Both the position numbers and the translations under genes were made by a program. Below are positions 1 to 64,000 of a stretch of 64,000 bases of DNA, one piece after another. Each line of letters begins with the position of its first letter. The first letter of the stretch is position 1. Location of the stretch: positions 911-64,910 of the forward strand of contig CAZVZR010000006.1 in NCBI GenBank assembly GCA_964630825.1. The letters run 5' to 3'. Source of the stretch: an uncultured Planctomycetales bacterium (GTDB lineage: Bacteria > Omnitrophota > Gorgyraeia > Zapsychrales > Zapsychraceae). The notes beneath the pieces are model-generated. The model did no database searches. It was not told the origin of the DNA and saw only the letters and a program-made list of their open reading frames with translations.

Positions 1-149
1 AAGATGAAAAACACCATCCGGATGTTCATTTGACACAATATCGTAATTTGCGTGTTGGGATAACAACGCATGAAGTGGGTGGGCTTTCTGAGAATGATTT
101 TAACGTAGCTATGAAGATCAATGATCTGCCTGTGGAATTGAAACATTAA
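1..149 (+). CDS. 3' end of a gene that continues upstream of the window (hypothetical protein, C-terminal 48 codons)
   Basis: Frame 3 is open from the window edge to TAA at 147-149 (…GITTHEVGGLSENDFNVAMKINDLPVELKH*). I did not recognise a domain. Confidence 0.3.
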   Translation, partial: DEKHHPDVHLTQYRNLRVGITTHEVGGLSENDFNVAMKINDLPVELKH

Positions 150-187
150 AGGAGTTTTGCGATGGACAACCGAAAGGTAGGAGTAAA

Positions 188-634
188 ATGAAGAAAATAT
201 TTTTTTTAATGTCAGTCATTTTTTTATCTTGTGCCATTTCCATTGAAGCAGAGGCTGCAATTGAGATGAACCAAAACAATGAGGCAGGTTCAAACAGTGA
301 CATTTTAGAAAATGGGAACGCTACTCAAGCAAACACGACGTCAAAAGTTGCTGAGGACAATGACCGTAAAGATGTAAATAACGATTCTACTAATAAATCG
401 GATTTTGATAAACAGGCGGACGGTTCTCTTTCTGTTCATATACAACAAATGCTTTCAAGTAATGTTCAACTATCTGGAAAAGTAGCTAATTTAAAAGTTA
501 TCGCTGTGGATGGACGAGTAACGCTACAGGGGATGGTGAATAGTGAGGAAGAAAGAGCAAGTATCGTTGATCAGGTTGAAAATATGGCGGGAGTAGATAA
601 TGTTGATGATCAAATAAAAATTGAGAGTAAATAA
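188..634 (+). CDS. secreted BON-domain protein (OsmY-like)
   Basis: Good SD (AGGAG) 8 nt upstream. N-terminal signal peptide [24 protein letters not shown]-terminal BON-like motif [41 protein letters not shown]. Confidence 0.6.
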
Positions 635-648
635 GAGGACTCCATAAC

Positions 649-1473
649 ATGAACACGATTACTACCAAAGATAGCACACAAATCTACTACAAAGACTGGG
701 GTTCGGGTCAGCCCGTCTTATTTAGTCACGGATGGCCACTCAGTTCGGACAGTTGGGAGGCTCAAATGCTTTTTTTGGCCTCCAATGGTTATCGCTGCAT
801 TGCTCATGATCGTCGCGGCCACGGCCGGTCCAGCCAGCCGTGGAATGGTAATGATATGAATACTTATGCTGATGACCTTGCCACTTTAATGGATACGTTA
901 GATTTGAAAAACGCCGTCTTAATCGGCTTTTCCGCCGGCGGCGGTGAAGTCGCTCGTTATATTGGCCGCCATGGGACGAAGCGTGTGGCTAAAGCCGTGT
1001 TGGTTGCAGCCGTGCCACCGCTTATGCTAAAGACCGCAGCCAATCCCAGTGGCTTGCCAATCGAAGTGTTCGACGGCATTCGCGATAACTCAATTGCTGA
1101 TCGTTCCAAAATGTATAAGGATATTGCCAGTGGGCCATTTTTTGGTTTTAACCGGCCGGGCGCAAAAATTTCTCAGGGTATGATTGATTGGTTTTGGCTG
1201 CAAGGGATGAAAGCCGGCCACAAGAATACTTTCGATTGCATCAAAGCGTTCTCTGAGACGGACTTTACCGAGGACCTTAAAAAATTTGATGTGCCGACCT
1301 TGATCATCCACGGTGACGACGACCAGATAGTACCGATCGGCGCTTCAGGCCTGGCCTCCTCGAAACTCGTCAAGAATTCAACCTTGAAAGTATATAAAGG
1401 TGCACCACATGGTTTGGCCGACACGCACAAGGAACAACTCAACACCGATCTTTTAGCTTTTCTTAAAATTTAA
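649..1473 (+). CDS. alpha/beta hydrolase, non-heme haloperoxidase / arylesterase family
   Basis: Strong family-level similarity (…[28 protein letters not shown]…). Nucleophile elbow GFSAGG. C-terminal [11 protein letters not shown] and GAPHGL motifs. Confidence 0.85.
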
Positions 1474-1532
1474 GGCATTTTATTTTTAAAATACATTACG
1501 ATTTTTAATAGGTTATCAAAAAGGAGCACTAC

Positions 1533-2063
1533 ATGACTACAACTACAATGACTGACGAACAAAAGAAACTGCAGGATCGCATGAAGGAATATTCAACACC
1601 AAATAAAAATCATGATGTGCTCAAGTCTTTCGTTGGAAACTGGAAGGCAAATGTTAAAGTATTGATGGATCCGAAGGGTCCACAGGAATTTGAAGGGACA
1701 AGTCAATCTAAGATGATTATGGACGGACGTTTTATTGAACAAACGTTTCATGCAACGATGATGGGACAGCCTTATGAAGGGCGAGGCATTTGGGGTTATA
1801 ACAATTTGCGTAAAGAGTATTCTGGTTTATGGATTGACAATAAGTCAACCGGTACGATGGTGAGTTTTGGAAAATATGATTCTGCCTCTAAAACTTTAAC
1901 TGAAGAGGGTACGATGTCCTGCCCAGGTTCCGAAGAAACTAATGGGTGGTACAAGGCAGTTACGATATTGAAGGATGCTAATCATTACACTTATGAATCC
2001 TATAGGAAGGATAAGGACGGCAAGGAACTTAAAACTATGAGCATAACCTATACACGATCTTAA
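1533..2063 (+). CDS. DUF1579-like small protein
   Basis: Around 176 aa, soluble. Pattern …FVGNWKANVKVLM…GRFIEQTFHATMMGQPYEGRGIWGYN… is reminiscent of DUF1579. Family assignment is tentative. Confidence 0.4.
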   Translation: MTTTTMTDEQKKLQDRMKEYSTPNKNHDVLKSFVGNWKANVKVLMDPKGPQEFEGTSQSKMIMDGRFIEQTFHATMMGQPYEGRGIWGYNNLRKEYSGLWIDNKSTGTMVSFGKYDSASKTLTEEGTMSCPGSEETNGWYKAVTILKDANHYTYESYRKDKDGKELKTMSITYTRS

Positions 2064-2076
2064 GAGGAGGCGGTAA

Positions 2077-2574
2077 ATGGCCAGTAATACTCAAATTCAA
2101 AATAATGTATTAACTATTACCCGTATTTTTGATGCGCCTCAAGAGTCCGTGTGGAAAGCGTGGACCGAACCAGAACGGGTCATGCGCTGGTGGGGCCCAA
2201 AGATTTTTACTTCACCGTCATGTAAAATTGATTTTCGTGTTGGCGGCAAATATCTTTTCTGTATGCGCTCAGACAGTGGGCCTGAGGCGTGGCAAAAAGG
2301 AATCTGGAGTACGGGAGTATATAAAGAAATCATACCGATTGAAAAGATTGTTTATACGGACAGTTTTGCCGATGAAGAGGGCCATGTTGTGCCGCCCGCG
2401 CATTACGGAATGAATAATTTTCCAGCAGAAATGGCTGTGACACTAACCTTTGAAAAAGTAGATGGCGATAAAACCAAAATGACCTTGCAACAAGTCAGCT
2501 TACCCAGCGAGATGATGGAGGAGTGTCAGGTCGGCTGGAACGAATCCTTTGATAAACTTAATGAAAGTTTATAA
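2077..2574 (+). CDS. SRPBCC-superfamily protein, AHSA1 (activator of Hsp90 ATPase)-like domain
   Basis: LTITRIFDAPQESVWKAWTEPERVMRWWGP… is typical of the AHSA1/SRPBCC fold. RBS GAGGAGG upstream. Confidence 0.65.
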   Translation: MASNTQIQNNVLTITRIFDAPQESVWKAWTEPERVMRWWGPKIFTSPSCKIDFRVGGKYLFCMRSDSGPEAWQKGIWSTGVYKEIIPIEKIVYTDSFADEEGHVVPPAHYGMNNFPAEMAVTLTFEKVDGDKTKMTLQQVSLPSEMMEECQVGWNESFDKLNESL

Positions 2575-2642
2575 AGTTTTATATCTTGTCTCATTAAACA
2601 GGTTCTAACCTTCTTGAGCCAGCGACCCCAGATTAGACGATG

Positions 2643-2676
2643 AAGCCCTTTTGCTAACAAGTGAAAGGGCTTTTTG
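2643..2676 (+). terminator. rho-independent terminator hairpin
   Basis: 9-bp stem AAGCCCTTT/AAAGGGCTT (2643-2651 / 2664-2672) with a 12-nt loop, followed by TTTTT. The ORF-track start at 2674 lies inside it. Confidence 0.6.
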
Positions 2677-2718
2677 CAGGTCAAAAAAGATGAAACAAGA
2701 GAAACCCAGAAAAATGTT

Positions 2719-3537
2719 ATGAGCAATTCCGATACCGATAAAGTTTTCAGTGGTTCGATTTCAAAGCTTTACGAAACGTACCTAGTCCCGCTGATTTTTG
2801 AGTCCTACGCCATGGATTTGGTCAATCGGTTAGCTTCGAGATCTGTCACTCGCGTACTTGAAATTGCCGCCGGTACAGGTGTGGTGACGCGTGCCTTAAC
2901 GTCTGCGCTGCCTGAACACGTTTCTATTGTCGCCACGGATTTGAATCAGCCGATGCTGGACTATGCTTGCGCGATTGGCACCAAGCGACAGGTCGAGTGG
3001 CGTCAGGCGGATGCGATGCAGCTACCTTTTGGAGACAGAACGTTTGATACGGTTGTATGTCAATTTGGAGTGATGTTTTTCCCTGACAAGTCTAAAGCAT
3101 TTTCAGAGGTACGGCGAGTACTCAAGCCGGGAGGTATTTTCATTTTCAACGTCTGGGATCGGATTGAGGAGAACGAATTTGCTCATACCGTGACGATGGC
3201 ACTCGAACCTCTTTTTCCTAAGGATCCGCCGCGCTTCCTCGCGCGCACGCCCCACGGTTACTTCGACCAGGCGATTATTAAACGGGACCTGGCCAGTGGC
3301 GGATTTATTACATCACCCCAAATTACTACAGTTGCGGCGCGCAGTCGGGCAAAATCTTCCAGGATTCCAGCAATCGCCTACTGTCAAGGGACTCCATTAC
3401 GCAACGAGATTGAAGCGCGCGATGCTTCGCGGCTCAGCGATGCAACCGACGTCGCGACGGAAGCAATCGCCCAACGGTTCGGGCGAGGGGAAGTGGACGG
3501 CAAAATACAGGCACACATTGTCACCATTGATAATTAA
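2719..3537 (+). CDS. class I SAM-dependent methyltransferase (Methyltransf_11-like)
   Basis: SAM motif I LEIAAGTGVVT, acidic motif II VATDLNQ, and VLKPGGIFIF. First in-frame ATG is 2719; the track start 2674 is a TTG inside the upstream terminator. Confidence 0.8.
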   Translation: MSNSDTDKVFSGSISKLYETYLVPLIFESYAMDLVNRLASRSVTRVLEIAAGTGVVTRALTSALPEHVSIVATDLNQPMLDYACAIGTKRQVEWRQADAMQLPFGDRTFDTVVCQFGVMFFPDKSKAFSEVRRVLKPGGIFIFNVWDRIEENEFAHTVTMALEPLFPKDPPRFLARTPHGYFDQAIIKRDLASGGFITSPQITTVAARSRAKSSRIPAIAYCQGTPLRNEIEARDASRLSDATDVATEAIAQRFGRGEVDGKIQAHIVTIDN

Positions 3538-3580
3538 AATCATTTGCACGTAGAGTTATAAGCCAGCGACTCCATAATAA

Positions 3581-3617
3581 AACCCTTGTAACTTTTCAGT
3601 TACAAGGGTTCTTTCTT
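3581..3617. terminator. bidirectional rho-independent terminator between convergent genes
   Basis: 13-bp perfect stem AACCCTTGTAACT/AGTTACAAGGGTT (3581-3593 / 3598-3610) with loop TTTC, flanked by T-runs on both strands. Confidence 0.65.
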
Positions 3618-3646
3618 GACTTAACTTTTTAAATCCAATGGCGTTT

Positions 3647-5032
3647 TTAGGTAAACGCGCTCATGCCGGTGATCGCGCGGCCCACGACCAAACTGTTAAT
3701 CTGTTTTGTTCCCTCGTAGGAATACAAAGCTTCCGCATCGGCGAGGAAGCGGCCCACATTATGTGAAAGCAGGATGCCGTTTCCGCCCATCAATTCTCGG
3801 GACATGCTTGTGATTTGTCGGCAACTGACCGTACAAAATATTTTAGCGAGAGATGCTTGTTCATCGGAAATTTTCCCCAAGTCTTGCAATTGGCTCAAAC
3901 GCACAACCATGCATTGCATCGCCGTAAGTTGAGAGAGCATCTGTGCCAACATGTCTTGAGTCATTTGAAAGCCGGCTATTGGCCGTCCGAACTGCTCGCG
4001 CTTCATCGTATACGCCAACGTATTTTCATACGCGCCTTTGGCACAGCCAACGGCTTGCCAGGCGACTCCAGCGCGCGTTTTTTTAAGAACATAGGCGGTG
4101 TCTTTAAAGGAGTTTCCTTTTTGAAGGCGCCGTTCTTCCTTTACTTTACAGTCCTTCAGTGTGATGATCGCATTCTGAACAGTGCGCAGGGATAGTTTGT
4201 GTTCAATCTTTTCAGTCGTTAAACCCGGTGTTTCACGGTCGAGGATAAAGCCTTTGACTTGGTGATCATCTTCATCTTTCGCCCAAAGGATAATATAGTC
4301 GGCAAATGTCGCATTCCCGATCCACTTTTTTTGCCCATTAATTGTCCATGTATCGCCGTTACGTTTGCAGGTTGTTTTTAAGCCCATCGAAGCAGCCGAT
4401 CCCACGTCGGGTTCAGTGAGGCCGAAGGCCCCGATTTTGTCCATGGCGATCATCGGAGGTAAAAACTTTTGCCGTTGTTCATCGGACCCGCACAAGTCGA
4501 TCGAATTCATCGCCAGCCCACAATGAACGCCCCAAAAAGTACAGATGGAGGTGTCGGTCCGAGCGATTTCTTCACCGATCATTCCTTCCAATAAATACGA
4601 TCGCCCCTGGCCACCCACCGATTTATCGAATGTTAACCCTGAGATATTTAATTTTTTAAGGCCATTGATAATTTGAAAGGGGAATTCTGCTTTGCTCCAA
4701 TATTCATTGGCTATGGGCGCCACTTCGGCCAGCATGAATTCACGGACCTTGCCCAGAAGTTTTTGGTCCTCATCCGGCAACAAACCTCGAATGTCGTAAA
4801 AGTCACAATTAATCGGCGGAAATTTCGGATTTTTGCGTTTTTTGATTTTCCGTGCCTGATCCAAAAGTAAAAGAAGGCTCTCGGAGTCCATTTCTTTTAA
4901 AAATGAAAGAATGTGGGGAAGGCTGGCGAGTTTGACCAGGTCTCCTTTGAAATGTTTTTCTGCTCCCTCATAAGAACGTTTTAAATTTTCAGAAAAGGTA
5001 TCCCAGAAATTTTCCAATTTAGCTCCCGTCAT
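3647..5032 (-). CDS. acyl-CoA dehydrogenase family protein with an ~80-aa N-terminal extension
   Basis: Full ACAD architecture. C-terminal catalytic-base region ALYSYEGTKQINSLVVGRAITG. FAD/substrate motifs. Confidence 0.85.
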   Translation of the reverse strand: MTGAKLENFWDTFSENLKRSYEGAEKHFKGDLVKLASLPHILSFLKEMDSESLLLLLDQARKIKKRKNPKFPPINCDFYDIRGLLPDEDQKLLGKVREFMLAEVAPIANEYWSKAEFPFQIINGLKKLNISGLTFDKSVGGQGRSYLLEGMIGEEIARTDTSICTFWGVHCGLAMNSIDLCGSDEQRQKFLPPMIAMDKIGAFGLTEPDVGSAASMGLKTTCKRNGDTWTINGQKKWIGNATFADYIILWAKDEDDHQVKGFILDRETPGLTTEKIEHKLSLRTVQNAIITLKDCKVKEERRLQKGNSFKDTAYVLKKTRAGVAWQAVGCAKGAYENTLAYTMKREQFGRPIAGFQMTQDMLAQMLSQLTAMQCMVVRLSQLQDLGKISDEQASLAKIFCTVSCRQITSMSRELMGGNGILLSHNVGRFLADAEALYSYEGTKQINSLVVGRAITGMSAFT

Positions 5033-5058
5033 TTTTCCACATTTCCTATTAGAAGGAA

Positions 5059-5094
5059 ATGACGAGGCTCGTCATGTACCTATGGTACATGACG
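5059..5094. promoter_or_regulatory. putative operator: nested inverted repeats with four TGACG/CGTCA half-sites in the acyl-CoA dehydrogenase promoter
   Basis: ATGACGAG-g-CTCGTCAT (5059-5075) overlaps the 11-bp-arm palindrome CGTCATGTACC-tat-GGTACATGACG (5070-5094), 25-65 nt upstream of the minus-strand ATG at 5032. Confidence 0.4.
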
Positions 5095-5360
5095 GCCTTA
5101 TTGGTTAGGAAAAGTTAAAATCGTTAGCACAAACGCTTATATATCTTCTTTTTATTAGTGTAAATTGTGTTACGATTGGGCGCAATCTTTACTTGCACTT
5201 TATTGCGATCGTTATTATCTAATCCCTAATCTCATTTGCCGGCCACATCTGATGATAAGCGAGCGGTCAGTGGGAAGAATTTCTTTTTGGTCATTATGAG
5301 GCTACGTAGTAGAATAGGCATACCATTACCGAGCCGCCCTAAAATGTTTCGATAGATCAC

Positions 5361-6161
5361 ATGAAAAATACAGAAACCGTTAAAATAAGAGTCATGACGT
5401 ATAATGTTCATAGCTGCCGGGGATTGGACGGAAGAGTGCTTCCTCAGCGGATTGCCGAAGTCATTGAGCAATTCAATCCTGACTTGGTTGCGTTACAGGA
5501 ACTGGATGTGAATCGAAGAGGGAGCAATAGGATGGACCAGCCTCTTTTAATCGCGCAACACCTGCGCATGCAATGCCATTTTCAGCCGGCAATCGCCCTC
5601 GAAGGGGAACATTATGGTATTGCGATTTTGAGCCGCTATCCTTTTGAAATTAAAAAATCAGGGGATTTGTCAAGTCACCTTCCCAAAGCTGCATTGAAGA
5701 GAAATTCTCTTCCTCTGTTAAAATATTTTTTTGAACCCCGGCATGCTATATGGGCTTTGGTTACAGTTGGCGGGAGGGAAATCTATTTTATCAACACCCA
5801 TCTTAGCTTACGGCCCCGGGAACGTTTGGAGCAAGTAAAAAGTCTTTTGGGCCAGGAATGGTGTAATATGGATGCGCATAAAGTGCCAACCATTTTTTGC
5901 GGTGATTTTAATGAAGGCCCGCGTTCTCGTGGCTACCGTTTGCTTAAAACATCCTTTAGCGAGGTTAAATCTTTCATGAACTATAAAAGTTCTAGAAAAA
6001 CACTATTCAGTTGCTTGCCTCTTCTTGAAATAGACCACATATTTTTTAAGGGGGACCTTCGCGTCGAATCGGTCAATGTCCCGGCGACAGCTTTAACAAG
6101 AATCGCTTCCGATCATCTGCCGGTTATTGCCGATTTTTTTATTAATCGAGGTCATTTATAA
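5361..6161 (+). CDS. endonuclease/exonuclease/phosphatase (EEP) family protein (YbhP-like)
   Basis: MTYNVHSCRGLDGR…DLVALQELD is the N-terminal EEP motif. Conserved C-terminal SDHLPV. Its stop overlaps the cls start (TAATG). Confidence 0.8.
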   Translation: MKNTETVKIRVMTYNVHSCRGLDGRVLPQRIAEVIEQFNPDLVALQELDVNRRGSNRMDQPLLIAQHLRMQCHFQPAIALEGEHYGIAILSRYPFEIKKSGDLSSHLPKAALKRNSLPLLKYFFEPRHAIWALVTVGGREIYFINTHLSLRPRERLEQVKSLLGQEWCNMDAHKVPTIFCGDFNEGPRSRGYRLLKTSFSEVKSFMNYKSSRKTLFSCLPLLEIDHIFFKGDLRVESVNVPATALTRIASDHLPVIADFFINRGHL

Positions 6162-7627
6162 TGGAAATCCTTCCTTTATTCATCATTGCTTTTCAGATTT
6201 ATATCGTCTTTACGGTTATTGTGCTTTTATTGGATAATCGGGAACCATCGGAGACATTTGCCTGGATTTTTGTTTTTATCCTTTTTCCGGGATTTGGTTT
6301 TGTTCTTTATTTGTTTACGGGCCGCAATTGGAAAAGAAGCTACGATCAAAAAAGAAAACTTCCACAATATATTGCAAAAAATCTTCTCGCATTGTTTAAA
6401 CCAATCGATGAGGTACAAGAGAAGTTTGTCAAGTCGATGACAAGCCAATCGAATTTATACCTCGATGATTTGATGACGCTTTTATACCGAAATTCCAAAT
6501 CCTTGTTAACCTTAAACAATAAAGTTAAGGTTTATCATCGGGGAAAAGAAAAGTTTGAAGATCTATTAAGCGATATTAAGGCGGCGAAAAATTTTATCCA
6601 TCTGCAGTATTTTATCTGGTATTCCAATGATGCTTTGGGAAAAAAATTAAAAGAACTGCTCATTGAAAAAGCCAAAGAAGGGGTTGAGGTTAAGATCCTT
6701 TACGATTATTCCGGCTGCTTGTTGACGTTAGGGCGCGGTTATATCCGATCATTGCGCAAAGCCGGCATCCTGATTTATCCATTTTTTAATTATATTTCTG
6801 CTTTTAAAATGCATACGTTTAATTATCGAAATCATCGCAAGATCGCCGTGATCGACGGCAAAATTGCTTATACGGGCGGCATGAATGTCGGCCAGGAGTA
6901 TATTGATGGGGGAAAGAGGTATAAGTCTTGGCGGGATACGCACATGAGATTTGAAGGGGATGCTGTCAACATCCTCCAGGCGATTTTTGCGATCGATTGG
7001 TATAATACCGTGCCTAAAGAAGATATTTTTGAGAAGAAATATTTTCCAACGCTGCCTGAAAAGTTTGAATTAACCGGAGATCTTCCGGTGCAATTCCCGA
7101 CATCCGGATATGATTCTCCCTGGCCAGCGATCATGCATTTATATTTTGCCTTTATTACCTTGGCTCAGAAAAATATTACTATTGTTTCGCCATATTTCAT
7201 TCCTGATGCAAGTTTACTAGTGGCCCTTAAAACAGCAGCAATGCGGGGTATCAAAGTGACCGTGCTAATGGCCGGTGTTTACGATAATCCTATACCCTAT
7301 TGGGCCGCATTTTCTTATTTTGAAGAACTGCTCAAGTCAGGGGTAAGGATATTTCAATACCAAAAAGGATTTATGCATGCCAAGATTTTATCCTGTGATG
7401 GCCGAATGTGTTCGATGGGGACAGCCAATTTTGACATTAGAAGCTTGAAGTTAAATTACGAGGTTAATGCAGTGTTCTATGACGAAAAACTGACTAAGGA
7501 AACAGATCAGCAAATTTCCAAAGACTTAGAGGGCTCAAGGGAAGTCACGTTGGCGGATTTTAAGAAAATTTCATTATTGGTCCGTCTTAGAAATTCCCTG
7601 GTGAGGCTTTTTTCCGCTTTACTTTAG
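6161..7627 (+). CDS. cls: cardiolipin synthase (phospholipase D family, two HKD motifs)
   Basis: Two N-terminal TM helices. HKD-1 is [23 protein letters not shown] and HKD-2 is [23 protein letters not shown]. Confidence 0.9.
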
Positions 7628-7688
7628 AATAATAGGGACAGAGCCCTATTACTCAGCACACACTTCAAGTAATGGAGGAATTCAGAAT

Positions 7689-8090
7689 ATGGAAATCAAA
7701 AGAAGTGGCTCACAGCCTTCAACCAAAGGATCGGCTGAGTATTTTACCGGCACGGTGCGCGTTGATCCGTTGTTTCAAGTAAAAGATCCCGCACGGGCGG
7801 TGGGAAACAGTGTTACCTTTGAGCCCGGCGCTCGGACAGCCTGGCATACCCACCCATTGGGTCAGACTTTGATCGTAATCGCAGGTTTAGGGCGGGCGCA
7901 GCGTTGGGGAGGCCCCATCGAAGAAATCCGGCCGGGCGATGTAATTTACTTTGCACCGGATGAAAAGCATTGGCATGGCGCGACACCAACCACGGCCATG
8001 ACGCACATCGCCATTCAAGAACAGCTCGATGGCAAAGCGGTTGATTGGCTGGAAAAAGTCACCGACGAGCAATACGGGCGTGAAAATTGA
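7689..8090 (+). CDS. cupin-domain protein
   Basis: Cupin_2-like motifs G(x)5HxH…: [26 protein letters not shown]…[14 protein letters not shown]. Confidence 0.7.
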
Positions 8091-8114
8091 GATGTTTTGT
8101 TAACATGGCATCCG

Positions 8115-9527
8115 ATGTTATTTAATTCGTATATCTTCATATTCGTTTTTCTCCCTGTAACATTTTTTCTTTTTTATCTTTTTTCAAAATATAAGAAATT
8201 TTCCATGGCGAGATCTGTGCTTCTTGTCGCCTCCTGGATATTTTATATTTTCTGGAGCTGGAAGTTTTTTCTTTTATTTTTGGCAAGTGTGGTTGCCAAT
8301 TATTGGATCAGTGTCGGTGTGCAAAAGCGCCCCGACAAATGGCTTTTTACTTTGGGAATGGCCATTAATCTTGGACTTTTGTTTCTTTTTAAATACGTTA
8401 CCTTCGAGAATTCAGAATATATCCGTTCACTCTTAAGTAAATTCCACTTGAACTGGCATTTAGAGAATATTGTTTTACCATTAGGAATTTCTTTTTATAC
8501 TATCTCCAAGATCACCTACCTGGTTGACTCTTATAAAGGACACATTAGAACTCCTGCGTTCAGAGACTATGCCCTTTTTGTGAGTTTCTTTCCGCATCTT
8601 ATTGCCGGCCCCATTCTTTATCATAAGGAGATCATTCCTCAATTCTATAAGCGTGAAACTTATTATTTCAATTATCAAAATATCAGTATGGGTCTCTTTA
8701 TCTTTATTGTCGGGCTTAATAAAAAGGTGATCATTGCTGATTGGTTAGGGACGTGGGTGCGGCCAGTCTTCGGTAACCCCTTCCAATTGGGATTTGTAGA
8801 AACCTGGGGAGGCTCCATAGCTTTTGCATTTCAATTGTATTTTGATTTTTCAGGGTATTCAGATATGGCGTCTGGTTTAGCCAAAATGTTCAATATCGAA
8901 TTTCCGATAAACTTTAATGCGCCTTATCAATCGGCCAATTTTATTGAGTTTTGGCGGCGTTGGCACATGTCGCTTTCTCAATTCTTGCGTAATTACATTT
9001 ATATTCCATTGGGAGGGAATCGTAAGGGGGAGCTGCGGCAATATTTTAATGTCATGGCCACTATGTTGATTGCCGGATTTTGGCATGGGGCCGGATGGCA
9101 TTTCCTGCTATGGGGAGGGCTCCACGGATTTTTTATCTGTTTTAATCATTGGTGGGAAAAACATGTCAGGGTCCCTGTGTATAAACCTTTGGCCATTTTT
9201 ATCACCTTTATCTGTACGGTTTTTACGTGGGCCTTTTTTAAAGTCCACAGCTCTTGGGATGTCGTCCATTTTATAAAAGGCATGTCGATGCAAAAAGGTT
9301 TTTATAATATCCATAAAGATCTCTTCCCTAACGCTGGCATACGTTATTTGACTTTTTTAGCGTTATACATTTTCATTCAATTGACTCCTGAGCTTTCCGA
9401 CGCCATCAGGGCGAAATTTTCTAAATCCGTATTACATTGGAGTTGGGGGATCGGGGCGGGCATTATATTTGCCCTCGCCTTGTTTTTTATAACCACAAGA
9501 AGCGAATTTTTATATTTTCAGTTTTAA
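8115..9527 (+). CDS. MBOAT-family membrane-bound O-acyltransferase (AlgI/DltB/PatA-like)
   Basis: At least 9 TM segments. MBOAT signatures WRRWHMSLSQFLRNYIYIPLGGNR and FWHGAGWHF with the invariant His. The track start 8097 is TTG; the first ATG is at 8115. Confidence 0.85.
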   Translation: MLFNSYIFIFVFLPVTFFLFYLFSKYKKFSMARSVLLVASWIFYIFWSWKFFLLFLASVVANYWISVGVQKRPDKWLFTLGMAINLGLLFLFKYVTFENSEYIRSLLSKFHLNWHLENIVLPLGISFYTISKITYLVDSYKGHIRTPAFRDYALFVSFFPHLIAGPILYHKEIIPQFYKRETYYFNYQNISMGLFIFIVGLNKKVIIADWLGTWVRPVFGNPFQLGFVETWGGSIAFAFQLYFDFSGYSDMASGLAKMFNIEFPINFNAPYQSANFIEFWRRWHMSLSQFLRNYIYIPLGGNRKGELRQYFNVMATMLIAGFWHGAGWHFLLWGGLHGFFICFNHWWEKHVRVPVYKPLAIFITFICTVFTWAFFKVHSSWDVVHFIKGMSMQKGFYNIHKDLFPNAGIRYLTFLALYIFIQLTPELSDAIRAKFSKSVLHWSWGIGAGIIFALALFFITTRSEFLYFQF

Positions 9528-9537
9528 TTCTTCTTAA

Positions 9538-10671
9538 ATGAAAGAATACCGCCATTTTTTTATAACAACTTGTTTTACTGCTTCTTTTCTTCTGGGAGTA
9601 GTGGCTTCATTTAACCTGCATTACGATTATTCAAAAGTATTTGTCCCGCGTGGTTTTTATTATGAATTTGTCGATATGCTCAACAAGGATAATTATATCT
9701 TCGGGAGGGGGAATATAGACAAGCGTTTTTTAAAAGAAGCCTTGATTAAGACCAATAAGGTCCCGGAAATTGTCTGCCTGGGGAGCAGCCGCATCATGAC
9801 CTTGCATGGAGAAACTTTTTCCAAAGAATTTCTCAATCTGTGGATGGATGGTGCCAGGGTCCGTGATTATCTGGGTTTGCTGGGGATTTATCAATATTAT
9901 CATCATCAATTTCCTCAACATGTGATTTTGAGCGTAGAACCTTGGTTTTTTAATCCGACGGCGAGAAACACGCTTTGGGCGCCACTCAAAGTTTACGCGC
10001 AAGATTTCTTAAGGCAGCCAAGTCTTTTTAAGGATTCTGTTTCTTGGTGGGATCAATTCAATCTCTTTATTCGCTGGATACCGTTTAGAAAGCTTTCTTT
10101 GTTGATCAATATTGATAATACTTATGCAAATTACAAAGATTTTATAAAAGGCCTTCCCTATCAGGGAATGAAGGAATTTCTTATATCAACAACAATTCCA
10201 TCGGGCCTGGGAGGGGCCAACGGCAATTTATATTTTCCGGACGGATCGGCAAAAACTATTTCTCGGGGAGGAGAGCCGTCTGTGGAAGATGTGGAGAAAA
10301 TGGCCCAAGGGGAGATCGTCAAGAATACGATGTATCAGGTAGAAGATTTTAATGATGTCGATAGGGTCGCCCTAGAGGAATTTAAAGCGCTCATTAATAA
10401 GCTGCAAAACAATGGTACAAAAGTTTACTTTTATTTCCCCCCTTATCACCCATTAATTTATAATCATATTTACAATACAGACAAATATGAGAAAGTGATC
10501 GTCATGGAAATGAATCTTTTTGATTTTGCTTATCAGAAAAAAATTCCTATCATTGGAAATTATGATCCTGCTATTGTCAAATGGGGAAAAGAAGCATTTT
10601 TTGATGAAACTCATCCGCGAGAGGAATATCTTAATAAATTGTTTTCTGAGAAAATTCATCTTTTTAACTGA
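9538..10671 (+). CDS. MBOAT-partner protein, SGNH-like fold (DltD/AlgJ/PatB-type O-acyltransferase)
   Basis: N-terminal TM anchor. Block-I-like CLGSSRI. C-terminal D-x-x-H (FFDETHP). Located 10 nt after the MBOAT gene, as is typical of MBOAT/SGNH two-component O-acylation systems. Confidence 0.5.
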
Positions 10672-10685
10672 TGGATCGTTCCTTC

Positions 10686-10778
10686 ACGGCTATGACACAC
10701 ATCGCTATTCAGGAACAGCTCAACGGCAAAGCGGTTGACTGGATGGAAAAGGTGAGCGACGCGCAATACCAAGGCTGA
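10686..10778 (+). pseudogene. degenerate 3' remnant of a cupin gene paralogous to 7689..8090
   Basis: Translates to …[30 protein letters not shown], matching the last ~30 aa of the cupin at 7689..8090 at ~80% nt identity. There is no N-terminal part and the ORF is under 40 codons. Confidence 0.6.
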
Positions 10779-10862
10779 TGTTTAGAATACAAAAGAAACG
10801 ATTAAACAAGTTTTGGTGTTTTTAGCCAGTCTCTTTTTGAAATTAAAAAATTTTAATCAAAA

Positions 10863-10881
10863 AGGAATATTCCTTTATAAT
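10863..10881 (+). promoter_or_regulatory. perfect 12-bp palindrome AGGAATATTCCT abutting a consensus -10 TATAAT
   Basis: AGGAATATTCCT (10863-10874) lies 1 nt before TATAAT (10876-10881). A weak -35 TTAATC sits 17 nt upstream. A second inverted repeat GGTCAG-n9-CTGACC lies at 10892-10912 in the leader of the 10961 gene. Confidence 0.35.
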
Positions 10882-10960
10882 ATTACTGTAAGGTCAGTTT
10901 GTAATGCTGACCGATGCGGAATTGTCACAACTAATCTAACAATTTTAAAAAGGAGAGACA

Positions 10961-11278
10961 ATGTTAAAAGACTCGAGAATTAGAATGTTAGTTATAGTGT
11001 TTGTGGCTTTGTTTCTTGGGCTTAGTTTTACTGCGCCTCTTGTTTATGCTAAGGGGCACGGAGGAAACGGCGGTAATGCGTCTGGCCCCGGATCTGAGCC
11101 CAAAGGTTGGGATGAAGGAAAGAAGAAAGGCTGGAATGGTGGTGATGAACCGCCGGGATTAGCCAAGAAGCATAAGAATAAAAAAGGGCAGCATAAAAAG
11201 GGTAAAAAACATAAAGGTAATAAAGAAGAAGAGAAGGAAAATAAAGACGCGGAAAAGAACGAAACAGAGAAAAATTAG
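10961..11278 (+). CDS. small secreted Gly/Lys-rich low-complexity protein
   Basis: Signal peptide MLVIVFVALFLGLSFTAPLVYA, then GNGGNASGPGSEPKGWDEGKKKGWNGG and a K/H/E-rich tail. SD AAAGGAGAG upstream. Confidence 0.5.
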   Translation: MLKDSRIRMLVIVFVALFLGLSFTAPLVYAKGHGGNGGNASGPGSEPKGWDEGKKKGWNGGDEPPGLAKKHKNKKGQHKKGKKHKGNKEEEKENKDAEKNETEKN

Positions 11279-11288
11279 TTTAACTTTT

Positions 11289-11333
11289 AAAAGTGCTGGT
11301 ATTTCGAGCAAAATTCGAGAAACCAGCACTTTT
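11289..11333. repeat. 12-bp perfect inverted repeat (possible terminator)
   Basis: AAAAGTGCTGGT (11289-11300) and ACCAGCACTTTT (11322-11333), 11 nt after the stop. The 21-nt loop contains a direct repeat TTCGAG…TTCGAG. No strong T-tract follows. Confidence 0.35.
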
Positions 11334-11427
11334 AAATGAAGCCTTAGGAAAAAGGACAGTGAATTTTCGAAGGTTTTGAGGAATCATATCAAAAACCGTT
11401 TTAACCAATACAAATAAGAGGAAAACC

Positions 11428-11859
11428 ATGAGTAGAAATTTAATGGCAGTCGTAGCGGGTATGTTTATTTTAGGTATTACAAGTTTGGCAAACGCCGATT
11501 TTGTGGGCAATAAAGATTCCCAAACGTTTCATACCGAGCAGTGTCCATTAGTTAAACAAATGAAAGATGCCAATAAGGTTGCTTTTAAAACAGCTGCGGA
11601 GGCGGTTAAAGCAGGTTACACAGCTTGTAAGAAATGTAACCCTGTGGATGCCCCTGAAGTTGTGTTTGTCGGCAGCAAAGATTCCCAGAAATACCATAAG
11701 TTAGACTGCCGTATTGCCGCAAAGATTAAACCTGATAATTTGGTTAAATTTGCAAGCAAAAAAGAAGCAGAAAAGGCTGGCTACAAACCTTGTGCTATTT
11801 GTTTGCCATCGAACAAGAAGGCTGACGATAAAAAAGCTGACAAAGAAGATAAGAAATAA
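11428..11859 (+). CDS. secreted protein with two tandem Ada-like Zn-binding domains
   Basis: Signal peptide. Repeat 1 is FVGNKDSQTFHTEQC…VAFKTAAEAVKAGYTACKKCNP. Repeat 2 is FVGSKDSQKYHKLDC…VKFASKKEAEKAGYKPCAICLP. The spacing pattern (H/C…C…AGY.xCxxCxP) matches the Ada metal-binding-domain pattern. Confidence 0.55.
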   Translation: MSRNLMAVVAGMFILGITSLANADFVGNKDSQTFHTEQCPLVKQMKDANKVAFKTAAEAVKAGYTACKKCNPVDAPEVVFVGSKDSQKYHKLDCRIAAKIKPDNLVKFASKKEAEKAGYKPCAICLPSNKKADDKKADKEDKK

Positions 11860-11954
11860 AATGGGTAAGGATATTTTCTGTTTAGAAAAATAATCTTTTG
11901 ATCCTGTTGTGCAGATTCCACGAAAAGTCAAAAAATCTGGCCACCCCAGCCATT

Positions 11955-11995
11955 AACCCTCTGGGAAATAATAATTCCCAGAGGGTTTTTATTTT
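11955..11995 (+). terminator. rho-independent terminator
   Basis: 13-bp stem AACCCTCTGGGAA/TTCCCAGAGGGTT with loop ATAATAA, followed by TTTTTATTTT. Confidence 0.7.
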
Positions 11996-12048
11996 GGCGG
12001 ATTTATAAAAATTAATTTTGATCAGGTTTACTTTACAAGGGAGGGGGA

Positions 12049-12918
12049 GTGAAAGTTTCTGCGCTTAAGAGTTTTGTTTGCCCAGTTGATGGACAGACAT
12101 TGCTTAAAGAAAATAAAATCTTTCGGTGTGGCAAGGGACATGTTTTTGATGTGGCCCGTGAGGGGTATTGCAATTTTCTCTTGGTACAGCAAAAGGCTTC
12201 ACTTGATCCGGGAGATAGCAAAGAAATGGTCGCTGCCCGGCGGCGGTTTCTCAATGAAGGGCATTTTGCCCAGCTTGCGGAGCATTTGTTTGAGCATGTT
12301 TGTAAAGTGATAAAGAAGCTGAATCACAGTATGCCGTTGCGGATTGTGGATGCCGGCTGCGGAGAAGGGTATTATTTGCATCAATTGAGTAAACTTGCCG
12401 CTGCAAACAAGCAAACAGCAAGCCTTGAACTCGCCGGATGTGATATTTCAAAGTGGGCGGTAAAAGCTGCGGCGAAACGATCGAAAGAAATTGCCTGGGT
12501 GGTGGCGGGAAATCGCCGATTACCGTTTGCGCCGGGCACAGTGGATTTAATTCTTTCTATTTTCGGTTTTCCGGATTGGGAAAATTTTAAAACGGTCCAG
12601 CCCAGCGGTGGCCGTGTGTTTTTGATTGATCCCGGGTCGGATCATTTGATCGAATTGCGGAAGATTATATACCCAGAGGTAAATTTGAGCCAGCTGCGTT
12701 CGCTTAAAACGGCAACGGAGGGTGGGTATATTTTGGAGTCGAACGACCAGCTTAAATATTCAGTGAGCCTTGAAAATAATTCGTCAATTCAGGATCTGCT
12801 GGCAATGACCCCGCACGCTTTCCGGATAACGCCAAAGGCACGGGAAGAAATTAGAACGTTAAAACGGTTGACCGTATCCGTGGATGTAAGGTTTCGAATT
12901 TTATGCCGAGGGCTTTAG
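12049..12918 (+). CDS. rlmA: 23S rRNA (guanine745-N1)-methyltransferase
   Basis: Strong SD GGGAGGGGGAG followed by a GTG start. N-terminal Zn-binding FVCPVDGQTL…FRCGKGHVFDVAREGYCNFL parallels E. coli RlmA (CPLC…CPQRHQFDMAKEGYVNLL). Also DAGCGEGYY, RLPF and DLIL motifs. Confidence 0.85.
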   Translation: MKVSALKSFVCPVDGQTLLKENKIFRCGKGHVFDVAREGYCNFLLVQQKASLDPGDSKEMVAARRRFLNEGHFAQLAEHLFEHVCKVIKKLNHSMPLRIVDAGCGEGYYLHQLSKLAAANKQTASLELAGCDISKWAVKAAAKRSKEIAWVVAGNRRLPFAPGTVDLILSIFGFPDWENFKTVQPSGGRVFLIDPGSDHLIELRKIIYPEVNLSQLRSLKTATEGGYILESNDQLKYSVSLENNSSIQDLLAMTPHAFRITPKAREEIRTLKRLTVSVDVRFRILCRGL

Positions 12919-12922
12919 AAGA

Positions 12923-14107
12923 TCACACGTACTGGCCAGCCGCATAGCCGGATGCCCAGGCCCACTGAAAGTTAAATCCTCCCAAATGGCCGGTGACATC
13001 CATAACTTCACCGATAAAATATAATCCCGGGATTTTTTTTGCTTCCATAGTTTTTGAGGAAATTTCATTGGGGTCAACTCCACCGACGGTGACCTCGGCT
13101 TTGGCGTAGCCTTCGGTCCCACCGGGAATGATTTCAAAATTGTTTAATAATTTTCCAATTTTGCTTAATTGTTCCGGGGAATAATGGTTGAGCGGTTTGC
13201 TTTCAAGGAAATGCACGCACAAAATTTCGGTGAGGCGCGCTGGAAGATAGTCTTTGAGGAAGTTTTTTAAGGAGGTTTTTGAAGTTTGTTGGGCTTTAAG
13301 GACAGCGAACATATCCCGCCCGGGCAAAAGATTGATCCGAATAGGTTGCTTGGGTTTCCAGTAGGAAGATATTTGCAGGATTGCAGGGCCGCTCAAACCC
13401 TTGTGGGTGAATAAAATATTTTCACGAAAGCTGATATTTTCAAAAGAGACAATTGCATCCAGGGAAACCCCGGAAAGTTCTTTAAAAATGTGCAGGTCTT
13501 TTTCTTGAAACGTTAACGGCACTAAACCGGGCCGGCACGGATTGACTTTGATTTGAAATTGATCCGCGATTTTATACCCTAGGTTCGTAGCACCTAGGGT
13601 GGGAATAGAAAGTCCGCCGGTTGCGACCACTAAACTTTGAGATTGGAATGTTCCCTGGGAGCTTGAAAGGTAAAAAAGGTTTTTTGAGGCAATGTCCGTA
13701 ACCTTGGCTTCAAGAAGAATCTCAACACTGTATTTGGCGCATTCTTTTTTGAGTAAATCGATGATGTTTTGTGAACTTTGGTCACAGAACAGTTGTCCCA
13801 GTTTTTTTTCATGAAAAGGAATTTTGTAGGTGTCAACCAGCGCGCAGAAATCCTGCGGGGTATAACGCGCTAGCGCTGATTTCTGGAAGTGAGGGTTTTG
13901 TGAAAGGAAGTTATTGGCGGTTGTGTGGATGTTGGTGAAATTGCAGCGGCCACCGCCGGAAATGCGGATTTTTTTACCAATAGCTTCATTGTGCTCCAGG
14001 ACGACAACAGATCGCCCGCGTTTGCCGGCTTCGATGGCGCACATGAGCCCGGCTGCGCCCGCGCCAATGATTAAAACATCTTTATGTATTGGTTCATTTT
14101 TTTTCAT
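12923..14107 (-). CDS. HI0933-like NAD(P)/FAD-dependent oxidoreductase (BaiN/aminoacetone-oxidase family flavoprotein)
   Basis: N-terminal Rossmann fold VLIIGAGAAGLMCAIEAGKRGRSVVVLEHN…GGGRCNFTN. C-terminal GEVMDVTGHLGGFNFQWAWASG is typical of the HI0933 family. Confidence 0.8.
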   Translation of the reverse strand: MKKNEPIHKDVLIIGAGAAGLMCAIEAGKRGRSVVVLEHNEAIGKKIRISGGGRCNFTNIHTTANNFLSQNPHFQKSALARYTPQDFCALVDTYKIPFHEKKLGQLFCDQSSQNIIDLLKKECAKYSVEILLEAKVTDIASKNLFYLSSSQGTFQSQSLVVATGGLSIPTLGATNLGYKIADQFQIKVNPCRPGLVPLTFQEKDLHIFKELSGVSLDAIVSFENISFRENILFTHKGLSGPAILQISSYWKPKQPIRINLLPGRDMFAVLKAQQTSKTSLKNFLKDYLPARLTEILCVHFLESKPLNHYSPEQLSKIGKLLNNFEIIPGGTEGYAKAEVTVGGVDPNEISSKTMEAKKIPGLYFIGEVMDVTGHLGGFNFQWAWASGYAAGQYV

Positions 14108-14331
14108 GCTGATGGCATTTTATGTTTAATTTGGAGTATGGTAAATATAAAGATTCTTTTATTTGTGTTCTATTAAAAGCCTCCCAGAAAATATTTTTAA
14201 TATGAAAAAGGAAAAACGTTGGACATAAACTGCAGCCGGAACTAATTAAAGTCAGGTTTTGTTTTCTCCTTGTCAGGAAGTTAAAGGCTCTCCCAAACAT
14301 AGTTGACAAATTTTTATCTAGGGGTAAGAAT

Positions 14332-16746
14332 ATGGCTTACATGTCTACGCCAAACCATAATGCGCCAGGCTGGCCAGGCCTTCCTCCGCGTTTGACATCA
14401 AGTGCGAAGACCGGTGTCGGCACGGCGCACAATCATCAAAGCCCATTGTGGTTTACTCTCAGCCATGGGACTTTAAATGAACTTTATTATCCCGGTATTG
14501 ATCAAGCCGCTACCCGCGATATGGAGTTTATCATCACCGATGGAAAGAATTTTTTTTCAGAAGAGAAAAGGCATGCCCAGAGCCGTACAGATTATTTGAT
14601 AGAAGGAGTCCCGGCTTATCGACTCGTTAACACTTGCCACCAGGGTTTCTATCAAATCGAAAAAGAAATTCTCACCGACCCCACCCGGCCTGTTTTATTG
14701 CAGCGATCCCGATTCAAATTATTGAAAACGATGGAAGGTAGTTATCATTTATATGTTTTATTGGCGGCTCATTTGAGCAATTTTGGCTCTGGAAACACTG
14801 CCTGGGTTGAAGATTACAAAGGTGTTCCCATGGTGTTTGCTAAAAAAGATGGGAATGCATTAGCCTTGGCCTGTTCTGTTCCCTGGCTTAAACGGTCAGT
14901 GGGATTTGTGGGGGCTTCCGACGGATGGCAGGATTTAACGGCTAACAAACAATTGACACAGGAGTATCTGCTTGCCGAAAATGGCAATGTGGCGCTTACC
15001 GCTGAGATTGATCTAAAGCAAAGCAAAGGAGAATTTATCATCGCCGTAGGGTTCGGTGATGATGCTGCCGAAGCGGCCAATCGAGCGCGTGCCTCATTGC
15101 AAGAAGGTTTTGATAGCGCGCAAAAAAATTATGTTGATCGATGGAAAATTTGGCAAAAATCTTTGCTTAGCTTGGATAAGAAACAAAAAGGCGAGTATGG
15201 AAATATTTATCGGGCCAGTACGATGGTCATGCGTTCTCATGAATCGATGAATTTTCCGGGTGGGATGATTGCCAGCCTTGCTGTGCCATGGGGTTTTAGC
15301 AAAGGGGATGAAGATTTGGGCGGTTATCATTTAGTGTGGCCGCGCGATTTAGTTGAAACAGCCGGTGGTCTTTTGGCAGCCGGAGGAAATGAGAATGCTC
15401 GTCGTGTACTTGGTTTTTTAGAAGCTACTCAAGAAAAAGATGGGCATTGGGGGCAGAACATGTGGTTAGATGGCACTCCTTATTGGAGCGGTATTCAGAT
15501 GGATGAAACTGCTTTGCCAATCCTTTTAGTAGATTTGGCATGGCGTGAAAAGGCGTTAACCAAGGAAGACAGGTTAAGATTTTGGCCCATGGTCCGGCAA
15601 GCGGCAATTTATTTGCTTCGTAACGGCCCGATAAGTCCCCAAGATCGCTGGGAGGAAGATGGGGGTTATACTCCCTTTACAATTGGTGCAGAGATCGCCG
15701 CACTACTAGCCGCAGCCGAGATGGCGGATTTAAATAATGAAGCATCCATGGCCACCTATCTACGAGAGGTTGCGGATAATTGGCACGCTGCTATCGACCG
15801 TTGGCTGTATGTTTCCGATACCGACTGGTGCCGCAAATACAATGTGAAAGGATACTACATCCGTCTCGCGACGATGAATGCCGGCGTAGAAGTACCTTCT
15901 CAAGAAAATGTGTTAATAAAAAATGTGACTTGTGATAAAGCCGTTCAATTGGCGGATCATTTGATCAGTCCTGATGCTTTAGCCTTGGTGCGTTTTGGTT
16001 TGCGTGCAGCGGATGATCCGCGAATCCTTGACACGGTCAAAGTTATAGATGCTTTATTAAAAACGGATATGCCTCAAGGAGCTATTTGGCACCGTTACAA
16101 CGGCGACGGTTATGGCGAACATGAGGACGGTTCGCCCTTTGACGGCACAGGGATCGGCCGGGCGTGGCCACTGCTCACCGGCGAGCGGGCGCATTATGAA
16201 GTTGCCGCCGGGCAGACAAGCCAAGCGAATAAACTTTTAACGGCATTAGAGAATTTTGCCAATGAAGGCGGTTTGATTCCGGAGCAAATCTGGGATGCGG
16301 CGGATATTCCCGAGCGTGAGCTTTATTTCGGCCGGCCTTCCGGATCAGCTATGCCTTTGGTTTGGGCGCATGCTGAGTATGTTAAACTGTTGCGGTCTCT
16401 GCGCGATGGAAAAGTTTTTGATATGCCGCCGCAAACCGTCCGTCGCTATTTAGTTGAAAAGAAAACCTCCCCGCATATATTGTGGAGATTTAATTATCAG
16501 CGCAAATCAATGCCTTGCGGTAAAATACTGCGCATTGAAACAATGGCACCGGCGGTTATTCATTGGAGCGTGGATAATTGGAAAACATCTTTGGATGTCA
16601 AGGCGAGTGATACGGGGCTGGACATTTACGTTGCTGATTTGTCGACGCAGATGATCTCTGAGGGATCAGAAATTAAATTTACTTTTTATTGGCCGCAAGC
16701 CGACCGTTGGGAAGGCGCAGATTTTTCTGTTCAGGTGGCTTCTTAA
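14332..16746 (+). CDS. glycoside hydrolase family 15 glucoamylase / glucodextranase-like enzyme (~800 aa bacterial type)
   Basis: N-terminal beta-sandwich region LWFTLSHGTLNELYYPGIDQAATRDMEFIITDG. Central (alpha/alpha)6 region with WEEDGGYTPFT and GAIWHRYNGDGYGEH. C-terminal beta-domain. A near-consensus TTGACA lies 23 nt before the ATG. Confidence 0.7.
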   Translation: MAYMSTPNHNAPGWPGLPPRLTSSAKTGVGTAHNHQSPLWFTLSHGTLNELYYPGIDQAATRDMEFIITDGKNFFSEEKRHAQSRTDYLIEGVPAYRLVNTCHQGFYQIEKEILTDPTRPVLLQRSRFKLLKTMEGSYHLYVLLAAHLSNFGSGNTAWVEDYKGVPMVFAKKDGNALALACSVPWLKRSVGFVGASDGWQDLTANKQLTQEYLLAENGNVALTAEIDLKQSKGEFIIAVGFGDDAAEAANRARASLQEGFDSAQKNYVDRWKIWQKSLLSLDKKQKGEYGNIYRASTMVMRSHESMNFPGGMIASLAVPWGFSKGDEDLGGYHLVWPRDLVETAGGLLAAGGNENARRVLGFLEATQEKDGHWGQNMWLDGTPYWSGIQMDETALPILLVDLAWREKALTKEDRLRFWPMVRQAAIYLLRNGPISPQDRWEEDGGYTPFTIGAEIAALLAAAEMADLNNEASMATYLREVADNWHAAIDRWLYVSDTDWCRKYNVKGYYIRLATMNAGVEVPSQENVLIKNVTCDKAVQLADHLISPDALALVRFGLRAADDPRILDTVKVIDALLKTDMPQGAIWHRYNGDGYGEHEDGSPFDGTGIGRAWPLLTGERAHYEVAAGQTSQANKLLTALENFANEGGLIPEQIWDAADIPERELYFGRPSGSAMPLVWAHAEYVKLLRSLRDGKVFDMPPQTVRRYLVEKKTSPHILWRFNYQRKSMPCGKILRIETMAPAVIHWSVDNWKTSLDVKASDTGLDIYVADLSTQMISEGSEIKFTFYWPQADRWEGADFSVQVAS

Positions 16747-16767
16747 GATGAGAAAGGAATAAATTTT

Positions 16768-17631
16768 ATGGTCAAACATATTTATGAAAACAAGAAATTT
16801 CCTCAGGTGGTAATGCCCGAACAACCTGTCCGTAAGATTTTAAAAGGACAAAAGGCTTTGGTCACTGGTGCCAGTTCTGGGATCGGCAAGGCCACGGCCT
16901 TGGCTCTCGGCAAAGCTGGGGCAGCGGTGGTGATTAATTATGTTAAAGATGATGGCGGTATCGATGAAATGATTAAAGAGATCAAGGATTCCGGCAGTGA
17001 TGCCTTTGGTTTTCAAGCGGATGTTTCTAAAGAGAACGAAGTCGAAGCGATGTTTAAAGAAATGTTTAAAAGATTCGGTACTATCGATATTCTGGTTAAT
17101 AATGCCGGTATTCAAAAAGACGCGCCATTTGACCAAATGACGCTGGCAGATTGGCAGCGTGTCCTTGATGTAAATTTAACCGGGCAATTCCTTTGTGCGC
17201 GGGCGGCTATTCGAGAATTTAAGCGCCGCGGTATCAATCCCGAGGTCTCTTGCGCTGCAGGAAAGATTATTTGCATGAGTTCTGTTCATGAAGTCATTCC
17301 GTGGGGAGGGCATGTCAATTACGCCACATCTAAAGGCGGTGTTATGTTAATGATGAAAAGTATCGCGCAAGAGATGGCTCCTTATCGCATTAGGGTTAAT
17401 AGTATTGGCCCAGGAGCAATTCGGACCCCCATTAATCATTCCGCTTGGGAAACACCAGAGGCATTAAAGGAACTTTTAAAACTTATTCCGTATCAACGTA
17501 TTGGTGAACCGGAAGACATTGCTCGTATAGCGGTGTGGCTTGCTTCCGACGACACGGATTACATTAATGGGACCACCATTTTTGTTGACGGAGGCATGAC
17601 CCTTTATCCCGGGTTTGCAACAGGTGGGTAA
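16768..17631 (+). CDS. SDR-family oxidoreductase, glucose 1-dehydrogenase-like
   Basis: TGASSGIGKA cofactor motif, NNAG, catalytic YATSKGG (YxxxK), and IRVNSIGPGAIRTP. Starts 21 nt after the glucoamylase gene, with an RBS. Confidence 0.85.
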   Translation: MVKHIYENKKFPQVVMPEQPVRKILKGQKALVTGASSGIGKATALALGKAGAAVVINYVKDDGGIDEMIKEIKDSGSDAFGFQADVSKENEVEAMFKEMFKRFGTIDILVNNAGIQKDAPFDQMTLADWQRVLDVNLTGQFLCARAAIREFKRRGINPEVSCAAGKIICMSSVHEVIPWGGHVNYATSKGGVMLMMKSIAQEMAPYRIRVNSIGPGAIRTPINHSAWETPEALKELLKLIPYQRIGEPEDIARIAVWLASDDTDYINGTTIFVDGGMTLYPGFATGG

Positions 17632-17734
17632 AAAAGATGGAACGTTTGAGTTATGAGAAATAATTAATTTTATTTTAATGATAACTTAATCTTTATTTTT
17701 ATATTATAAATTAAAAAATAAAAAGGAGGCTGCT

Positions 17735-18217
17735 ATGAAAAAAATAAAAGCTATTCCTGATGGGTTTCATTCAGTAACACCTTATCTGTCGGTTAAAGGG
17801 GGTGCTCAGGCAATTGATTTTTATAAACAAGCATTCGGTGCCAAGGAACGGTATCGCCTGCCGGGCCCCGATGGTAAAACTGTCGGCCATGCAGAAATTG
17901 TTATCGGAGATTCTATTGTGATGATTGCCGATGAGATGTCGGAATATGGCAACAAGTCGCCCCAAACACTTAATGGAACACCGGTTAATCTTGCCGTTTA
18001 TGTCCAAGATGTTGATGTTGTTTTTAAACGTGCTGTTGATGCCGGTGCAACGGTGGTGACTCCGCTTAAAGATCAGTTTTATGGTGATCGTGCCGGTTGC
18101 CTTCAGGATCCTTTTGGGCACAGGTGGTCGCTAATGACTCATAGAGAAGATGTCTCCCCTGAGGAAATGAAAAAGCGCCTGCCTGCAGAATATGAGAAAA
18201 TGGCGCACCAAAACTAA
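17735..18217 (+). CDS. VOC (glyoxalase/bleomycin-resistance fold) protein, PhnB-like
   Basis: IPDGFHSVTPYLSVKGGAQAIDFYKQAFGAKE…GHAEIVIGDSIVMIADE…FGHRWSL. Strong SD AAAAGGAGG. Confidence 0.75.
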   Translation: MKKIKAIPDGFHSVTPYLSVKGGAQAIDFYKQAFGAKERYRLPGPDGKTVGHAEIVIGDSIVMIADEMSEYGNKSPQTLNGTPVNLAVYVQDVDVVFKRAVDAGATVVTPLKDQFYGDRAGCLQDPFGHRWSLMTHREDVSPEEMKKRLPAEYEKMAHQN

Positions 18218-18275
18218 TTCATTGTGCAATAATAATTATTCAGGAGATTTTCATAACTCATAACAAAGGGAGCTT

Positions 18276-18458
18276 ATGAAAGCATATCACGTTATTTCAG
18301 GAATTATATTTGGCTTGGTTGCCGTAGCGCATCTTTTACGGCTTATTAACCAATGGCCATTGGTTTTAGGGCCATGGTCTGCTCCGATGGCGGTGTCCTG
18401 GGTGGGTCTTATTATTACAACCTGTTTAAGCATTTGGTCTTTTCGTTTAATACGTTAA
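18276..18458 (+). CDS. small two-TM membrane protein (hypothetical)
   Basis: 60 aa, two hydrophobic helices. SD AAAGGGAG 6 nt upstream of the ATG. Confidence 0.35.
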   Translation: MKAYHVISGIIFGLVAVAHLLRLINQWPLVLGPWSAPMAVSWVGLIITTCLSIWSFRLIR

Positions 18459-18520
18459 GAACTGCTTAAACAAGTTTTCATTTTCTCATCCAGCGGCCAT
18501 CCCACAGTATTAACAAGTGA

Positions 18521-18558
18521 GCCCTTCTGATAAATGGCAGAAGGGCTTTCTTATTTCG
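18521..18558. terminator. bidirectional terminator between convergent genes
   Basis: 9-bp stem GCCCTTCTG/CAGAAGGGC with loop ATAAATGG, followed by TTTCTTATTT. Confidence 0.6.
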
Positions 18559-18883
18559 TTGAATTTGTCATTGCATTTAAAGGCGGCTTAGCCGAATTAG
18601 TGGCAGGTGTATTGCTGGAATCTTTTTCACCGGCCGTAGGCTCTACTCTATTTGTAGTATATTGTGTTTGAGTTTTCTCTTCCGGCATTACCCTATTAGC
18701 CGCAGGAGCCGATGTTGTATTCTGTAAGGCTCCCTCACGCGCATTCGTGGTATTAGGAGTATTTGTTCCATAGGTTGGTTCATTCCCGCCGCAACCACTG
18801 GCTAATAAAATAAGGAATAAAATCAATATCCCTTTTTGTCCGATCACAAAGTAACGACCATTCTTTTTGTTGATAGTAATCAT
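18551..18883 (-). CDS. lipoprotein, Thr/Asn/Pro-rich low complexity
   Basis: Internal ATG at 18883 is preceded by a strong SD (AAAGGAGAC). Lipobox LLASGC. The mature part is T/N/P-rich. The track start 18946 is probably too long. Confidence 0.5.
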   Translation of the reverse strand: MITINKKNGRYFVIGQKGILILFLILLASGCGGNEPTYGTNTPNTTNAREGALQNTTSAPAANRVMPEEKTQTQYTTNRVEPTAGEKDSSNTPATNSAKPPLNAMTNSTK

Positions 18884-19074
18884 AGCAGTCTCCTTTCCTG
18901 ATTTTATTGTATTTTTATTTGGTATATTTTTTACCAAAATAAACATTAAGAGAATGTTAAATTACCATTAATTTTCTTTTCCCGCATCTACCGCATTTTT
19001 TTAATTTTAAATTAATGTTAATTTAATATGCCGTTTGTTACTTTAAAACTCAAAAAGAGGCGATCAGAGAGGGT

Positions 19075-19785
19075 ATGTTTCTCATTGAACATATGAAAAA
19101 TACACATCCGATGTTGCTATGGTCAACGATTGGTTTTTTGATTGTGATTACTACCTATGTAGTTTTTGATAGGACACATTCCTTTTATAAACTTTCTTGG
19201 GTCGGTGTCCGTTTTTTTGATGAAGGTAAATATTCAAGAGCTTTACCTTATCTTTTGGGTGCTTATCGGATGAACCCCGAAGATAAAGTTATTACCTGGA
19301 AGCTTGTGTGGGCGTATCAAAAACTCGGCCGTGATAGCGAAGCACGCCGTATTCTGGAAGAAGTTAACGCCAGGTATCCGGCTGATCCAAAGTTAAGTGA
19401 GTCCTTAGGGGATGTGGCTTATTCCGCACAGGCTTATGATATTGCGCAGAGAAACTATCAACGCGTCCTGGCACGAAAACCGTCGGCAACGGTCCGTAAA
19501 AAATATATTAATGCACTCTTTGCGCAAAAGAAATATATTGATGCGATCAATCAGATGGATATTTTGCTTGCCCGAATGCCCGATGATCAGCAGCTGCGTT
19601 TCCAGCATGCACAGATTATTTCGGCGATTGGTGATCACGAACGGGCGGTTAGGGAACTGGAGTCTTTATTAGATAACGGGTTTGACAAAAAAGAAGTCGT
19701 CATCATGCTGGCGGATGAGTTGCGCCTTTTGGGACGCGATGAAGAAGCCATAAAAATTTATGAGGGGGTCAATCATGAAAAATAA
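19075..19785 (+). CDS. TPR-repeat protein with N-terminal TM anchor (module Y of the exopolysaccharide export TPR set)
   Basis: N-terminal TM. TPR-like helices. The C-terminal ~150 aa are paralogous to the C-terminus of 19760..20677. Confidence 0.65.
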   Translation: MFLIEHMKNTHPMLLWSTIGFLIVITTYVVFDRTHSFYKLSWVGVRFFDEGKYSRALPYLLGAYRMNPEDKVITWKLVWAYQKLGRDSEARRILEEVNARYPADPKLSESLGDVAYSAQAYDIAQRNYQRVLARKPSATVRKKYINALFAQKKYIDAINQMDILLARMPDDQQLRFQHAQIISAIGDHERAVRELESLLDNGFDKKEVVIMLADELRLLGRDEEAIKIYEGVNHEK

Positions 19786-20677
19786 AAAAGTTATAGTATC
19801 CAGCATTTTACTGTTTTTAGCCTATTTTACTTTTCCGGTTTATGGTGACGATGCGTTTTCACTTGAGGACCGGGCAAAAATGGGGGAGGTTTATAGTTTA
19901 GAACGATTGAAAAGATACGATGAAGTCAAGCCGATGATCGCCGATCTGTATAAGCGTTATCCTAATAACAAGGAAGTCAAGTGGACTTACGCGCGTATCT
20001 GGGGGTTTGGCGGGGATTGGAAAGCGGCGCAGACAATTTTCGATGAATTATGCGCCAAGGAATGTGATCCAGAAATGGTTTTAACTTATGGGCATATTTT
20101 GGAATCACAGGGTCCCAAGCCAGAAACATTGCTTTATATAAAGAAATTGGTTACTCAGCATCCGGATCAGAAGGAACTTCAGCCGATATATGCAGAAATA
20201 TTATCATGGAATACCCAAGACCCCAAAGGGCGTGATGCTATTGGAGACTTAAACGCTCAATTCCCGGATGACCCTCAAATAATAGAAGCTTTAGGCGATA
20301 TAGCTTATGCCTCTAAGGACTTTGCCCATGCACAGGAATATTATGAAAAAATTTCAGGAAAAGAAGCATCTCCCGGTATACGTAAAAAATATATTGATGC
20401 GCTGTTGGGAGAAAAAAAATACACCGAAGCAATCAGCCAGATGGATACCTTGCTTTCCGCTGCGCCCAATGACCAGGATTTACGTTATCAACATGCCCAG
20501 GTTATTGCTGCGACAGGAAAACATGAACAGGCTGTGAAAGAACTGAAGAGTTTAATGCAGGAAGGATTTAATAAAAAAGAGGCTATGGTGATGCTCGGCG
20601 ATGAGCTTCGCCAGTTGGGGCATGACGATGAGGCCTTAAAAATTTATAAGGAGGTAAATAATAATGAAAAAAAATAA
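19760..20677 (+). CDS. secreted TPR-repeat protein (modules X+Y)
   Basis: Signal peptide. The N-terminal half is ~60% identical to the N-terminus of 20664..22595 (DRAKMGEVYSLERLKRY…KWTYARIWGFGGDWK…). The C-terminal half is paralogous to 19075..19785. Confidence 0.7.
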   Translation: MRGSIMKNKKVIVSSILLFLAYFTFPVYGDDAFSLEDRAKMGEVYSLERLKRYDEVKPMIADLYKRYPNNKEVKWTYARIWGFGGDWKAAQTIFDELCAKECDPEMVLTYGHILESQGPKPETLLYIKKLVTQHPDQKELQPIYAEILSWNTQDPKGRDAIGDLNAQFPDDPQIIEALGDIAYASKDFAHAQEYYEKISGKEASPGIRKKYIDALLGEKKYTEAISQMDTLLSAAPNDQDLRYQHAQVIAATGKHEQAVKELKSLMQEGFNKKEAMVMLGDELRQLGHDDEALKIYKEVNNNEKK

Positions 20678-22595
20678 TTACTTATTTTTATTAGTTTTTG
20701 TTTTTTGTGTGGGGCTCGCCGGCAAGGTATATGGTGAGGAACCTCTTTCTATCGAGGACCGGGCAAAGATAGGAGAGATATACAGTTTGGAACAAATGAA
20801 GAGATATCAAGAAGCGAAACCTAAGATTGAAGACTTGCATCAGCGCTATCCAGATAATCGAGAAGTAAAATGGACGTATGTACGGATTTTGGGATTTGGC
20901 GGAGATTGGAAAGAAGCGATGGCGGTTTTCGATGAATTATGTTCCCCTAAATGTGACCCGGAGATGCTTATTACATATGGGCATATCTTGGAAGCGCAGG
21001 GCCCCAATCCGGAAACGTTGGAACAGATGAAAAGCCTTGTTGATCGGTTTCCGGACCAGTCAAAGCTCCAAGTCATCTATAATAAAATGCAATCTTGGAG
21101 TAATAATCCTCCACAAACTGAATCAGCAGAATCTCTCCCATCCGACAAAGACAACTTACCGGCGAAAAATATGGGAAAGACTGCTCACCAACATGTTTTT
21201 AAGGAAATAGTAGGAAAGTCGGACGAATTATTAAAAACTAACCCCGATGACGAAGCGGCGCTGTTGCATAAAGCGCAGGCTCTGAGTTGGCAAGGAGATT
21301 TGCGCTCCTCGATAAAGCTGTATAAAAAATTAATAAAAGACCATCCTGACGAAGTTTTATACTACCGTGAAGGCGCACGTGTCATGGGCTGGGCAGGGAA
21401 GTTTTTTGAAGCTTCTAGTTTATACGATCGAGCTTGTCAGCGCTTTCCTGACGATTTAGCGCTCAAAGCGGAAGCATCGGCCAAGAAGGCTTATTACAAT
21501 GATTTATTTTTTCTGGCGGAAACAGAATATAGTAATTGGCTGGCCATTGAGCCGGGCAATCCGGAAGCCTTATTTGATTTAGGTCAGATCCATGCCCGTG
21601 CTAAACGCTATGCGGCCGCGCAAAAAGATTATGAAGATCTTCTTACTGCCATTCCGGATAATAACCAAGCGCAGATGGTTCGTGACAAAGCTGATATTTA
21701 CGCGCACGGATGGCTGACGGAGACAGGATATCAACGCCGTGAAATCGACAGTCAATCTCGACAGGCGGATGTGCGGTTAAACGATATTTCCACACAAATA
21801 AGGAAATCGTTTCTAGGGAACATGTTGATTGGTGTCAAGTTTGATGAAATGGAATATGCTTTTATGGATCCTTTTCCCAATGTCCATCGCCAGCGCTATT
21901 TAGCTTCTGTGGAAAAAAATTTTTCACCCGATACTTTTTGGAAAGCCGGCTATGGGTTGAGCCAATCTACGGAGGATATAAAAGATTTACAGTACCGTGA
22001 CGCAGAAGTGCAGTTCCCATTTTTTACGGAACGGTTTTTATGGGATGTTTCCTATAAACGGGATGATATGATCCAAAATGCTTCAACAATGCTCAACCAT
22101 CTGCAGGATGATGAATACCGCCTACGCACGACAATAAAGCCGGTTAAGTTTCTTGAAATCGGCAGTGACGGAACCCAGGCTCATTTGACCGATGGCAATG
22201 ATTTTGAATCTTGGGGCGGTGATGCAGCGGTGCATTTGTCCTATGATCCTAAACGGTTGACCTTAAAATATCGTTGGCAAGATTTGCGTTATGATGAATC
22301 TAACCCAGCATATTTTTCTCCGGGTAATTTTATTTCTAAAAGAGTATCCGTCGAATGGCAGCAATCTTTAAATAAAAGAAATGCTTATTGGGGTGCAGAT
22401 CAATTTTGGTACCTCTTAAGGTATGAGTTAATTATGGACCCGGGGGATGTCCGCGGCCATATGGGCACAGTAGGAATTAATTGGGATATTAACAAAAGAT
22501 TGACGCTGCGCGCCGAGGGGCAGCGTATTTTTTATGAAAATTCTAATATTTACGATGATACGTTAGGGACAACCTCTCTTCTGTTTAATTTCTAA
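20664..22595 (+). CDS. TPR domain fused to a C-terminal outer-membrane beta-barrel (BcsC/PgaA-like polysaccharide export porin)
   Basis: Signal peptide. An N-terminal ~330-aa TPR region. The C-terminal ~250 aa alternate hydrophobic and polar residues and end in …SLLFNF (terminal Phe, the OMP C-terminal signature). Confidence 0.6.
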   Translation: MKKNNYLFLLVFVFCVGLAGKVYGEEPLSIEDRAKIGEIYSLEQMKRYQEAKPKIEDLHQRYPDNREVKWTYVRILGFGGDWKEAMAVFDELCSPKCDPEMLITYGHILEAQGPNPETLEQMKSLVDRFPDQSKLQVIYNKMQSWSNNPPQTESAESLPSDKDNLPAKNMGKTAHQHVFKEIVGKSDELLKTNPDDEAALLHKAQALSWQGDLRSSIKLYKKLIKDHPDEVLYYREGARVMGWAGKFFEASSLYDRACQRFPDDLALKAEASAKKAYYNDLFFLAETEYSNWLAIEPGNPEALFDLGQIHARAKRYAAAQKDYEDLLTAIPDNNQAQMVRDKADIYAHGWLTETGYQRREIDSQSRQADVRLNDISTQIRKSFLGNMLIGVKFDEMEYAFMDPFPNVHRQRYLASVEKNFSPDTFWKAGYGLSQSTEDIKDLQYRDAEVQFPFFTERFLWDVSYKRDDMIQNASTMLNHLQDDEYRLRTTIKPVKFLEIGSDGTQAHLTDGNDFESWGGDAAVHLSYDPKRLTLKYRWQDLRYDESNPAYFSPGNFISKRVSVEWQQSLNKRNAYWGADQFWYLLRYELIMDPGDVRGHMGTVGINWDINKRLTLRAEGQRIFYENSNIYDDTLGTTSLLFNF

Positions 22596-22610
22596 AAAAA
22601 AGAGGAGGCA

Positions 22611-24167
22611 ATGATGGATAATCGTGGATCACAGCAATGGGTCAATAATTATTCTTGTCCGGCAACGGTCTTGGTCTTTGTTTTGTTAATTTTTCTTGTT
22701 AATTATGTATTTTTTCGTTTTATTTTTTTGTATTTTGCATCATGCACGCCAGCGGAGAAGCTTTTGGCTTCTGGCTTTTGGGCCGCAGAGTTATTTATCA
22801 TGCTCCATGCGGTTGGGTATTATTTCAATGTTTTGCGTTTAAACCGCAACCCGGATATCACCTATCCGAAAATGCCGGGGGAAGAGCCATCGGTTGCGAT
22901 CTTGATCCCTGCCCGCCATGAGCCCCGCGAAGTGGTTGAGCAGACGCTCTTGGCTTGTTACAACTTGGATTATGAGAATAAAACGATACACCTTTTGGAT
23001 GATTCATCCATCGAATCCTATAAAAGGGAAGCGCGAGAACTGGCTGCAGAATACGGCGCTTCGGTATTTTCGAGAGATGTTCATCGTGGGGCCAAGGCCG
23101 GAATTATCAACGAATGCAGCCAAGCCTTAACGGAGAAATATATCGCTATCTTAGATGCTGACCAGAATCCAATGCCGCACTTTCTTAAAGTCCTTGTCCC
23201 GTTTCTAGAACAAGAAGAAAAACTTTCTTTTGTGCAGAGTCCACAATTTTATACCAATGGCAACGTTAACAGTGTTTCTTTAACGTCGAATTATCAGCAG
23301 GGAATTTTTTATGAATACATTTGTGAAGGAAAGAGCCGCAATGGAGCGATGATGTGTTGCGGCACTAATGTTGTGCTGCGCCGAGAAGCATTGATGGAGG
23401 TGGGCGGGTTTGATGAGAGAACCGTGACGGAGGATTTCGCCACTTCCTTGTGGCTGCATATCCATGGGTGGAAATCTTTGTACGTCAATAAGCCTTTGGT
23501 TTTTGGCATGGCTCCCGAAGACTTAATAGCATATTTTAAGCAGCAATCCCGCTGGTCGATGGGCAATACGCAAGTGTTTAAACATGTTATTAAATTATTT
23601 TTGACTCAACCATGGAGTCTCACTTTAAGGCAATGGTTTGAATATTTTATTACAGGGACGTATTATTTTATCGCCTGGGCATATTTATTTTTATTTGTTT
23701 TTCAGCTCATTTACACATTCTTCAATGTTCCCACGTTTTTTATGGATCCTTATGTTTACTCGACAACTTTTGTCCCATATTTCTTGCTGGCACTGGCGGT
23801 TTTTTATTCAAGTATGGGCCTGCGTAATTATGCGTTTTCCAATGTCCTTAAAACACACCTTTTGACAATATTATCCATTCCTATATATATCAGGTCGACA
23901 TTGTTTGGGCTTTTCAATATTCACGCCGGATTTCAGGTGACGCCTAAAACAGGCTCCGTACAGGTGCCGTACTTGTTTTTATGGGCACAGTTATTTTTGT
24001 GGGCGCTTAATTTGGTAGCTATGACGTGGGGTCTTTTAAGATGGGTTTATGAAAGAAATTTAGGAATCCTTTTCAATGTTTTTTGGTTGTTCTATCATGC
24101 GTTGATCTTTTCATCGATATTTTATTTTAATGAACAGGATAACCAGGAATTGGGAGAGGCATTATGA
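22611..24167 (+). CDS. processive family-2 glycosyltransferase (cellulose-synthase/PgaC-like beta-glycan synthase) with no PilZ domain
   Basis: Two N-terminal and several C-terminal TM helices. Catalytic motifs LDDSS (D,D), DADQNP (DxD), VTEDFATSLWLH (TED) and QQSRWSMG (QxxRW). There is no C-terminal PilZ. Confidence 0.85.
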   Translation: MMDNRGSQQWVNNYSCPATVLVFVLLIFLVNYVFFRFIFLYFASCTPAEKLLASGFWAAELFIMLHAVGYYFNVLRLNRNPDITYPKMPGEEPSVAILIPARHEPREVVEQTLLACYNLDYENKTIHLLDDSSIESYKREARELAAEYGASVFSRDVHRGAKAGIINECSQALTEKYIAILDADQNPMPHFLKVLVPFLEQEEKLSFVQSPQFYTNGNVNSVSLTSNYQQGIFYEYICEGKSRNGAMMCCGTNVVLRREALMEVGGFDERTVTEDFATSLWLHIHGWKSLYVNKPLVFGMAPEDLIAYFKQQSRWSMGNTQVFKHVIKLFLTQPWSLTLRQWFEYFITGTYYFIAWAYLFLFVFQLIYTFFNVPTFFMDPYVYSTTFVPYFLLALAVFYSSMGLRNYAFSNVLKTHLLTILSIPIYIRSTLFGLFNIHAGFQVTPKTGSVQVPYLFLWAQLFLWALNLVAMTWGLLRWVYERNLGILFNVFWLFYHALIFSSIFYFNEQDNQELGEAL

Positions 24168-25315
24168 AAAGAATATTTCTTATGTTGCTCATCGGATTTA
24201 GCGGATTTTTCTTGGTTGCCTGGCTTTTATCGCTGCGGGAAAATGACGATGTCCATCAAACCTCCCAAAAGCTGGAAGAGTCCTGGGCTGGTTTTAAGGC
24301 GTATTTTATACGTTCAGACGGGGCGGTGGTCCGTCCTCATGAACAAGATATTACCTCGGAAGGACAAGCCAACGCTATGCTCAGGGCTGTTGTCATGGGA
24401 GACCACGACACGTTTGAACGTGTCTTCCAATGGACTCAAAATAATCTTTCGCGAAAGAAAACTGCAGGAGATAATTTATTATCATGGCATTATAAAGACA
24501 ACATTGTCCAGGACACAATGCCTGCGACAGATGCAGACATTGACTATGCTTTAGCGCTTTTGCTAGCATCGGAAAAATGGAAGAATGACGCTTACAAAGA
24601 AGTAGCGCAGCAGTCCTTAAAAGATATTTTGGACCGGCTCACGGTCGTTTTTAAGTACCGTCGGTATCTTTTGCCTTGGTTTGTGGAGTCGCCGGCAAAT
24701 CAGGAAAAGATTCCCCAGAACCTTTCTTATTATTCCCCGGCTTATTTTAAATTATTTAACACATTCGATCATGACCCGCGCTGGTTGGAGTTGGTAGACA
24801 CCACCTATATCCTTTTGTTGCAAGCTCAAAATAATTTTGAGGGAACAACAGGATGCGGGTTGGTACCGGATTGGTGTGTCGTTGACCGTAAAGGGTCGCT
24901 TCATCGTTATGAAGCGAGGTCTTCTGATTTTTCCTGGGAGGCGGTCCGGGTACCATTTCGTATAGGTATTGATGCATTTCTCTATAATGATCCACGCGCA
25001 ATAGAAGTTTTATCGGGTTTCGCCAATTTTGCCACAGCGGAATTAGACAAAAACAAAAAGCTTGTTAGCGGATATAGTTATGAATGTAAACCATTGCCCA
25101 ATACTGAGGAAAGCCCATTGATCTATGCTGCTTTTTATATGGCGCTGGAACTGACGGACAACCGGTACGCTTCAGAAAATATTAATAAACTGCGCCAATG
25201 GTTTCACCGAAGTTTGAAAGGAGGTTATTATAAGGACACTCAGGAATATTATCTCAACAGCCTCGTCTGGGTGGCCGAACTTTTACGCCGGGAGAAAATT
25301 CATGACCAAAAATGA
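24164..25315 (+). CDS. glycoside hydrolase family 8 (BcsZ-like endo-beta-glycanase), periplasmic
   Basis: Signal/TM anchor. GH8 catalytic TSEGQANAM. GH8 signature ATDADIDYALALLLASEKW. Overlaps the upstream stop (ATGA). Confidence 0.8.
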   Translation: MKRIFLMLLIGFSGFFLVAWLLSLRENDDVHQTSQKLEESWAGFKAYFIRSDGAVVRPHEQDITSEGQANAMLRAVVMGDHDTFERVFQWTQNNLSRKKTAGDNLLSWHYKDNIVQDTMPATDADIDYALALLLASEKWKNDAYKEVAQQSLKDILDRLTVVFKYRRYLLPWFVESPANQEKIPQNLSYYSPAYFKLFNTFDHDPRWLELVDTTYILLLQAQNNFEGTTGCGLVPDWCVVDRKGSLHRYEARSSDFSWEAVRVPFRIGIDAFLYNDPRAIEVLSGFANFATAELDKNKKLVSGYSYECKPLPNTEESPLIYAAFYMALELTDNRYASENINKLRQWFHRSLKGGYYKDTQEYYLNSLVWVAELLRREKIHDQK

Positions 25316-25535
25316 ATTGCTTGCTCTTTTAGAGGAGATCCGCAAGATCGAGGAAGGAGTGGCTCTTTATTCAAAACATATTAAAAATACGCTTTATCTC
25401 TCGGGGTTTAAGAAAGACAAGGTCAATCAAGTAAAGAAAACACTCGATATTTTTTATAAAGAAAGCAAGGATCAAGGAGTTGTTATTAAACAGTTGATTG
25501 ATCAGATAAAGAAAGGAAAACAAGATGTTTACTGA
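25302..25535 (+). CDS. small cytoplasmic helical protein (unknown), translationally coupled to the GH8 gene
   Basis: 77 aa with no signal peptide. Overlaps the GH8 stop by 14 nt. Confidence 0.35.
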   Translation: MTKNELLALLEEIRKIEEGVALYSKHIKNTLYLSGFKKDKVNQVKKTLDIFYKESKDQGVVIKQLIDQIKKGKQDVY

Positions 25536-25818
25536 AGAAACTTATCGCGAATACCTTTTAGAAATTTATCGTAAAAAAGAAAAGAAATTAAATTTGCTTT
25601 CTTCTCTTCTAAAACAGATCTGGGATGACCGTATATATAAGGCTATTTCTGGGCAAGTGCAGGAGGAAATACGCCATATCAATTTGATGGAAAAATTGCT
25701 CACGTCATTATCACCAGAATCTATCCTGGAAGAAGAAGAAAGCATTCAATTAAATTTAAAGGAGAATCTGTCAGATTATAAGCCAGTCGCTGAACTTGCT
25801 CCCAAGAGGCAATTTTGA
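25525..25818 (+). CDS. small cytoplasmic protein (unknown), last gene of the synthase operon
   Basis: 97 aa, helical, acidic C-terminus. Overlaps the preceding ORF by 11 nt. Confidence 0.35.
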   Translation: MFTEETYREYLLEIYRKKEKKLNLLSSLLKQIWDDRIYKAISGQVQEEIRHINLMEKLLTSLSPESILEEEESIQLNLKENLSDYKPVAELAPKRQF

Positions 25819-25962
25819 TTCTAGCAATTTAACATTCTTCAATTATTTTGAAGAAACCAAGGGGGGTGTTGACGCATTCCGCGCTTGCATTTTGAAGTTT
25901 TTAGGCTAAAATAGCGTCGCTGTAAAAGTTTAGAAAATTACTCATTGGAAGGCGCGCGGATT

Positions 25963-27582
25963 ATGATTTCTGTTAACAATGTTTCTTTGCAATATGGCCA
26001 ACGTAAACTTTTTGCCGGGGTAAATATTGTTTTTACACCGGGCAATTGCTATGGGCTCATTGGGGCCAACGGCTCCGGCAAATCCACATTTCTAAAGATT
26101 CTTTCCGGTGAAGTCGAAACCACCACCGGCGAAGTTGCCATTCTCCCCGGGAAACGCCTTTCAGTATTAAGGCAAGATCAGTTTGCCTTTGATGAATATA
26201 CGGTTTTAACCACGGTTATCATGGGGCATAAACGGCTTTACAGTATTATGATGGAGAAAGAAGCGCTTTATGCCAAGGTAGATTTTTCCGACGCTGATGG
26301 AATGCTTATTGCTGATCTTGATCATGAGTTCAATGAACTCAACGGTTGGAATGCCGAATCCGATGCAGCTAAGCTCTTAAGTTATTTAGGCATTGAGGAA
26401 GAGTTATGTGCACTGCCGATGAAGCAGCTTGAGGCCGGACAAAAAGTGCGCGTGCTTTTAGCTCAGGCCTTGTTTGGGAATCCTGACATTTTACTTTTGG
26501 ACGAACCCACCAACCATCTGGACGTCGAAACTTGTCTATGGTTGGAAGAGTTTTTGTGTGAATTCCAAAATACCGCAATAGTGGTTTCCCATGACCGGCA
26601 TTTTTTAGACAAGGTTTGTACGCACATCGCGGATATTGATTTTGGCAAAATTCAACTGTATTCCGGTAATTATACTTTTTGGCAGGAATCCAGCCAATTG
26701 GCATTGCGCCAGCAAAGTGAATCGAATAAAAAAATTGAGGAAAGAAGAAAAGAGTTGCAGGATTTTATCGCGCGCTTTAGCGCTAATGCTTCCAAATCAC
26801 GGCAGGCGACCAGCCGCAAAAAGACTTTAGAGAAACTTACATTGGAAGAAATCCGCCCTTCATCGAGGAAGTATCCGTTCGTCGGTTTTGAGCAGGAGCG
26901 CGAGGCCGGCAACGAGCTTTTGAATATCACGGGCTTGTCCAAATCGAAAGATGGGCAGGACATGTTTAAGAATCTTAACATCACTATTGAAAAAGGGGAT
27001 AAGGTTGCGTTTGTGGGCGCCAATGATTTGGTTAAGACTACGCTTTTTCAGGTGTTGATGGGAGAGCTCACGGCTGATAGCGGGAGTTTTAAGTGGGGAT
27101 TTTCAACCCGCCGGGCGTATTTACCGAAGGACAACGTTAAATATTTTGATAATGAACTAAATATTATCGATTGGCTTCGTCAGTTCTCGCAGAACACGGA
27201 TGAAAATTTTGTGCGCGGATTTTTAGGCCGCATGCTTTTTTCCGGCGAAGAAGCGTTTAAGCCAGTGAAAGTTTTATCCGGAGGGGAAAAGGTAAGATGC
27301 ATGCTGTCGCGGATGATGCTCATGCAGGCGAATGTGCTAATTTTAGATGAGCCGACGAACCATTTGGATTTGGAATCCATCACGGCATTAAACCGCGGCC
27401 TGGAAAAATTTCGTGGGACTATTCTCTTAGCATCTCATGACCATCAGTTGGTTCAAACAACGGCTAACCGGATCATTAAGATTACGCCTCAAGGCTGCAT
27501 CGACCGCGTCGGCACAACATTTGATGAATACCTCGCGGATGAGAAAAATAAAAGCGGGCATGACAATTTTATTAATAAGTGA
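25963..27582 (+). CDS. ybiT: ABC-F family ATPase YbiT-type (two fused ABC domains, no TM)
   Basis: Near-collinear with E. coli YbiT (MISVNNVSLQYGQRKLF…GANGSGKSTFLKIL…; LSGGEK signatures; second domain GANDLVKTTLF). The ATG at 25963 is preferred over the TTG at 25945. Confidence 0.9.
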   Translation: MISVNNVSLQYGQRKLFAGVNIVFTPGNCYGLIGANGSGKSTFLKILSGEVETTTGEVAILPGKRLSVLRQDQFAFDEYTVLTTVIMGHKRLYSIMMEKEALYAKVDFSDADGMLIADLDHEFNELNGWNAESDAAKLLSYLGIEEELCALPMKQLEAGQKVRVLLAQALFGNPDILLLDEPTNHLDVETCLWLEEFLCEFQNTAIVVSHDRHFLDKVCTHIADIDFGKIQLYSGNYTFWQESSQLALRQQSESNKKIEERRKELQDFIARFSANASKSRQATSRKKTLEKLTLEEIRPSSRKYPFVGFEQEREAGNELLNITGLSKSKDGQDMFKNLNITIEKGDKVAFVGANDLVKTTLFQVLMGELTADSGSFKWGFSTRRAYLPKDNVKYFDNELNIIDWLRQFSQNTDENFVRGFLGRMLFSGEEAFKPVKVLSGGEKVRCMLSRMMLMQANVLILDEPTNHLDLESITALNRGLEKFRGTILLASHDHQLVQTTANRIIKITPQGCIDRVGTTFDEYLADEKNKSGHDNFINK

Positions 27583-27620
27583 TATTCTAATTATCCATTA
27601 GGGGAAGGAAGCCAAGTAAG

Positions 27621-28001
27621 ATGAGCGAACAGTTTAGTCAAAATCCTTCTGCTTTTTCCAGCCAAGCCAATACGGATGTGGTTGCTTTGATTAAGAAGAT
27701 GCAACAGCAACTGGATTCATTGGAAAGAAAAATTGATACCTTGGTTAGGCAGCAGTCTCAAGAAAGACCTTTTCGGGAAAAACGTTTTTCAAAACCGTTT
27801 AGGCCTTTTGGTAATTCTCAGCACCATGGCAAAAGAGAACATGATCACAGCCCCAGAGAGAGGGGCTTTGAGCAAGGGCAAAATTCTTCCCGTCCAAGTA
27901 ATTTTTCATCACGGGATGGAGAAAGGCGCCAGGGCAACCAGCATCGTGGGTATGGCCCAAAAAAGAAGTCTTTTTATCATAATCGAAAAGACCGGGGGTA
28001 G
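27621..28001 (+). CDS. Arg/Gly/Gln-rich intrinsically disordered protein with N-terminal coiled coil (RGG-like, possibly RNA-binding)
   Basis: VVALIKKMQQQLDSLERKIDTLVRQQ is followed by RGF/RQG/RER-rich low complexity. SD GGGGAAGGAAG upstream. Confidence 0.45.
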   Translation: MSEQFSQNPSAFSSQANTDVVALIKKMQQQLDSLERKIDTLVRQQSQERPFREKRFSKPFRPFGNSQHHGKREHDHSPRERGFEQGQNSSRPSNFSSRDGERRQGNQHRGYGPKKKSFYHNRKDRG

Positions 28002-28090
28002 GCAAATTAATTGCCTGGCTCGAACGTATAACTAACGCAGTACTAACAAACCGATACCTTCAAATAAGGTATCACTAAAATGGAGAGAAC

Positions 28091-28252
28091 ATGGCTTATC
28101 AAGGTGGTGGGTATGACAGAGGTCCAAGAGAGATGCACAAAGCTGTCTGTGCAGATTGCAAGAAAGAATGCGAAGTTCCTTTTAAACCTAGAGGCGACCG
28201 TCCAGTTTATTGCCGCGATTGTTTTTCAAAACATAAAGATGGCGGCCGTTAA
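28091..28252 (+). CDS. 53-aa CxxC-x17-CxxC zinc-ribbon protein, absent from the ORF track because it is under 60 aa
   Basis: MAYQGGGYDRGPREMHKAVCADCKKECEVPFKPRGDRPVYCRDCFSKHKDGGR*. A strong terminator follows immediately. The overlapping track ORF 28080..28271 is in another frame and lacks this motif. Confidence 0.5.
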   Translation: MAYQGGGYDRGPREMHKAVCADCKKECEVPFKPRGDRPVYCRDCFSKHKDGGR

Positions 28253-28286
28253 AACGGCACTATTTTTTTAAAGGACAATGGCCTGA

Positions 28287-28334
28287 CAACAAACCTCTTG
28301 CATCTAATATGTTGCAAGAGGTTTGTTGTTTTAC
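28287..28334 (+). terminator. strong rho-independent terminator
   Basis: 16-bp perfect stem CAACAAACCTCTTGCA/TGCAAGAGGTTTGTTG with a 10-nt loop, followed by TTTTAC. Confidence 0.75.
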
Positions 28335-28341
28335 AAAGACT

Positions 28342-29313
28342 ATGCCTATAACCTCCCATTCCCCCGCAGAAATTACCCTTCAATTGAAACGCGCGTTTAG
28401 TTATCGAGAGTCCTTGGGATTAAATACTAACGCGATGCGTTTGGTCAACAGCAAAGGTGACGGCCTTGAAGGGCTTATCATTGACCGCTTCAACAAGCAT
28501 TTTGTCGTTTATGTTTTAGATACACGTTGGCATCCGCATCAAAAGACGATCAACGATGTTTTGTGCGAACATTTTGAAGTTGCCTATCTGGTATTCAAGG
28601 ATCGTACCGTATCCGACACCCGCAGTGCATCCCATATTGCAGTTGACGTTCTGGTTGGCCAGGAAAATTCCCAAACAATCGTCGAGGAAAACGGTTTGCT
28701 TTTTCACGTGGATCTCAACGACAATCTTAATCAGGGATTGTTTTTGGACATGCGTAAGAACCGGAAGATTGTGGCTTCTTATGTTGCGGGCCGGGCGGTT
28801 TTAAACTGTTTTGCTTACACTTGTTCTTTTGGGGCATATTGCCGGAAATTCGGCGCTGCCCGGGTGACCAACGTGGATATCAGTAAAAAATTTTTGCAAG
28901 TAGGAAAAAAGAATTACCGCTTAAATCGTCTGCATGAGGGCCGCAGCGAATTTGTCCAAGATCACGCTGTTCGTTATCTGGAACGGGTGGCCAAGCGCAA
29001 CAACCTTTTTGATCTTATCATTCTCGACCCGCCATCGTTTTCGCGGTTTGAGGGGACTGTTTTTAGTGTCAAGAAAGACATGCCATTATTGATTGAAAAG
29101 GCGTTGCGCGCGTTGACCCCTGAAGGCATGCTTTTCGTTTCAACGAATTTAAGTTCAATCCTCCATCCGCAGCTGGAAACGTGGGCGCATTCTGCGGCCA
29201 AGAAAACCGGACGCAAGATCAGGGAAGTAATGCGCCTGGGCCAGGATGTCGAATTCCGCAAGAACGGTTTGATGAAAGAAAGTTTCTTGTCTGCTTTGCT
29301 GGTGAAATTATGA
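28342..29313 (+). CDS. class I SAM-dependent rRNA methyltransferase, RlmI/YccW-like but lacking the N-terminal PUA domain
   Basis: GLEGLIIDRFNKHFVVYVL aligns with RlmI (GLPGITIDRF). Also LNCFAYTCSFG and ILDPPSFS (DPPxF). The track start 28309 lies inside the upstream terminator, so the first ATG at 28342 is used. Confidence 0.75.
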   Translation: MPITSHSPAEITLQLKRAFSYRESLGLNTNAMRLVNSKGDGLEGLIIDRFNKHFVVYVLDTRWHPHQKTINDVLCEHFEVAYLVFKDRTVSDTRSASHIAVDVLVGQENSQTIVEENGLLFHVDLNDNLNQGLFLDMRKNRKIVASYVAGRAVLNCFAYTCSFGAYCRKFGAARVTNVDISKKFLQVGKKNYRLNRLHEGRSEFVQDHAVRYLERVAKRNNLFDLIILDPPSFSRFEGTVFSVKKDMPLLIEKALRALTPEGMLFVSTNLSSILHPQLETWAHSAAKKTGRKIREVMRLGQDVEFRKNGLMKESFLSALLVKL

Positions 29314-30854
29314 GTGTAAAGAAAGCATTTATAGGTGAGAATTTTTTAATGGTTTTTCTTTTATTCGTCTTAAGTTTTCTTTTGCGTTTCTTTCTTATCA
29401 GCAAGGGACCTTATGATGCAGACTGCCTTTCCTTGGCATTGTTAGTGCAAAAAGTTGAACAAACTCATCAGCTTCAGTATTTTTTCGGTTCGGGTTATCC
29501 TTTGACGGTATTTTGGGGGGCTGTCTTTGTCCATTTTTTGAAGTGGTTTGGGATGGCTGATCCTGTTTATGCGGTTAATCTGATGAGTGTTGTCTTTTCG
29601 TCTTTGGCTGTAGCTGTCTTTTATAGTATTGGCTTGAGGTTTTTAGGGCCGTTGGGCGCGATTTTATCCTCTGTTTTGTTTTCGGTTAACCCGCTTTTCT
29701 TAGGTGTTTCCGTCTATGGCTCGAGTCAGCCTCTAGCCATATTTTTTTTATTAAGCAGTATTCTTTTTTTATTAAAATTCCTTGAGCGAGAAGACCGCCT
29801 GTTTCTTTTTTTAAGTGGGATATTTTTAGGGTTAACCGGTGCCAGCCGTCTTCAGGAGATGTTCCTTATACTTGGGCCGTTGGTTTTTCTGTTTTTGGCC
29901 AATAAAAATATAAAACCCGCGCAGAGTAGCCACATTTTAAAATTCTTCCTTATAGCCTTTCTCACCGCAGGAGTTTTTTATCTTCCATTTCTCTTAGGAG
30001 CGCAAAAATTTGATTATCTAAAGCAATTGGCTTTTTACCGCCAACTTTCTGTGGCTAAAGAATTTCAGATAGATGCCTTTAAAGCGGTAGGGGAATTTCT
30101 TTTTGCGGCCTTATTGCCGGTGGGGATAGCTTTGTCTTTATGCGGTATGTGGTATTTGTTTAAAGAGAAAAGGCCTCTTTTTATATTTTTTATTTTATGG
30201 GTTATTTTGCCGTGGGCCCTTTATTCTTTTCTTTATACAATCACGGCACGGTTCATTGTCTTTATGTTGCCGGTATGTTTTTGGGCTCAGGGGTTTGTAT
30301 TTGTTAAGTTTTTCAATTTCAATAAATGGTCACGCACGATATCACTTGTAATATTCGTAACAATGTTTTTTATTATGTTTAATACGATCTATCCTCTTTT
30401 GTCATTGCGCCATGAACGTGCTTTTACTCCCGAATATGCCGAATGGGTAAAAGAAAAGATACCTGTTGGGAGTGCCATTATAGTAACCGACGACCGGTTA
30501 TTTTTTGAATATTATGGCCAGAACAAAATCCTTGGCCGGCCTTTAAAATATTTTGATTATGAAGAGGGTGACCTTTTAGATTTTCAAAAGAAATTAGATA
30601 GATTGTTAGATTCCAATATTTCGGTTTATATAACGTATGTGGGGCTTTTTGATTATGACCCTAAGGAAAGGTTTTCACAATTTATGAAGGCCCACTATAT
30701 TTTAAAAGAAGTGGGGGTAAATCTCTACGAGGATTGGCATCAGGGGGCGATGGTCAAACGTATTTTCTACAATCCCTTGGTTAAAATTGAAAAACGTTCT
30801 AGAGAGGATGAATGGCAAAGATTGTTAAAGAAATTTTTGAATGTGTACAAATAA
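29310..30854 (+). CDS. polytopic membrane protein, GT-C-fold glycosyltransferase-like (ArnT/PMT_2-like)
   Basis: At least 10 TM helices with a first-loop DAD motif (GPYDADCL), then a ~150-aa C-terminal soluble domain. The ATG at 29310 overlaps the RlmI-like stop; the track's upstream extension overlaps the previous gene. Confidence 0.45.
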   Translation: MSVKKAFIGENFLMVFLLFVLSFLLRFFLISKGPYDADCLSLALLVQKVEQTHQLQYFFGSGYPLTVFWGAVFVHFLKWFGMADPVYAVNLMSVVFSSLAVAVFYSIGLRFLGPLGAILSSVLFSVNPLFLGVSVYGSSQPLAIFFLLSSILFLLKFLEREDRLFLFLSGIFLGLTGASRLQEMFLILGPLVFLFLANKNIKPAQSSHILKFFLIAFLTAGVFYLPFLLGAQKFDYLKQLAFYRQLSVAKEFQIDAFKAVGEFLFAALLPVGIALSLCGMWYLFKEKRPLFIFFILWVILPWALYSFLYTITARFIVFMLPVCFWAQGFVFVKFFNFNKWSRTISLVIFVTMFFIMFNTIYPLLSLRHERAFTPEYAEWVKEKIPVGSAIIVTDDRLFFEYYGQNKILGRPLKYFDYEEGDLLDFQKKLDRLLDSNISVYITYVGLFDYDPKERFSQFMKAHYILKEVGVNLYEDWHQGAMVKRIFYNPLVKIEKRSREDEWQRLLKKFLNVYK

Positions 30855-30857
30855 TTT

Positions 30858-32759
30858 ATGGCACTGATTAGCTTACAGGAAATTTCGCTTGCCTTCGGCG
30901 GGCCGTTAATTTTTGACCAATTAAGTTTGCAATTGGAAGAAGGCGAACGCGTGGCGCTTTTGGGGCGTAACGGCGAAGGCAAGACTACGCTCATGAAGGT
31001 GATTGCCGGTCATCTGGGCGTCGATGAGGGCAAAATTATCCGCCAGCAAGGCATTGAAATTACCCATCTGCCGCAGGAAGTTCCTTCGGATATACAGGGA
31101 AATCTTTTTGATATTGTCGCCTCCGGGTTAGGCAAGCGAGGAGAACTTCTTAAAGAATACCATCATGTTAGCCATCGCTTGCAGACTGAGCACACACCGG
31201 AACTGATGCGCCAGCTGGACCGCGTGCAGGCGGAATTAGACCGCACGAAAAGTTGGGATACGAATAGTCAAGTTGAGTATGTCCTTTCGCAGATGAAACT
31301 GGATCCAGAAGCGGATTTTGCCGCATTATCCGGCGGGCAGAAACGACGGGTGCTTTTAGCGCGGGCGCTGGTGATTCATCCGGACATTCTTCTTCTGGAT
31401 GAGCCCACTAATCACTTGGATATTGATTCGATTGATTGGTTGGAAGGTTTTTTAAAAAGTTATTCCGGCACACTTTTATTTGTCACGCACGACCGTGTGT
31501 TTATGCGGCATTTGGCAACACGGATTGTCGAGATTGATCGCGGCAAGATTTTTAGTTGGCGCTGTGACTATGAAACATTTTTACAGCGTAAACAAATGGC
31601 CTTAGATAATGAAGAAGTGCAACGGCACGAATTTAAAAAAAGGTTGGCGGAAGAAGAGGTTTGGATCCGCCAGGGGGTTAAGGCCCGCCGGGTCAGAAAC
31701 GAAGGGCGCGTCAAGGCACTGGAACGGATGCGGGAAGCGAAAAAAGCGCAGCGCGAGGTTACGGGAAAAGTGAATATGCGGTTGCAGGAAGCGGATATTT
31801 CCGGGCATTTGGTGATTAAGGCTGCCAATTTGGGTTATTGGTACGGCGATAAATGTTTAATTAAAAATTTCTCCGTCAACATCATGCGTGGGGATAAAAT
31901 CGGTGTGATTGGGCCCAACGGTTCCGGGAAGACAACCCTTTTGCGTTTGCTGTTTGGGAAAATGGCTCCGCTGCAGGGCAAGTCGAGGCTGGGGACAAAT
32001 CTTGAAGTAGCATATTATGACCAATTACGTGAACAGCTGGATGAAGAAAAGACCGTTATTGAAAATATCTGCGGTACGAGCGATACGATTACTATTAACG
32101 GCAAGCCACGGCATATCTATGGGTATATGCAGGATTTTCTTTTTACTCCGGACCGCGCGCGCACGCCAGTCAAGGTTCTCTCCGGCGGGGAACGTAACCG
32201 TCTTTTATTAGCCAGATTATTTATTAAGCCGTCTAATGTTTTAGTCATGGATGAGCCGACGAATGATTTGGATATCGAAACACTGGAGCTTTTGGAAGAA
32301 TTGCTTCTTGATTATTCGGGTACGCTCATTTTAGTCAGCCATGACCGCGCGTTTTTAAATAATATTGTTACCAGCACGATTGTACTCGAGGGCGAAGGCG
32401 TGGTTAACGAATATGCCGGCGGCTACGATGATTGGTTGAGCCAACATCAGGCACAGCAAGGATTGAAGAAAGAAATTTCCCGGGAAAATGCGGGTGAAGA
32501 AACGGGGGAAAAAGGAAAACCGAAGCCGCGCAAACTTTCTTTTAAGGAAGAAAAGGAGCTTGCCGCCCTTTGCGTAAAAATTGAAAAGCTTGAGGAGCAG
32601 CGGGAAGAACTTTATACGCTTATGGCCGACCCGGCACTCTTTAAAAAAGATCCGCAGGAAATTGTTCAAGCAAGAAGCAAGCTGGAAGAGATTGAAGATG
32701 AATTGCTGAAGAATTTTGAGCGCTGGGAATTCCTGGAAGATTTACGCCGGAAGGATTGA
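30858..32759 (+). CDS. uup: ABC-F family ATPase Uup-type with C-terminal coiled-coil domain
   Basis: 633 aa. Two ABC cassettes (GRNGEGKTTL, GPNGSGKTTL; LSGGQKRR, LSGGERNR). C-terminal K/E-rich coiled coil as in E. coli Uup. Confidence 0.85.
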   Translation: MALISLQEISLAFGGPLIFDQLSLQLEEGERVALLGRNGEGKTTLMKVIAGHLGVDEGKIIRQQGIEITHLPQEVPSDIQGNLFDIVASGLGKRGELLKEYHHVSHRLQTEHTPELMRQLDRVQAELDRTKSWDTNSQVEYVLSQMKLDPEADFAALSGGQKRRVLLARALVIHPDILLLDEPTNHLDIDSIDWLEGFLKSYSGTLLFVTHDRVFMRHLATRIVEIDRGKIFSWRCDYETFLQRKQMALDNEEVQRHEFKKRLAEEEVWIRQGVKARRVRNEGRVKALERMREAKKAQREVTGKVNMRLQEADISGHLVIKAANLGYWYGDKCLIKNFSVNIMRGDKIGVIGPNGSGKTTLLRLLFGKMAPLQGKSRLGTNLEVAYYDQLREQLDEEKTVIENICGTSDTITINGKPRHIYGYMQDFLFTPDRARTPVKVLSGGERNRLLLARLFIKPSNVLVMDEPTNDLDIETLELLEELLLDYSGTLILVSHDRAFLNNIVTSTIVLEGEGVVNEYAGGYDDWLSQHQAQQGLKKEISRENAGEETGEKGKPKPRKLSFKEEKELAALCVKIEKLEEQREELYTLMADPALFKKDPQEIVQARSKLEEIEDELLKNFERWEFLEDLRRKD

Positions 32760-32928
32760 TTTTTTAATCATCCTTTTCAGGAAATTGTTGTAGGATATTT
32801 ACATTGCCATCCCTGATAATTCATAGTATATAATATTTTTAGGAAAGTTAATCTTAATGTTGTCTGTGTTCTTAAAATTTTAACAATTTAATAAACAATT
32901 GTAATAATTATAACCAAGGAGGGCAATT

Positions 32929-33549
32929 ATGACTACGGCAACAAAGGTGAAATGGAATATTGAAGCAGATTTTTATCAGGGATGTAATTGCAACTACGGA
33001 TGTCCGTGCGAATTTGAAGCGCCACCCACGATGGGGTATTGCGAGGGCCTTGGAATATGGAAGATAAATAAGGGAAAATACGGCACAGTCTCCCTCGATG
33101 GGTTAGGGCTCGGGTTTTCTGCGCATTGGCCCAAGGCCATTCATCAAGGGAACGGTACGGCGGCTATCTTTGTGGATGAAAAAGCCAGCAAAGAGCAGCG
33201 CGAGGCTCTGTTAAATATTGCATCGGGACAAGCCGGTGGTTTACCTTTTGAAATTATTGCCACAACTTTTTCAAAAGTGCTGGACCCGTTTTTTGTCCCG
33301 TTTAAGTTTAATGTTCAGGGAAGGAACGCGACGGCTAGCATGGGGGACAAAGTGTCATTATCGTTGGAACCAATCAAAAATCCTGTTAACGGGGAACCGG
33401 AAAGCCTGACGATCGAACATGAGACGGGGTTTATTTTCAAAAAAGCAGAATGTGTTTCCGCAAAAGTTTGTAATTCTAAGGTCGATGGGTTGACGTATTC
33501 CTGGCCGAACAAAAGCGGATTTATCAGCAAGATCAGCTATCAAAATTAA
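32929..33549 (+). CDS. DUF1326-like protein with Cys-rich N-terminal motif
   Basis: ~206 aa, soluble. N-terminal YQGCNCNYGCPCEFEAPPTMGYCEG. Its partnership with the following DUF2182-like membrane protein matches the pairing recalled for these families. Confidence 0.5.
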   Translation: MTTATKVKWNIEADFYQGCNCNYGCPCEFEAPPTMGYCEGLGIWKINKGKYGTVSLDGLGLGFSAHWPKAIHQGNGTAAIFVDEKASKEQREALLNIASGQAGGLPFEIIATTFSKVLDPFFVPFKFNVQGRNATASMGDKVSLSLEPIKNPVNGEPESLTIEHETGFIFKKAECVSAKVCNSKVDGLTYSWPNKSGFISKISYQN

Positions 33550-33550
33550 T

Positions 33551-34321
33551 ATGTCTGTCCCCAGTTTTTCATTTAATGATTTTAAAAATGAGCGTGGTGT
33601 TGTTTTCGCCGCGCTGGTCGTCTTATCTGCGCTGGCATGGTGGTATACGATTTACTTGGCAAAAACCATGAATTGCTGCACCTTTGCCATCAAAGGCACA
33701 TGGCATTTCTGGAACGCTCAGCAATTTTGGCTGATGTTTGTAATGTGGGCGGTAATGATGGTGGCAATGATGGTTCCGACCATTACGCCCATGATTTTGG
33801 TCTTTGCTATGGTTAATCGTAAACGCCATGAACAGGCCAAGACATATGTTTCGACGGGATTTTTTCTTCTTGGCTATTTGATCGTGTGGGCAGTTTTTAG
33901 CCTATTAATGACTTTATTGCAGGAATGGCTGCAGGCGCGCGCGTTTATCTCGGTGCACATGGTGTTGAATAAACCAATCATCAACGGAAGTCTTTTGATA
34001 CTAGCCGGGATTTTTCAGTGGACACCGCTTAAAAATAAATGCCTCACGCATTGCCGCTCACCGTTTGATTTTATTATGACGGATTGGCGCGATGGTACAG
34101 GCGGGGCCGTGATGATGGGGCTTCGTCATGGGATGTTCTGCCTAGGCTGCTGCTGGCTGTTGATGTTACTGCTTTTTGTGGGCGGCGTTATGAATATTGC
34201 CTGGATTGTTTTTTTAACGGTCTTTGTTCTGGGGGAAAAAGTTTTTCCACGAGGCCGCCTGATTAGCCGTATGGCGGGCGTGTTTTTTCTTATTTGGGGT
34301 GTCATTAATTTTATGTTTTAA
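33551..34321 (+). CDS. DUF2182-like predicted metal-binding integral membrane protein
   Basis: 6-7 TM helices. Cys/His clusters CLTHCRSPFDF and CLGCCW. Starts 2 nt after the previous stop. Confidence 0.45.
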   Translation: MSVPSFSFNDFKNERGVVFAALVVLSALAWWYTIYLAKTMNCCTFAIKGTWHFWNAQQFWLMFVMWAVMMVAMMVPTITPMILVFAMVNRKRHEQAKTYVSTGFFLLGYLIVWAVFSLLMTLLQEWLQARAFISVHMVLNKPIINGSLLILAGIFQWTPLKNKCLTHCRSPFDFIMTDWRDGTGGAVMMGLRHGMFCLGCCWLLMLLLFVGGVMNIAWIVFLTVFVLGEKVFPRGRLISRMAGVFFLIWGVINFMF

Positions 34322-34365
34322 CACAAAACAGGGCCCGTCCCTAATTATTAAGGAGAAAAGCGAAA

Positions 34366-35123
34366 TGATTCTAAGAAAAATTCCATCAGTTTGGTTCAAA
34401 ATCGGCATGGTGCTTGTTTTAGCACTTTTTTATACCGCTTGCGCGCATGCCCAGGGTGCTTCTCTGGATACTTCAAACTATTTGGCATCTTTGCCAACCC
34501 AGCCCAAAACTCTTTGGCAGCTAATTCTTGCCGGAGGATGGACGATGTTTTTTATCGGGCTTTTATCCCTTGGCGGCCTAGCTTTGGTTATCTATGATTT
34601 TAGAACGATTGATGTTAATAAATTAGCCCCGCGGAAATTCTGCGAAGATTTGATTAGTAAGTTGGAAGAAGGCAGCCTTGCTTCGGTTAAGGGGTTTTGC
34701 CAGAAAAACAATAATATCATCTCGCGGATTGTCCTCGCGGGAATTGAAAAAAATCAGAAAGGGAAAAGCGGAGTTATCGTCAAAGAAGCGATGGAAAATA
34801 CCGCGCGAATTGAAATCGCCTCGCTTTGGCAGAACATCAGCTACTTTTCCGACATCGCGCAAATTGCGCCGTTACTGGGATTATTGGGAAACGTGTTAGG
34901 GATTATCCAGGCCTTTAACGTTATCGTGGTCCAATCTGTTGGAGTTAAGGCCACACTTCTAGCCGGCGGTGTGGCTAAGGCCATGGTCACGACAGCTTTC
35001 GGACTGATAGTGGCAATTCCAACACTTGTCTTCTACGCCTATTTTCGCGGGAAAGTACAGGAAGTCACTAATATCGTCGGTACATACACCGATGATGTGA
35101 TTAAAATTATGGAAAAACTTTAA
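34366..35123 (+). CDS. exbB: MotA/TolQ/ExbB proton-channel family protein
   Basis: Signal peptide, periplasmic segment and 3 TM helices. Conserved C-terminal GGVAKAMVTTAFGLIVAIPTLVFYAYF. SD AAGGAGAAAAG before the ATG at 34366. Confidence 0.8.
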
Positions 35124-35143
35124 ATTCACATACGGGGGACATT

Positions 35144-35569
35144 ATGCCTAAATTTCAAATTTCCGAATACCAAACGCAAAAACCGAATATCCAGCTTGCG
35201 CCTTATGTGGACATTGCTTTTATTACCCTCATTTTTTTTATGACGATTGCTGTTTTAAACCAAATGGAATCTGAGGTGAATATCAATGTCCCGAAAGCCA
35301 GTATGGCCACCCAGTCAACACGGAGCGCTGGGAAGATGATCATCAACATTACCAGCGACGGAAGGTTTTTCGTCAATCAAAAGCAACTGACGCGCGTCGG
35401 GCTTGAAGGCATGTTAAAGGAAGTGTCGCGGCTCTTCCCGAACCAGCAAATTATTATTCGTGCCGATGAAAACGCATATCACAAGTATGTTATTGAAGCT
35501 TTAGATACCTGCATGCGCGCCAATATCTGGGATGTTTCCTTCTCGACTATACAGGAAGAAATTAAATGA
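35144..35569 (+). CDS. exbD: ExbD/TolR biopolymer transport protein
   Basis: LAPYVDIAFITLIFFMTIAVL single TM, followed by a periplasmic domain. Typical ExbD length of 141 aa. Confidence 0.8.
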   Translation: MPKFQISEYQTQKPNIQLAPYVDIAFITLIFFMTIAVLNQMESEVNINVPKASMATQSTRSAGKMIINITSDGRFFVNQKQLTRVGLEGMLKEVSRLFPNQQIIIRADENAYHKYVIEALDTCMRANIWDVSFSTIQEEIK

Positions 35570-37920
35570 AACCGTTTGCGAAGTTTGTTCTTAGTAGTCT
35601 CGCCTTTACATTGTGTATCTTTTTATCTCTTACGTTACCCGCCCAGGAAATTTCTCAGCAGGAAACGGAGGCAATTGATTTCGCGCACGGGCTTCTTGAG
35701 CGCGAGATGTTCGACATGGCGATCGCTGAATACCAGAAATTCATTACGGATTATCCGCAGAGTTCCTTGCAGGATGAAGTTTATTTTTCTATTGGAGAAG
35801 CGTATTTTTTGTCCCAGAGATTTCCGCAGGCCATAGAAGCTTTCAATACAGTCAAACAAAAATTTCCCAACTCGCCGCGTTCGGCAATGGCTGCGCTGCG
35901 TTTGGGTCAGATTTACGCTGAGCAGGGTAATTTTAACATGTCTTATAATGAATTAACCGCGAAAGATTTTTCCGGTCAACTGCAGGGCGCAACAGTGCAG
36001 GCATACTATTATTATTTAGGGAAAGCAGCCTTGGGAAAAAAGGATGCTGCCACAGCGCTGGCAAATTTTGAAAAAGCGGCTCAGGTTACCGGTACGAATG
36101 CTTACACAAGTTATGCTTTGGAAAAAGTCGCCGAGATTCAGGCCCAAGACGGGCATTTCAACGAAGCAACCGTTGCCGTCACTAAGGCTTTGGCAGCTAC
36201 GCAAGACGCGGATTTTAAAAGGATACTTACTTATAAGCAGGGCGAAATATTGTTTCGTTCCGGGAAATATGAAGAATCCATTCCTTATTTTCAGCAAATC
36301 CTTGACCAATTCCCGAATTCAGAAACAGTATTTCAGGCCGTCAGTAATTTATTGCTGGCCAATTTTAATTTAAAGAAATTTGAAGAAGTTATTTCCGTGT
36401 ATAAAAAATATGCGGGAGTTGTTAAAGATGCCGAAAATTATTTTGAAGCGCATTTCGCGGCCGCGCGTTCTTACGCGGGGCTTCAACAGTATGATGAAGC
36501 TTTAGCACTCCTCGACAAAACCATTTCATTCCCGGGCTTGAAGAATGAAGATTTATGCCGCGCCAACTTGCAAAAGGCAAACATCCTTATCAAGAAAAAA
36601 GAATATGCGCAAGGCTTGGCATTAATTGAAAATCAGTGCGGTTTATGTGCTCAAGAGCCTGACCAAATAAACTTTTTGAAAGCTCAGGCCAATTTTGGAA
36701 TAGGAAATTTTCAGAAAGCATATGAGTTTTTTCTATCCGTTACTACGGCGTACCCTGATTCGATGTATGCCTCCGCCGCGCGGCTTGGCGCGGCCCACGC
36801 CGAACGGGAATTAGGAAAGGGCATGGAAGCCGCGGATGAATTCCTATCTTACGCGGAATCGGAAAGCGATGCGGCCCTAAAAAGCGATGCCATCTTTAAC
36901 GCTGCCTTAGTCCTGGCCCAATCCCATCAGGAGCAAAAAGCCATTGAGCAGGCAGAGCGTTACTTAAAAGATTTCTCCAAAGAAGTTGATTACGAAAATG
37001 TCATTTTACTTCTCGGTGAACTTTATGCCAAAACCAGCCAATTCAACGCCGCCATAAATCTTTTGCAAGGATACTTGGCTGACCCCAGCCACGTCAAAAG
37101 GATGGACAAGGGGCAATTTCTTTTAGGGTATAACCTTCAGCTTCTGGGAAAAACCGATGAGGCTTTGGCCGTTTATGAAAAAATTGTTGCCGATCCCAAT
37201 GATCAGCAATTTTTCCTGGCGGGGCTTAAAAATTCCGCTGCCGTTTGTTTGAGCCGCGGCGAAGAATCGCGTGCGGCGGTATATTTTGAAAAAATTATCA
37301 CCGCTGCTGAAAAAAATGATTTGGATTCCGCGACGTACTTTTGGGTGATCAACCGGTATCTCAAGGATGAAAAATATAATGATGTTTTACGCATTGTGGA
37401 TAAAGTTGCGGCGCGGTTTCCGGATCAACCAGCGCAGCAACTCGATTATTTTAGGGCAGAGGCGTACCGTGGCCTTAAAGATTTTACCAATGCCCAAAAA
37501 TATTATGACACCGTCATTGCTTCAACGGAAAAAAATACCTATACCGCCGGGGCCATCATTGGGAAAGGCCTGACTTTTATGGCCACAAATCAATTGGACG
37601 AAGCGCAGAAAGAATTTGATAAAGCGATGGATGACTACCCCAATGACCACACGGTCACTTTGCGCGCGCGCCTTGAGGCCGGCAATATTGCTCGTCGGCA
37701 GAATAAGCTGGATGAAGCGTTAAGGTTTTATCTTCTGGTTGGGACAATTTATCAAGATAAGGAATATTGCCCTCAAGCCTTGATGGCTGCCGGGGAAATC
37801 CTCGAGGGGGCCGCCCGTAAAGAAGAAGCCTTGAAGGTGTATCAACAGGTCACTGCGCAATATCCCAATAGTGCCCAGGCGCCGCAAGCTAAAGAAAAGA
37901 TTTCGTCTCTTACAAAATGA
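35566..37920 (+). CDS. large periplasmic TPR-repeat protein (784 aa)
   Basis: Signal peptide. At least 12 TPR-like helix pairs. Overlaps the exbD stop (ATGA). Confidence 0.7.
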   Translation: MKPFAKFVLSSLAFTLCIFLSLTLPAQEISQQETEAIDFAHGLLEREMFDMAIAEYQKFITDYPQSSLQDEVYFSIGEAYFLSQRFPQAIEAFNTVKQKFPNSPRSAMAALRLGQIYAEQGNFNMSYNELTAKDFSGQLQGATVQAYYYYLGKAALGKKDAATALANFEKAAQVTGTNAYTSYALEKVAEIQAQDGHFNEATVAVTKALAATQDADFKRILTYKQGEILFRSGKYEESIPYFQQILDQFPNSETVFQAVSNLLLANFNLKKFEEVISVYKKYAGVVKDAENYFEAHFAAARSYAGLQQYDEALALLDKTISFPGLKNEDLCRANLQKANILIKKKEYAQGLALIENQCGLCAQEPDQINFLKAQANFGIGNFQKAYEFFLSVTTAYPDSMYASAARLGAAHAERELGKGMEAADEFLSYAESESDAALKSDAIFNAALVLAQSHQEQKAIEQAERYLKDFSKEVDYENVILLLGELYAKTSQFNAAINLLQGYLADPSHVKRMDKGQFLLGYNLQLLGKTDEALAVYEKIVADPNDQQFFLAGLKNSAAVCLSRGEESRAAVYFEKIITAAEKNDLDSATYFWVINRYLKDEKYNDVLRIVDKVAARFPDQPAQQLDYFRAEAYRGLKDFTNAQKYYDTVIASTEKNTYTAGAIIGKGLTFMATNQLDEAQKEFDKAMDDYPNDHTVTLRARLEAGNIARRQNKLDEALRFYLLVGTIYQDKEYCPQALMAAGEILEGAARKEEALKVYQQVTAQYPNSAQAPQAKEKISSLTK

Positions 37921-39584
37921 AAATAAAAAAGATAAAAAGAAAAATCCTGTATTCGCTCTTAATTTCCCTGCTGATCCATTTGGGATTTTTGTGCTGGAGT
38001 TATTTTGTCAAAATTTTTTCCATCACCAACGAAATCCCGCCCGCGCCCACTCACTATCTCCAATTGAAATTGACCAATGATCCGCATTTGGGCGAAAGTT
38101 TTTCCAAAGGTGAAAAGGAAGAGTTGGAAGACCGTACGCTCAATCCTGAGAAGTCAATTCAATCAACGGACATGGCCAACAACTTTGAGCAAGACAGTAC
38201 AAAAACGCAGCAACAGATCTCGTCGGCTGTGGACCAGGCGCAAGAGCCGCCGGTGAAACCAAGCCCCGACCAGGCGCCCGAAGCCCGCATACCGCAGGTG
38301 AAAGATGAAGCTGTGCACCAGCGCGTTTTAAGGGCAACACGCAAAAACCTCGTTGAAATTGGGGAAGCTCCGGCAAAGGACACCGTGGTGGGGGCGCCGA
38401 CTGCCGTTGCGGGAAAAGATATTTCCGAGAAATATTTAGAAAATAACCGAGCCGATAAGACGAATTCAATTTCACCAGCCCTTGAGTATGCGGGGTCTCC
38501 CAACGGTTTTCAGACGATGAAAAAAACAAACTCGGGGCTGCAACGCAGGTTAAAGACAGCCGATTTAGGTTCGTCGTTAACCTATGAGATTTCTGTTTAT
38601 CAGGACCCGAAAACCAAGGAGAAATTTTTCAAACTGCAGGTCCGGGTCATGGATATGTCGGCAGTTTTGCCTGTGATCCCGAAAGAAATCGTAATTCTTC
38701 TTGATTCATCAAGAAGTATCGGCGATGAGCGGCTCACGCAATTTAAGAAAGGCATCGAGTATGTTTTGAAACATTTAAACCCGGATGACCGTTTTAATAT
38801 TACGATTTTTAAAAACCTGACGTTTCCTATGACCCCTATTTCCATGAGCCCGGATGAGAAAAATATCAAAAGGGCGATCGCGTTTATTACGGATTTTAAA
38901 CCCGGAGAAACAACCGATGTTTACTCGGCGATCAACGGAACTCTCAACTTAAAAGATGCACGTAATCCTTCTTACCGCCTATTGCTGAGTGATGGTTTTG
39001 CGACGGAGGGAGTCACCAATTCACGCCAGGTAATTAATGAAATATCGGATATCAATAAAGGGAAGGTTGGTATCTTTGCTTTTAGCGGCGGGACGTTTGT
39101 GAGCCAGTATCTTCTTGATTTTATCGCCTACAAAAATCGCGGATGGACACAGTATACAAACCGTGAAAATCTGATCGGAGAGGAACTTGGTAAAATGTAT
39201 GACCGGATCCGGGACCCCTTGTTATTGAACCTGCGTTATCATATCAGCGGAGTGAATGCGAAAGAGGTATACCCCAAAGTCTTGCCGGATTTTTTTAAAG
39301 GGTCAGAATTTGTGATTTACGGGACTTTCACGAATGAGGATATCGTTGCCGTCCGGCTTTTAGGGGATGTGATGGGCGAGGTGAAGGAATTCTATGTCAC
39401 GGCATCACTTAAAAGTGCTGCTTCCGGAAACGCAAGCATTGCCTATCAATGGGCGTTTCATAAAGTTTATGATTTGATAGGGCAGCTTAAGCATAATGAA
39501 AAAAATGAAGAAATCCTCAAATCAATTGATGGGCTTTGCGACCGTTTTCATATTGAAACTCCCTATTCAAGGAATTTTCGATAA
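37917..39584 (+). CDS. membrane-anchored protein: N-terminal TM, Pro/Ala-rich linker, von Willebrand factor A domain (MIDAS DSSRS)
   Basis: TM LYSLLISLLIHLGFLCWSYFV. Linker QEPPVKPSPDQAPEARIPQ. VWA region VILLDSSRSIGDE…LLSDGFATEG. Sits in the operon position usually occupied by TonB. Its start overlaps the TPR gene stop. Confidence 0.6.
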   Translation: MKIKKIKRKILYSLLISLLIHLGFLCWSYFVKIFSITNEIPPAPTHYLQLKLTNDPHLGESFSKGEKEELEDRTLNPEKSIQSTDMANNFEQDSTKTQQQISSAVDQAQEPPVKPSPDQAPEARIPQVKDEAVHQRVLRATRKNLVEIGEAPAKDTVVGAPTAVAGKDISEKYLENNRADKTNSISPALEYAGSPNGFQTMKKTNSGLQRRLKTADLGSSLTYEISVYQDPKTKEKFFKLQVRVMDMSAVLPVIPKEIVILLDSSRSIGDERLTQFKKGIEYVLKHLNPDDRFNITIFKNLTFPMTPISMSPDEKNIKRAIAFITDFKPGETTDVYSAINGTLNLKDARNPSYRLLLSDGFATEGVTNSRQVINEISDINKGKVGIFAFSGGTFVSQYLLDFIAYKNRGWTQYTNRENLIGEELGKMYDRIRDPLLLNLRYHISGVNAKEVYPKVLPDFFKGSEFVIYGTFTNEDIVAVRLLGDVMGEVKEFYVTASLKSAASGNASIAYQWAFHKVYDLIGQLKHNEKNEEILKSIDGLCDRFHIETPYSRNFR

Positions 39585-39629
39585 TAGCAATTATTCAGAT
39601 TTCATTTAGGATTTTTTCATTATTAAAGT

Positions 39630-40013
39630 ATGATTAAAGTCAGCTACAACAAGGAACACAACGCCATCGTTATCGAATTCATCGGGGAAGTTGATGCCGC
39701 GCAGGGAGAGCAACAGATCCTCGATATCAAGAAGGCCATCCCTAAAGACAAAAAAGGTTTCACGCTTTTGGTCGATTTGACTTTAGTTGAGAAAATGGAC
39801 CCAAAAGTCAAAGGGTCAATCAAAAAAGCTATGGACCTCTTAAATGTTAATGGCGTTACGAAAATCTTCCGGGTAATCCCCAATCCCGAAAAAGATATAG
39901 GGCTTAACATCATGTCTTTTTTTCACTATTCCCCAACAGTCAAAATTGTTACTCTGCCATCACGAAAAGATGCGCAGGCGCTCTTAAAAAGCGAAAAAGG
40001 AGATTATGTTTAG
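39630..40013 (+). CDS. small hypothetical protein (possible STAS-like fold)
   Basis: 127 aa, soluble. The STAS-fold suggestion is an unsupported guess. Confidence 0.3.
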   Translation: MIKVSYNKEHNAIVIEFIGEVDAAQGEQQILDIKKAIPKDKKGFTLLVDLTLVEKMDPKVKGSIKKAMDLLNVNGVTKIFRVIPNPEKDIGLNIMSFFHYSPTVKIVTLPSRKDAQALLKSEKGDYV

Positions 40014-40134
40014 AAAAATGATTTCGTTAGTTCTGTGTTGTTTAATGTTGGTCACAATCTCCGGATGCGGTTTATTGAGTACCGTACTTAGCGCCGCGGC
40101 TGCTTATGGAATTTATCGAGTAACGCATCACTAA
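40006..40134 (+). CDS. 42-aa lipoprotein (entericidin-like size), not in the ORF track
   Basis: MFRKMISLVLCCLMLVTISGCGLLSTVLSAAAAYGIYRVTHH* has a lipobox ISGC. It begins 8 nt before the previous stop. SD-like AAAAGGAG lies upstream. Confidence 0.4.
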   Translation: MFRKMISLVLCCLMLVTISGCGLLSTVLSAAAAYGIYRVTHH

Positions 40135-40135
40135 G

Positions 40136-40822
40136 ATGACCCCAATCACAAAACACTGTTTTATTTTTTATCCAATTATTTTTTTACTCACCGTTTTTCT
40201 TGCGGATCGCGCTGAGGCAAAGGAAGCCCGCATCCTCGCGCTGGGGGATTCTTACACGATCGGCCAGGGTGTTGACGCCAGTGACCGTTGGCCCGTACAG
40301 TTAAAAGAACTTTTACAGGAAAAAGGGCTGGCTGTCGGCGCCGTTGATATCATCGCACAAACAGGATGGACCACCCGAGATCTCCTGCAGACGCTTAAAG
40401 CAGAGGATATTGAAGGGCCTTATGACCTGGTGGCCTTGCTTATCGGGGTCAATGACCAATTTCAAAAACGGCCGGTTAACCTTTTTATTCAAGATTTTAA
40501 TGCCCTTTTAAAAGAAGCTGCTTCTTATGCCGGCAATGATTCCAGCCGCGTGATTGTTATTTCAATCCCCGACTGGGGAATGTCCCCGTATGGCAAAGGC
40601 CACGATCAAAAAAACATTGCGGAAGAAATCGACAATTTTAACCGGCAAGCCAAAGTTGCTACTGAAAACATGGGGTTTCAGTGGGTTGATATTACCGAAA
40701 ATTCCCGCCAACCCATGGATAACATCATGTTCAGCGTAGACGGCCTGCATCCTTCTCCCAAATTATACAAAGTCTGGGCACAAATTATTTTTCCGACAGC
40801 TTATAAAATATTAGAAAAATAG
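40136..40822 (+). CDS. secreted SGNH/GDSL-family hydrolase
   Basis: Signal peptide. Block I ALGDSYTIGQG (GDSx). Block III GVNDQ. Block V DGLHPS (DxxH). Confidence 0.8.
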   Translation: MTPITKHCFIFYPIIFLLTVFLADRAEAKEARILALGDSYTIGQGVDASDRWPVQLKELLQEKGLAVGAVDIIAQTGWTTRDLLQTLKAEDIEGPYDLVALLIGVNDQFQKRPVNLFIQDFNALLKEAASYAGNDSSRVIVISIPDWGMSPYGKGHDQKNIAEEIDNFNRQAKVATENMGFQWVDITENSRQPMDNIMFSVDGLHPSPKLYKVWAQIIFPTAYKILEK

Positions 40823-41153
40823 GGATAGTGGATTTGCCCCGATGGACCCTGAAATTTTTGGTCAAGGGTGCAATTAATCAGAGAAGGCCATTAAAGGTAA
40901 CGTTAGTCAGTGGGTGCATCTTCGAGAACAAGGTTAAAAATAATGCTTTTTTAATAAATATGTATAGTAATCGCTCGTCAAAAAGGTTATACTTATAGTA
41001 GATCACTTAGATAGATAAGTCCTACCAGCGACAGACCTCTCTCTTCTCTATTTTTCGGCAGTCTGCCATCTTTACAGTCTATTTATCGGTCAGTAACTTT
41101 CATGAAGGCATAAATAATCTTTAGGATTATTTGATGTGCGAAAGGAGTGCCCT

Positions 41154-42173
41154 ATGGACGGTCCTTCTATCAAATCAAAAAATAAACAGACTTGGCAAGA
41201 AATTGTTGCCAAATATCAAAATCCGCAAAGAGCCAAAAGTATCTGGCAGTTGCTTAATACAATCATTCCTTATGCCGGGCTGTGGTATTTGATGGTTAAG
41301 TGTATAAGTGTTTCTTTTTGGTTAATGTTGCCTTTAAGTATTATTGCCGCGGGCTTGATGGTACGCATTTTTATCATCTTTCATGATTGCGGGCACGGTT
41401 CGTTTTTTAACTCGCAAAAAGCAAATAATTTTTGGGGGTTTATCACCGGAGTTTTAATTTTTACAGCCTATAAACATTGGCGGCATGAACACTCAGTCCA
41501 TCATTCACATGCCGGTGATTTAGATGAGCGCGGGTTGGGCGATGTCTGGACTATGACGGTCAAGGAATACTTAAACGCGTCGCGTTGGACAAGGATTAAA
41601 TACCGTTTTGCCCGTAACCCTTTTTGTTTATTTATTATCGGCCCAACAATCCTCTTTCTTATTGCCCATCGGGTACCGCCTTTAAGGAAAAACGACCCGG
41701 AAGGCGCAAAAAGCATTCATTTGACTAATCTGGGGATTCTCATAATGGCAATTGTTATGAGCGTCATGGTTGGGTTAAAAACGTACTTACTGATTCAATT
41801 ACCCGTTTTAATTTTTGCCGCTACCGCTGGGGTGTGGCTGTTTTATGTTCAGCACCAATTCGAAGGCGTGTATTGGGAACGTCATAGTAAATGGGATTAT
41901 TTAACAGTGGCCTTAAAAGGAAGCTCTTTTTATAAGCTGCCGAAAGTTTTGCAATGGTTTACGGGGAATATCGGTTATCACCACATTCATCACCTTTGTC
42001 CGCGTATTCCAAATTATTTTCTGGAACGTTGTTATAAGGAGAATCCTCTTTTTCAAAAGGTAAAACCGGTTACATTATTAAACAGTTTAAAATCATTAAC
42101 GTTTCGTCTTTGGGATGAACAACACCAGCGATTGGTTGGATTTGGTTATCTTCGAAGATTAAAATATGTATAA
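41154..42173 (+). CDS. membrane fatty-acid desaturase (three His boxes)
   Basis: His boxes HDCGHGS, HWRHEHSVHHSH and HHIHHLCPRIP, with 4 TM helices. RBS AAAGGAG 6 nt before the ATG at 41154. Confidence 0.85.
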   Translation: MDGPSIKSKNKQTWQEIVAKYQNPQRAKSIWQLLNTIIPYAGLWYLMVKCISVSFWLMLPLSIIAAGLMVRIFIIFHDCGHGSFFNSQKANNFWGFITGVLIFTAYKHWRHEHSVHHSHAGDLDERGLGDVWTMTVKEYLNASRWTRIKYRFARNPFCLFIIGPTILFLIAHRVPPLRKNDPEGAKSIHLTNLGILIMAIVMSVMVGLKTYLLIQLPVLIFAATAGVWLFYVQHQFEGVYWERHSKWDYLTVALKGSSFYKLPKVLQWFTGNIGYHHIHHLCPRIPNYFLERCYKENPLFQKVKPVTLLNSLKSLTFRLWDEQHQRLVGFGYLRRLKYV

Positions 42174-42192
42174 CAAAGAATGAGGGGTTGAT

Positions 42193-42396
42193 ATGGAAAA
42201 AGGTACTATTAATTCGTATGACCAAGATAGCGGTGGCGGGACTATCGGCCGTTTGGATGGCGCCGATGTCAGGTTTACCTCTGACAAGGTCTTAGGAAGA
42301 GACAGAATCGGCTTAAAACAAGGCGATTCGGTTTGGTTCGAGGTTGAAAATATATTAAGTAACCATGTAGCCGTTAATATTAGAAAATGTATGTAA
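42193..42396 (+). CDS. divergent cold-shock-domain-like OB-fold protein
   Basis: GTINSYDQDSGGGTIGRLDGADVRF…QGDSVWFEV follows the CSD topology, but the RNP1/RNP2 aromatics are degenerate. Confidence 0.45.
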   Translation: MEKGTINSYDQDSGGGTIGRLDGADVRFTSDKVLGRDRIGLKQGDSVWFEVENILSNHVAVNIRKCM

Positions 42397-42428
42397 ACGA
42401 GATGTCTTGAAATGAAAGGACGTAAAAA

Positions 42429-42656
42429 GTGCATGTAGGCAACGTTACCAAATTATTTCACGACAAGGAATATGGCTCGATTAGGATCAAAAATGGGGAG
42501 GATATACATTTTCACAAGCTTTGCCTTTGGGATATGCAATTCGCAGAGCTGACGGAAGGCCAAGAAGTTGAATTTGAGATCCAGTCCTCGCATAAAGGAC
42601 TCCTTGCCTTTCATATCCGTCCCTGTGGTAAGAGCAGATTTTTAGTAGAAAAATAG
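42429..42656 (+). CDS. cold-shock protein (CspA family), GTG start
   Basis: GNVTKLFHDKEYGSIRIKNGEDIHFH…LTEGQEVEFEI…KGLLAFHIRP aligns with the CspA GIVKWFNADKGFGFI…DVFVH pattern. Confidence 0.7.
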   Translation: MHVGNVTKLFHDKEYGSIRIKNGEDIHFHKLCLWDMQFAELTEGQEVEFEIQSSHKGLLAFHIRPCGKSRFLVEK

Positions 42657-42712
42657 ATCGGTATAGGAAATTAAAAAGAAAATAACCACGACTGTTAAGC
42701 CAAGGCCTCTAT

Positions 42713-42934
42713 ATGTCAAAAGAAGAAGCAATTGAAGTGGAAGGCGTTGTTAAGAAAGCATTATCGAATGCCAAATTTTCTGTCGAGATAGAAAATGGCC
42801 ATACGGTTATCGCTTATCCAGCCGGAAAAATGAGAAAATTCTTTATTAAAATTTTGCCCGGGGACAAAGTGACGGTGGCTTTGTCACCGTACGATTTGGG
42901 CAAAGGCAGAATTACCTTTAGGCATAAAATATAA
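42713..42934 (+). CDS. infA: translation initiation factor IF-1
   Basis: 73 aa. [64 protein letters not shown] matches IF-1 along its full length. Confidence 0.9.
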
Positions 42935-43192
42935 ATATATGTATACCCGAAAAACAAGAAAAAGCGGCCCGGTTAAAAGGTTTAAGGGGGGAAGAGTCTG
43001 TAAAAAATTTAGGTGTAAACAGCGTTTGAGTGTTTATAATTCTGAAGAATATTGTCATGTCCATATTCGAGAGTTTTTAAGATAAATTGCCTGAAGTATT
43101 TAAACCCGCCAATAAAAAATCCTTCCGCGTTATAATCAAAATTCCTTTAGTTTGTATATACGTCCGTCGCAATAGCTCTAGCGGCATTCCTG

Positions 43193-43238
43193 TTGACAAA
43201 TTAGTTGTTATAAGCTAATATTTAGTATAGGCTAAATA
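43193..43238 (+). promoter_or_regulatory. sigma70-type promoter (TTGACA-17-TAATAT) with overlapping 7-bp-arm inverted repeat (putative MarR operator)
   Basis: TTGACA at 43193-43198, a 17-nt spacer, then TAATAT at 43216-43221. TATTTAG-n6-CTAAATA at 43219-43238. Located 19-64 nt upstream of the marR-like start. Confidence 0.5.
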
Positions 43239-43256
43239 TATGAAGGGAGAAAACCG

Positions 43257-43709
43257 ATGAGTGTTGAAATAGATAGAAGGGATTTAAGCCATTCCATTGC
43301 CCAGTTGCTGCCTAACATTATTCAGGGAGTCCATATTGGTTTTCTTGCCAAGAAAAGCCTGACCCATACACAATTTTTTGTTTTAGTGGCAGTCCATTCT
43401 CAAGGTCGCCCGGCCATGCGTACTCTGTCGGAGAATCTTCAAGTAAGCATGCCGACGATGAGCGGGATAGTTGACCGGCTGGTTCAGGCAGGTTATGCCA
43501 AACGCTTAACCCAACCAGGAGATCGCCGCCAAGTTTTGGTGGAGTTAACGGGCAAAGGCCGGAGCGTGATTGAACAATTTCAACAAGCAGCCAGCCAGCG
43601 TTGGCAGCAAGTACTAGTTGCTTTAAACCCTCAGGAAATTGTTGCTTTTAGTAATGTTGTAAATAAGTTACGGGGGAGTTTGCAAAAGAAGGTAAGCCAT
43701 GATGCGTGA
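43257..43709 (+). CDS. MarR-family transcriptional regulator
   Basis: Winged-HTH region LTHTQFFVLVAVHSQGRPAMRTLSENLQVSMPTMSGIVDRLVQAGYAKRLTQPGDRRQVLVELTGKG. Confidence 0.85.
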   Translation: MSVEIDRRDLSHSIAQLLPNIIQGVHIGFLAKKSLTHTQFFVLVAVHSQGRPAMRTLSENLQVSMPTMSGIVDRLVQAGYAKRLTQPGDRRQVLVELTGKGRSVIEQFQQAASQRWQQVLVALNPQEIVAFSNVVNKLRGSLQKKVSHDA

Positions 43710-45054
43710 AGGAAGAAAAATATTATTTATTATTATGAGTTTATTTGTCATTTTCGGGGCATTGCCTTTGCATGCAGAAAATATGGCTAAAACGTTAACT
43801 CTTAGTGAAGCACTCAAGCTGGCCAGCGAACGTGATGTACGCTTGATCATTGCCCAGGAAAGGGTGGTACAAGCTTTGGCTCGGCTTGGGCAGAACCGTT
43901 CGGTACTTTTTCCACAACTTAATATAAGCGCTTCTGAAAACCGCCAGACCAGGGATTTAAGGACTGCCGGTATTAATCTATCAGGTGATCCGTTAGTCGG
44001 GCCTTTTAATGTTTTTGATGCTAGGGCTAGAATTACTCAAACGATTTTTGATTCGTCGGCAATGGCCCGGTTTAAGTCGGCACAGGCTGGCCACGAGCTT
44101 TCCATGGCCGAGTTACATAAAATCCAAGAAGATGTTTTAGTTTTAGTGGCAACTATTTTTTTAGACGCTCAACGTTCCGCGCAAAGTGTTGAGTATGTGC
44201 AGGCATTAATTAATAAGGAAGAAAAGGCGTTAGCTATCGCGCAAAGCCAGAAAGATTTGGGAATCAGTTCAGATGTGGACGTTAAGAAAGCACAGGCTAG
44301 TTATAATACGGCGATGCGCTTGTTTAATGAGGCCAAGGCGCATGCGACCGAATCGCGGCTGGATCTTTTAACGGCGTTAGGTTGGGATGTCAATACGTCA
44401 ATTCAATTCTTGGATGATGATGGATTAAATTTTCCTATTCCACAGGAGGATTATTCCTTGGATTCTGTTGAGCATCTTCCGGAGATGGCGGTTGCCAGAG
44501 GGCAATTAACTTTGGATAAATCCAACCTCAATGTTGAGAAGGCGGGATATTGGCCAAAAATATCTATGTTTGCTGATTATGGCCCTAGCGGTGTTGATCC
44601 CACCGATCAAAACGAAACGTATACCCTCGGCGTGCAGGCATCTTGGCCGATTCTCGACGGTGGTTTACGGAAATACAGCAAGAAAGAAGCAGAAAGCCGC
44701 GTTCGAGAAAGCGAGGCCGCTTTACAGGACACACAAAGACAATCTCAATCAAAAATTTTAAATGCGTTAGAGTCTTTCCACCAGGCGCAGGCTTTGGCGA
44801 AAGAAAAAGAATCGCAACATGAACTTAGCAAACAACAGCTTCTGTTGGCTCAACAACGTAAAATAGATGGCAGTGCCAGTGATTTGGAAGTTTTAGATGC
44901 CATGGCTCAAGAAGCCGGAGCGCATGATCAGGAAAATGAAGCCCGGGCGGCATTATTAACGGCACAGATTAATTGGGTGAGCTCTGTCGGACGAATGAAC
45001 GATTTTTTAAAACGGGAGGTTTCTTCATTAGACAGTAAGGGGAAAAATTTATGA
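43699..45054 (+). CDS. TolC-family outer-membrane efflux protein
   Basis: Signal peptide. Two OEP repeats. LTLSEALKLASERDVRLIIAQE is the N-terminal TolC motif. Confidence 0.85.
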   Translation: MMREGRKILFIIMSLFVIFGALPLHAENMAKTLTLSEALKLASERDVRLIIAQERVVQALARLGQNRSVLFPQLNISASENRQTRDLRTAGINLSGDPLVGPFNVFDARARITQTIFDSSAMARFKSAQAGHELSMAELHKIQEDVLVLVATIFLDAQRSAQSVEYVQALINKEEKALAIAQSQKDLGISSDVDVKKAQASYNTAMRLFNEAKAHATESRLDLLTALGWDVNTSIQFLDDDGLNFPIPQEDYSLDSVEHLPEMAVARGQLTLDKSNLNVEKAGYWPKISMFADYGPSGVDPTDQNETYTLGVQASWPILDGGLRKYSKKEAESRVRESEAALQDTQRQSQSKILNALESFHQAQALAKEKESQHELSKQQLLLAQQRKIDGSASDLEVLDAMAQEAGAHDQENEARAALLTAQINWVSSVGRMNDFLKREVSSLDSKGKNL

Positions 45055-45746
45055 AAATAAAAAGAAATATTTTGACGGTTATTTTAATTTCGTTCTTATT
45101 CAGTTGTGGGCATAATGGTGGGTCACGGGCGCTTAATTTTTCGGGGACGTTGGAATTAACCGAGCATGCGTTGGGCGCGAAGGTTGCCGGGAGGATTGCT
45201 TCTTTGAATGTTAATGAAGGCGATGCGGTCACAAAAGGCCAATTATTGGCCACGTTGGACCGGTATGAACAAGCGCACAAAGATTATGAACGTGTTCAAA
45301 ATTTAGTTAATCAAGGCGGAGCAACACAGCAGTCATTGGAATATGCAGCGCTCGCGCTGGATGATCAACAGGTTGTTTCGCCGGTTAATGGCGTGGTGCT
45401 GGTGAAAGTACATGAGATAGGTGAAACGGTGATGGGAGGATCTCCCGTCGTTGTCGTCGGCGACCGCAGTCAGTTGTGGGTAAAGATATTTGTTCCGGAA
45501 GGGAAGATTAATCAGGTGCAACTTAATCAGCCGGCAGTGCTTTCGTTTGACGGGTTGAAACAAACATTTAAGGGGCATGTGAGTTTTGTGGCGCCCCAGG
45601 CGGAATTCACGCCGCGTAATGTGCAGACACCGGAAGAAAGGATCACGCAGACATTTGCTGTGAAGGTAGTTTTAGATGAATCGCCGGATTATCTTCGCCC
45701 GGGCGTAGCCGCGGATGTGGTACTGGAAAAGGAAGGCAATGAATAA
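45051..45746 (+). CDS. HlyD-family periplasmic adaptor (membrane fusion protein), short form
   Basis: Lipoyl/beta-barrel motifs GRIASLNVNEGDAVTKGQLLATLD. Overlaps the TolC stop (ATGA). Confidence 0.8.
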   Translation: MKIKRNILTVILISFLFSCGHNGGSRALNFSGTLELTEHALGAKVAGRIASLNVNEGDAVTKGQLLATLDRYEQAHKDYERVQNLVNQGGATQQSLEYAALALDDQQVVSPVNGVVLVKVHEIGETVMGGSPVVVVGDRSQLWVKIFVPEGKINQVQLNQPAVLSFDGLKQTFKGHVSFVAPQAEFTPRNVQTPEERITQTFAVKVVLDESPDYLRPGVAADVVLEKEGNE

Positions 45747-46671
45747 AAATGTTGCCATAGAAGTTCGGGAATTGACCCGCCGCTTTGGTAAATTGACGGC
45801 TGTTGATCAAGTAAGTTTTTCTATTTCTTACGGCGAGATTTTTGGGTTTCTCGGCGCCAACGGCTCAGGCAAAAGTACGACTATCCGTATGCTTTGCGGC
45901 ATTCTTGAGCCTACGAGCGGAACAGCCACCGTTGGAGATTTTAATGTCAATTCGGACCCGGAAAGAGTCAAAGAAACTATTGGTTATGTTTCGCAACGCT
46001 TTGGCCTGTACATTGATTTGACGGTTGAGGAAAATTTAATTTTTTATGGCCAAATTTATAAGCTTTCCGGTGAAAATCTTAAACAACGGATAAATGAGGT
46101 CTTAGCAATGATAGGATTGACTTCTCACCGGCAGCAACTGGCGGGGAACCTTTCCGGCGGATGGAAACAAAAACTCGCATTGGCCAACGCTATTTTGCAT
46201 AAACCTAAAATATTATTTTTGGACGAACCGACAGCGGGTATTGACCCTTTATCCCGTCGGACATTATGGGAAATGCTTTATCAATTGGCGGATTCAGGAG
46301 TGGCCCTTTTTGTGACCACGCATTACATGGAAGAGGCCGAGCGCTGCAATCAGATTGCTTTCATTAGTCGCGGCCGGCTTCTTAAAATCGGTTCGCCGTC
46401 GGATTTAAAGAATGAAATAAGCAATCAATTGCTAGAAGTGCAATGCGAGCCGCTGATGAAAGCTTCGCGTATTTTTCAGGATATTCCCGGCGTAATCGGA
46501 GTTACGGCTTACGGCCGATCATTGCATTTGAATACATTGAATATAGATTCAGTAAAGAAAGATGTCGAAGAAAGAGCAAAAAAAGAAGGAATTAAGGTGG
46601 CGGCGATTCAGGCAATAGGAGCTTCCCTGGAAGATGTGTTTGCTTCTTTGGAGAGAGCCGAAGATGAATAA
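45739..46671 (+). CDS. ABC transporter ATP-binding protein (ABC-2 exporter ATPase, YbhF/YhiH-like single domain)
   Basis: Walker A GANGSGKST, signature LSGGWKQK, Walker B LLFLDEPT. Start ATGAATAA overlaps the upstream stop. Confidence 0.85.
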   Translation: MNKNVAIEVRELTRRFGKLTAVDQVSFSISYGEIFGFLGANGSGKSTTIRMLCGILEPTSGTATVGDFNVNSDPERVKETIGYVSQRFGLYIDLTVEENLIFYGQIYKLSGENLKQRINEVLAMIGLTSHRQQLAGNLSGGWKQKLALANAILHKPKILFLDEPTAGIDPLSRRTLWEMLYQLADSGVALFVTTHYMEEAERCNQIAFISRGRLLKIGSPSDLKNEISNQLLEVQCEPLMKASRIFQDIPGVIGVTAYGRSLHLNTLNIDSVKKDVEERAKKEGIKVAAIQAIGASLEDVFASLERAEDE

Positions 46672-57239: not shown

Positions 57240-58185
57240 AAAAGAACAGGTTGTTATTGCCGTAGCCATTCTAATTTTTGTATGGGCATGGGGAAAAAAA
57301 TCAAAGCCAACTGATTCTTCGGAAACAGTGAAAGTTGTTTATCCTCAAGTAGGCAATATTCGCCAGACGGTGTCAACGACGGGTACAGTTTTGCCTAAGA
57401 ACCGTTTGGAAATTAAACCTCCGGTTAACGGCCGGATTGAACAGATTTTGGTCAAGGAAGGCCAGCAGGTGAAAACCGGTGAAACAATTGCCTTGATGAG
57501 TTCAACTGAACGGGCAGCTTTATTGGATGCGGCCCGCGGCAAAGGTACGGAAACGCTCAAGTACTGGGAAGAAGTTTATAAACCTATTCCGCTTAGCGCA
57601 CCGATTGACGGCGAGGTGATCGTCGGGAAAACTCAGCCCGGGCAGACGGTGACAACTGCGGATGCGGTTATTGTTTTATCAGATCGTTTGATTGTGCGCG
57701 CGCAAGTGGATGAAACCGATATTGGTAAGATTAAAGAGGGACAAAAAGCAGCTGTTAGCCTCGATGCTTATCCGGAAACAAAAATTAATGCGGTCGTTGA
57801 TCATGTTTATTATGAGTCAAAAACCGTCAACAATGTAACTATTTATGAAGTGGATTTGATGCCAGAAAAAATTCCTCCCTTTTTCCGTTCTGGCATGAGT
57901 GCCAATGTGGAATTTATTGAAGAAAGCAAAGAAGATGTTCTTGTTTTGCCACTAAATGCTGTTAGCAAAGAAAAAGGCGAAACGTTTGTGATGGTGGAAC
58001 CTAAGGAAGGAAAAAAAGCTAAGCGCCAGCCGGTAACACTTGGCCTTGCCGATGATAAAAATGTTGAAGTCATTTCGGGAGTAAACGAGGAAGACGCGAT
58101 TATTTTAAAGTCAAAAAAATATTCTCTCCCTCACGATTCTGGCGGGTCCAATCCTTTCATGCCACAGCGAAGGAAAAAACAATAA
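57229..58185 (+). CDS. macA: MacA-type periplasmic adaptor (HlyD_D23 family)
   Basis: N-terminal TM, lipoyl and beta-barrel domains. Overlaps both the upstream and downstream genes. Confidence 0.75.
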   Translation: MKIKKEQVVIAVAILIFVWAWGKKSKPTDSSETVKVVYPQVGNIRQTVSTTGTVLPKNRLEIKPPVNGRIEQILVKEGQQVKTGETIALMSSTERAALLDAARGKGTETLKYWEEVYKPIPLSAPIDGEVIVGKTQPGQTVTTADAVIVLSDRLIVRAQVDETDIGKIKEGQKAAVSLDAYPETKINAVVDHVYYESKTVNNVTIYEVDLMPEKIPPFFRSGMSANVEFIEESKEDVLVLPLNAVSKEKGETFVMVEPKEGKKAKRQPVTLGLADDKNVEVISGVNEEDAIILKSKKYSLPHDSGGSNPFMPQRRKKQ

Positions 58186-58187
58186 GT

Positions 58188-60164
58188 ATGCTTGAGTTTA
58201 AAAATATCGCAAAATGTTACCGAACCGGCGCGGAGGAAGTTAAAGCGGTTGATCATGTTTCAGTAAAGATTCTCGCTGGTGAATTTGTTGCTATCATGGG
58301 CGCTTCCGGTTCAGGAAAATCAACCTTAATGCATATGCTGGGTCTTTTGGACAGGCCAGATTCCGGGTCATATTCTATCGCCGGTAAAGAAGTCACGGGT
58401 TTATCCGATGAACAATTAGCGGCGCTGCGCAATCGGTTAATCGGGTTTGTCTTTCAACAGTTTCATCTTTTGGGGCGCATGACAGCATTGGAAAATGCCG
58501 AACTTCCGTTAATATATGCTGGACGGCGCAATATGCAGGAAAAAGTCCATCAGGAATTGACGGCAGTGGGCTTGGCTCAGCGGACCACACACCGGCCCAA
58601 TGAGCTTTCCGGCGGGCAGCAGCAACGCGTGGCGATAGCCCGGTCGCTTGTCAATGACCCGTTTATCATTATGGCTGATGAACCGACGGGAAATCTTGAT
58701 AGCAAAAGTAAAGATGAGATTGTCGCTATTCTTAAAGGCCTGAATGCTCAAGGCAAAACAATTATCATGGTCACGCATGAACCTGAAATGGCGGCGCACG
58801 CCAGCCGTGTGATTATTATGCGCGATGGCAAAATTATTTCTGATGAAACACGTACTAAGCCTAAAATTTCCGCGCAGATGATGGATCCTCAGAAAGTTAT
58901 CGAGGAGGTTTTGACATCTTCACATAAAGCGTATGATCCCGCAAAGTTTTTAGATTCTTTTCATCAGGCGGTTTACGCGATGGTGTCGCATAAGATGCGT
59001 TCGTTTTTGTCTATTTTGGGAATTCTCATTGGCGTTGCCGCGGTGATTGCCATGTTGGCCGTCGGGCGCGGGGCACAAGAAACTATGGAGAAACAATTAG
59101 CTTCGTTGGGTTCTAATCTTTTGATGGTCAGGCCAGGCGAGGCGCGCAGGGAAGGAGTTTCTTTAGAGGCAGGAGCAGTCACCCGATTAAATTTTCAAGA
59201 TCTCAGTGCGCTTAGCCAGCTTCCTTCCGTCCGGCGGGTAAGCCCGTCGGTGAATGGCCATGTGCAAGTCGTCTACGGAAACAAAAATGCCAATACGCAA
59301 GTCGAAGGCGTTGGCGTGGAGTATGCCGAGTTGCGGGCGGCACAACCGACGGTGGGGCGGTTTTTTACCGAGGAGGAATTACGCAGCCGCGCCAAAGTCG
59401 TGATAGTGGGAACAACGGTCGTTAAGGAATTATTCGAGAATGCGGACCCGATCGGGCAAACCATTAGGATTAATTTGATAAATTTTCAGATCATCGGTGT
59501 CCTGCCATTTAAGGGAGCAAATTCCTTTCGCGACCAGGACGATACAATCGTGATGCCAGTGACAACGGCAATGTATCGATTGCTGGGCAAAGATTATGTT
59601 GACTCTATTTATGTGGAGGGGGAATCTTCACAGTCGTTAGAGCCTCTGCAGAAATCAATCAATGAAACATTGGTTAAACGCCACCGTATTAATGCTCATT
59701 CAGAAAACCAAGAGGGGGAAGCTTTTCAAATCCGTAATATGGCTGATATCAGAGCGGCGATGGAAACGACAACGAAAACCATGGGGATGCTGTTGGGCGC
59801 CATTGCCGCTATTTCACTTTTAGTCGGCGGTATCGGTATCATGAATATTATGCTGGTTTCGGTAACAGAAAGGACTAAAGAGATTGGTTTACGTAAAGCT
59901 ATCGGAGCTACCCGACGGGATATCATGATGCAATTTTTGGTAGAATCGGTTTTGATGTCCCTGATTGGTGGAATCTCAGGGATTGTTCTTGGCGTGGGTG
60001 CAGCATTTTTGATAACATTCTTTGCTGGTTGGACGATCAAAGTATCCATATCATCGATAATTTTAGCGACAACGTTTTCGCTGGGTGTGGGTATGATATT
60101 TGGTTTGTGGCCGGCCAATCAAGCCTCGCTGTTAAATCCCATTGAGGCATTAAGGTACGAATAG
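58188..60164 (+). CDS. macB: MacB-type ABC transporter (ATPase fused to FtsX-like permease)
   Basis: N-terminal ABC domain ([27 protein letters not shown]), a periplasmic domain, and 4 TM helices of the FtsX family. Confidence 0.85.
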
Positions 60165-60169
60165 GTATT

Positions 60170-62242
60170 ATGAAGACCCGCTGGTTTGAATCCACAGTTC
60201 TCCTTTTTTTACTTATCCTCAATGTTATTTTATTTTCTCAAATTCTTCGGGAAAAACTTTTTTATCAACAAGGGGAAATGACCTGGTTAAATATTTTTTG
60301 GTCGATGGATTTAGGTTCGTCAAATCCCCAAAGCCTGCATACCGGCCTTAAAGGCGAAGACGTCTTAAAGCCATTTATGACTTCCAATGTTGATCTTTTA
60401 GGATTTCGCATGCGGCAGGTTTCTTCTTATTTTGATATGCTTTCTTTTAAGTTTTGGCAATATTGGGGAGTAAGCAGTTTTCATAATTATTCGCATATAT
60501 TATTACATGTCCTTAATGGAATACTCTTGGGATTTTTAGTGAGAAAATTAACAGGTAGTTTGGAAGCGGCGTGGTTGATTTTCGTTTTCTTTTTAAATTC
60601 GGCGATAGGGATTTCCACGTTATTGTTTCCCTTTCGCAGCGCCAAGTTGCTGGCAGTGACATTTTTTCTCCTTATCTGGCTTATGGTGGTCAATGAGAAG
60701 AGGCCATTTGCACAGAATTCTTTCTTAACGAAAACAATAGTTTTTGTATTAACTATCTTAATTTTATTTACCGATGAAACATCTTTTTTCCTTCTTCCGG
60801 TCATTATGATTTATCTTTTTCTGCGTGATGGTAAACGCGGGGTATTTAATTTAATAATGGTTAAATATGGCTTTGCGATTATTACAACGGTTATTATTTT
60901 ATTGTGCTCCGCACTTTATCTCTCCCATAAATTGAGTCCAGTCACTCCCACAGAACATTTTTCATTGTATATGGGCAATTTAAGAAAGTATTTAACCGGC
61001 ATGGCAATCTTAAAAGATACTTTTCATGCCTTGGCGGGATATTTTTTACCGAGAAGTTTCGGCTATTGGGATACATCTTTTTGGGGGGCGACAGCTTTTG
61101 TGGCCACAGGGGTGCTGTTCTATATGATCTTTCGTTTTAAAACGGATATGGGAATTCTAAAGGGATTATCTTTGGCAATAGTTTTTGTTTTCTTTCTAAA
61201 AGCTTTTTTTTTGCCGCACCCCGGTGGAATGCATGCCTATATCATGCCCGACAATACGATTTTTCCTAGCTTATTGTTTTTTGGTTATTATTATCCCTAT
61301 ATCGATACTGTTTTCTTAAGTCTTCTTTTATGTTTTGGATTAAGCGGCGTGCTGCACAAGCATAAGAAATCTTTTCTGATTTGTATGACCCTAATAACTT
61401 TTATTAATTGCTCCAATATTAAACATTTGTATGCGGGTGTGGCGGATACGGTTGCTTTTCACAATTCTGCGCTTTTTCATCCAAGGACGGCATTAACCAT
61501 TCTTTTGATTAAAGATCATTATAAGGCGGTAAAAAAAAATGGCCCTTTATATCTGTCGTTCCCCAGCGGTAATAATCCTGTTTTCATCCGTAAAATTCTT
61601 TCCCAATATCCGCAAACATTACAAGAGAAATTAGTTTTGGCTTTTCGTGATTACGCGAGCGTGATCCCGGTTATGTATTTACGCGCTATTGAAAAAGGGG
61701 ATATGATCATTTCTTTAAAGAATGCCCAACCTATTCGACCGCTTGCTTCCGATGCAGAATTGGCCAGTGCTTCGTTTTTCTTGGATGTGCCTATAAGCAA
61801 AAGGATTGATTTGCGACCTTTTAAAGAAAGGTTTGGTGTGAATATTTTTACTCCACACAAGGTAAATAATTTTCAGCAAGAAATATCCCTTGATACAGCT
61901 GATAAGGAAGTCGTTTTTTTTATTAAAGGGGCAGCCGAAGTTAACCTTGAAGCAGGGGAGAAAACAGTAAAAACGCAGCAGACGTACGGGTATTCTTATC
62001 AGGTGTTCAATTATCCTTTACCTAAAGATAAAAAAGTTTCTTTATTGAAAATTAATATTCGTTCGTTACACGAAGGGCAGCCTTTTGAATTGATTGGCCC
62101 ATTTTTGGTTCCGGACTCATTGTCTTTGGGCTTTGAAGTATTCCCAGACAGCCGGGAGAAGGGAAATAAAGACAATGGCCAGGACGACCAGAGAGAAGTT
62201 TTTCTTTACAAACGGCAGATTCCCGAAGAAATACCCGCTTAA
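60170..62242 (+). CDS. large polytopic membrane protein (hypothetical; GT-C-like layout, many TM helices plus a C-terminal soluble domain)
   Basis: At least 12 predicted TM helices. AT-rich, Phe/Leu/Ile-rich. The 3' end overlaps the convergent dedA gene by 126 nt, so the true stop or frame may differ. Confidence 0.4.
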   Translation: MKTRWFESTVLLFLLILNVILFSQILREKLFYQQGEMTWLNIFWSMDLGSSNPQSLHTGLKGEDVLKPFMTSNVDLLGFRMRQVSSYFDMLSFKFWQYWGVSSFHNYSHILLHVLNGILLGFLVRKLTGSLEAAWLIFVFFLNSAIGISTLLFPFRSAKLLAVTFFLLIWLMVVNEKRPFAQNSFLTKTIVFVLTILILFTDETSFFLLPVIMIYLFLRDGKRGVFNLIMVKYGFAIITTVIILLCSALYLSHKLSPVTPTEHFSLYMGNLRKYLTGMAILKDTFHALAGYFLPRSFGYWDTSFWGATAFVATGVLFYMIFRFKTDMGILKGLSLAIVFVFFLKAFFLPHPGGMHAYIMPDNTIFPSLLFFGYYYPYIDTVFLSLLLCFGLSGVLHKHKKSFLICMTLITFINCSNIKHLYAGVADTVAFHNSALFHPRTALTILLIKDHYKAVKKNGPLYLSFPSGNNPVFIRKILSQYPQTLQEKLVLAFRDYASVIPVMYLRAIEKGDMIISLKNAQPIRPLASDAELASASFFLDVPISKRIDLRPFKERFGVNIFTPHKVNNFQQEISLDTADKEVVFFIKGAAEVNLEAGEKTVKTQQTYGYSYQVFNYPLPKDKKVSLLKINIRSLHEGQPFELIGPFLVPDSLSLGFEVFPDSREKGNKDNGQDDQREVFLYKRQIPEEIPA

Positions 62243-62752
62243 CGTTCCCACATTGACCCACAAAATACCGCCTATCACGTTGTAACTTAAGAATCGGCCA
62301 TATTTCATGGTCCCCACACCGGCTAGAAACGGCGCGAATGTCCGGATGATTGGCACAAAGCGGGCGATGATGATTGTCTTGCCGCCGTATTTTTCATAAA
62401 ATCGTTCGGTACGCTCTAAATGTTCACGTTTGATAAAGCGGATTTTTTCGTTGCGGAAAAGTTTTGGGGATAATACATGCCCAACCCAGTAATTTACTGT
62501 GTCACCTAAAATAGCGGCGGCCGCTAAAAGAAAAATAAGCCAGCTCAAGTTTAATGTGCTGTTGGCCGCGAGAGTTCCTACCACGAACAGAAGCGAATCA
62601 CCGGGGAGAACCGGCGTAAAGACAAGCCCTGTTTCACAAAAAATAATCACAAATAAAATAAGGTACGTCCATGGCCCGTATTGGTTCACGGTTTCCACCA
62701 TGTGGTGGTCGAGGTGAAGGATAAAGTCGATAAAATGTTTGATTATGTCCAT
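62117..62752 (-). CDS. DedA-family membrane protein (SNARE-associated/TVP38 domain)
   Basis: YLILFVIIFCETGLVFTPVLPGDSLLFVVGTLAA is the DedA signature; ~211 aa. Confidence 0.8.
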   Translation of the reverse strand: MDIIKHFIDFILHLDHHMVETVNQYGPWTYLILFVIIFCETGLVFTPVLPGDSLLFVVGTLAANSTLNLSWLIFLLAAAAILGDTVNYWVGHVLSPKLFRNEKIRFIKREHLERTERFYEKYGGKTIIIARFVPIIRTFAPFLAGVGTMKYGRFLSYNVIGGILWVNVGTLSGYFFGNLPFVKKNFSLVVLAIVFISLLPAVWEYFKAQRQ

Positions 62753-62757
62753 TTGTT

Positions 62758-64000
62758 CTACGAAGGCTTGATGATAAAGCTCACGACCGCCTCGCTTAAT
62801 TTTTGCCGGCGGAGTTTGCGGACCATTATTTGCAGGTTGTTGCTTTCAATAATTTCACCGCCTTTAAAAGGCTGACCAAATTTTTTGGCGCACCAGTCGG
62901 CCAGGCGCGGTGCCGGCTCATCGGGTTTTCTGGGGGCCCAAACGGTTCCTGTTGTTTGAGCAACGACATTCATCGGTACACCGCCGCCCATGATCCAGCC
63001 GCCGCTGTAAGGATGGATGTACGTCGGTAGGCGATCATATTCATCTTCAATTTCGCCCACCAGTTCTTCAATAATATCTTCCAGGGTAACCATGCCGATT
63101 ATTCTTTGTTCCTTGGATGTTACCGTGGCAATGTGAAGTTTTTCGCTCATCATTTCTTCAAGGACTTGCGAGACGGGTGTGTCCTCGGCAAAGGTTTTAA
63201 TCGGCCGGAGGATACCGCGCAAGCTTGGTTCAGCAGGATTAAGTTTGAGAGCCGAGACAATATCTTTAAAATTGATATAGCCTTGAATCGTTTGGGAATC
63301 ATTTTCTTTGGCGCAGACCGGAAAGCGGGTATGCATATCCAGATGGGCCCGGATTAAGGCGTCGGACAAAGAGATTTCCAGAGAAAGCATGCAGACATCT
63401 GTAATAGGGAGCATAATTTCTTTGACCGGCTTTACTGACAATTGTGCGGCGGATAAAACAATCTTTTCCTGACGGGCATTGATAAGCCGTGAGGTACGGG
63501 CCATGGAGACGGCGGTATTGAGTTCATGTAGCCCGATCTGGTCTTCAAAACGATTTTTGAAATCACGTTTCGAAGCCATATGGAGCACTTTTTTTACGAT
63601 AAGTTCAAAGACGGAAATAACCGGGTAGCTGATCTGGCCAAGGATTTTCATTGCCGGTGAAAGGGTAAGGCACACCCAAAGCCTGTTGTTGAGGGCAAAC
63701 ATTTTAGGAATTAATTCGGCAAAGGTGATCGTTAATCCACTTAGCGGGATGATGAGGATAATGAGGGAAGTGATATCGGCCAAGGTTTCTGACCAGCCAA
63801 AGGTTAATTGAAGGTAAGGTGCAAGTGATTGTGAAACGCCGGCTCCGCCGGTAGCCGCGGCAATCGCCCCGGTGAGCGTCATGCCCATCTGGGTGACGGC
63901 TAAGCTTGCTTCCATGCGCTCTTTCATATAAAGAGCTTCGGCCGCGCCTTTACGCTTGTTCTGGACATGCACCGCCAGTTTGGCGTGCGAAATGGAGGCA
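62758..64000 (-). CDS. CorC/HlyC (CNNM) family transporter: DUF21 TM domain, CBS pair and CorC_HlyC domain. The 5' end lies beyond the window.
   Basis: TLEDIIEELVGEIEDEYD is the CBS-pair signature. C-terminal transporter-associated domain. The reading frame stays open to coordinate 64000, so the first TM segment is outside the window. Confidence 0.8.
   Translation of the reverse strand, partial: ASISHAKLAVHVQNKRKGAAEALYMKERMEASLAVTQMGMTLTGAIAAATGGAGVSQSLAPYLQLTFGWSETLADITSLIILIIPLSGLTITFAELIPKMFALNNRLWVCLTLSPAMKILGQISYPVISVFELIVKKVLHMASKRDFKNRFEDQIGLHELNTAVSMARTSRLINARQEKIVLSAAQLSVKPVKEIMLPITDVCMLSLEISLSDALIRAHLDMHTRFPVCAKENDSQTIQGYINFKDIVSALKLNPAEPSLRGILRPIKTFAEDTPVSQVLEEMMSEKLHIATVTSKEQRIIGMVTLEDIIEELVGEIEDEYDRLPTYIHPYSGGWIMGGGVPMNVVAQTTGTVWAPRKPDEPAPRLADWCAKKFGQPFKGGEIIESNNLQIMVRKLRRQKLSEAVVSFIIKPS

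Follow-up and report, generated by a model that had tools for sequence, protein, structure and literature searches.

A BcsA-like synthase operon without BcsB or PilZ and with two small ferritin-like proteins as its probable regulators

The gene cluster at positions 19075-25818 of the window, the 64,000-nucleotide stretch of DNA that was analysed, is best read, with some reserve, as one operon for synthase-dependent exopolysaccharide secretion, of a type distinct from Bcs and Pga, in which two small proteins, A and B, would form a regulatory bundle acting on the synthase. It comprises seven co-directional genes (Table 1) that overlap or lie at most 16 nt apart; the first-pass annotation gave their number as eight while itself listing seven, and its ORF positions were each recovered at exactly the same coordinates. 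Their products are, in order, three TPR proteins of which the third has an outer-membrane barrel, a GT2 synthase, a GH8 glycanase and two small soluble proteins. Pfam and NCBIfam scans bear out the earlier TPR (proteins 1-3), GT2 (fourth) and GH8 (fifth) assignments, and match no family to A and B on their own. The genes of A and B each overlap the preceding one, as had been noted, by 14 nt (GH8/A) and 11 nt (A/B); their translation is coupled to that of the operon. Chance does not account for the gene set: an identical layout occurs in an Omnitrophota genome (synthase 76% identical to that of the window), and the core of the set recurs in 83 loci in the neighbourhood comparison.

Table 1. Genes of the exopolysaccharide locus, with the sources of their assignment
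Gene	Predicted product	Position	Strand	Basis
ORF1	TPR protein of 236 aa, anchored by a single hydrophobic N-terminal segment (residues 12-32)	19075..19785	+	Pfam, hydropathy
ORF2	305-aa secreted TPR protein	19760..20677	+	TPR_14 1e-18, signal-peptide-like N-terminus
ORF3	643-aa exporter: signal peptide, TPR repeats, C-terminal outer-membrane beta-barrel	20664..22595	+	TPR families, barrel profile
Synthase	518-aa processive membrane GT2, BcsA core	22611..24167	+	Pfam, NCBIfam, PDB profile search, AlphaFold2, Foldseek
GH8	383-aa glycanase with N-terminal signal or anchor	24164..25315	+	Glyco_hydro_8, 1.9e-39
A	77-aa soluble two-helix hairpin	25302..25535	+	AlphaFold2, family search, hhalign
B	97-aa soluble half-ferritin hairpin with acidic tail	25525..25818	+	profile matches, relatives' fusions

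By its sequence and predicted fold the synthase is a BcsA core. It matches Pfam Glyco_tranf_2_3 (1.5e-28) and NCBIfam CelA TIGR03030 with 235 bits, under the equivalog cut-off of 699, and is closer to BcsA than to PgaC (235 vs 93 bits). The catalytic motifs LLDDSS (130-133), DAD (182-184), TED (273-275) and QQSRW (311-315) are present and the FxVTxK gating loop is intact (F441-x-V-T444-x-K446); none of the catalytic and gating motifs varies among 64 homologues. The architecture consists of 2 + ~5-6 TM helices, a GT-A domain, interface helices and the gating loop, and provides the synthase with its own membrane channel. A PDB profile search aligns the protein to residues 201-684 of E. coli BcsA and 97-565 of R. 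sphaeroides BcsA, an alignment in which the PilZ domain and any counterpart of the BcsA N-terminal region are both missing. The AlphaFold2 model of the synthase alone, a prediction suggested by the first-pass annotation, has a BcsA-like fold (pLDDT 90, pTM 0.89), with Foldseek TM-scores of 0.84 to BcsA, 0.71 to plant CesA and 0.60 to HAS. Its earlier description as a processive, BcsA-like GT2 that has all catalytic motifs and no PilZ domain agrees with these data, and the protein does not group with non-processive GT2 enzymes, its nearest relatives being cellulose synthases.

The secreted GH8 protein is probably, judging from its sequence, a periplasmic trimming or release enzyme. It scores 114.9 bits against the NCBIfam BcsZ model, under the cut-off of 299; its best solved relatives are CelA (1cem, 9e-21), CMCax (1wzz) and BcsZ (3qxf), with which a glutamate in an SEG motif is aligned. 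A GH26 enzyme takes the same position in 26 related loci, which argues against assuming plain cellulose as the product. It is thus a serious possibility, although somewhat short of even, that the polymer is another one (e.g. a mixed-linkage beta-glucan, a beta-mannan or a modified glycan), in which case the architecture would stand as described and the cellulose-like label would mislead. Such a product would fit the acceptor-site motif, (M/F)CCGTN in this family and FFCGS in BcsA, and the failure of the synthase and the glycanase to reach the CelA and BcsZ equivalog cut-offs. Licheninase activity is moreover common to GH8 and GH26, while cellulase-only specificity is not. Against it, the nearest relatives of the synthase in sequence and in fold are all cellulose synthases and the nearest solved GH8 relatives are endoglucanases.

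The exporter is split and modular, as first proposed, being composed of envelope-spanning TPR proteins and a TPR-barrel protein. ORF1 (TPR_19 5e-18, TPR_14 4e-14) has a single hydrophobic segment and no obvious cleavage site by hydropathy, and is probably an inner-membrane-anchored periplasmic scaffold; many related loci have TPR proteins of ~195-240 aa ahead of the barrel protein. ORF2, whose signal-peptide-like N-terminus ends VYG|DD, is from sequence comparison a chimera of the ORF3 N-terminal module (BLASTP 1e-61 over the N-terminal half) and the ORF1 C-terminal module (8e-56 over the C-terminal half, where the two are 49% identical), and is restricted to the window's closest clade (L003, L005, L006). 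ORF3 has a barrel of ~300 aa and terminates in ...LLFNF, and the homologues listed carry a terminal aromatic beta-signal, F in nearly all; in 77 loci the synthase is immediately preceded by a homologue. Of the likenesses to BcsC and PgaA that had been proposed for the barrel, that to BcsC was not found: the profile of the last 330 aa, built from 24 homologues, has the PgaA barrel (4y25, E 0.0017) as its sole solved relative by sequence, and the NCBIfam BcsC equivalog cut-off is not reached in the locus.

Proteins A and B, taken initially for two tiny subunits of unknown kind, can be classified through profile matches as two paralogous helix-loop-helix hairpins of the rubrerythrin/half-ferritin type (E...ExxH). 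They align to each other with an hhalign probability of 87% (E 4e-6), and hydropathy reveals no hydrophobic segment in either. The AlphaFold2 hairpin of A is formed by helices 3-33 and 38-71 (pLDDT 96.6), and the protein carries E17, Y23, H26 and S55xxQ58 (S55xxH58 in the family consensus). The hairpin of B spans residues 1 to ~62 and carries E48xxH51; it is followed by an acidic tail of ~35 aa that occupies the place of a PilZ domain in relatives. Profiles of B and of A+B match designed di-iron 'Due Ferri' hairpins (1mft, 8e-7), symerythrin, bacterioferritin and EncB/EncC. Pfam Rubrerythrin is matched by 20/24 concatenated A+B pairs. Metal binding by the window pair is doubtful because it does not match Pfam Rubrerythrin itself and two of its six putative metal ligands are substituted (H58Q in A and, at the conserved helix-1 Glu, E18K in B). 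The A/B variants next to long synthases have lost the putative ligands altogether and the genes are retained.

The survey of homologous loci shows the small ORFs to be conserved: they form an overlapping pair in ~70 of 85 loci, always in the order A then B, and A adjoins the synthase in 68/83. Order and overlap are kept even where the pair has been relocated ahead of the porin gene, as in Chlorobium luteolum. A search of 1.84 billion proteins yielded 117 representatives of the A family, nearly all of 77-80 aa. The four distant ones sampled from this search all have an overlapping ORF of 63-68 aa next downstream (the 63-aa ORF beside P0230 was confirmed as a B homologue), and a synthase C-terminus is found directly upstream of A in both contigs with readable upstream DNA. 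Synthases of ~610 aa have their own divergent A/B type in 14/14 loci, directly downstream in 12. A Chlorobiaceae subclade (L020, L033, L041, L046) has no A/B within 10 kb and keeps synthase, porin and GH8, hence the pair is not essential for synthesis. Eleven loci encode a B-PilZ fusion, with canonical RxxxR and NxSxxG motifs, and one a fusion of B to a cyclase (B + TM + HAMP + GGEEF domain, of the HAMP-GGDEF type). Note that the fusion partner of B in seven loci, in Chlorobiaceae, is a NotI-like domain with a nuclease fold, which the model proposed below leaves unexplained. The idea that the small proteins replace PilZ stands in so far as the window pair has none; the PilZ and GGDEF fusions of relatives imply that the A/B module acts with c-di-GMP signalling and not as a substitute for it.

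The pair might alternatively be a stand-alone rubrerythrin- or ferroxidase-like oxidative-stress protein, co-transcribed with a matrix operon and protective without contacting the synthase. Rubrerythrins are common in anaerobes and microaerophiles, to which all hosts belong, and the canonical ligand set of relatives and the Rubrerythrin/EncFtn similarity would suit such a role. This is nevertheless unlikely: the A family is nearly confined to the synthase context, in 4/4 of the distant members sampled and in 68/83 loci, B has PilZ, GGDEF and other signalling-type partners, and the fully ligand-less pairs kept beside long synthases fit a binding module, not an enzyme. A and B are taken as probable regulators of the synthase.

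The window has 47 ORFs of >=150 aa, in which Pfam scans found no BcsB, PilZ, GGDEF or EAL domain, and a PilZ HMM built from related loci matched none of the window ORFs of >=40 aa. The E. coli BcsB query gave no match in 9042 ORFs (window + 84 loci), a run in which BcsA and BcsZ found 83 and 45 ORFs, respectively. The search covered 64 kb of the source genome and, in relatives, ~10 kb each side of the synthase; within that distance BcsB was absent from 83 related loci of Omnitrophota, Chlorobiaceae, Planctomycetota and others. Neighbourhood clustering identified only TPR/porin, GH8 or GH26, A and B as conserved synthase neighbours. The absence of BcsB from the window and of BcsB and PilZ homologues from the locus, inferred in the first-pass annotation, is thus upheld on closer search. 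The synthase being closest to BcsA, the GH8 enzyme belonging to the BcsZ family and the view of the genome being 64 kb, one could think of an ordinary Bcs cellulose system with BcsB and any c-di-GMP receptor encoded elsewhere and the small ORFs as unrelated passengers, which is very improbable given 0/83 loci with BcsB in several phyla, complete or near-complete chromosomes included, a synthase that lacks PilZ and the BcsA N-terminal region and falls far below the CelA cut-off, and A and B that are syntenic with it across phyla and fused to PilZ or GGDEF in relatives.

As had been claimed, the locus has the gene set of neither Bcs nor Pga. With Bcs (BcsA-BcsB-BcsZ-BcsC, types I-III) it shares a processive BcsA-fold GT2 with D, D, TED, QxxRW and the FxVTxK gating loop, and a GH8 enzyme and TPR outer-membrane exporter in the same operon. 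It differs in lacking BcsB, the synthase PilZ, the BcsA N-terminal region and BcsD, E, F, G, Q and R, in an exporter split over three proteins with a PgaA-like barrel, in the addition of two half-ferritin hairpin proteins, and in products below the NCBIfam equivalog cut-offs for CelA, BcsZ and BcsC. PNAG PgaABCD resembles the locus in doing without BcsB, in a compact synthase (~500 aa) that has two TM helices at its N-terminus, in a TPR protein bearing a 16-strand-type porin (PgaA, the barrel's only solved sequence relative) and in small accessory proteins adjoining the synthase. However, the window synthase is far nearer BcsA than PgaC, PgaB deacetylase is absent and GH8 present, and the accessory proteins are soluble ferritin-like hairpins, unlike the membrane protein PgaD. 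Cyanobacterial BcsB-less cellulose systems, composed of a synthase, an HlyD-like protein and a TolC-like exporter (Maeda et al. 2018, cited in PMC8892547), are a precedent for a BcsA-type synthase operating without BcsB; they use a tripartite-efflux-type route and keep PilZ, whereas the window has TPR proteins and a porin and no PilZ.

The helix-loop-helix with E...ExxH is that of half-ferritins (EncFtn/EncB/EncC), symerythrin, rubrerythrin and designed 'Due Ferri' (DF1) dimers, in which two units make one four-helix di-metal site. These are the PDB and Pfam entries that the profiles of B and A+B match best. In A/B the halves are separate diverged genes, so that the pair would be a heterodimer, and one ExxH is now SxxH; they reside in a polysaccharide-synthase operon, with relatives fused to PilZ or GGDEF, and the encapsulin or iron-storage context is absent. 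A separate protein also delivers regulatory input to the synthase in the case of in-trans c-di-GMP receptors (Alg44 PilZ, BcsE, PgaCD), and hemerythrins, which are non-heme di-iron four-helix bundles, act as O2/redox sensors in c-di-GMP signalling and control diguanylate cyclases (PMC9388753). A/B differ from both by a ferritin-like fold split into two genes and, in the window, by having no nucleotide-binding domain.

In the mechanism proposed, the synthase would build a beta-glucan by polymerising a UDP-sugar (most likely UDP-glucose) and push the chain over the inner membrane through its own channel without BcsB. Membrane-anchored ORF1, ORF2 and the TPR part of ORF3 would guide it through the periplasm, the ORF3 barrel would export it and GH8 would trim or release it. 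A and B would pair into a four-helix rubrerythrin-like bundle at the cytoplasmic face that docks on the synthase and controls it, a role that in BcsA falls to the in-cis PilZ domain. In sister lineages the bundle would recruit to the synthase either a PilZ c-di-GMP receptor or a diguanylate cyclase, and the full E/ExxH-type ligand set kept there suggests a di-metal (iron) redox or O2 sensor; the window bundle, having lost PilZ and bearing its ligand substitutions, is probably a plain regulatory or adaptor subunit. No description of such a system was found in the literature searched. The family occurs in at least 505 species-representative genomes, and represents a widespread synthase system, apparently new to the literature, that does not depend on BcsB and whose regulatory or adaptor module is of a split ferritin-like kind.

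The operon comprises seven closely packed genes on the same strand (see the table), which overlap or are spaced by at most 16 nt. The gene coordinates and descriptions proposed in the first-pass annotation are borne out by ORF calling and by Pfam and NCBIfam searches; its count of eight genes is a slip, its own list holding seven. TPR repeats are found in ORF1, ORF2 and ORF3 (Pfam, NCBIfam). Hydropathy analysis shows one hydrophobic anchor in ORF1 that looks uncleaved, signal-peptide-like N-termini in ORF2 and ORF3 (VYG/DD and VYG/EE, respectively) and a hydrophobic segment at the N-terminus of the GH8 protein. The small proteins A and B are devoid of any hydrophobic segment and are thus predicted to be cytoplasmic and soluble. 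Gene A overlaps the GH8 gene by 14 nt and gene B overlaps gene A by 11 nt, the usual mark of translational coupling. A scan of promoters and terminators gave counts not above those of shuffled controls. A strong terminator-like hairpin is found ~530 nt ahead of the operon, beyond a divergent 131-aa ORF.

Positions of the operon genes, of other features of the window and of A/B variants in related loci (L numbers: loci fetched around homologous synthases)
Locus	Feature	Position	Strand	Length (aa)	Remarks
Window	MBOAT acyltransferase	8097-9527	+		~9 kb upstream of operon
Window	ORF without Pfam match	9538-10671	+	377	follows MBOAT gene
Window	Glucodextranase-like GH15 protein	14332-16746	+	804	Glucodextran_N 323 bits, GH15 118 bits
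Window	Terminator-like hairpin	18519-18548			11 pairs, then T-run
Window	Divergent ORF	18551-18946	-	131	lipobox-like LASGC; T/N/P-rich low-complexity tail
Window	ORF1	19075-19785	+	236	operon
Window	ORF2	19760-20677	+	305	operon
Window	ORF3	20664-22595	+	643	operon; TPR and barrel
Window	Synthase	22611-24167	+	518	operon
Window	GH8 glycanase	24164-25315	+	383	operon
Window	Small protein A	25302-25535	+	77	operon
Window	Small protein B	25525-25818	+	97	operon
Window	ABC-F-type ATPase	25945-27582	+		tandem ABC_tran and ABC_tran_Xtn linker
Window	PMT_2 glycosyltransferase-like membrane protein	29181-30854			between the ABC-F genes
Window	ABC-F-type ATPase	30858-32759	+		tandem ABC_tran and ABC_tran_Xtn linker
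Window	HlyD-type adaptor	47881-48987			ahead of RND-OEP ORF
Window	RND-OEP ORF	48994-53496	+	1500	ACR_tran 3-1021 (987 bits), OEP 1314-1494
Window	ORF without Pfam match at E <= 0.01	60170-62242	+	690	directly 3' of MacB-type ABC transporter gene
L022	Short B	11992-12195			Planctomycetia; follows A
L022	B-PilZ	12198-12674			Planctomycetia
L048	B-NotI-like fusion	12981-14372			Chlorobiaceae
L017, L030, L040, L042, L047, L052, L053, L057, L059, L067, L075, L080	Ligand-less A/B pair	downstream (synthase +1.8 kb)
L072, L079	Ligand-less A/B pair	upstream

The synthase is a GT2 protein (Glyco_tranf_2_3 in Pfam, 1.5e-28) for which the top-scoring NCBIfam model is that of cellulose synthase CelA (235 bits, under the cut-off of 699). 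Its scores against BcsA (PRK11498, 170 bits) and PgaC (TIGR03937, 92.7 bits) also stay under the respective cut-offs of 992 and 422. The catalytic motifs DDSS (130-133), DAD (182-184), TED (273-275) and QQSRW (311-315) are present, as is the gating loop FxVTxK in the form F441-Q-V-T444-P-K446, in which F, T and K do not vary across 64 homologues. Profile alignment based on 14 homologues places the synthase on residues 201-684 of E. coli BcsA and 97-565 of Rhodobacter BcsA, a region that runs from the final pair of N-terminal TM helices through the GT domain and the interface helices to the C-terminal TM bundle. Both the N-terminal region of BcsA and its PilZ domain lie outside this alignment, which stops before PilZ; the synthase ends ~12 residues beyond its last TM helix and has no match to PF07238. 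Among solved synthases, BcsA is the nearest in fold to the AlphaFold2 model computed with the 64 homologues (pLDDT 90, pTM 0.89), with a TM-score of 0.84 and 25% identity; plant CesA reaches 0.71 and hyaluronan synthase 0.60. Motifs, alignment to BcsA, fold and invariant gating loop together support that the synthase is, as predicted from sequence and model, a processive, channel-forming enzyme reduced to the BcsA core. Its initial assignment to the processive GT2 enzymes is thus upheld, no grouping with non-processive ones being seen by profile, fold or motifs.

The ORFs upstream of the synthase gene have the architecture of an exporter. The order of a short TPR protein (~195-240 aa) and then a TPR-barrel protein is widespread in related loci. 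ORF2, found only in the window's own clade, is a chimera whose N-terminal half matches the ORF3 N-terminus (1e-61) and whose C-terminal half matches ORF1 (49% identity). ORF3 ends in LLFNF, and the C-terminal aromatic beta-signal listed for its homologues is nearly always F. The best solved match of a profile made from the last 330 residues of 24 ORF3 homologues is the PgaA barrel 4y25, a weak one (E 0.0017, 20.8 bits). The original description of a "BcsC/PgaA-like" exporter is fair for the architecture but does not extend to membership in either equivalog family, the Pga porin model TIGR03939 giving 37 bits (cut-off 367) and the BcsC model 16.7-27.6 bits (cut-off 858).

The glycanase belongs to GH8 (PF01270, 1.9e-39, 136 bits in Pfam) and scores 114.9 bits against the BcsZ model, under the cut-off of 299; its best solved relatives are endoglucanases, BcsZ among them. 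GH8 is replaced by GH26 (PF02156, 52 bits) in about a third of the related loci. Licheninase activity is common to GH8 and GH26 (CAZy). The synthase is most closely related to cellulose synthases and the GH8 protein to endoglucanases, and the polymer is most likely a beta-glucan. Pure cellulose is not established, owing to the acceptor-site motif of the synthase family, (M/F)CCGTN as against FFCGS, to the scores under the equivalog thresholds and to the exchange of GH26 for GH8. The MBOAT gene and the ORF that follows it resemble polysaccharide O-acylation pairs (AlgI/AlgJ or DltB/DltD type), and their products could act on the polymer of this operon. The GH15 gene precedes the operon by 2.3 kb; genes for an SDR and a glyoxalase-like protein lie in between.

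The first-pass annotation held that the locus lacks BcsB and PilZ and fits neither the Bcs nor the Pga paradigm, and both statements are sustained by dedicated searches. Pfam detects no BcsB (PF03170), PilZ, GGDEF or EAL domain in the 47 window ORFs of at least 150 aa, and an HMM of the PilZ domains in related loci has no match among window ORFs of at least 40 aa. The E. coli K-12 proteins BcsB, BcsE, BcsF, BcsG and BcsR find no match in the 9042 ORFs of the window and 84 related loci, a search in which the positive controls BcsA and BcsZ match 83 and 45 ORFs, respectively. No neighbor family of BcsB size is conserved when the synthase neighborhoods of 83 loci are clustered. A BcsB gene may lie elsewhere in the genome, beyond the 64-kb window. 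A PgaB-type polysaccharide deacetylase domain is likewise absent from the operon and from window ORFs of at least 150 aa (Pfam), and small proteins A and B, lacking a hydrophobic segment, do not provide a PgaD-like membrane subunit. The system is therefore outside Bcs, with BcsB and PilZ absent from the searched ORFs and scores under the equivalog cut-offs, and outside Pga, with a synthase of the wrong type and PgaB and PgaD absent. Its general working mode is the one common to synthase-dependent systems (Bcs, Pga, alginate, Pel). The known form of cellulose systems without BcsB is the cyanobacterial HlyD/TolC type only (PMC8892547). Literature searches turned up no account of the present gene set or of any polysaccharide synthase with a ferritin-like partner.

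Synthases of the window type (~500 aa) are common in metagenomes and are encoded by at least 505 species-representative genomes. They occur chiefly in Omnitrophota, Chlorobiaceae and Planctomycetota (Phycisphaerae, Sedimentisphaerales), with further occurrences in Elusimicrobia, Auribacterota and one deltaproteobacterial MAG; the nearest relatives of the window synthase are from Omnitrophota (75-77% identity). The same seven-gene layout is found on one Omnitrophota chromosome-scale contig, and the gene order in Chlorobium luteolum DSM 273 is A-B-porin-synthase-GH8, at about 1117266-1122058 of CP000096. When every ORF near the synthase is clustered across 83 loci, the conserved partners are the upstream TPR/porin protein (77 loci), A (68 loci), B (61 loci, fusions being extra) and a glycoside hydrolase (GH8 in 51 loci, GH26 in 26).

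Small proteins A and B have no family match of their own in Pfam or NCBIfam. The match of B to Gtr1_RagA (22 bits, at threshold) was dismissed as a coiled-helix artefact, the family profile pointing to ferritin-like proteins. Word-indexed homologue searches returned four matches for A and one for B; local iterative HMM searches and exhaustive HMMER with the A profile were used instead. The local searches find A and B adjacent and overlapping, always in this order, in ~70 of 85 related loci, which answers in the affirmative whether the small ORFs are conserved. Among loci with enough flanking DNA the pair is missing only in a Chlorobiaceae subclade (L020, L033, L041, L046). The exhaustive search over 1.84 billion representative proteins gives 117 representatives of the A family, all stand-alone and nearly all of 77-80 aa, save three repeat-protein false positives. 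Four distant representatives were inspected, and for each the next gene is an overlapping ORF of 63-68 aa; the one of the four that was tested, a 63-aa ORF beside representative P0230, is a B homologue. The C-terminus of a synthase is directly upstream of distant A in both contigs with readable upstream sequence.

The AlphaFold2 model of A is a two-helix hairpin (pLDDT 96.6). A Foldseek search with this hairpin alone was non-specific (nothing at E <= 0.001, encapsulated ferritin 5n5e ranking 11th) and is not used as evidence. In a profile-profile comparison A and B share 68 aligned columns (E 4e-6, probability 87%), placing A E17/E18 on B E18 and A S55xxH58 on B E48xxH51. When 24 A+B pairs are artificially concatenated, their alignment profile matches the Due Ferri designs (1mft DF1, 8e-7; 2hz8), symerythrin, bacterioferritin, TM1526 and EncB/EncC. 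Individually, 20 of the 24 concatenated pairs match Pfam Rubrerythrin (PF02915, best 3e-9) and 14 match Ferritin_2. Based on the A/B alignment and on these ferritin-like matches, A and B are predicted to be paralogous half-ferritin hairpins. If the two pair, the expected product would be a four-helix bundle whose putative ligands, E / (S)xxH / E / ExxH, form a nearly canonical set, the family consensus positions being E17, H26 and S55xxH58 in A and E18 and E48xxH51 in B.

Variants of the pair connect it to c-di-GMP and to the synthase. B is fused to PilZ in 11 loci (PF07238, 32-34 bits, cut-off 22.5), with canonical RxxxR and NxSxxG, one such protein being coded at 12606-13097 of L061. In locus L069 a TM-HAMP-GGEEF diguanylate cyclase has B as its cytoplasmic N-terminus. 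In seven Chlorobiaceae loci (L036, L038, L043, L045, L048, L050, L051) B is fused to a NotI-like nuclease fold (PF12183, 180-192 bits) through a low-complexity, P/S/Q-rich linker of ~130 aa, the fusion keeping the operon position after A. In locus L022 the A gene is succeeded by genes for two forms of B, a short one and a B-PilZ protein, which suggests that alternative B partners may compete for the same A hairpin. Bacterial hemerythrins are a precedent for di-iron four-helix sensors coupled to diguanylate cyclases (PMC9388753).

Synthase variants of ~610 aa carry a C-terminal extension of ~100 aa without RxxxR or DxSxxG. As a hidden PilZ domain the extension has no match in Pfam or with the local PilZ HMM, and hhalign gives a probability of 14%. 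All 14 loci of these variants contain a divergent, ligand-less A/B pair, directly downstream of the synthase in 12. That synthase form and A/B type vary together speaks for a coupling of A/B, physical or functional, to the cytoplasmic end of the synthase. The ligand-less pair is usually followed by a CheY-like receiver and often by histidine kinases, including a PAS-HisKA-HATPase-PilZ protein in L072 and L079. Many loci of ~610-aa synthases have an additional canonical A/B pair after the hydrolase gene.

The window's own pair departs from the family consensus. A has E17, E18, Y23, H26, S55 and Q58 (consensus H58) and B has K18, E19, E48 and H51 (consensus E18), so that four of the six putative ligands are kept (E17, H26, E48, H51) and two are substituted. 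The concatenated window pair has no Rubrerythrin or Ferritin match at E <= 1, and its ferritin-like membership thus rests on homology to the family. Window B ends in an acidic tail of ~35 aa (EEEESIQ...) at the position where 11 relatives carry PilZ. The substitutions Q58 and K18, the acidic tail instead of PilZ and the missing Rubrerythrin match point to a clade that has probably kept the bundle and lost the c-di-GMP receptor, with substitutions at two of the six putative metal ligands. The most economical reading of the window pair is a regulatory or adaptor subunit.

Other genes of the window were noted. Two ABC-F-type ATPases separated by a PMT_2 protein gene are coded within 7 kb downstream of the operon. 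The RND-OEP ORF joins a complete RND inner-membrane pump and a C-terminal TolC-like exporter in a single polypeptide, which is unusual.

BcsB is considered indispensable for bacterial cellulose synthase, and PilZ is considered its universal switch. The present synthases form a large natural family, represented also in the cultured Chlorobium luteolum DSM 273, with neither BcsB nor PilZ on the synthase, and offer a minimal BcsA core for probing the real contribution of BcsB. What is new is a widespread variant with a new accessory module, open to experiment in that cultured species. The split ferritin-like bundle would be a new type of partner for a polysaccharide synthase, tying matrix production to c-di-GMP by way of its fusions to PilZ and GGDEF, and perhaps also to iron or oxygen, and the A/B family would provide natural heterodimeric counterparts of designed di-iron hairpin proteins. 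A more far-reaching reading, to which we give rather low confidence, is that A/B is a natural heterodimeric "due ferri" module with a di-iron site, acting as the subunit through which a BcsB-independent cellulose-type synthase is regulated in response to O2/redox state or iron; in some lineages it would bring in PilZ or a diguanylate cyclase. The operon would then define a new class of synthase-dependent exopolysaccharide systems building a protective matrix, mainly in anaerobes (Omnitrophota, Chlorobiaceae, Phycisphaerae/Sedimentisphaerales, Elusimicrobia). For Omnitrophota and green sulfur bacteria the operon provides a concrete, testable pathway of matrix production.

Follow-up and report, generated by a model that had tools for sequence, protein, structure and literature searches.

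The stretch of DNA analysed here (hereafter the window; 64,000 nucleotides) comes from an uncultured Omnitrophota bacterium and carries four plus-strand genes that open reading frame calls and domain searches assign to an exbB-like gene, an exbD-like gene, a gene for a 784-aa tetratricopeptide repeat (TPR) protein and a gene for a 555-aa von Willebrand A (VWA) protein. The two motor genes, exbB/tolQ-like (34365..35123, 252 aa; PF01618, E = 2.8e-29) and exbD/tolR-like (35144..35569, 141 aa; PF02472, E = 4e-23), are followed by the gene for a secreted all-TPR solenoid (35566..37920; TPR Pfam families over residues 33–776) and by that for a TonB/TolA-like transducer with a VWA head (37917..39584), which is recognized by ORF, domain, AF2 and Foldseek evidence. 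Four co-oriented genes with these domain assignments had been proposed in an earlier sequence-only reading of the locus and are borne out by the Pfam/NCBIfam searches, while the exbB start that it placed at 34366 is corrected to the ATG at 34365, with an AAGGAG ribosome-binding site at 34350. That reading also had the genes joined by overlapping junctions, which holds for exbD/TPR and TPR/VWA, where ATGA start/stop overlaps lie at 35566–35569 and 37917–37920, but not for exbB and exbD, which are separated by 20 nt.

The order and strand of exbB-exbD-TPR-VWA are identical in 55/55 species-representative loci whose upstream flank is 3.7 kb or longer. Because of this conservation, the four-gene arrangement is not due to chance, and the proposed placement of the VWA gene in one cluster with exbB and exbD extends to all of these homologous loci. 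Their median intergenic gaps are 13, 9 and −4 nt (exbB-exbD, exbD-TPR and TPR-VWA, respectively), the exbD/tolR-like gene is single copy in every locus, and the cassette has been inherited with strict synteny among relatives down to 28% identity. Promoter and terminator scans performed no better than on shuffled sequence. Clustering of 994 ORFs from 81 loci, in which an outer membrane (OM) protein, TolB and Pal were sought, gave no recurrent fifth gene family in more than 14/81 loci, and no gene for an OM partner, TolB, Pal or a ligand was found near the cassette in the window or the loci. In one subclade, the cassette is followed by genes for a small lipoprotein, a Tyr-rich protein and a retropepsin-like secreted protein, none of which the window has. 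A canonical TBDT-ExbB-ExbD-TonB_C cluster directly adjoins the cassette in one homologous locus (L003), and the cassette is therefore an additional system rather than the organism's Ton system.

Motor subunits and the TPR solenoid

The ExbB-like protein begins with a cleavable-looking signal peptide, followed by three transmembrane (TM) helices. Its best NCBIfam match is TolQ (TIGR02796; 84.7 bits versus a cutoff of 221), and the ExbD-like protein scores 61.5 bits against the TolR model TIGR02801 (cutoff 127.3); both scores lie well under the NCBIfam cutoffs, so that TolQ/TolR equivalog status is not reached. The best PDB sequence matches of the ExbB-like protein are TolQ (8vlw and 9avi) and then ExbB (5sv0). 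Judged by sequence, the motor subunits are marginally nearer to TolQ/TolR than to ExbB/ExbD.

Functional columns were read against E. coli ExbB, TolQ, ExbD and TolR reference sequences, with the key ExbB columns confirmed against PDB sequences. The TM Asp of the ExbD-like protein (Asp23, 35210–35212) is Asp in 60/60 cassette orthologues and occupies what we take to be the column of ExbD D25 / TolR D23. Among the ExbB orthologues, the pore Thr of the T181 column is kept in 57/57 and that of the T148 column in 56/57, the sole exception being Asn176 of the window (codon AAC, 34890–34892). The column of the conserved, functionally important TM3 Glu (ExbB E176 / TolQ E173) is occupied by Lys205 in the window (34977–34979), and across the cassette ExbBs by Lys in 49/57 and Gln in 8/57. 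Because of this Glu-to-Lys/Gln replacement and the window-only Asn at a pore Thr, the cassette motor may work differently, or may be impaired in the genome of the window.

The 784-aa protein consists of TPR families end to end, with about 20 helix pairs. YbgF/CpoB-type repeats (TIGR02795) match five stretches of it, at 182 bits versus a cutoff of 90, and a BatC-type TPR match is weak (1e-4; 22 bits versus a cutoff of 175). A Sec signal peptide (residues 1 to ~26) precedes a conserved E-x-(L/I)-D-F-A-x-G-L motif, and Sec signal peptides are present in all TPR orthologues. The AF2 model (mean pLDDT 89) has 41 helices and no other domain, and Foldseek returned generic long TPR scaffolds only.

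The affinities of these three proteins bear on a reading of the cassette as a substitute for Tol-Pal, in which it would provide energized tethering of the OM to the wall and OM constriction at division, with the VWA head standing in for TolA domain III and the TPR protein for an enlarged CpoB/YbgF. Such a reading is a narrower form of the explanation that we favour below. The best scores of the motor subunits against TolQ/TolR models and TolQ structures are consistent with it, as are the YbgF-type repeats scoring over their cutoff, the coexistence of the cassette with a separate Ton system, and the strict synteny, which a housekeeping function would predict. However, the equivalog cutoffs are missed by a wide margin, tolB and pal are adjacent in neither the window nor any locus, and the 'Omnitrophica' genome OLB16 is listed with a conventional Tol-Pal locus (PMC12204202 supplement). 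We consider a Tol-Pal substitute possible, but doubtful.

The transducer and its head

The sequence-only reading had recognized in the 555-aa protein a TonB-like layout that lacks a TonB C-terminal domain, and domain searches, the AF2 model and the fold search agree on this. The N-terminal TM helix spans residues 2–30 (37920..38006; AF2 helix, pLDDT 85–97), contains no Asp and carries S17-x3-H21 (S17 at 37965–37967, H21 at 37977–37979). This S-x3-H signature of TonB/TolA is present in 104/109 full-length transducer homologues; in an alignment of 86 family sequences, whose members have only 32–51% identity to the window protein, H21 is invariant and S17 is at least 90% conserved. The signature had gone unnoticed in the sequence-only reading, and it strengthens the view that the protein is coupled to the motor. 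Only the Ser and His of the SHLS motif of TonB/TolA (S-x3-H-x6-L-x3-S) are kept: in the cassette transducers, the Ser +11 column (Leu in TonB/TolA) is Ser/Ala and the Ser +15 column (the final Ser) is Lys/Arg.

Just past the TM helix, the conservation profile reveals a motor-box-like motif (38055..38075), with the family consensus F-x-V-K at residues 48–51; the window reads YLQLKLT. Its position agrees with that given for the 'motor box' of TolA/TonB, a beta-strand shortly past the TM helix (PMC12204202), although AF2/DSSP assigns it as coil (pLDDT ~40) and not as strand. The motif lies within a disordered periplasmic linker of ~185 aa (residues 32–216, 38010..38564; pLDDT < 50 over residues 35–216). 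The linker had been described as proline-rich, which is true of the patch quoted at the time but not of the whole, which is 8% proline. Three islands stand out in the conservation profile: K-F-E-x-P (residues 76–80), K-x2-R-x-T-R-x2-L-V (residues 136–146, with R139 at least 90% conserved) and S-x2-F-x-D-K-M-P-G-x-T-P (residues 170–183), the last diverged in the window.

A profile of residues 1–250 retrieves only 110 proteins or clusters among 1.84 billion representatives, nearly all of them ~535–600 aa long or fragments. Fusion of this N-terminal module to other heads was rejected, as the profile was never seen with another kind of domain in that search.

The globular head (38565..39581; pLDDT > 90) is composed in the AF2 model of a beta-hairpin (residues 221–244), a VWA domain (residues 257–431, 38685–39209), a beta-sandwich (residues 434–497) and a helical C-terminus (residues 506–554). 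The protein matches VWA_3, VWA and VWA_2, and neither TonB_C (PF03544) nor TolA_C was found in it at E ≤ 0.01 in Pfam and NCBIfam or by fold search. The top Foldseek match of the head is inter-alpha-inhibitor heavy chain 1 (ITIH1; 6fpy, E = 8e-24), with no TonB_C fold returned. TIGR03788 matches residues 225–550 at 1e-30 over model positions 241–561, past the VIT region of the model, and a VIT domain has no Pfam match in the transducer. Two outgroup relatives (L082 and L084) begin with VIT-like sequence. The intact MIDAS ('DSSRS') that had been read from the sequence corresponds to D263-x-S265-x-S267 (38703–38717), completed by T333 (38913–38915) and D359 (38991–38993), and all five residues are invariant in the 86-sequence alignment.

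The closest relatives of the head outside the family are VIT-VWA proteins without a nearby motor. This is in keeping with a reading in which the TPR and VWA proteins form a Bat-like or ITIH-like periplasmic interaction module that merely shares an operon with the motor, whose real TonB/TolA partner would be encoded elsewhere; pairings of VWA and TPR proteins without motors do exist, as in the Bat operon, and the weak BatC-type match (1e-4) points the same way. However, an invariant polar His within the TM S-x3-H is difficult to account for if the helix is a simple signal anchor, the four genes overlap or nearly abut in an order kept in 55/55 loci, MoxR and DUF58 genes are absent from the window and the loci, and the profile search shows the N-terminal module with no other type of domain. 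We consider an uncoupled module quite improbable.

The VWA head is predicted to lie in the periplasm, held by an inner-membrane tether. Any adhesion would therefore involve a component of the envelope rather than, directly, an outside surface, and the 'adhesion or anchoring device' suggested in the sequence-only reading is no more than a plausible inference. A rival reading would have the motor drive an integrin-like adhesin module for adhesion, gliding, or attachment to prey or host, by analogy with the Agl-Glt gliding and focal-adhesion machinery of Myxococcus. The types of component are parallel (motor, TonB-like tether, TPR scaffolds and VWA adhesin), the MIDAS is intact, like those of integrin-type domains that bear force, and Omnitrophota are host-dependent or episymbiotic according to a 2026 bioRxiv preprint (10.64898/2026.06.07.730766). 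Against this, the VWA domain of the cassette is fused to an inner-membrane anchor instead of being an OM lipoprotein like CglB, no OM barrel or other Glt-like genes accompany it, and the VWA domain shows no sign of surface exposure. Such an attachment machine seems unlikely to us.

Proposed mechanism and significance

We propose that the cassette is probably an Omnitrophota-specific, proton-motive-force-driven periplasmic force-transduction system. Coupling to the motor is favoured because of the TM S-x3-H signature, the conserved gene order and the retained TM Asp of ExbD. The ExbB-like and ExbD-like subunits would assemble an inner-membrane motor of the 5:2 type, and the TM helix of the transducer would dock via S-x3-H against the outer face of the ExbB pentamer, like TonB/TolA, with the periplasmic domain of ExbD engaging the post-TM F-x-V-K motif. 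The ~185-aa disordered linker could then bridge the periplasm and present the integrin/ITIH-like head, whose MIDAS metal ion would clamp onto an acidic residue in a ligand of the envelope, probably OM-associated, so that motor activity would pull on the ligand held by the head. The 784-aa TPR solenoid would serve as an obligate periplasmic scaffold and probably binds the linear motifs that are conserved in the linker. The most likely output would be envelope-mechanical, that is, tethering or remodelling of an OM component in a Tol-Pal-like manner, rather than substrate import. Domain identities, conserved motifs, synteny and the lack of TonB_C are observations, whereas the stoichiometry of the motor, the docking, the binding of the linker by the TPR protein, the ligand and the function (envelope tethering, adhesion or another) are inferred. 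More speculatively, and with little expectation that every element would hold, the cassette could be a proton-powered, integrin-like catch-bond device in which the motor pulls, by way of the tether, on a MIDAS-metal-carboxylate bond to an OM partner, as a mechanism specific to the Omnitrophota lineage for Tol-Pal-independent OM tethering or for gripping of host or prey, with the charge reversal from Glu to Lys at an ExbB pore residue marking a mechanistically distinct 5:2 branch.

To our knowledge, Ton and Tol are the only well-understood routes by which inner-membrane energy reaches the OM in Gram-negative bacteria. A third output module would mean that the 5:2 motor and its S-x3-H tether can be reused with different, exchangeable heads, the head in the cassette being a metal-dependent, integrin-like VWA domain. 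Compared with the two-transducer loci of PVC-group bacteria, the Omnitrophota cassette also lends itself better to structural and biochemical reconstitution, because it has four genes, one ExbD, one transducer, an intact MIDAS and well-defined conserved residues (S17, H21, R139, the MIDAS, ExbD D23 and ExbB K205). The system may bear on envelope maintenance or partner attachment in these very small, host-associated bacteria.

Comparison with known systems

The cassette resembles the Ton system (ExbB-ExbD-TonB) in that an ExbB/ExbD-family motor is followed by a single-pass S-x3-H protein with a long periplasmic spacer, and in that the TM Asp of ExbD and the pore Thr of ExbB are conserved across the family. 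It differs in that its transducer has no TonB_C, no TonB-dependent receptor belongs to it, and its ExbB has Lys/Gln in place of the TM3 Glu. With Tol-Pal, it shares a YbgF/CpoB-type TPR protein in the operon and a TolA-like transducer topology; however, the TPR protein is a plain secreted solenoid, three times as long as CpoB. TolA domain III, tolB and pal are absent from the 64-kb window, and no neighbour beyond the four genes recurs in the 81 loci.

The Agl-Glt machinery of Myxococcus likewise combines a TolQR-type motor with TonB-like tethers (GltG/J), periplasmic TPR scaffolds (GltC/D/E) and a VWA adhesin (CglB), and the disordered linker of GltG has been modelled as wrapping the TPR protein GltD (PMC11761067). 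In contrast to the cassette, its VWA domain resides in a separate outer-membrane/surface lipoprotein, CglB, its tethers end in TonB_C-like domains, and it comprises at least 17 proteins rather than four; the cassette loci have no recurrent extra neighbours that would correspond to the Glt outer-membrane genes (GltA/B/H/K barrels). The Bat (aerotolerance) operon consists of a MoxR ATPase, DUF58 and BatA/BatB-type VWA membrane proteins, without a motor, and was rejected as no MoxR, DUF58 or BatA/BatB-type VWA genes occur in the window or in the homologous loci L001 and L003. ITIH and the bacterial VIT-VWA proteins (TIGR03788 sortase targets) have the integrin-like MIDAS in common with the cassette head, whereas the cassette head has only a beta-hairpin and no VIT before its VWA domain, and its N-terminus is a TonB-like anchor and tether without a secretion or sortase signal.

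The sequence-only reading knew of no described system with this architecture, and we found nothing on this cassette in the literature on Omnitrophota and ExbB or TonB; however, 'vWA force transducers' encoded beside tolQ/tolR-like and TPR genes have been reported computationally in PVC-group bacteria (Mol Biol Evol 2025, msaf138, PMC12204202). Omnitrophota is not among the phyla given there. In AF3 models of those other vWA transducers, the TM His occupies the motor site used by TonB/TolA (PMC12204202). The vWA family of Tichowtungia aerotolerans and the present family both have a TM helix with the Ser and His of SHLS, a disordered linker (with a putative 'motor box' past the TM helix in the present family) and, instead of TonB_C, a C-terminal VWA domain, and both are encoded beside TolQ-like, TolR-like and uncharacterized TPR genes. 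Membership in the Tichowtungia family was nevertheless rejected, without detectable sequence homology: when the 86-sequence profile was compared with Tichowtungia transducer 2 by hhalign, the match was weak (27% probability) and confined to 135 columns of the VWA core, with small errors possible in the retyped target. The Tichowtungia proteins have FILDANK where the Omnitrophota family has the invariant D-x-S-x-S MIDAS, and the ITIH-like beta-sandwich and helical extension are features of the Omnitrophota family. The Tichowtungia loci encode two TolR proteins along with two transducers and have the TPR gene upstream of the motor, whereas the present cassette has a single ExbD, a single transducer and its TPR gene after the motor genes and before the transducer. 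The linker is ~185 aa rather than ~100 aa, and Lys/Gln at the conserved TM3 Glu column of ExbB sets the Omnitrophota version further apart. TPH-vWA, the second family in PMC12204202, in which a vWA protein with an Asp-bearing trans-pore helix replaces TolR and no tolR/exbD gene is present, was also rejected, as the cassette has an ExbD with a TM Asp and its transducer TM helix has none. The VWA head of the Omnitrophota transducer appears to have an origin separate from that of the PVC-group vWA transducers, and the cassette is a distinct version of a type of machine first noted, computationally, in 2025.

The four-gene cassette and its surroundings

Four genes, all in the same orientation (+), occupy positions 34365-39584 of the window. 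The first encodes an ExbB/TolQ-family protein (PF01618, 2.8e-29) whose true start codon, ATG, lies at 34365 with AAGGAG ahead of it at 34350, and whose N-terminus is a signal-peptide-like segment; long-form ExbB proteins likewise open with such a segment. An ExbD/TolR-family gene (PF02472, 4e-23) begins 20 nt after exbB and is joined by an ATGA overlap to the third gene, encoding a 784-aa protein in which TPR families span residues ~33 to ~776. A second ATGA overlap leads to the fourth, encoding a 555-aa protein whose sole domain matches are VWA_3, VWA and VWA_2. The genes and domains proposed in the sequence-only reading are thus present, although its exbB start was one base off and the linker of the 555-aa protein, while disordered, is not proline-rich overall (only 15 of 185 residues); the MIDAS motif it quoted, DSSRS, corresponds to D263-S265-S267.

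Directly 5' of exbB, across a 43-nt gap, the stretch 32929-34321 (+) encodes a DUF1326 protein and a member of the PpoB2 family (copper chaperones), and 3' of the VWA gene the stretch 39630-40133 (+) encodes a protein of 127 aa that faintly resembles STAS/anti-sigma-antagonist proteins (E ~ 0.007) and, at 40009-40133, a 41-aa ORF with a lipobox-like 'ISGC'. None of these genes is a conserved neighbour of the cassette in other loci. Elsewhere in the window, three TPR proteins in succession, a family-2 glycosyltransferase (22611-24167) and a GH8 glycosidase (24164-25315) are encoded at 19075-25315 (+), an arrangement resembling a Bcs-type, cellulose-synthase-like cluster for exopolysaccharide. 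In one 1500-aa ORF at 48994-53496 (+), just 3' of an HlyD-type adaptor gene (47881-48987), an entire RND pump (ACR_tran, residues 3-1021, 1.5e-296) is fused to TolC-like outer-membrane efflux (OEP) domains, for which residues 1314-1494 match best (1.1e-54); it is unusual for a single polypeptide to combine a pump of the inner membrane with a channel of the outer one.

Synteny and distribution of the family

A scan of species-representative genomes gave 80 loci, 74 of which belong to the family. The exbB-exbD-TPR-VWA order on a single strand was found in all 55 family loci with at least 3.7 kb upstream (median gaps 13, 9 and -4 nt), so that the VWA gene is not in a separate transcription unit in homologous loci, as the proposed operon implied. 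The 19 truncated family loci all agree as far as their sequence reaches, and the order persists to 28% VWA-protein identity. When all flanking ORFs were clustered, no gene beyond these four proved to be conserved. One subclade (L008, L009, L014, L018, L051 and related loci) carries a ~200-aa secreted retropepsin-like protein with a D-T-G-S motif, its gene sharing a start/stop overlap with the VWA gene, followed by a Tyr-rich secreted protein and then a small lipoprotein; the window lacks these three genes. Directly 3' of the cassette in another Omnitrophota genome (L003, 9974-16390) lies a canonical Ton cluster comprising a TonB-dependent receptor, ExbB, ExbD and TonB_C, a periplasmic binding protein and a FecCD/ABC importer, and the cassette is therefore an additional system rather than the cell's Ton system. 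A distant cassette-bearing genome (L074, VWA protein 33% identical) has FlgF/G-like and other flagellar rod/ring-like genes, judged by their N-terminal sequences, a few kb 3' of the cassette (10701-16467); if these are flagellar, at least some cassette carriers are flagellated.

More than 200 homologues of the 555-aa protein were found, all ~550 aa and, where named, from Candidatus Omnitrophota. Its N-terminal 250-residue profile, searched against 1.84 billion representatives, recovers just 110 clusters (76 of them at E <= 1e-10), nearly all ~535-600 aa or fragments. The transducer family is narrow and uniform, and apparently lineage-specific.

Motor subunits and the TPR protein

The ExbD TM Asp is kept in 60/60 orthologues, and the pore threonines of ExbB in 57/57 (second, T181 column) and 56/57 (first, T148 column). 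The sole exception is the window ExbB, with Asn176 (AAC at 34890-34892) at a site occupied by Thr in the solved ExbB/TolQ chains; the change may be genuine, may mean that the motor is impaired or may stem from misassembly. At the position of ExbB E176 / TolQ E173, Lys is present in 49 of 57 cassette ExbBs (Lys205 in the window, 34977-34979; orthologues in loci L005-L078), Gln in eight and Glu in none. Alignments with solved TolQ/ExbB chains confirm this TM3 replacement, reading 'giaEal' there versus 'gvaKam' in the cassette ExbB; it is a charge reversal specific to the cassette motor branch. The subunits fit TolQ/TolR slightly better than ExbB/ExbD, with every score far under equivalog cutoffs, and form a separate branch of the family.

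The TPR orthologues all open with a Sec-type signal peptide with an A-x-A-like cleavage site and no lipobox, and next carry a conserved motif, E-Q-L-D-F-A-x-G-L. Modelled by AF2 from 14 sequences, the protein is an unbroken solenoid of 41 helices (mean pLDDT 89) that structurally resembles long TPR scaffolds of a generic kind, and the repeats are YbgF/CpoB-like (TIGR02795, 182 bits, five stretches). TPR partners recur across the motor superfamily, with CpoB in Tol-Pal and GltC/D/E in Agl-Glt. A Tol-Pal-like envelope role, which fits this TolQR/CpoB-like flavour and the strict, vertical-looking conservation, is a tentative possibility.

The predicted transducer and its published counterparts

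The AlphaFold2 model of the 555-aa protein, built with 86 homologues, confidently places a TM helix at residues 2-30, shows disorder over 35-216 (pLDDT < 50) and folds the remainder (217-555, pLDDT > 90) into a globular part in which a beta-hairpin and the VWA domain (257-431) are followed by a beta-sandwich (434-497), with helices at the C-terminus. Its best PDB match by Foldseek is inter-alpha-inhibitor heavy chain 1 (6fpy, E = 8e-24), in agreement with a below-threshold NCBIfam match of residues 225-550 to VIT-VWA 'sortase target' proteins; next come ArnB- and Sec23/24-type VWA-plus-sandwich proteins and integrin domains. A TonB or TolA C-terminal fold is absent among these matches, and together with the domain search this bears out the earlier view that the protein has no genuine TonB C-terminal domain. 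The weakest hits (Poribacteria, Obscuribacterales, Fibrobacter, a deltaproteobacterium) are VIT-VWA proteins of 690-920 aa that have no motor. The head was most likely recruited from VIT-VWA proteins. An Agl-Glt-like role in adhesion or gliding would suit the VWA/TPR/TonB-like parts list and a host-associated lifestyle but does not fit a head anchored in the inner membrane, and we regard it as unlikely.

S-x3-H lies inside the TM helix in 104 of 109 full-length homologues; it is the central part of SHLS, the motif that TonB and TolA use for motor binding (PMC12204202), although the later SHLS positions, Leu and Ser, are not retained. Across 86 aligned sequences, which are 32-51% identical to the window protein, H21 and the MIDAS residues D263, S265, S267, T333 and D359 never vary, and S17 reaches at least 90% conservation. 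Operon neighbourhood with no motor coupling is unlikely, because the TM His is invariant. A conserved F-x-V-K motif ~17 residues past the helix, left unfolded in the AF2 model, is positioned equivalently to the TolA/TonB 'motor box' strand (PMC12204202). Three further linker islands are conserved: K-F-E-x-P, K-x2-R-x-T-R-x2-L-V (with R139 at least 90% conserved) and S-x2-F-x-D-K-M-P-G-x-T-P. Docking peptides typically show such islands. In Agl-Glt, the disordered linker of the TonB-like GltG has been modelled wrapped round GltD (PMC11761067), and we infer that the islands may dock on the TPR solenoid. Taken as a whole, the cassette probably works by traction: a PMF-driven ExbB/ExbD-type motor would engage the S-x3-H helix and the post-TM motif, the ~185-aa tether would cross the periplasm, helped or organised by the TPR solenoid, and the motor would pull on an envelope partner that the MIDAS grips by one of its acidic residues.

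The published vWA force transducers (Mol Biol Evol 2025, msaf138, PMC12204202) have an SHLS TM helix and a disordered linker that includes a motor box, and they end in a C-terminal vWA domain; AF3 models put their His at the TonB/TolA site. The sequence-only interpretation was largely right, but the architecture it took to be undescribed is of a kind already published, computationally, in 2025. Those transducers come from Proteobacteria, Planctomycetes, Verrucomicrobia, Bacteroidetes and Rhodothermaeota, whereas the cassette family belongs to Omnitrophota. Compared with the Tichowtungia transducer from the paper's supplement, the family profile reaches 27% probability, over the VWA core only. 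Tichowtungia has FILDANK where the Omnitrophota family has an invariant D-x-S-x-S; unlike Tichowtungia, the family also has an ITIH-like extension, a single ExbD, a single transducer and a TPR gene between motor and transducer. The family is not merely one more vWA-transducer member: the cassette is a real, well-conserved system, a variant in a phylum that the published survey omits, whose integrin-like MIDAS is intact and whose ExbB has one residue swapped in charge.
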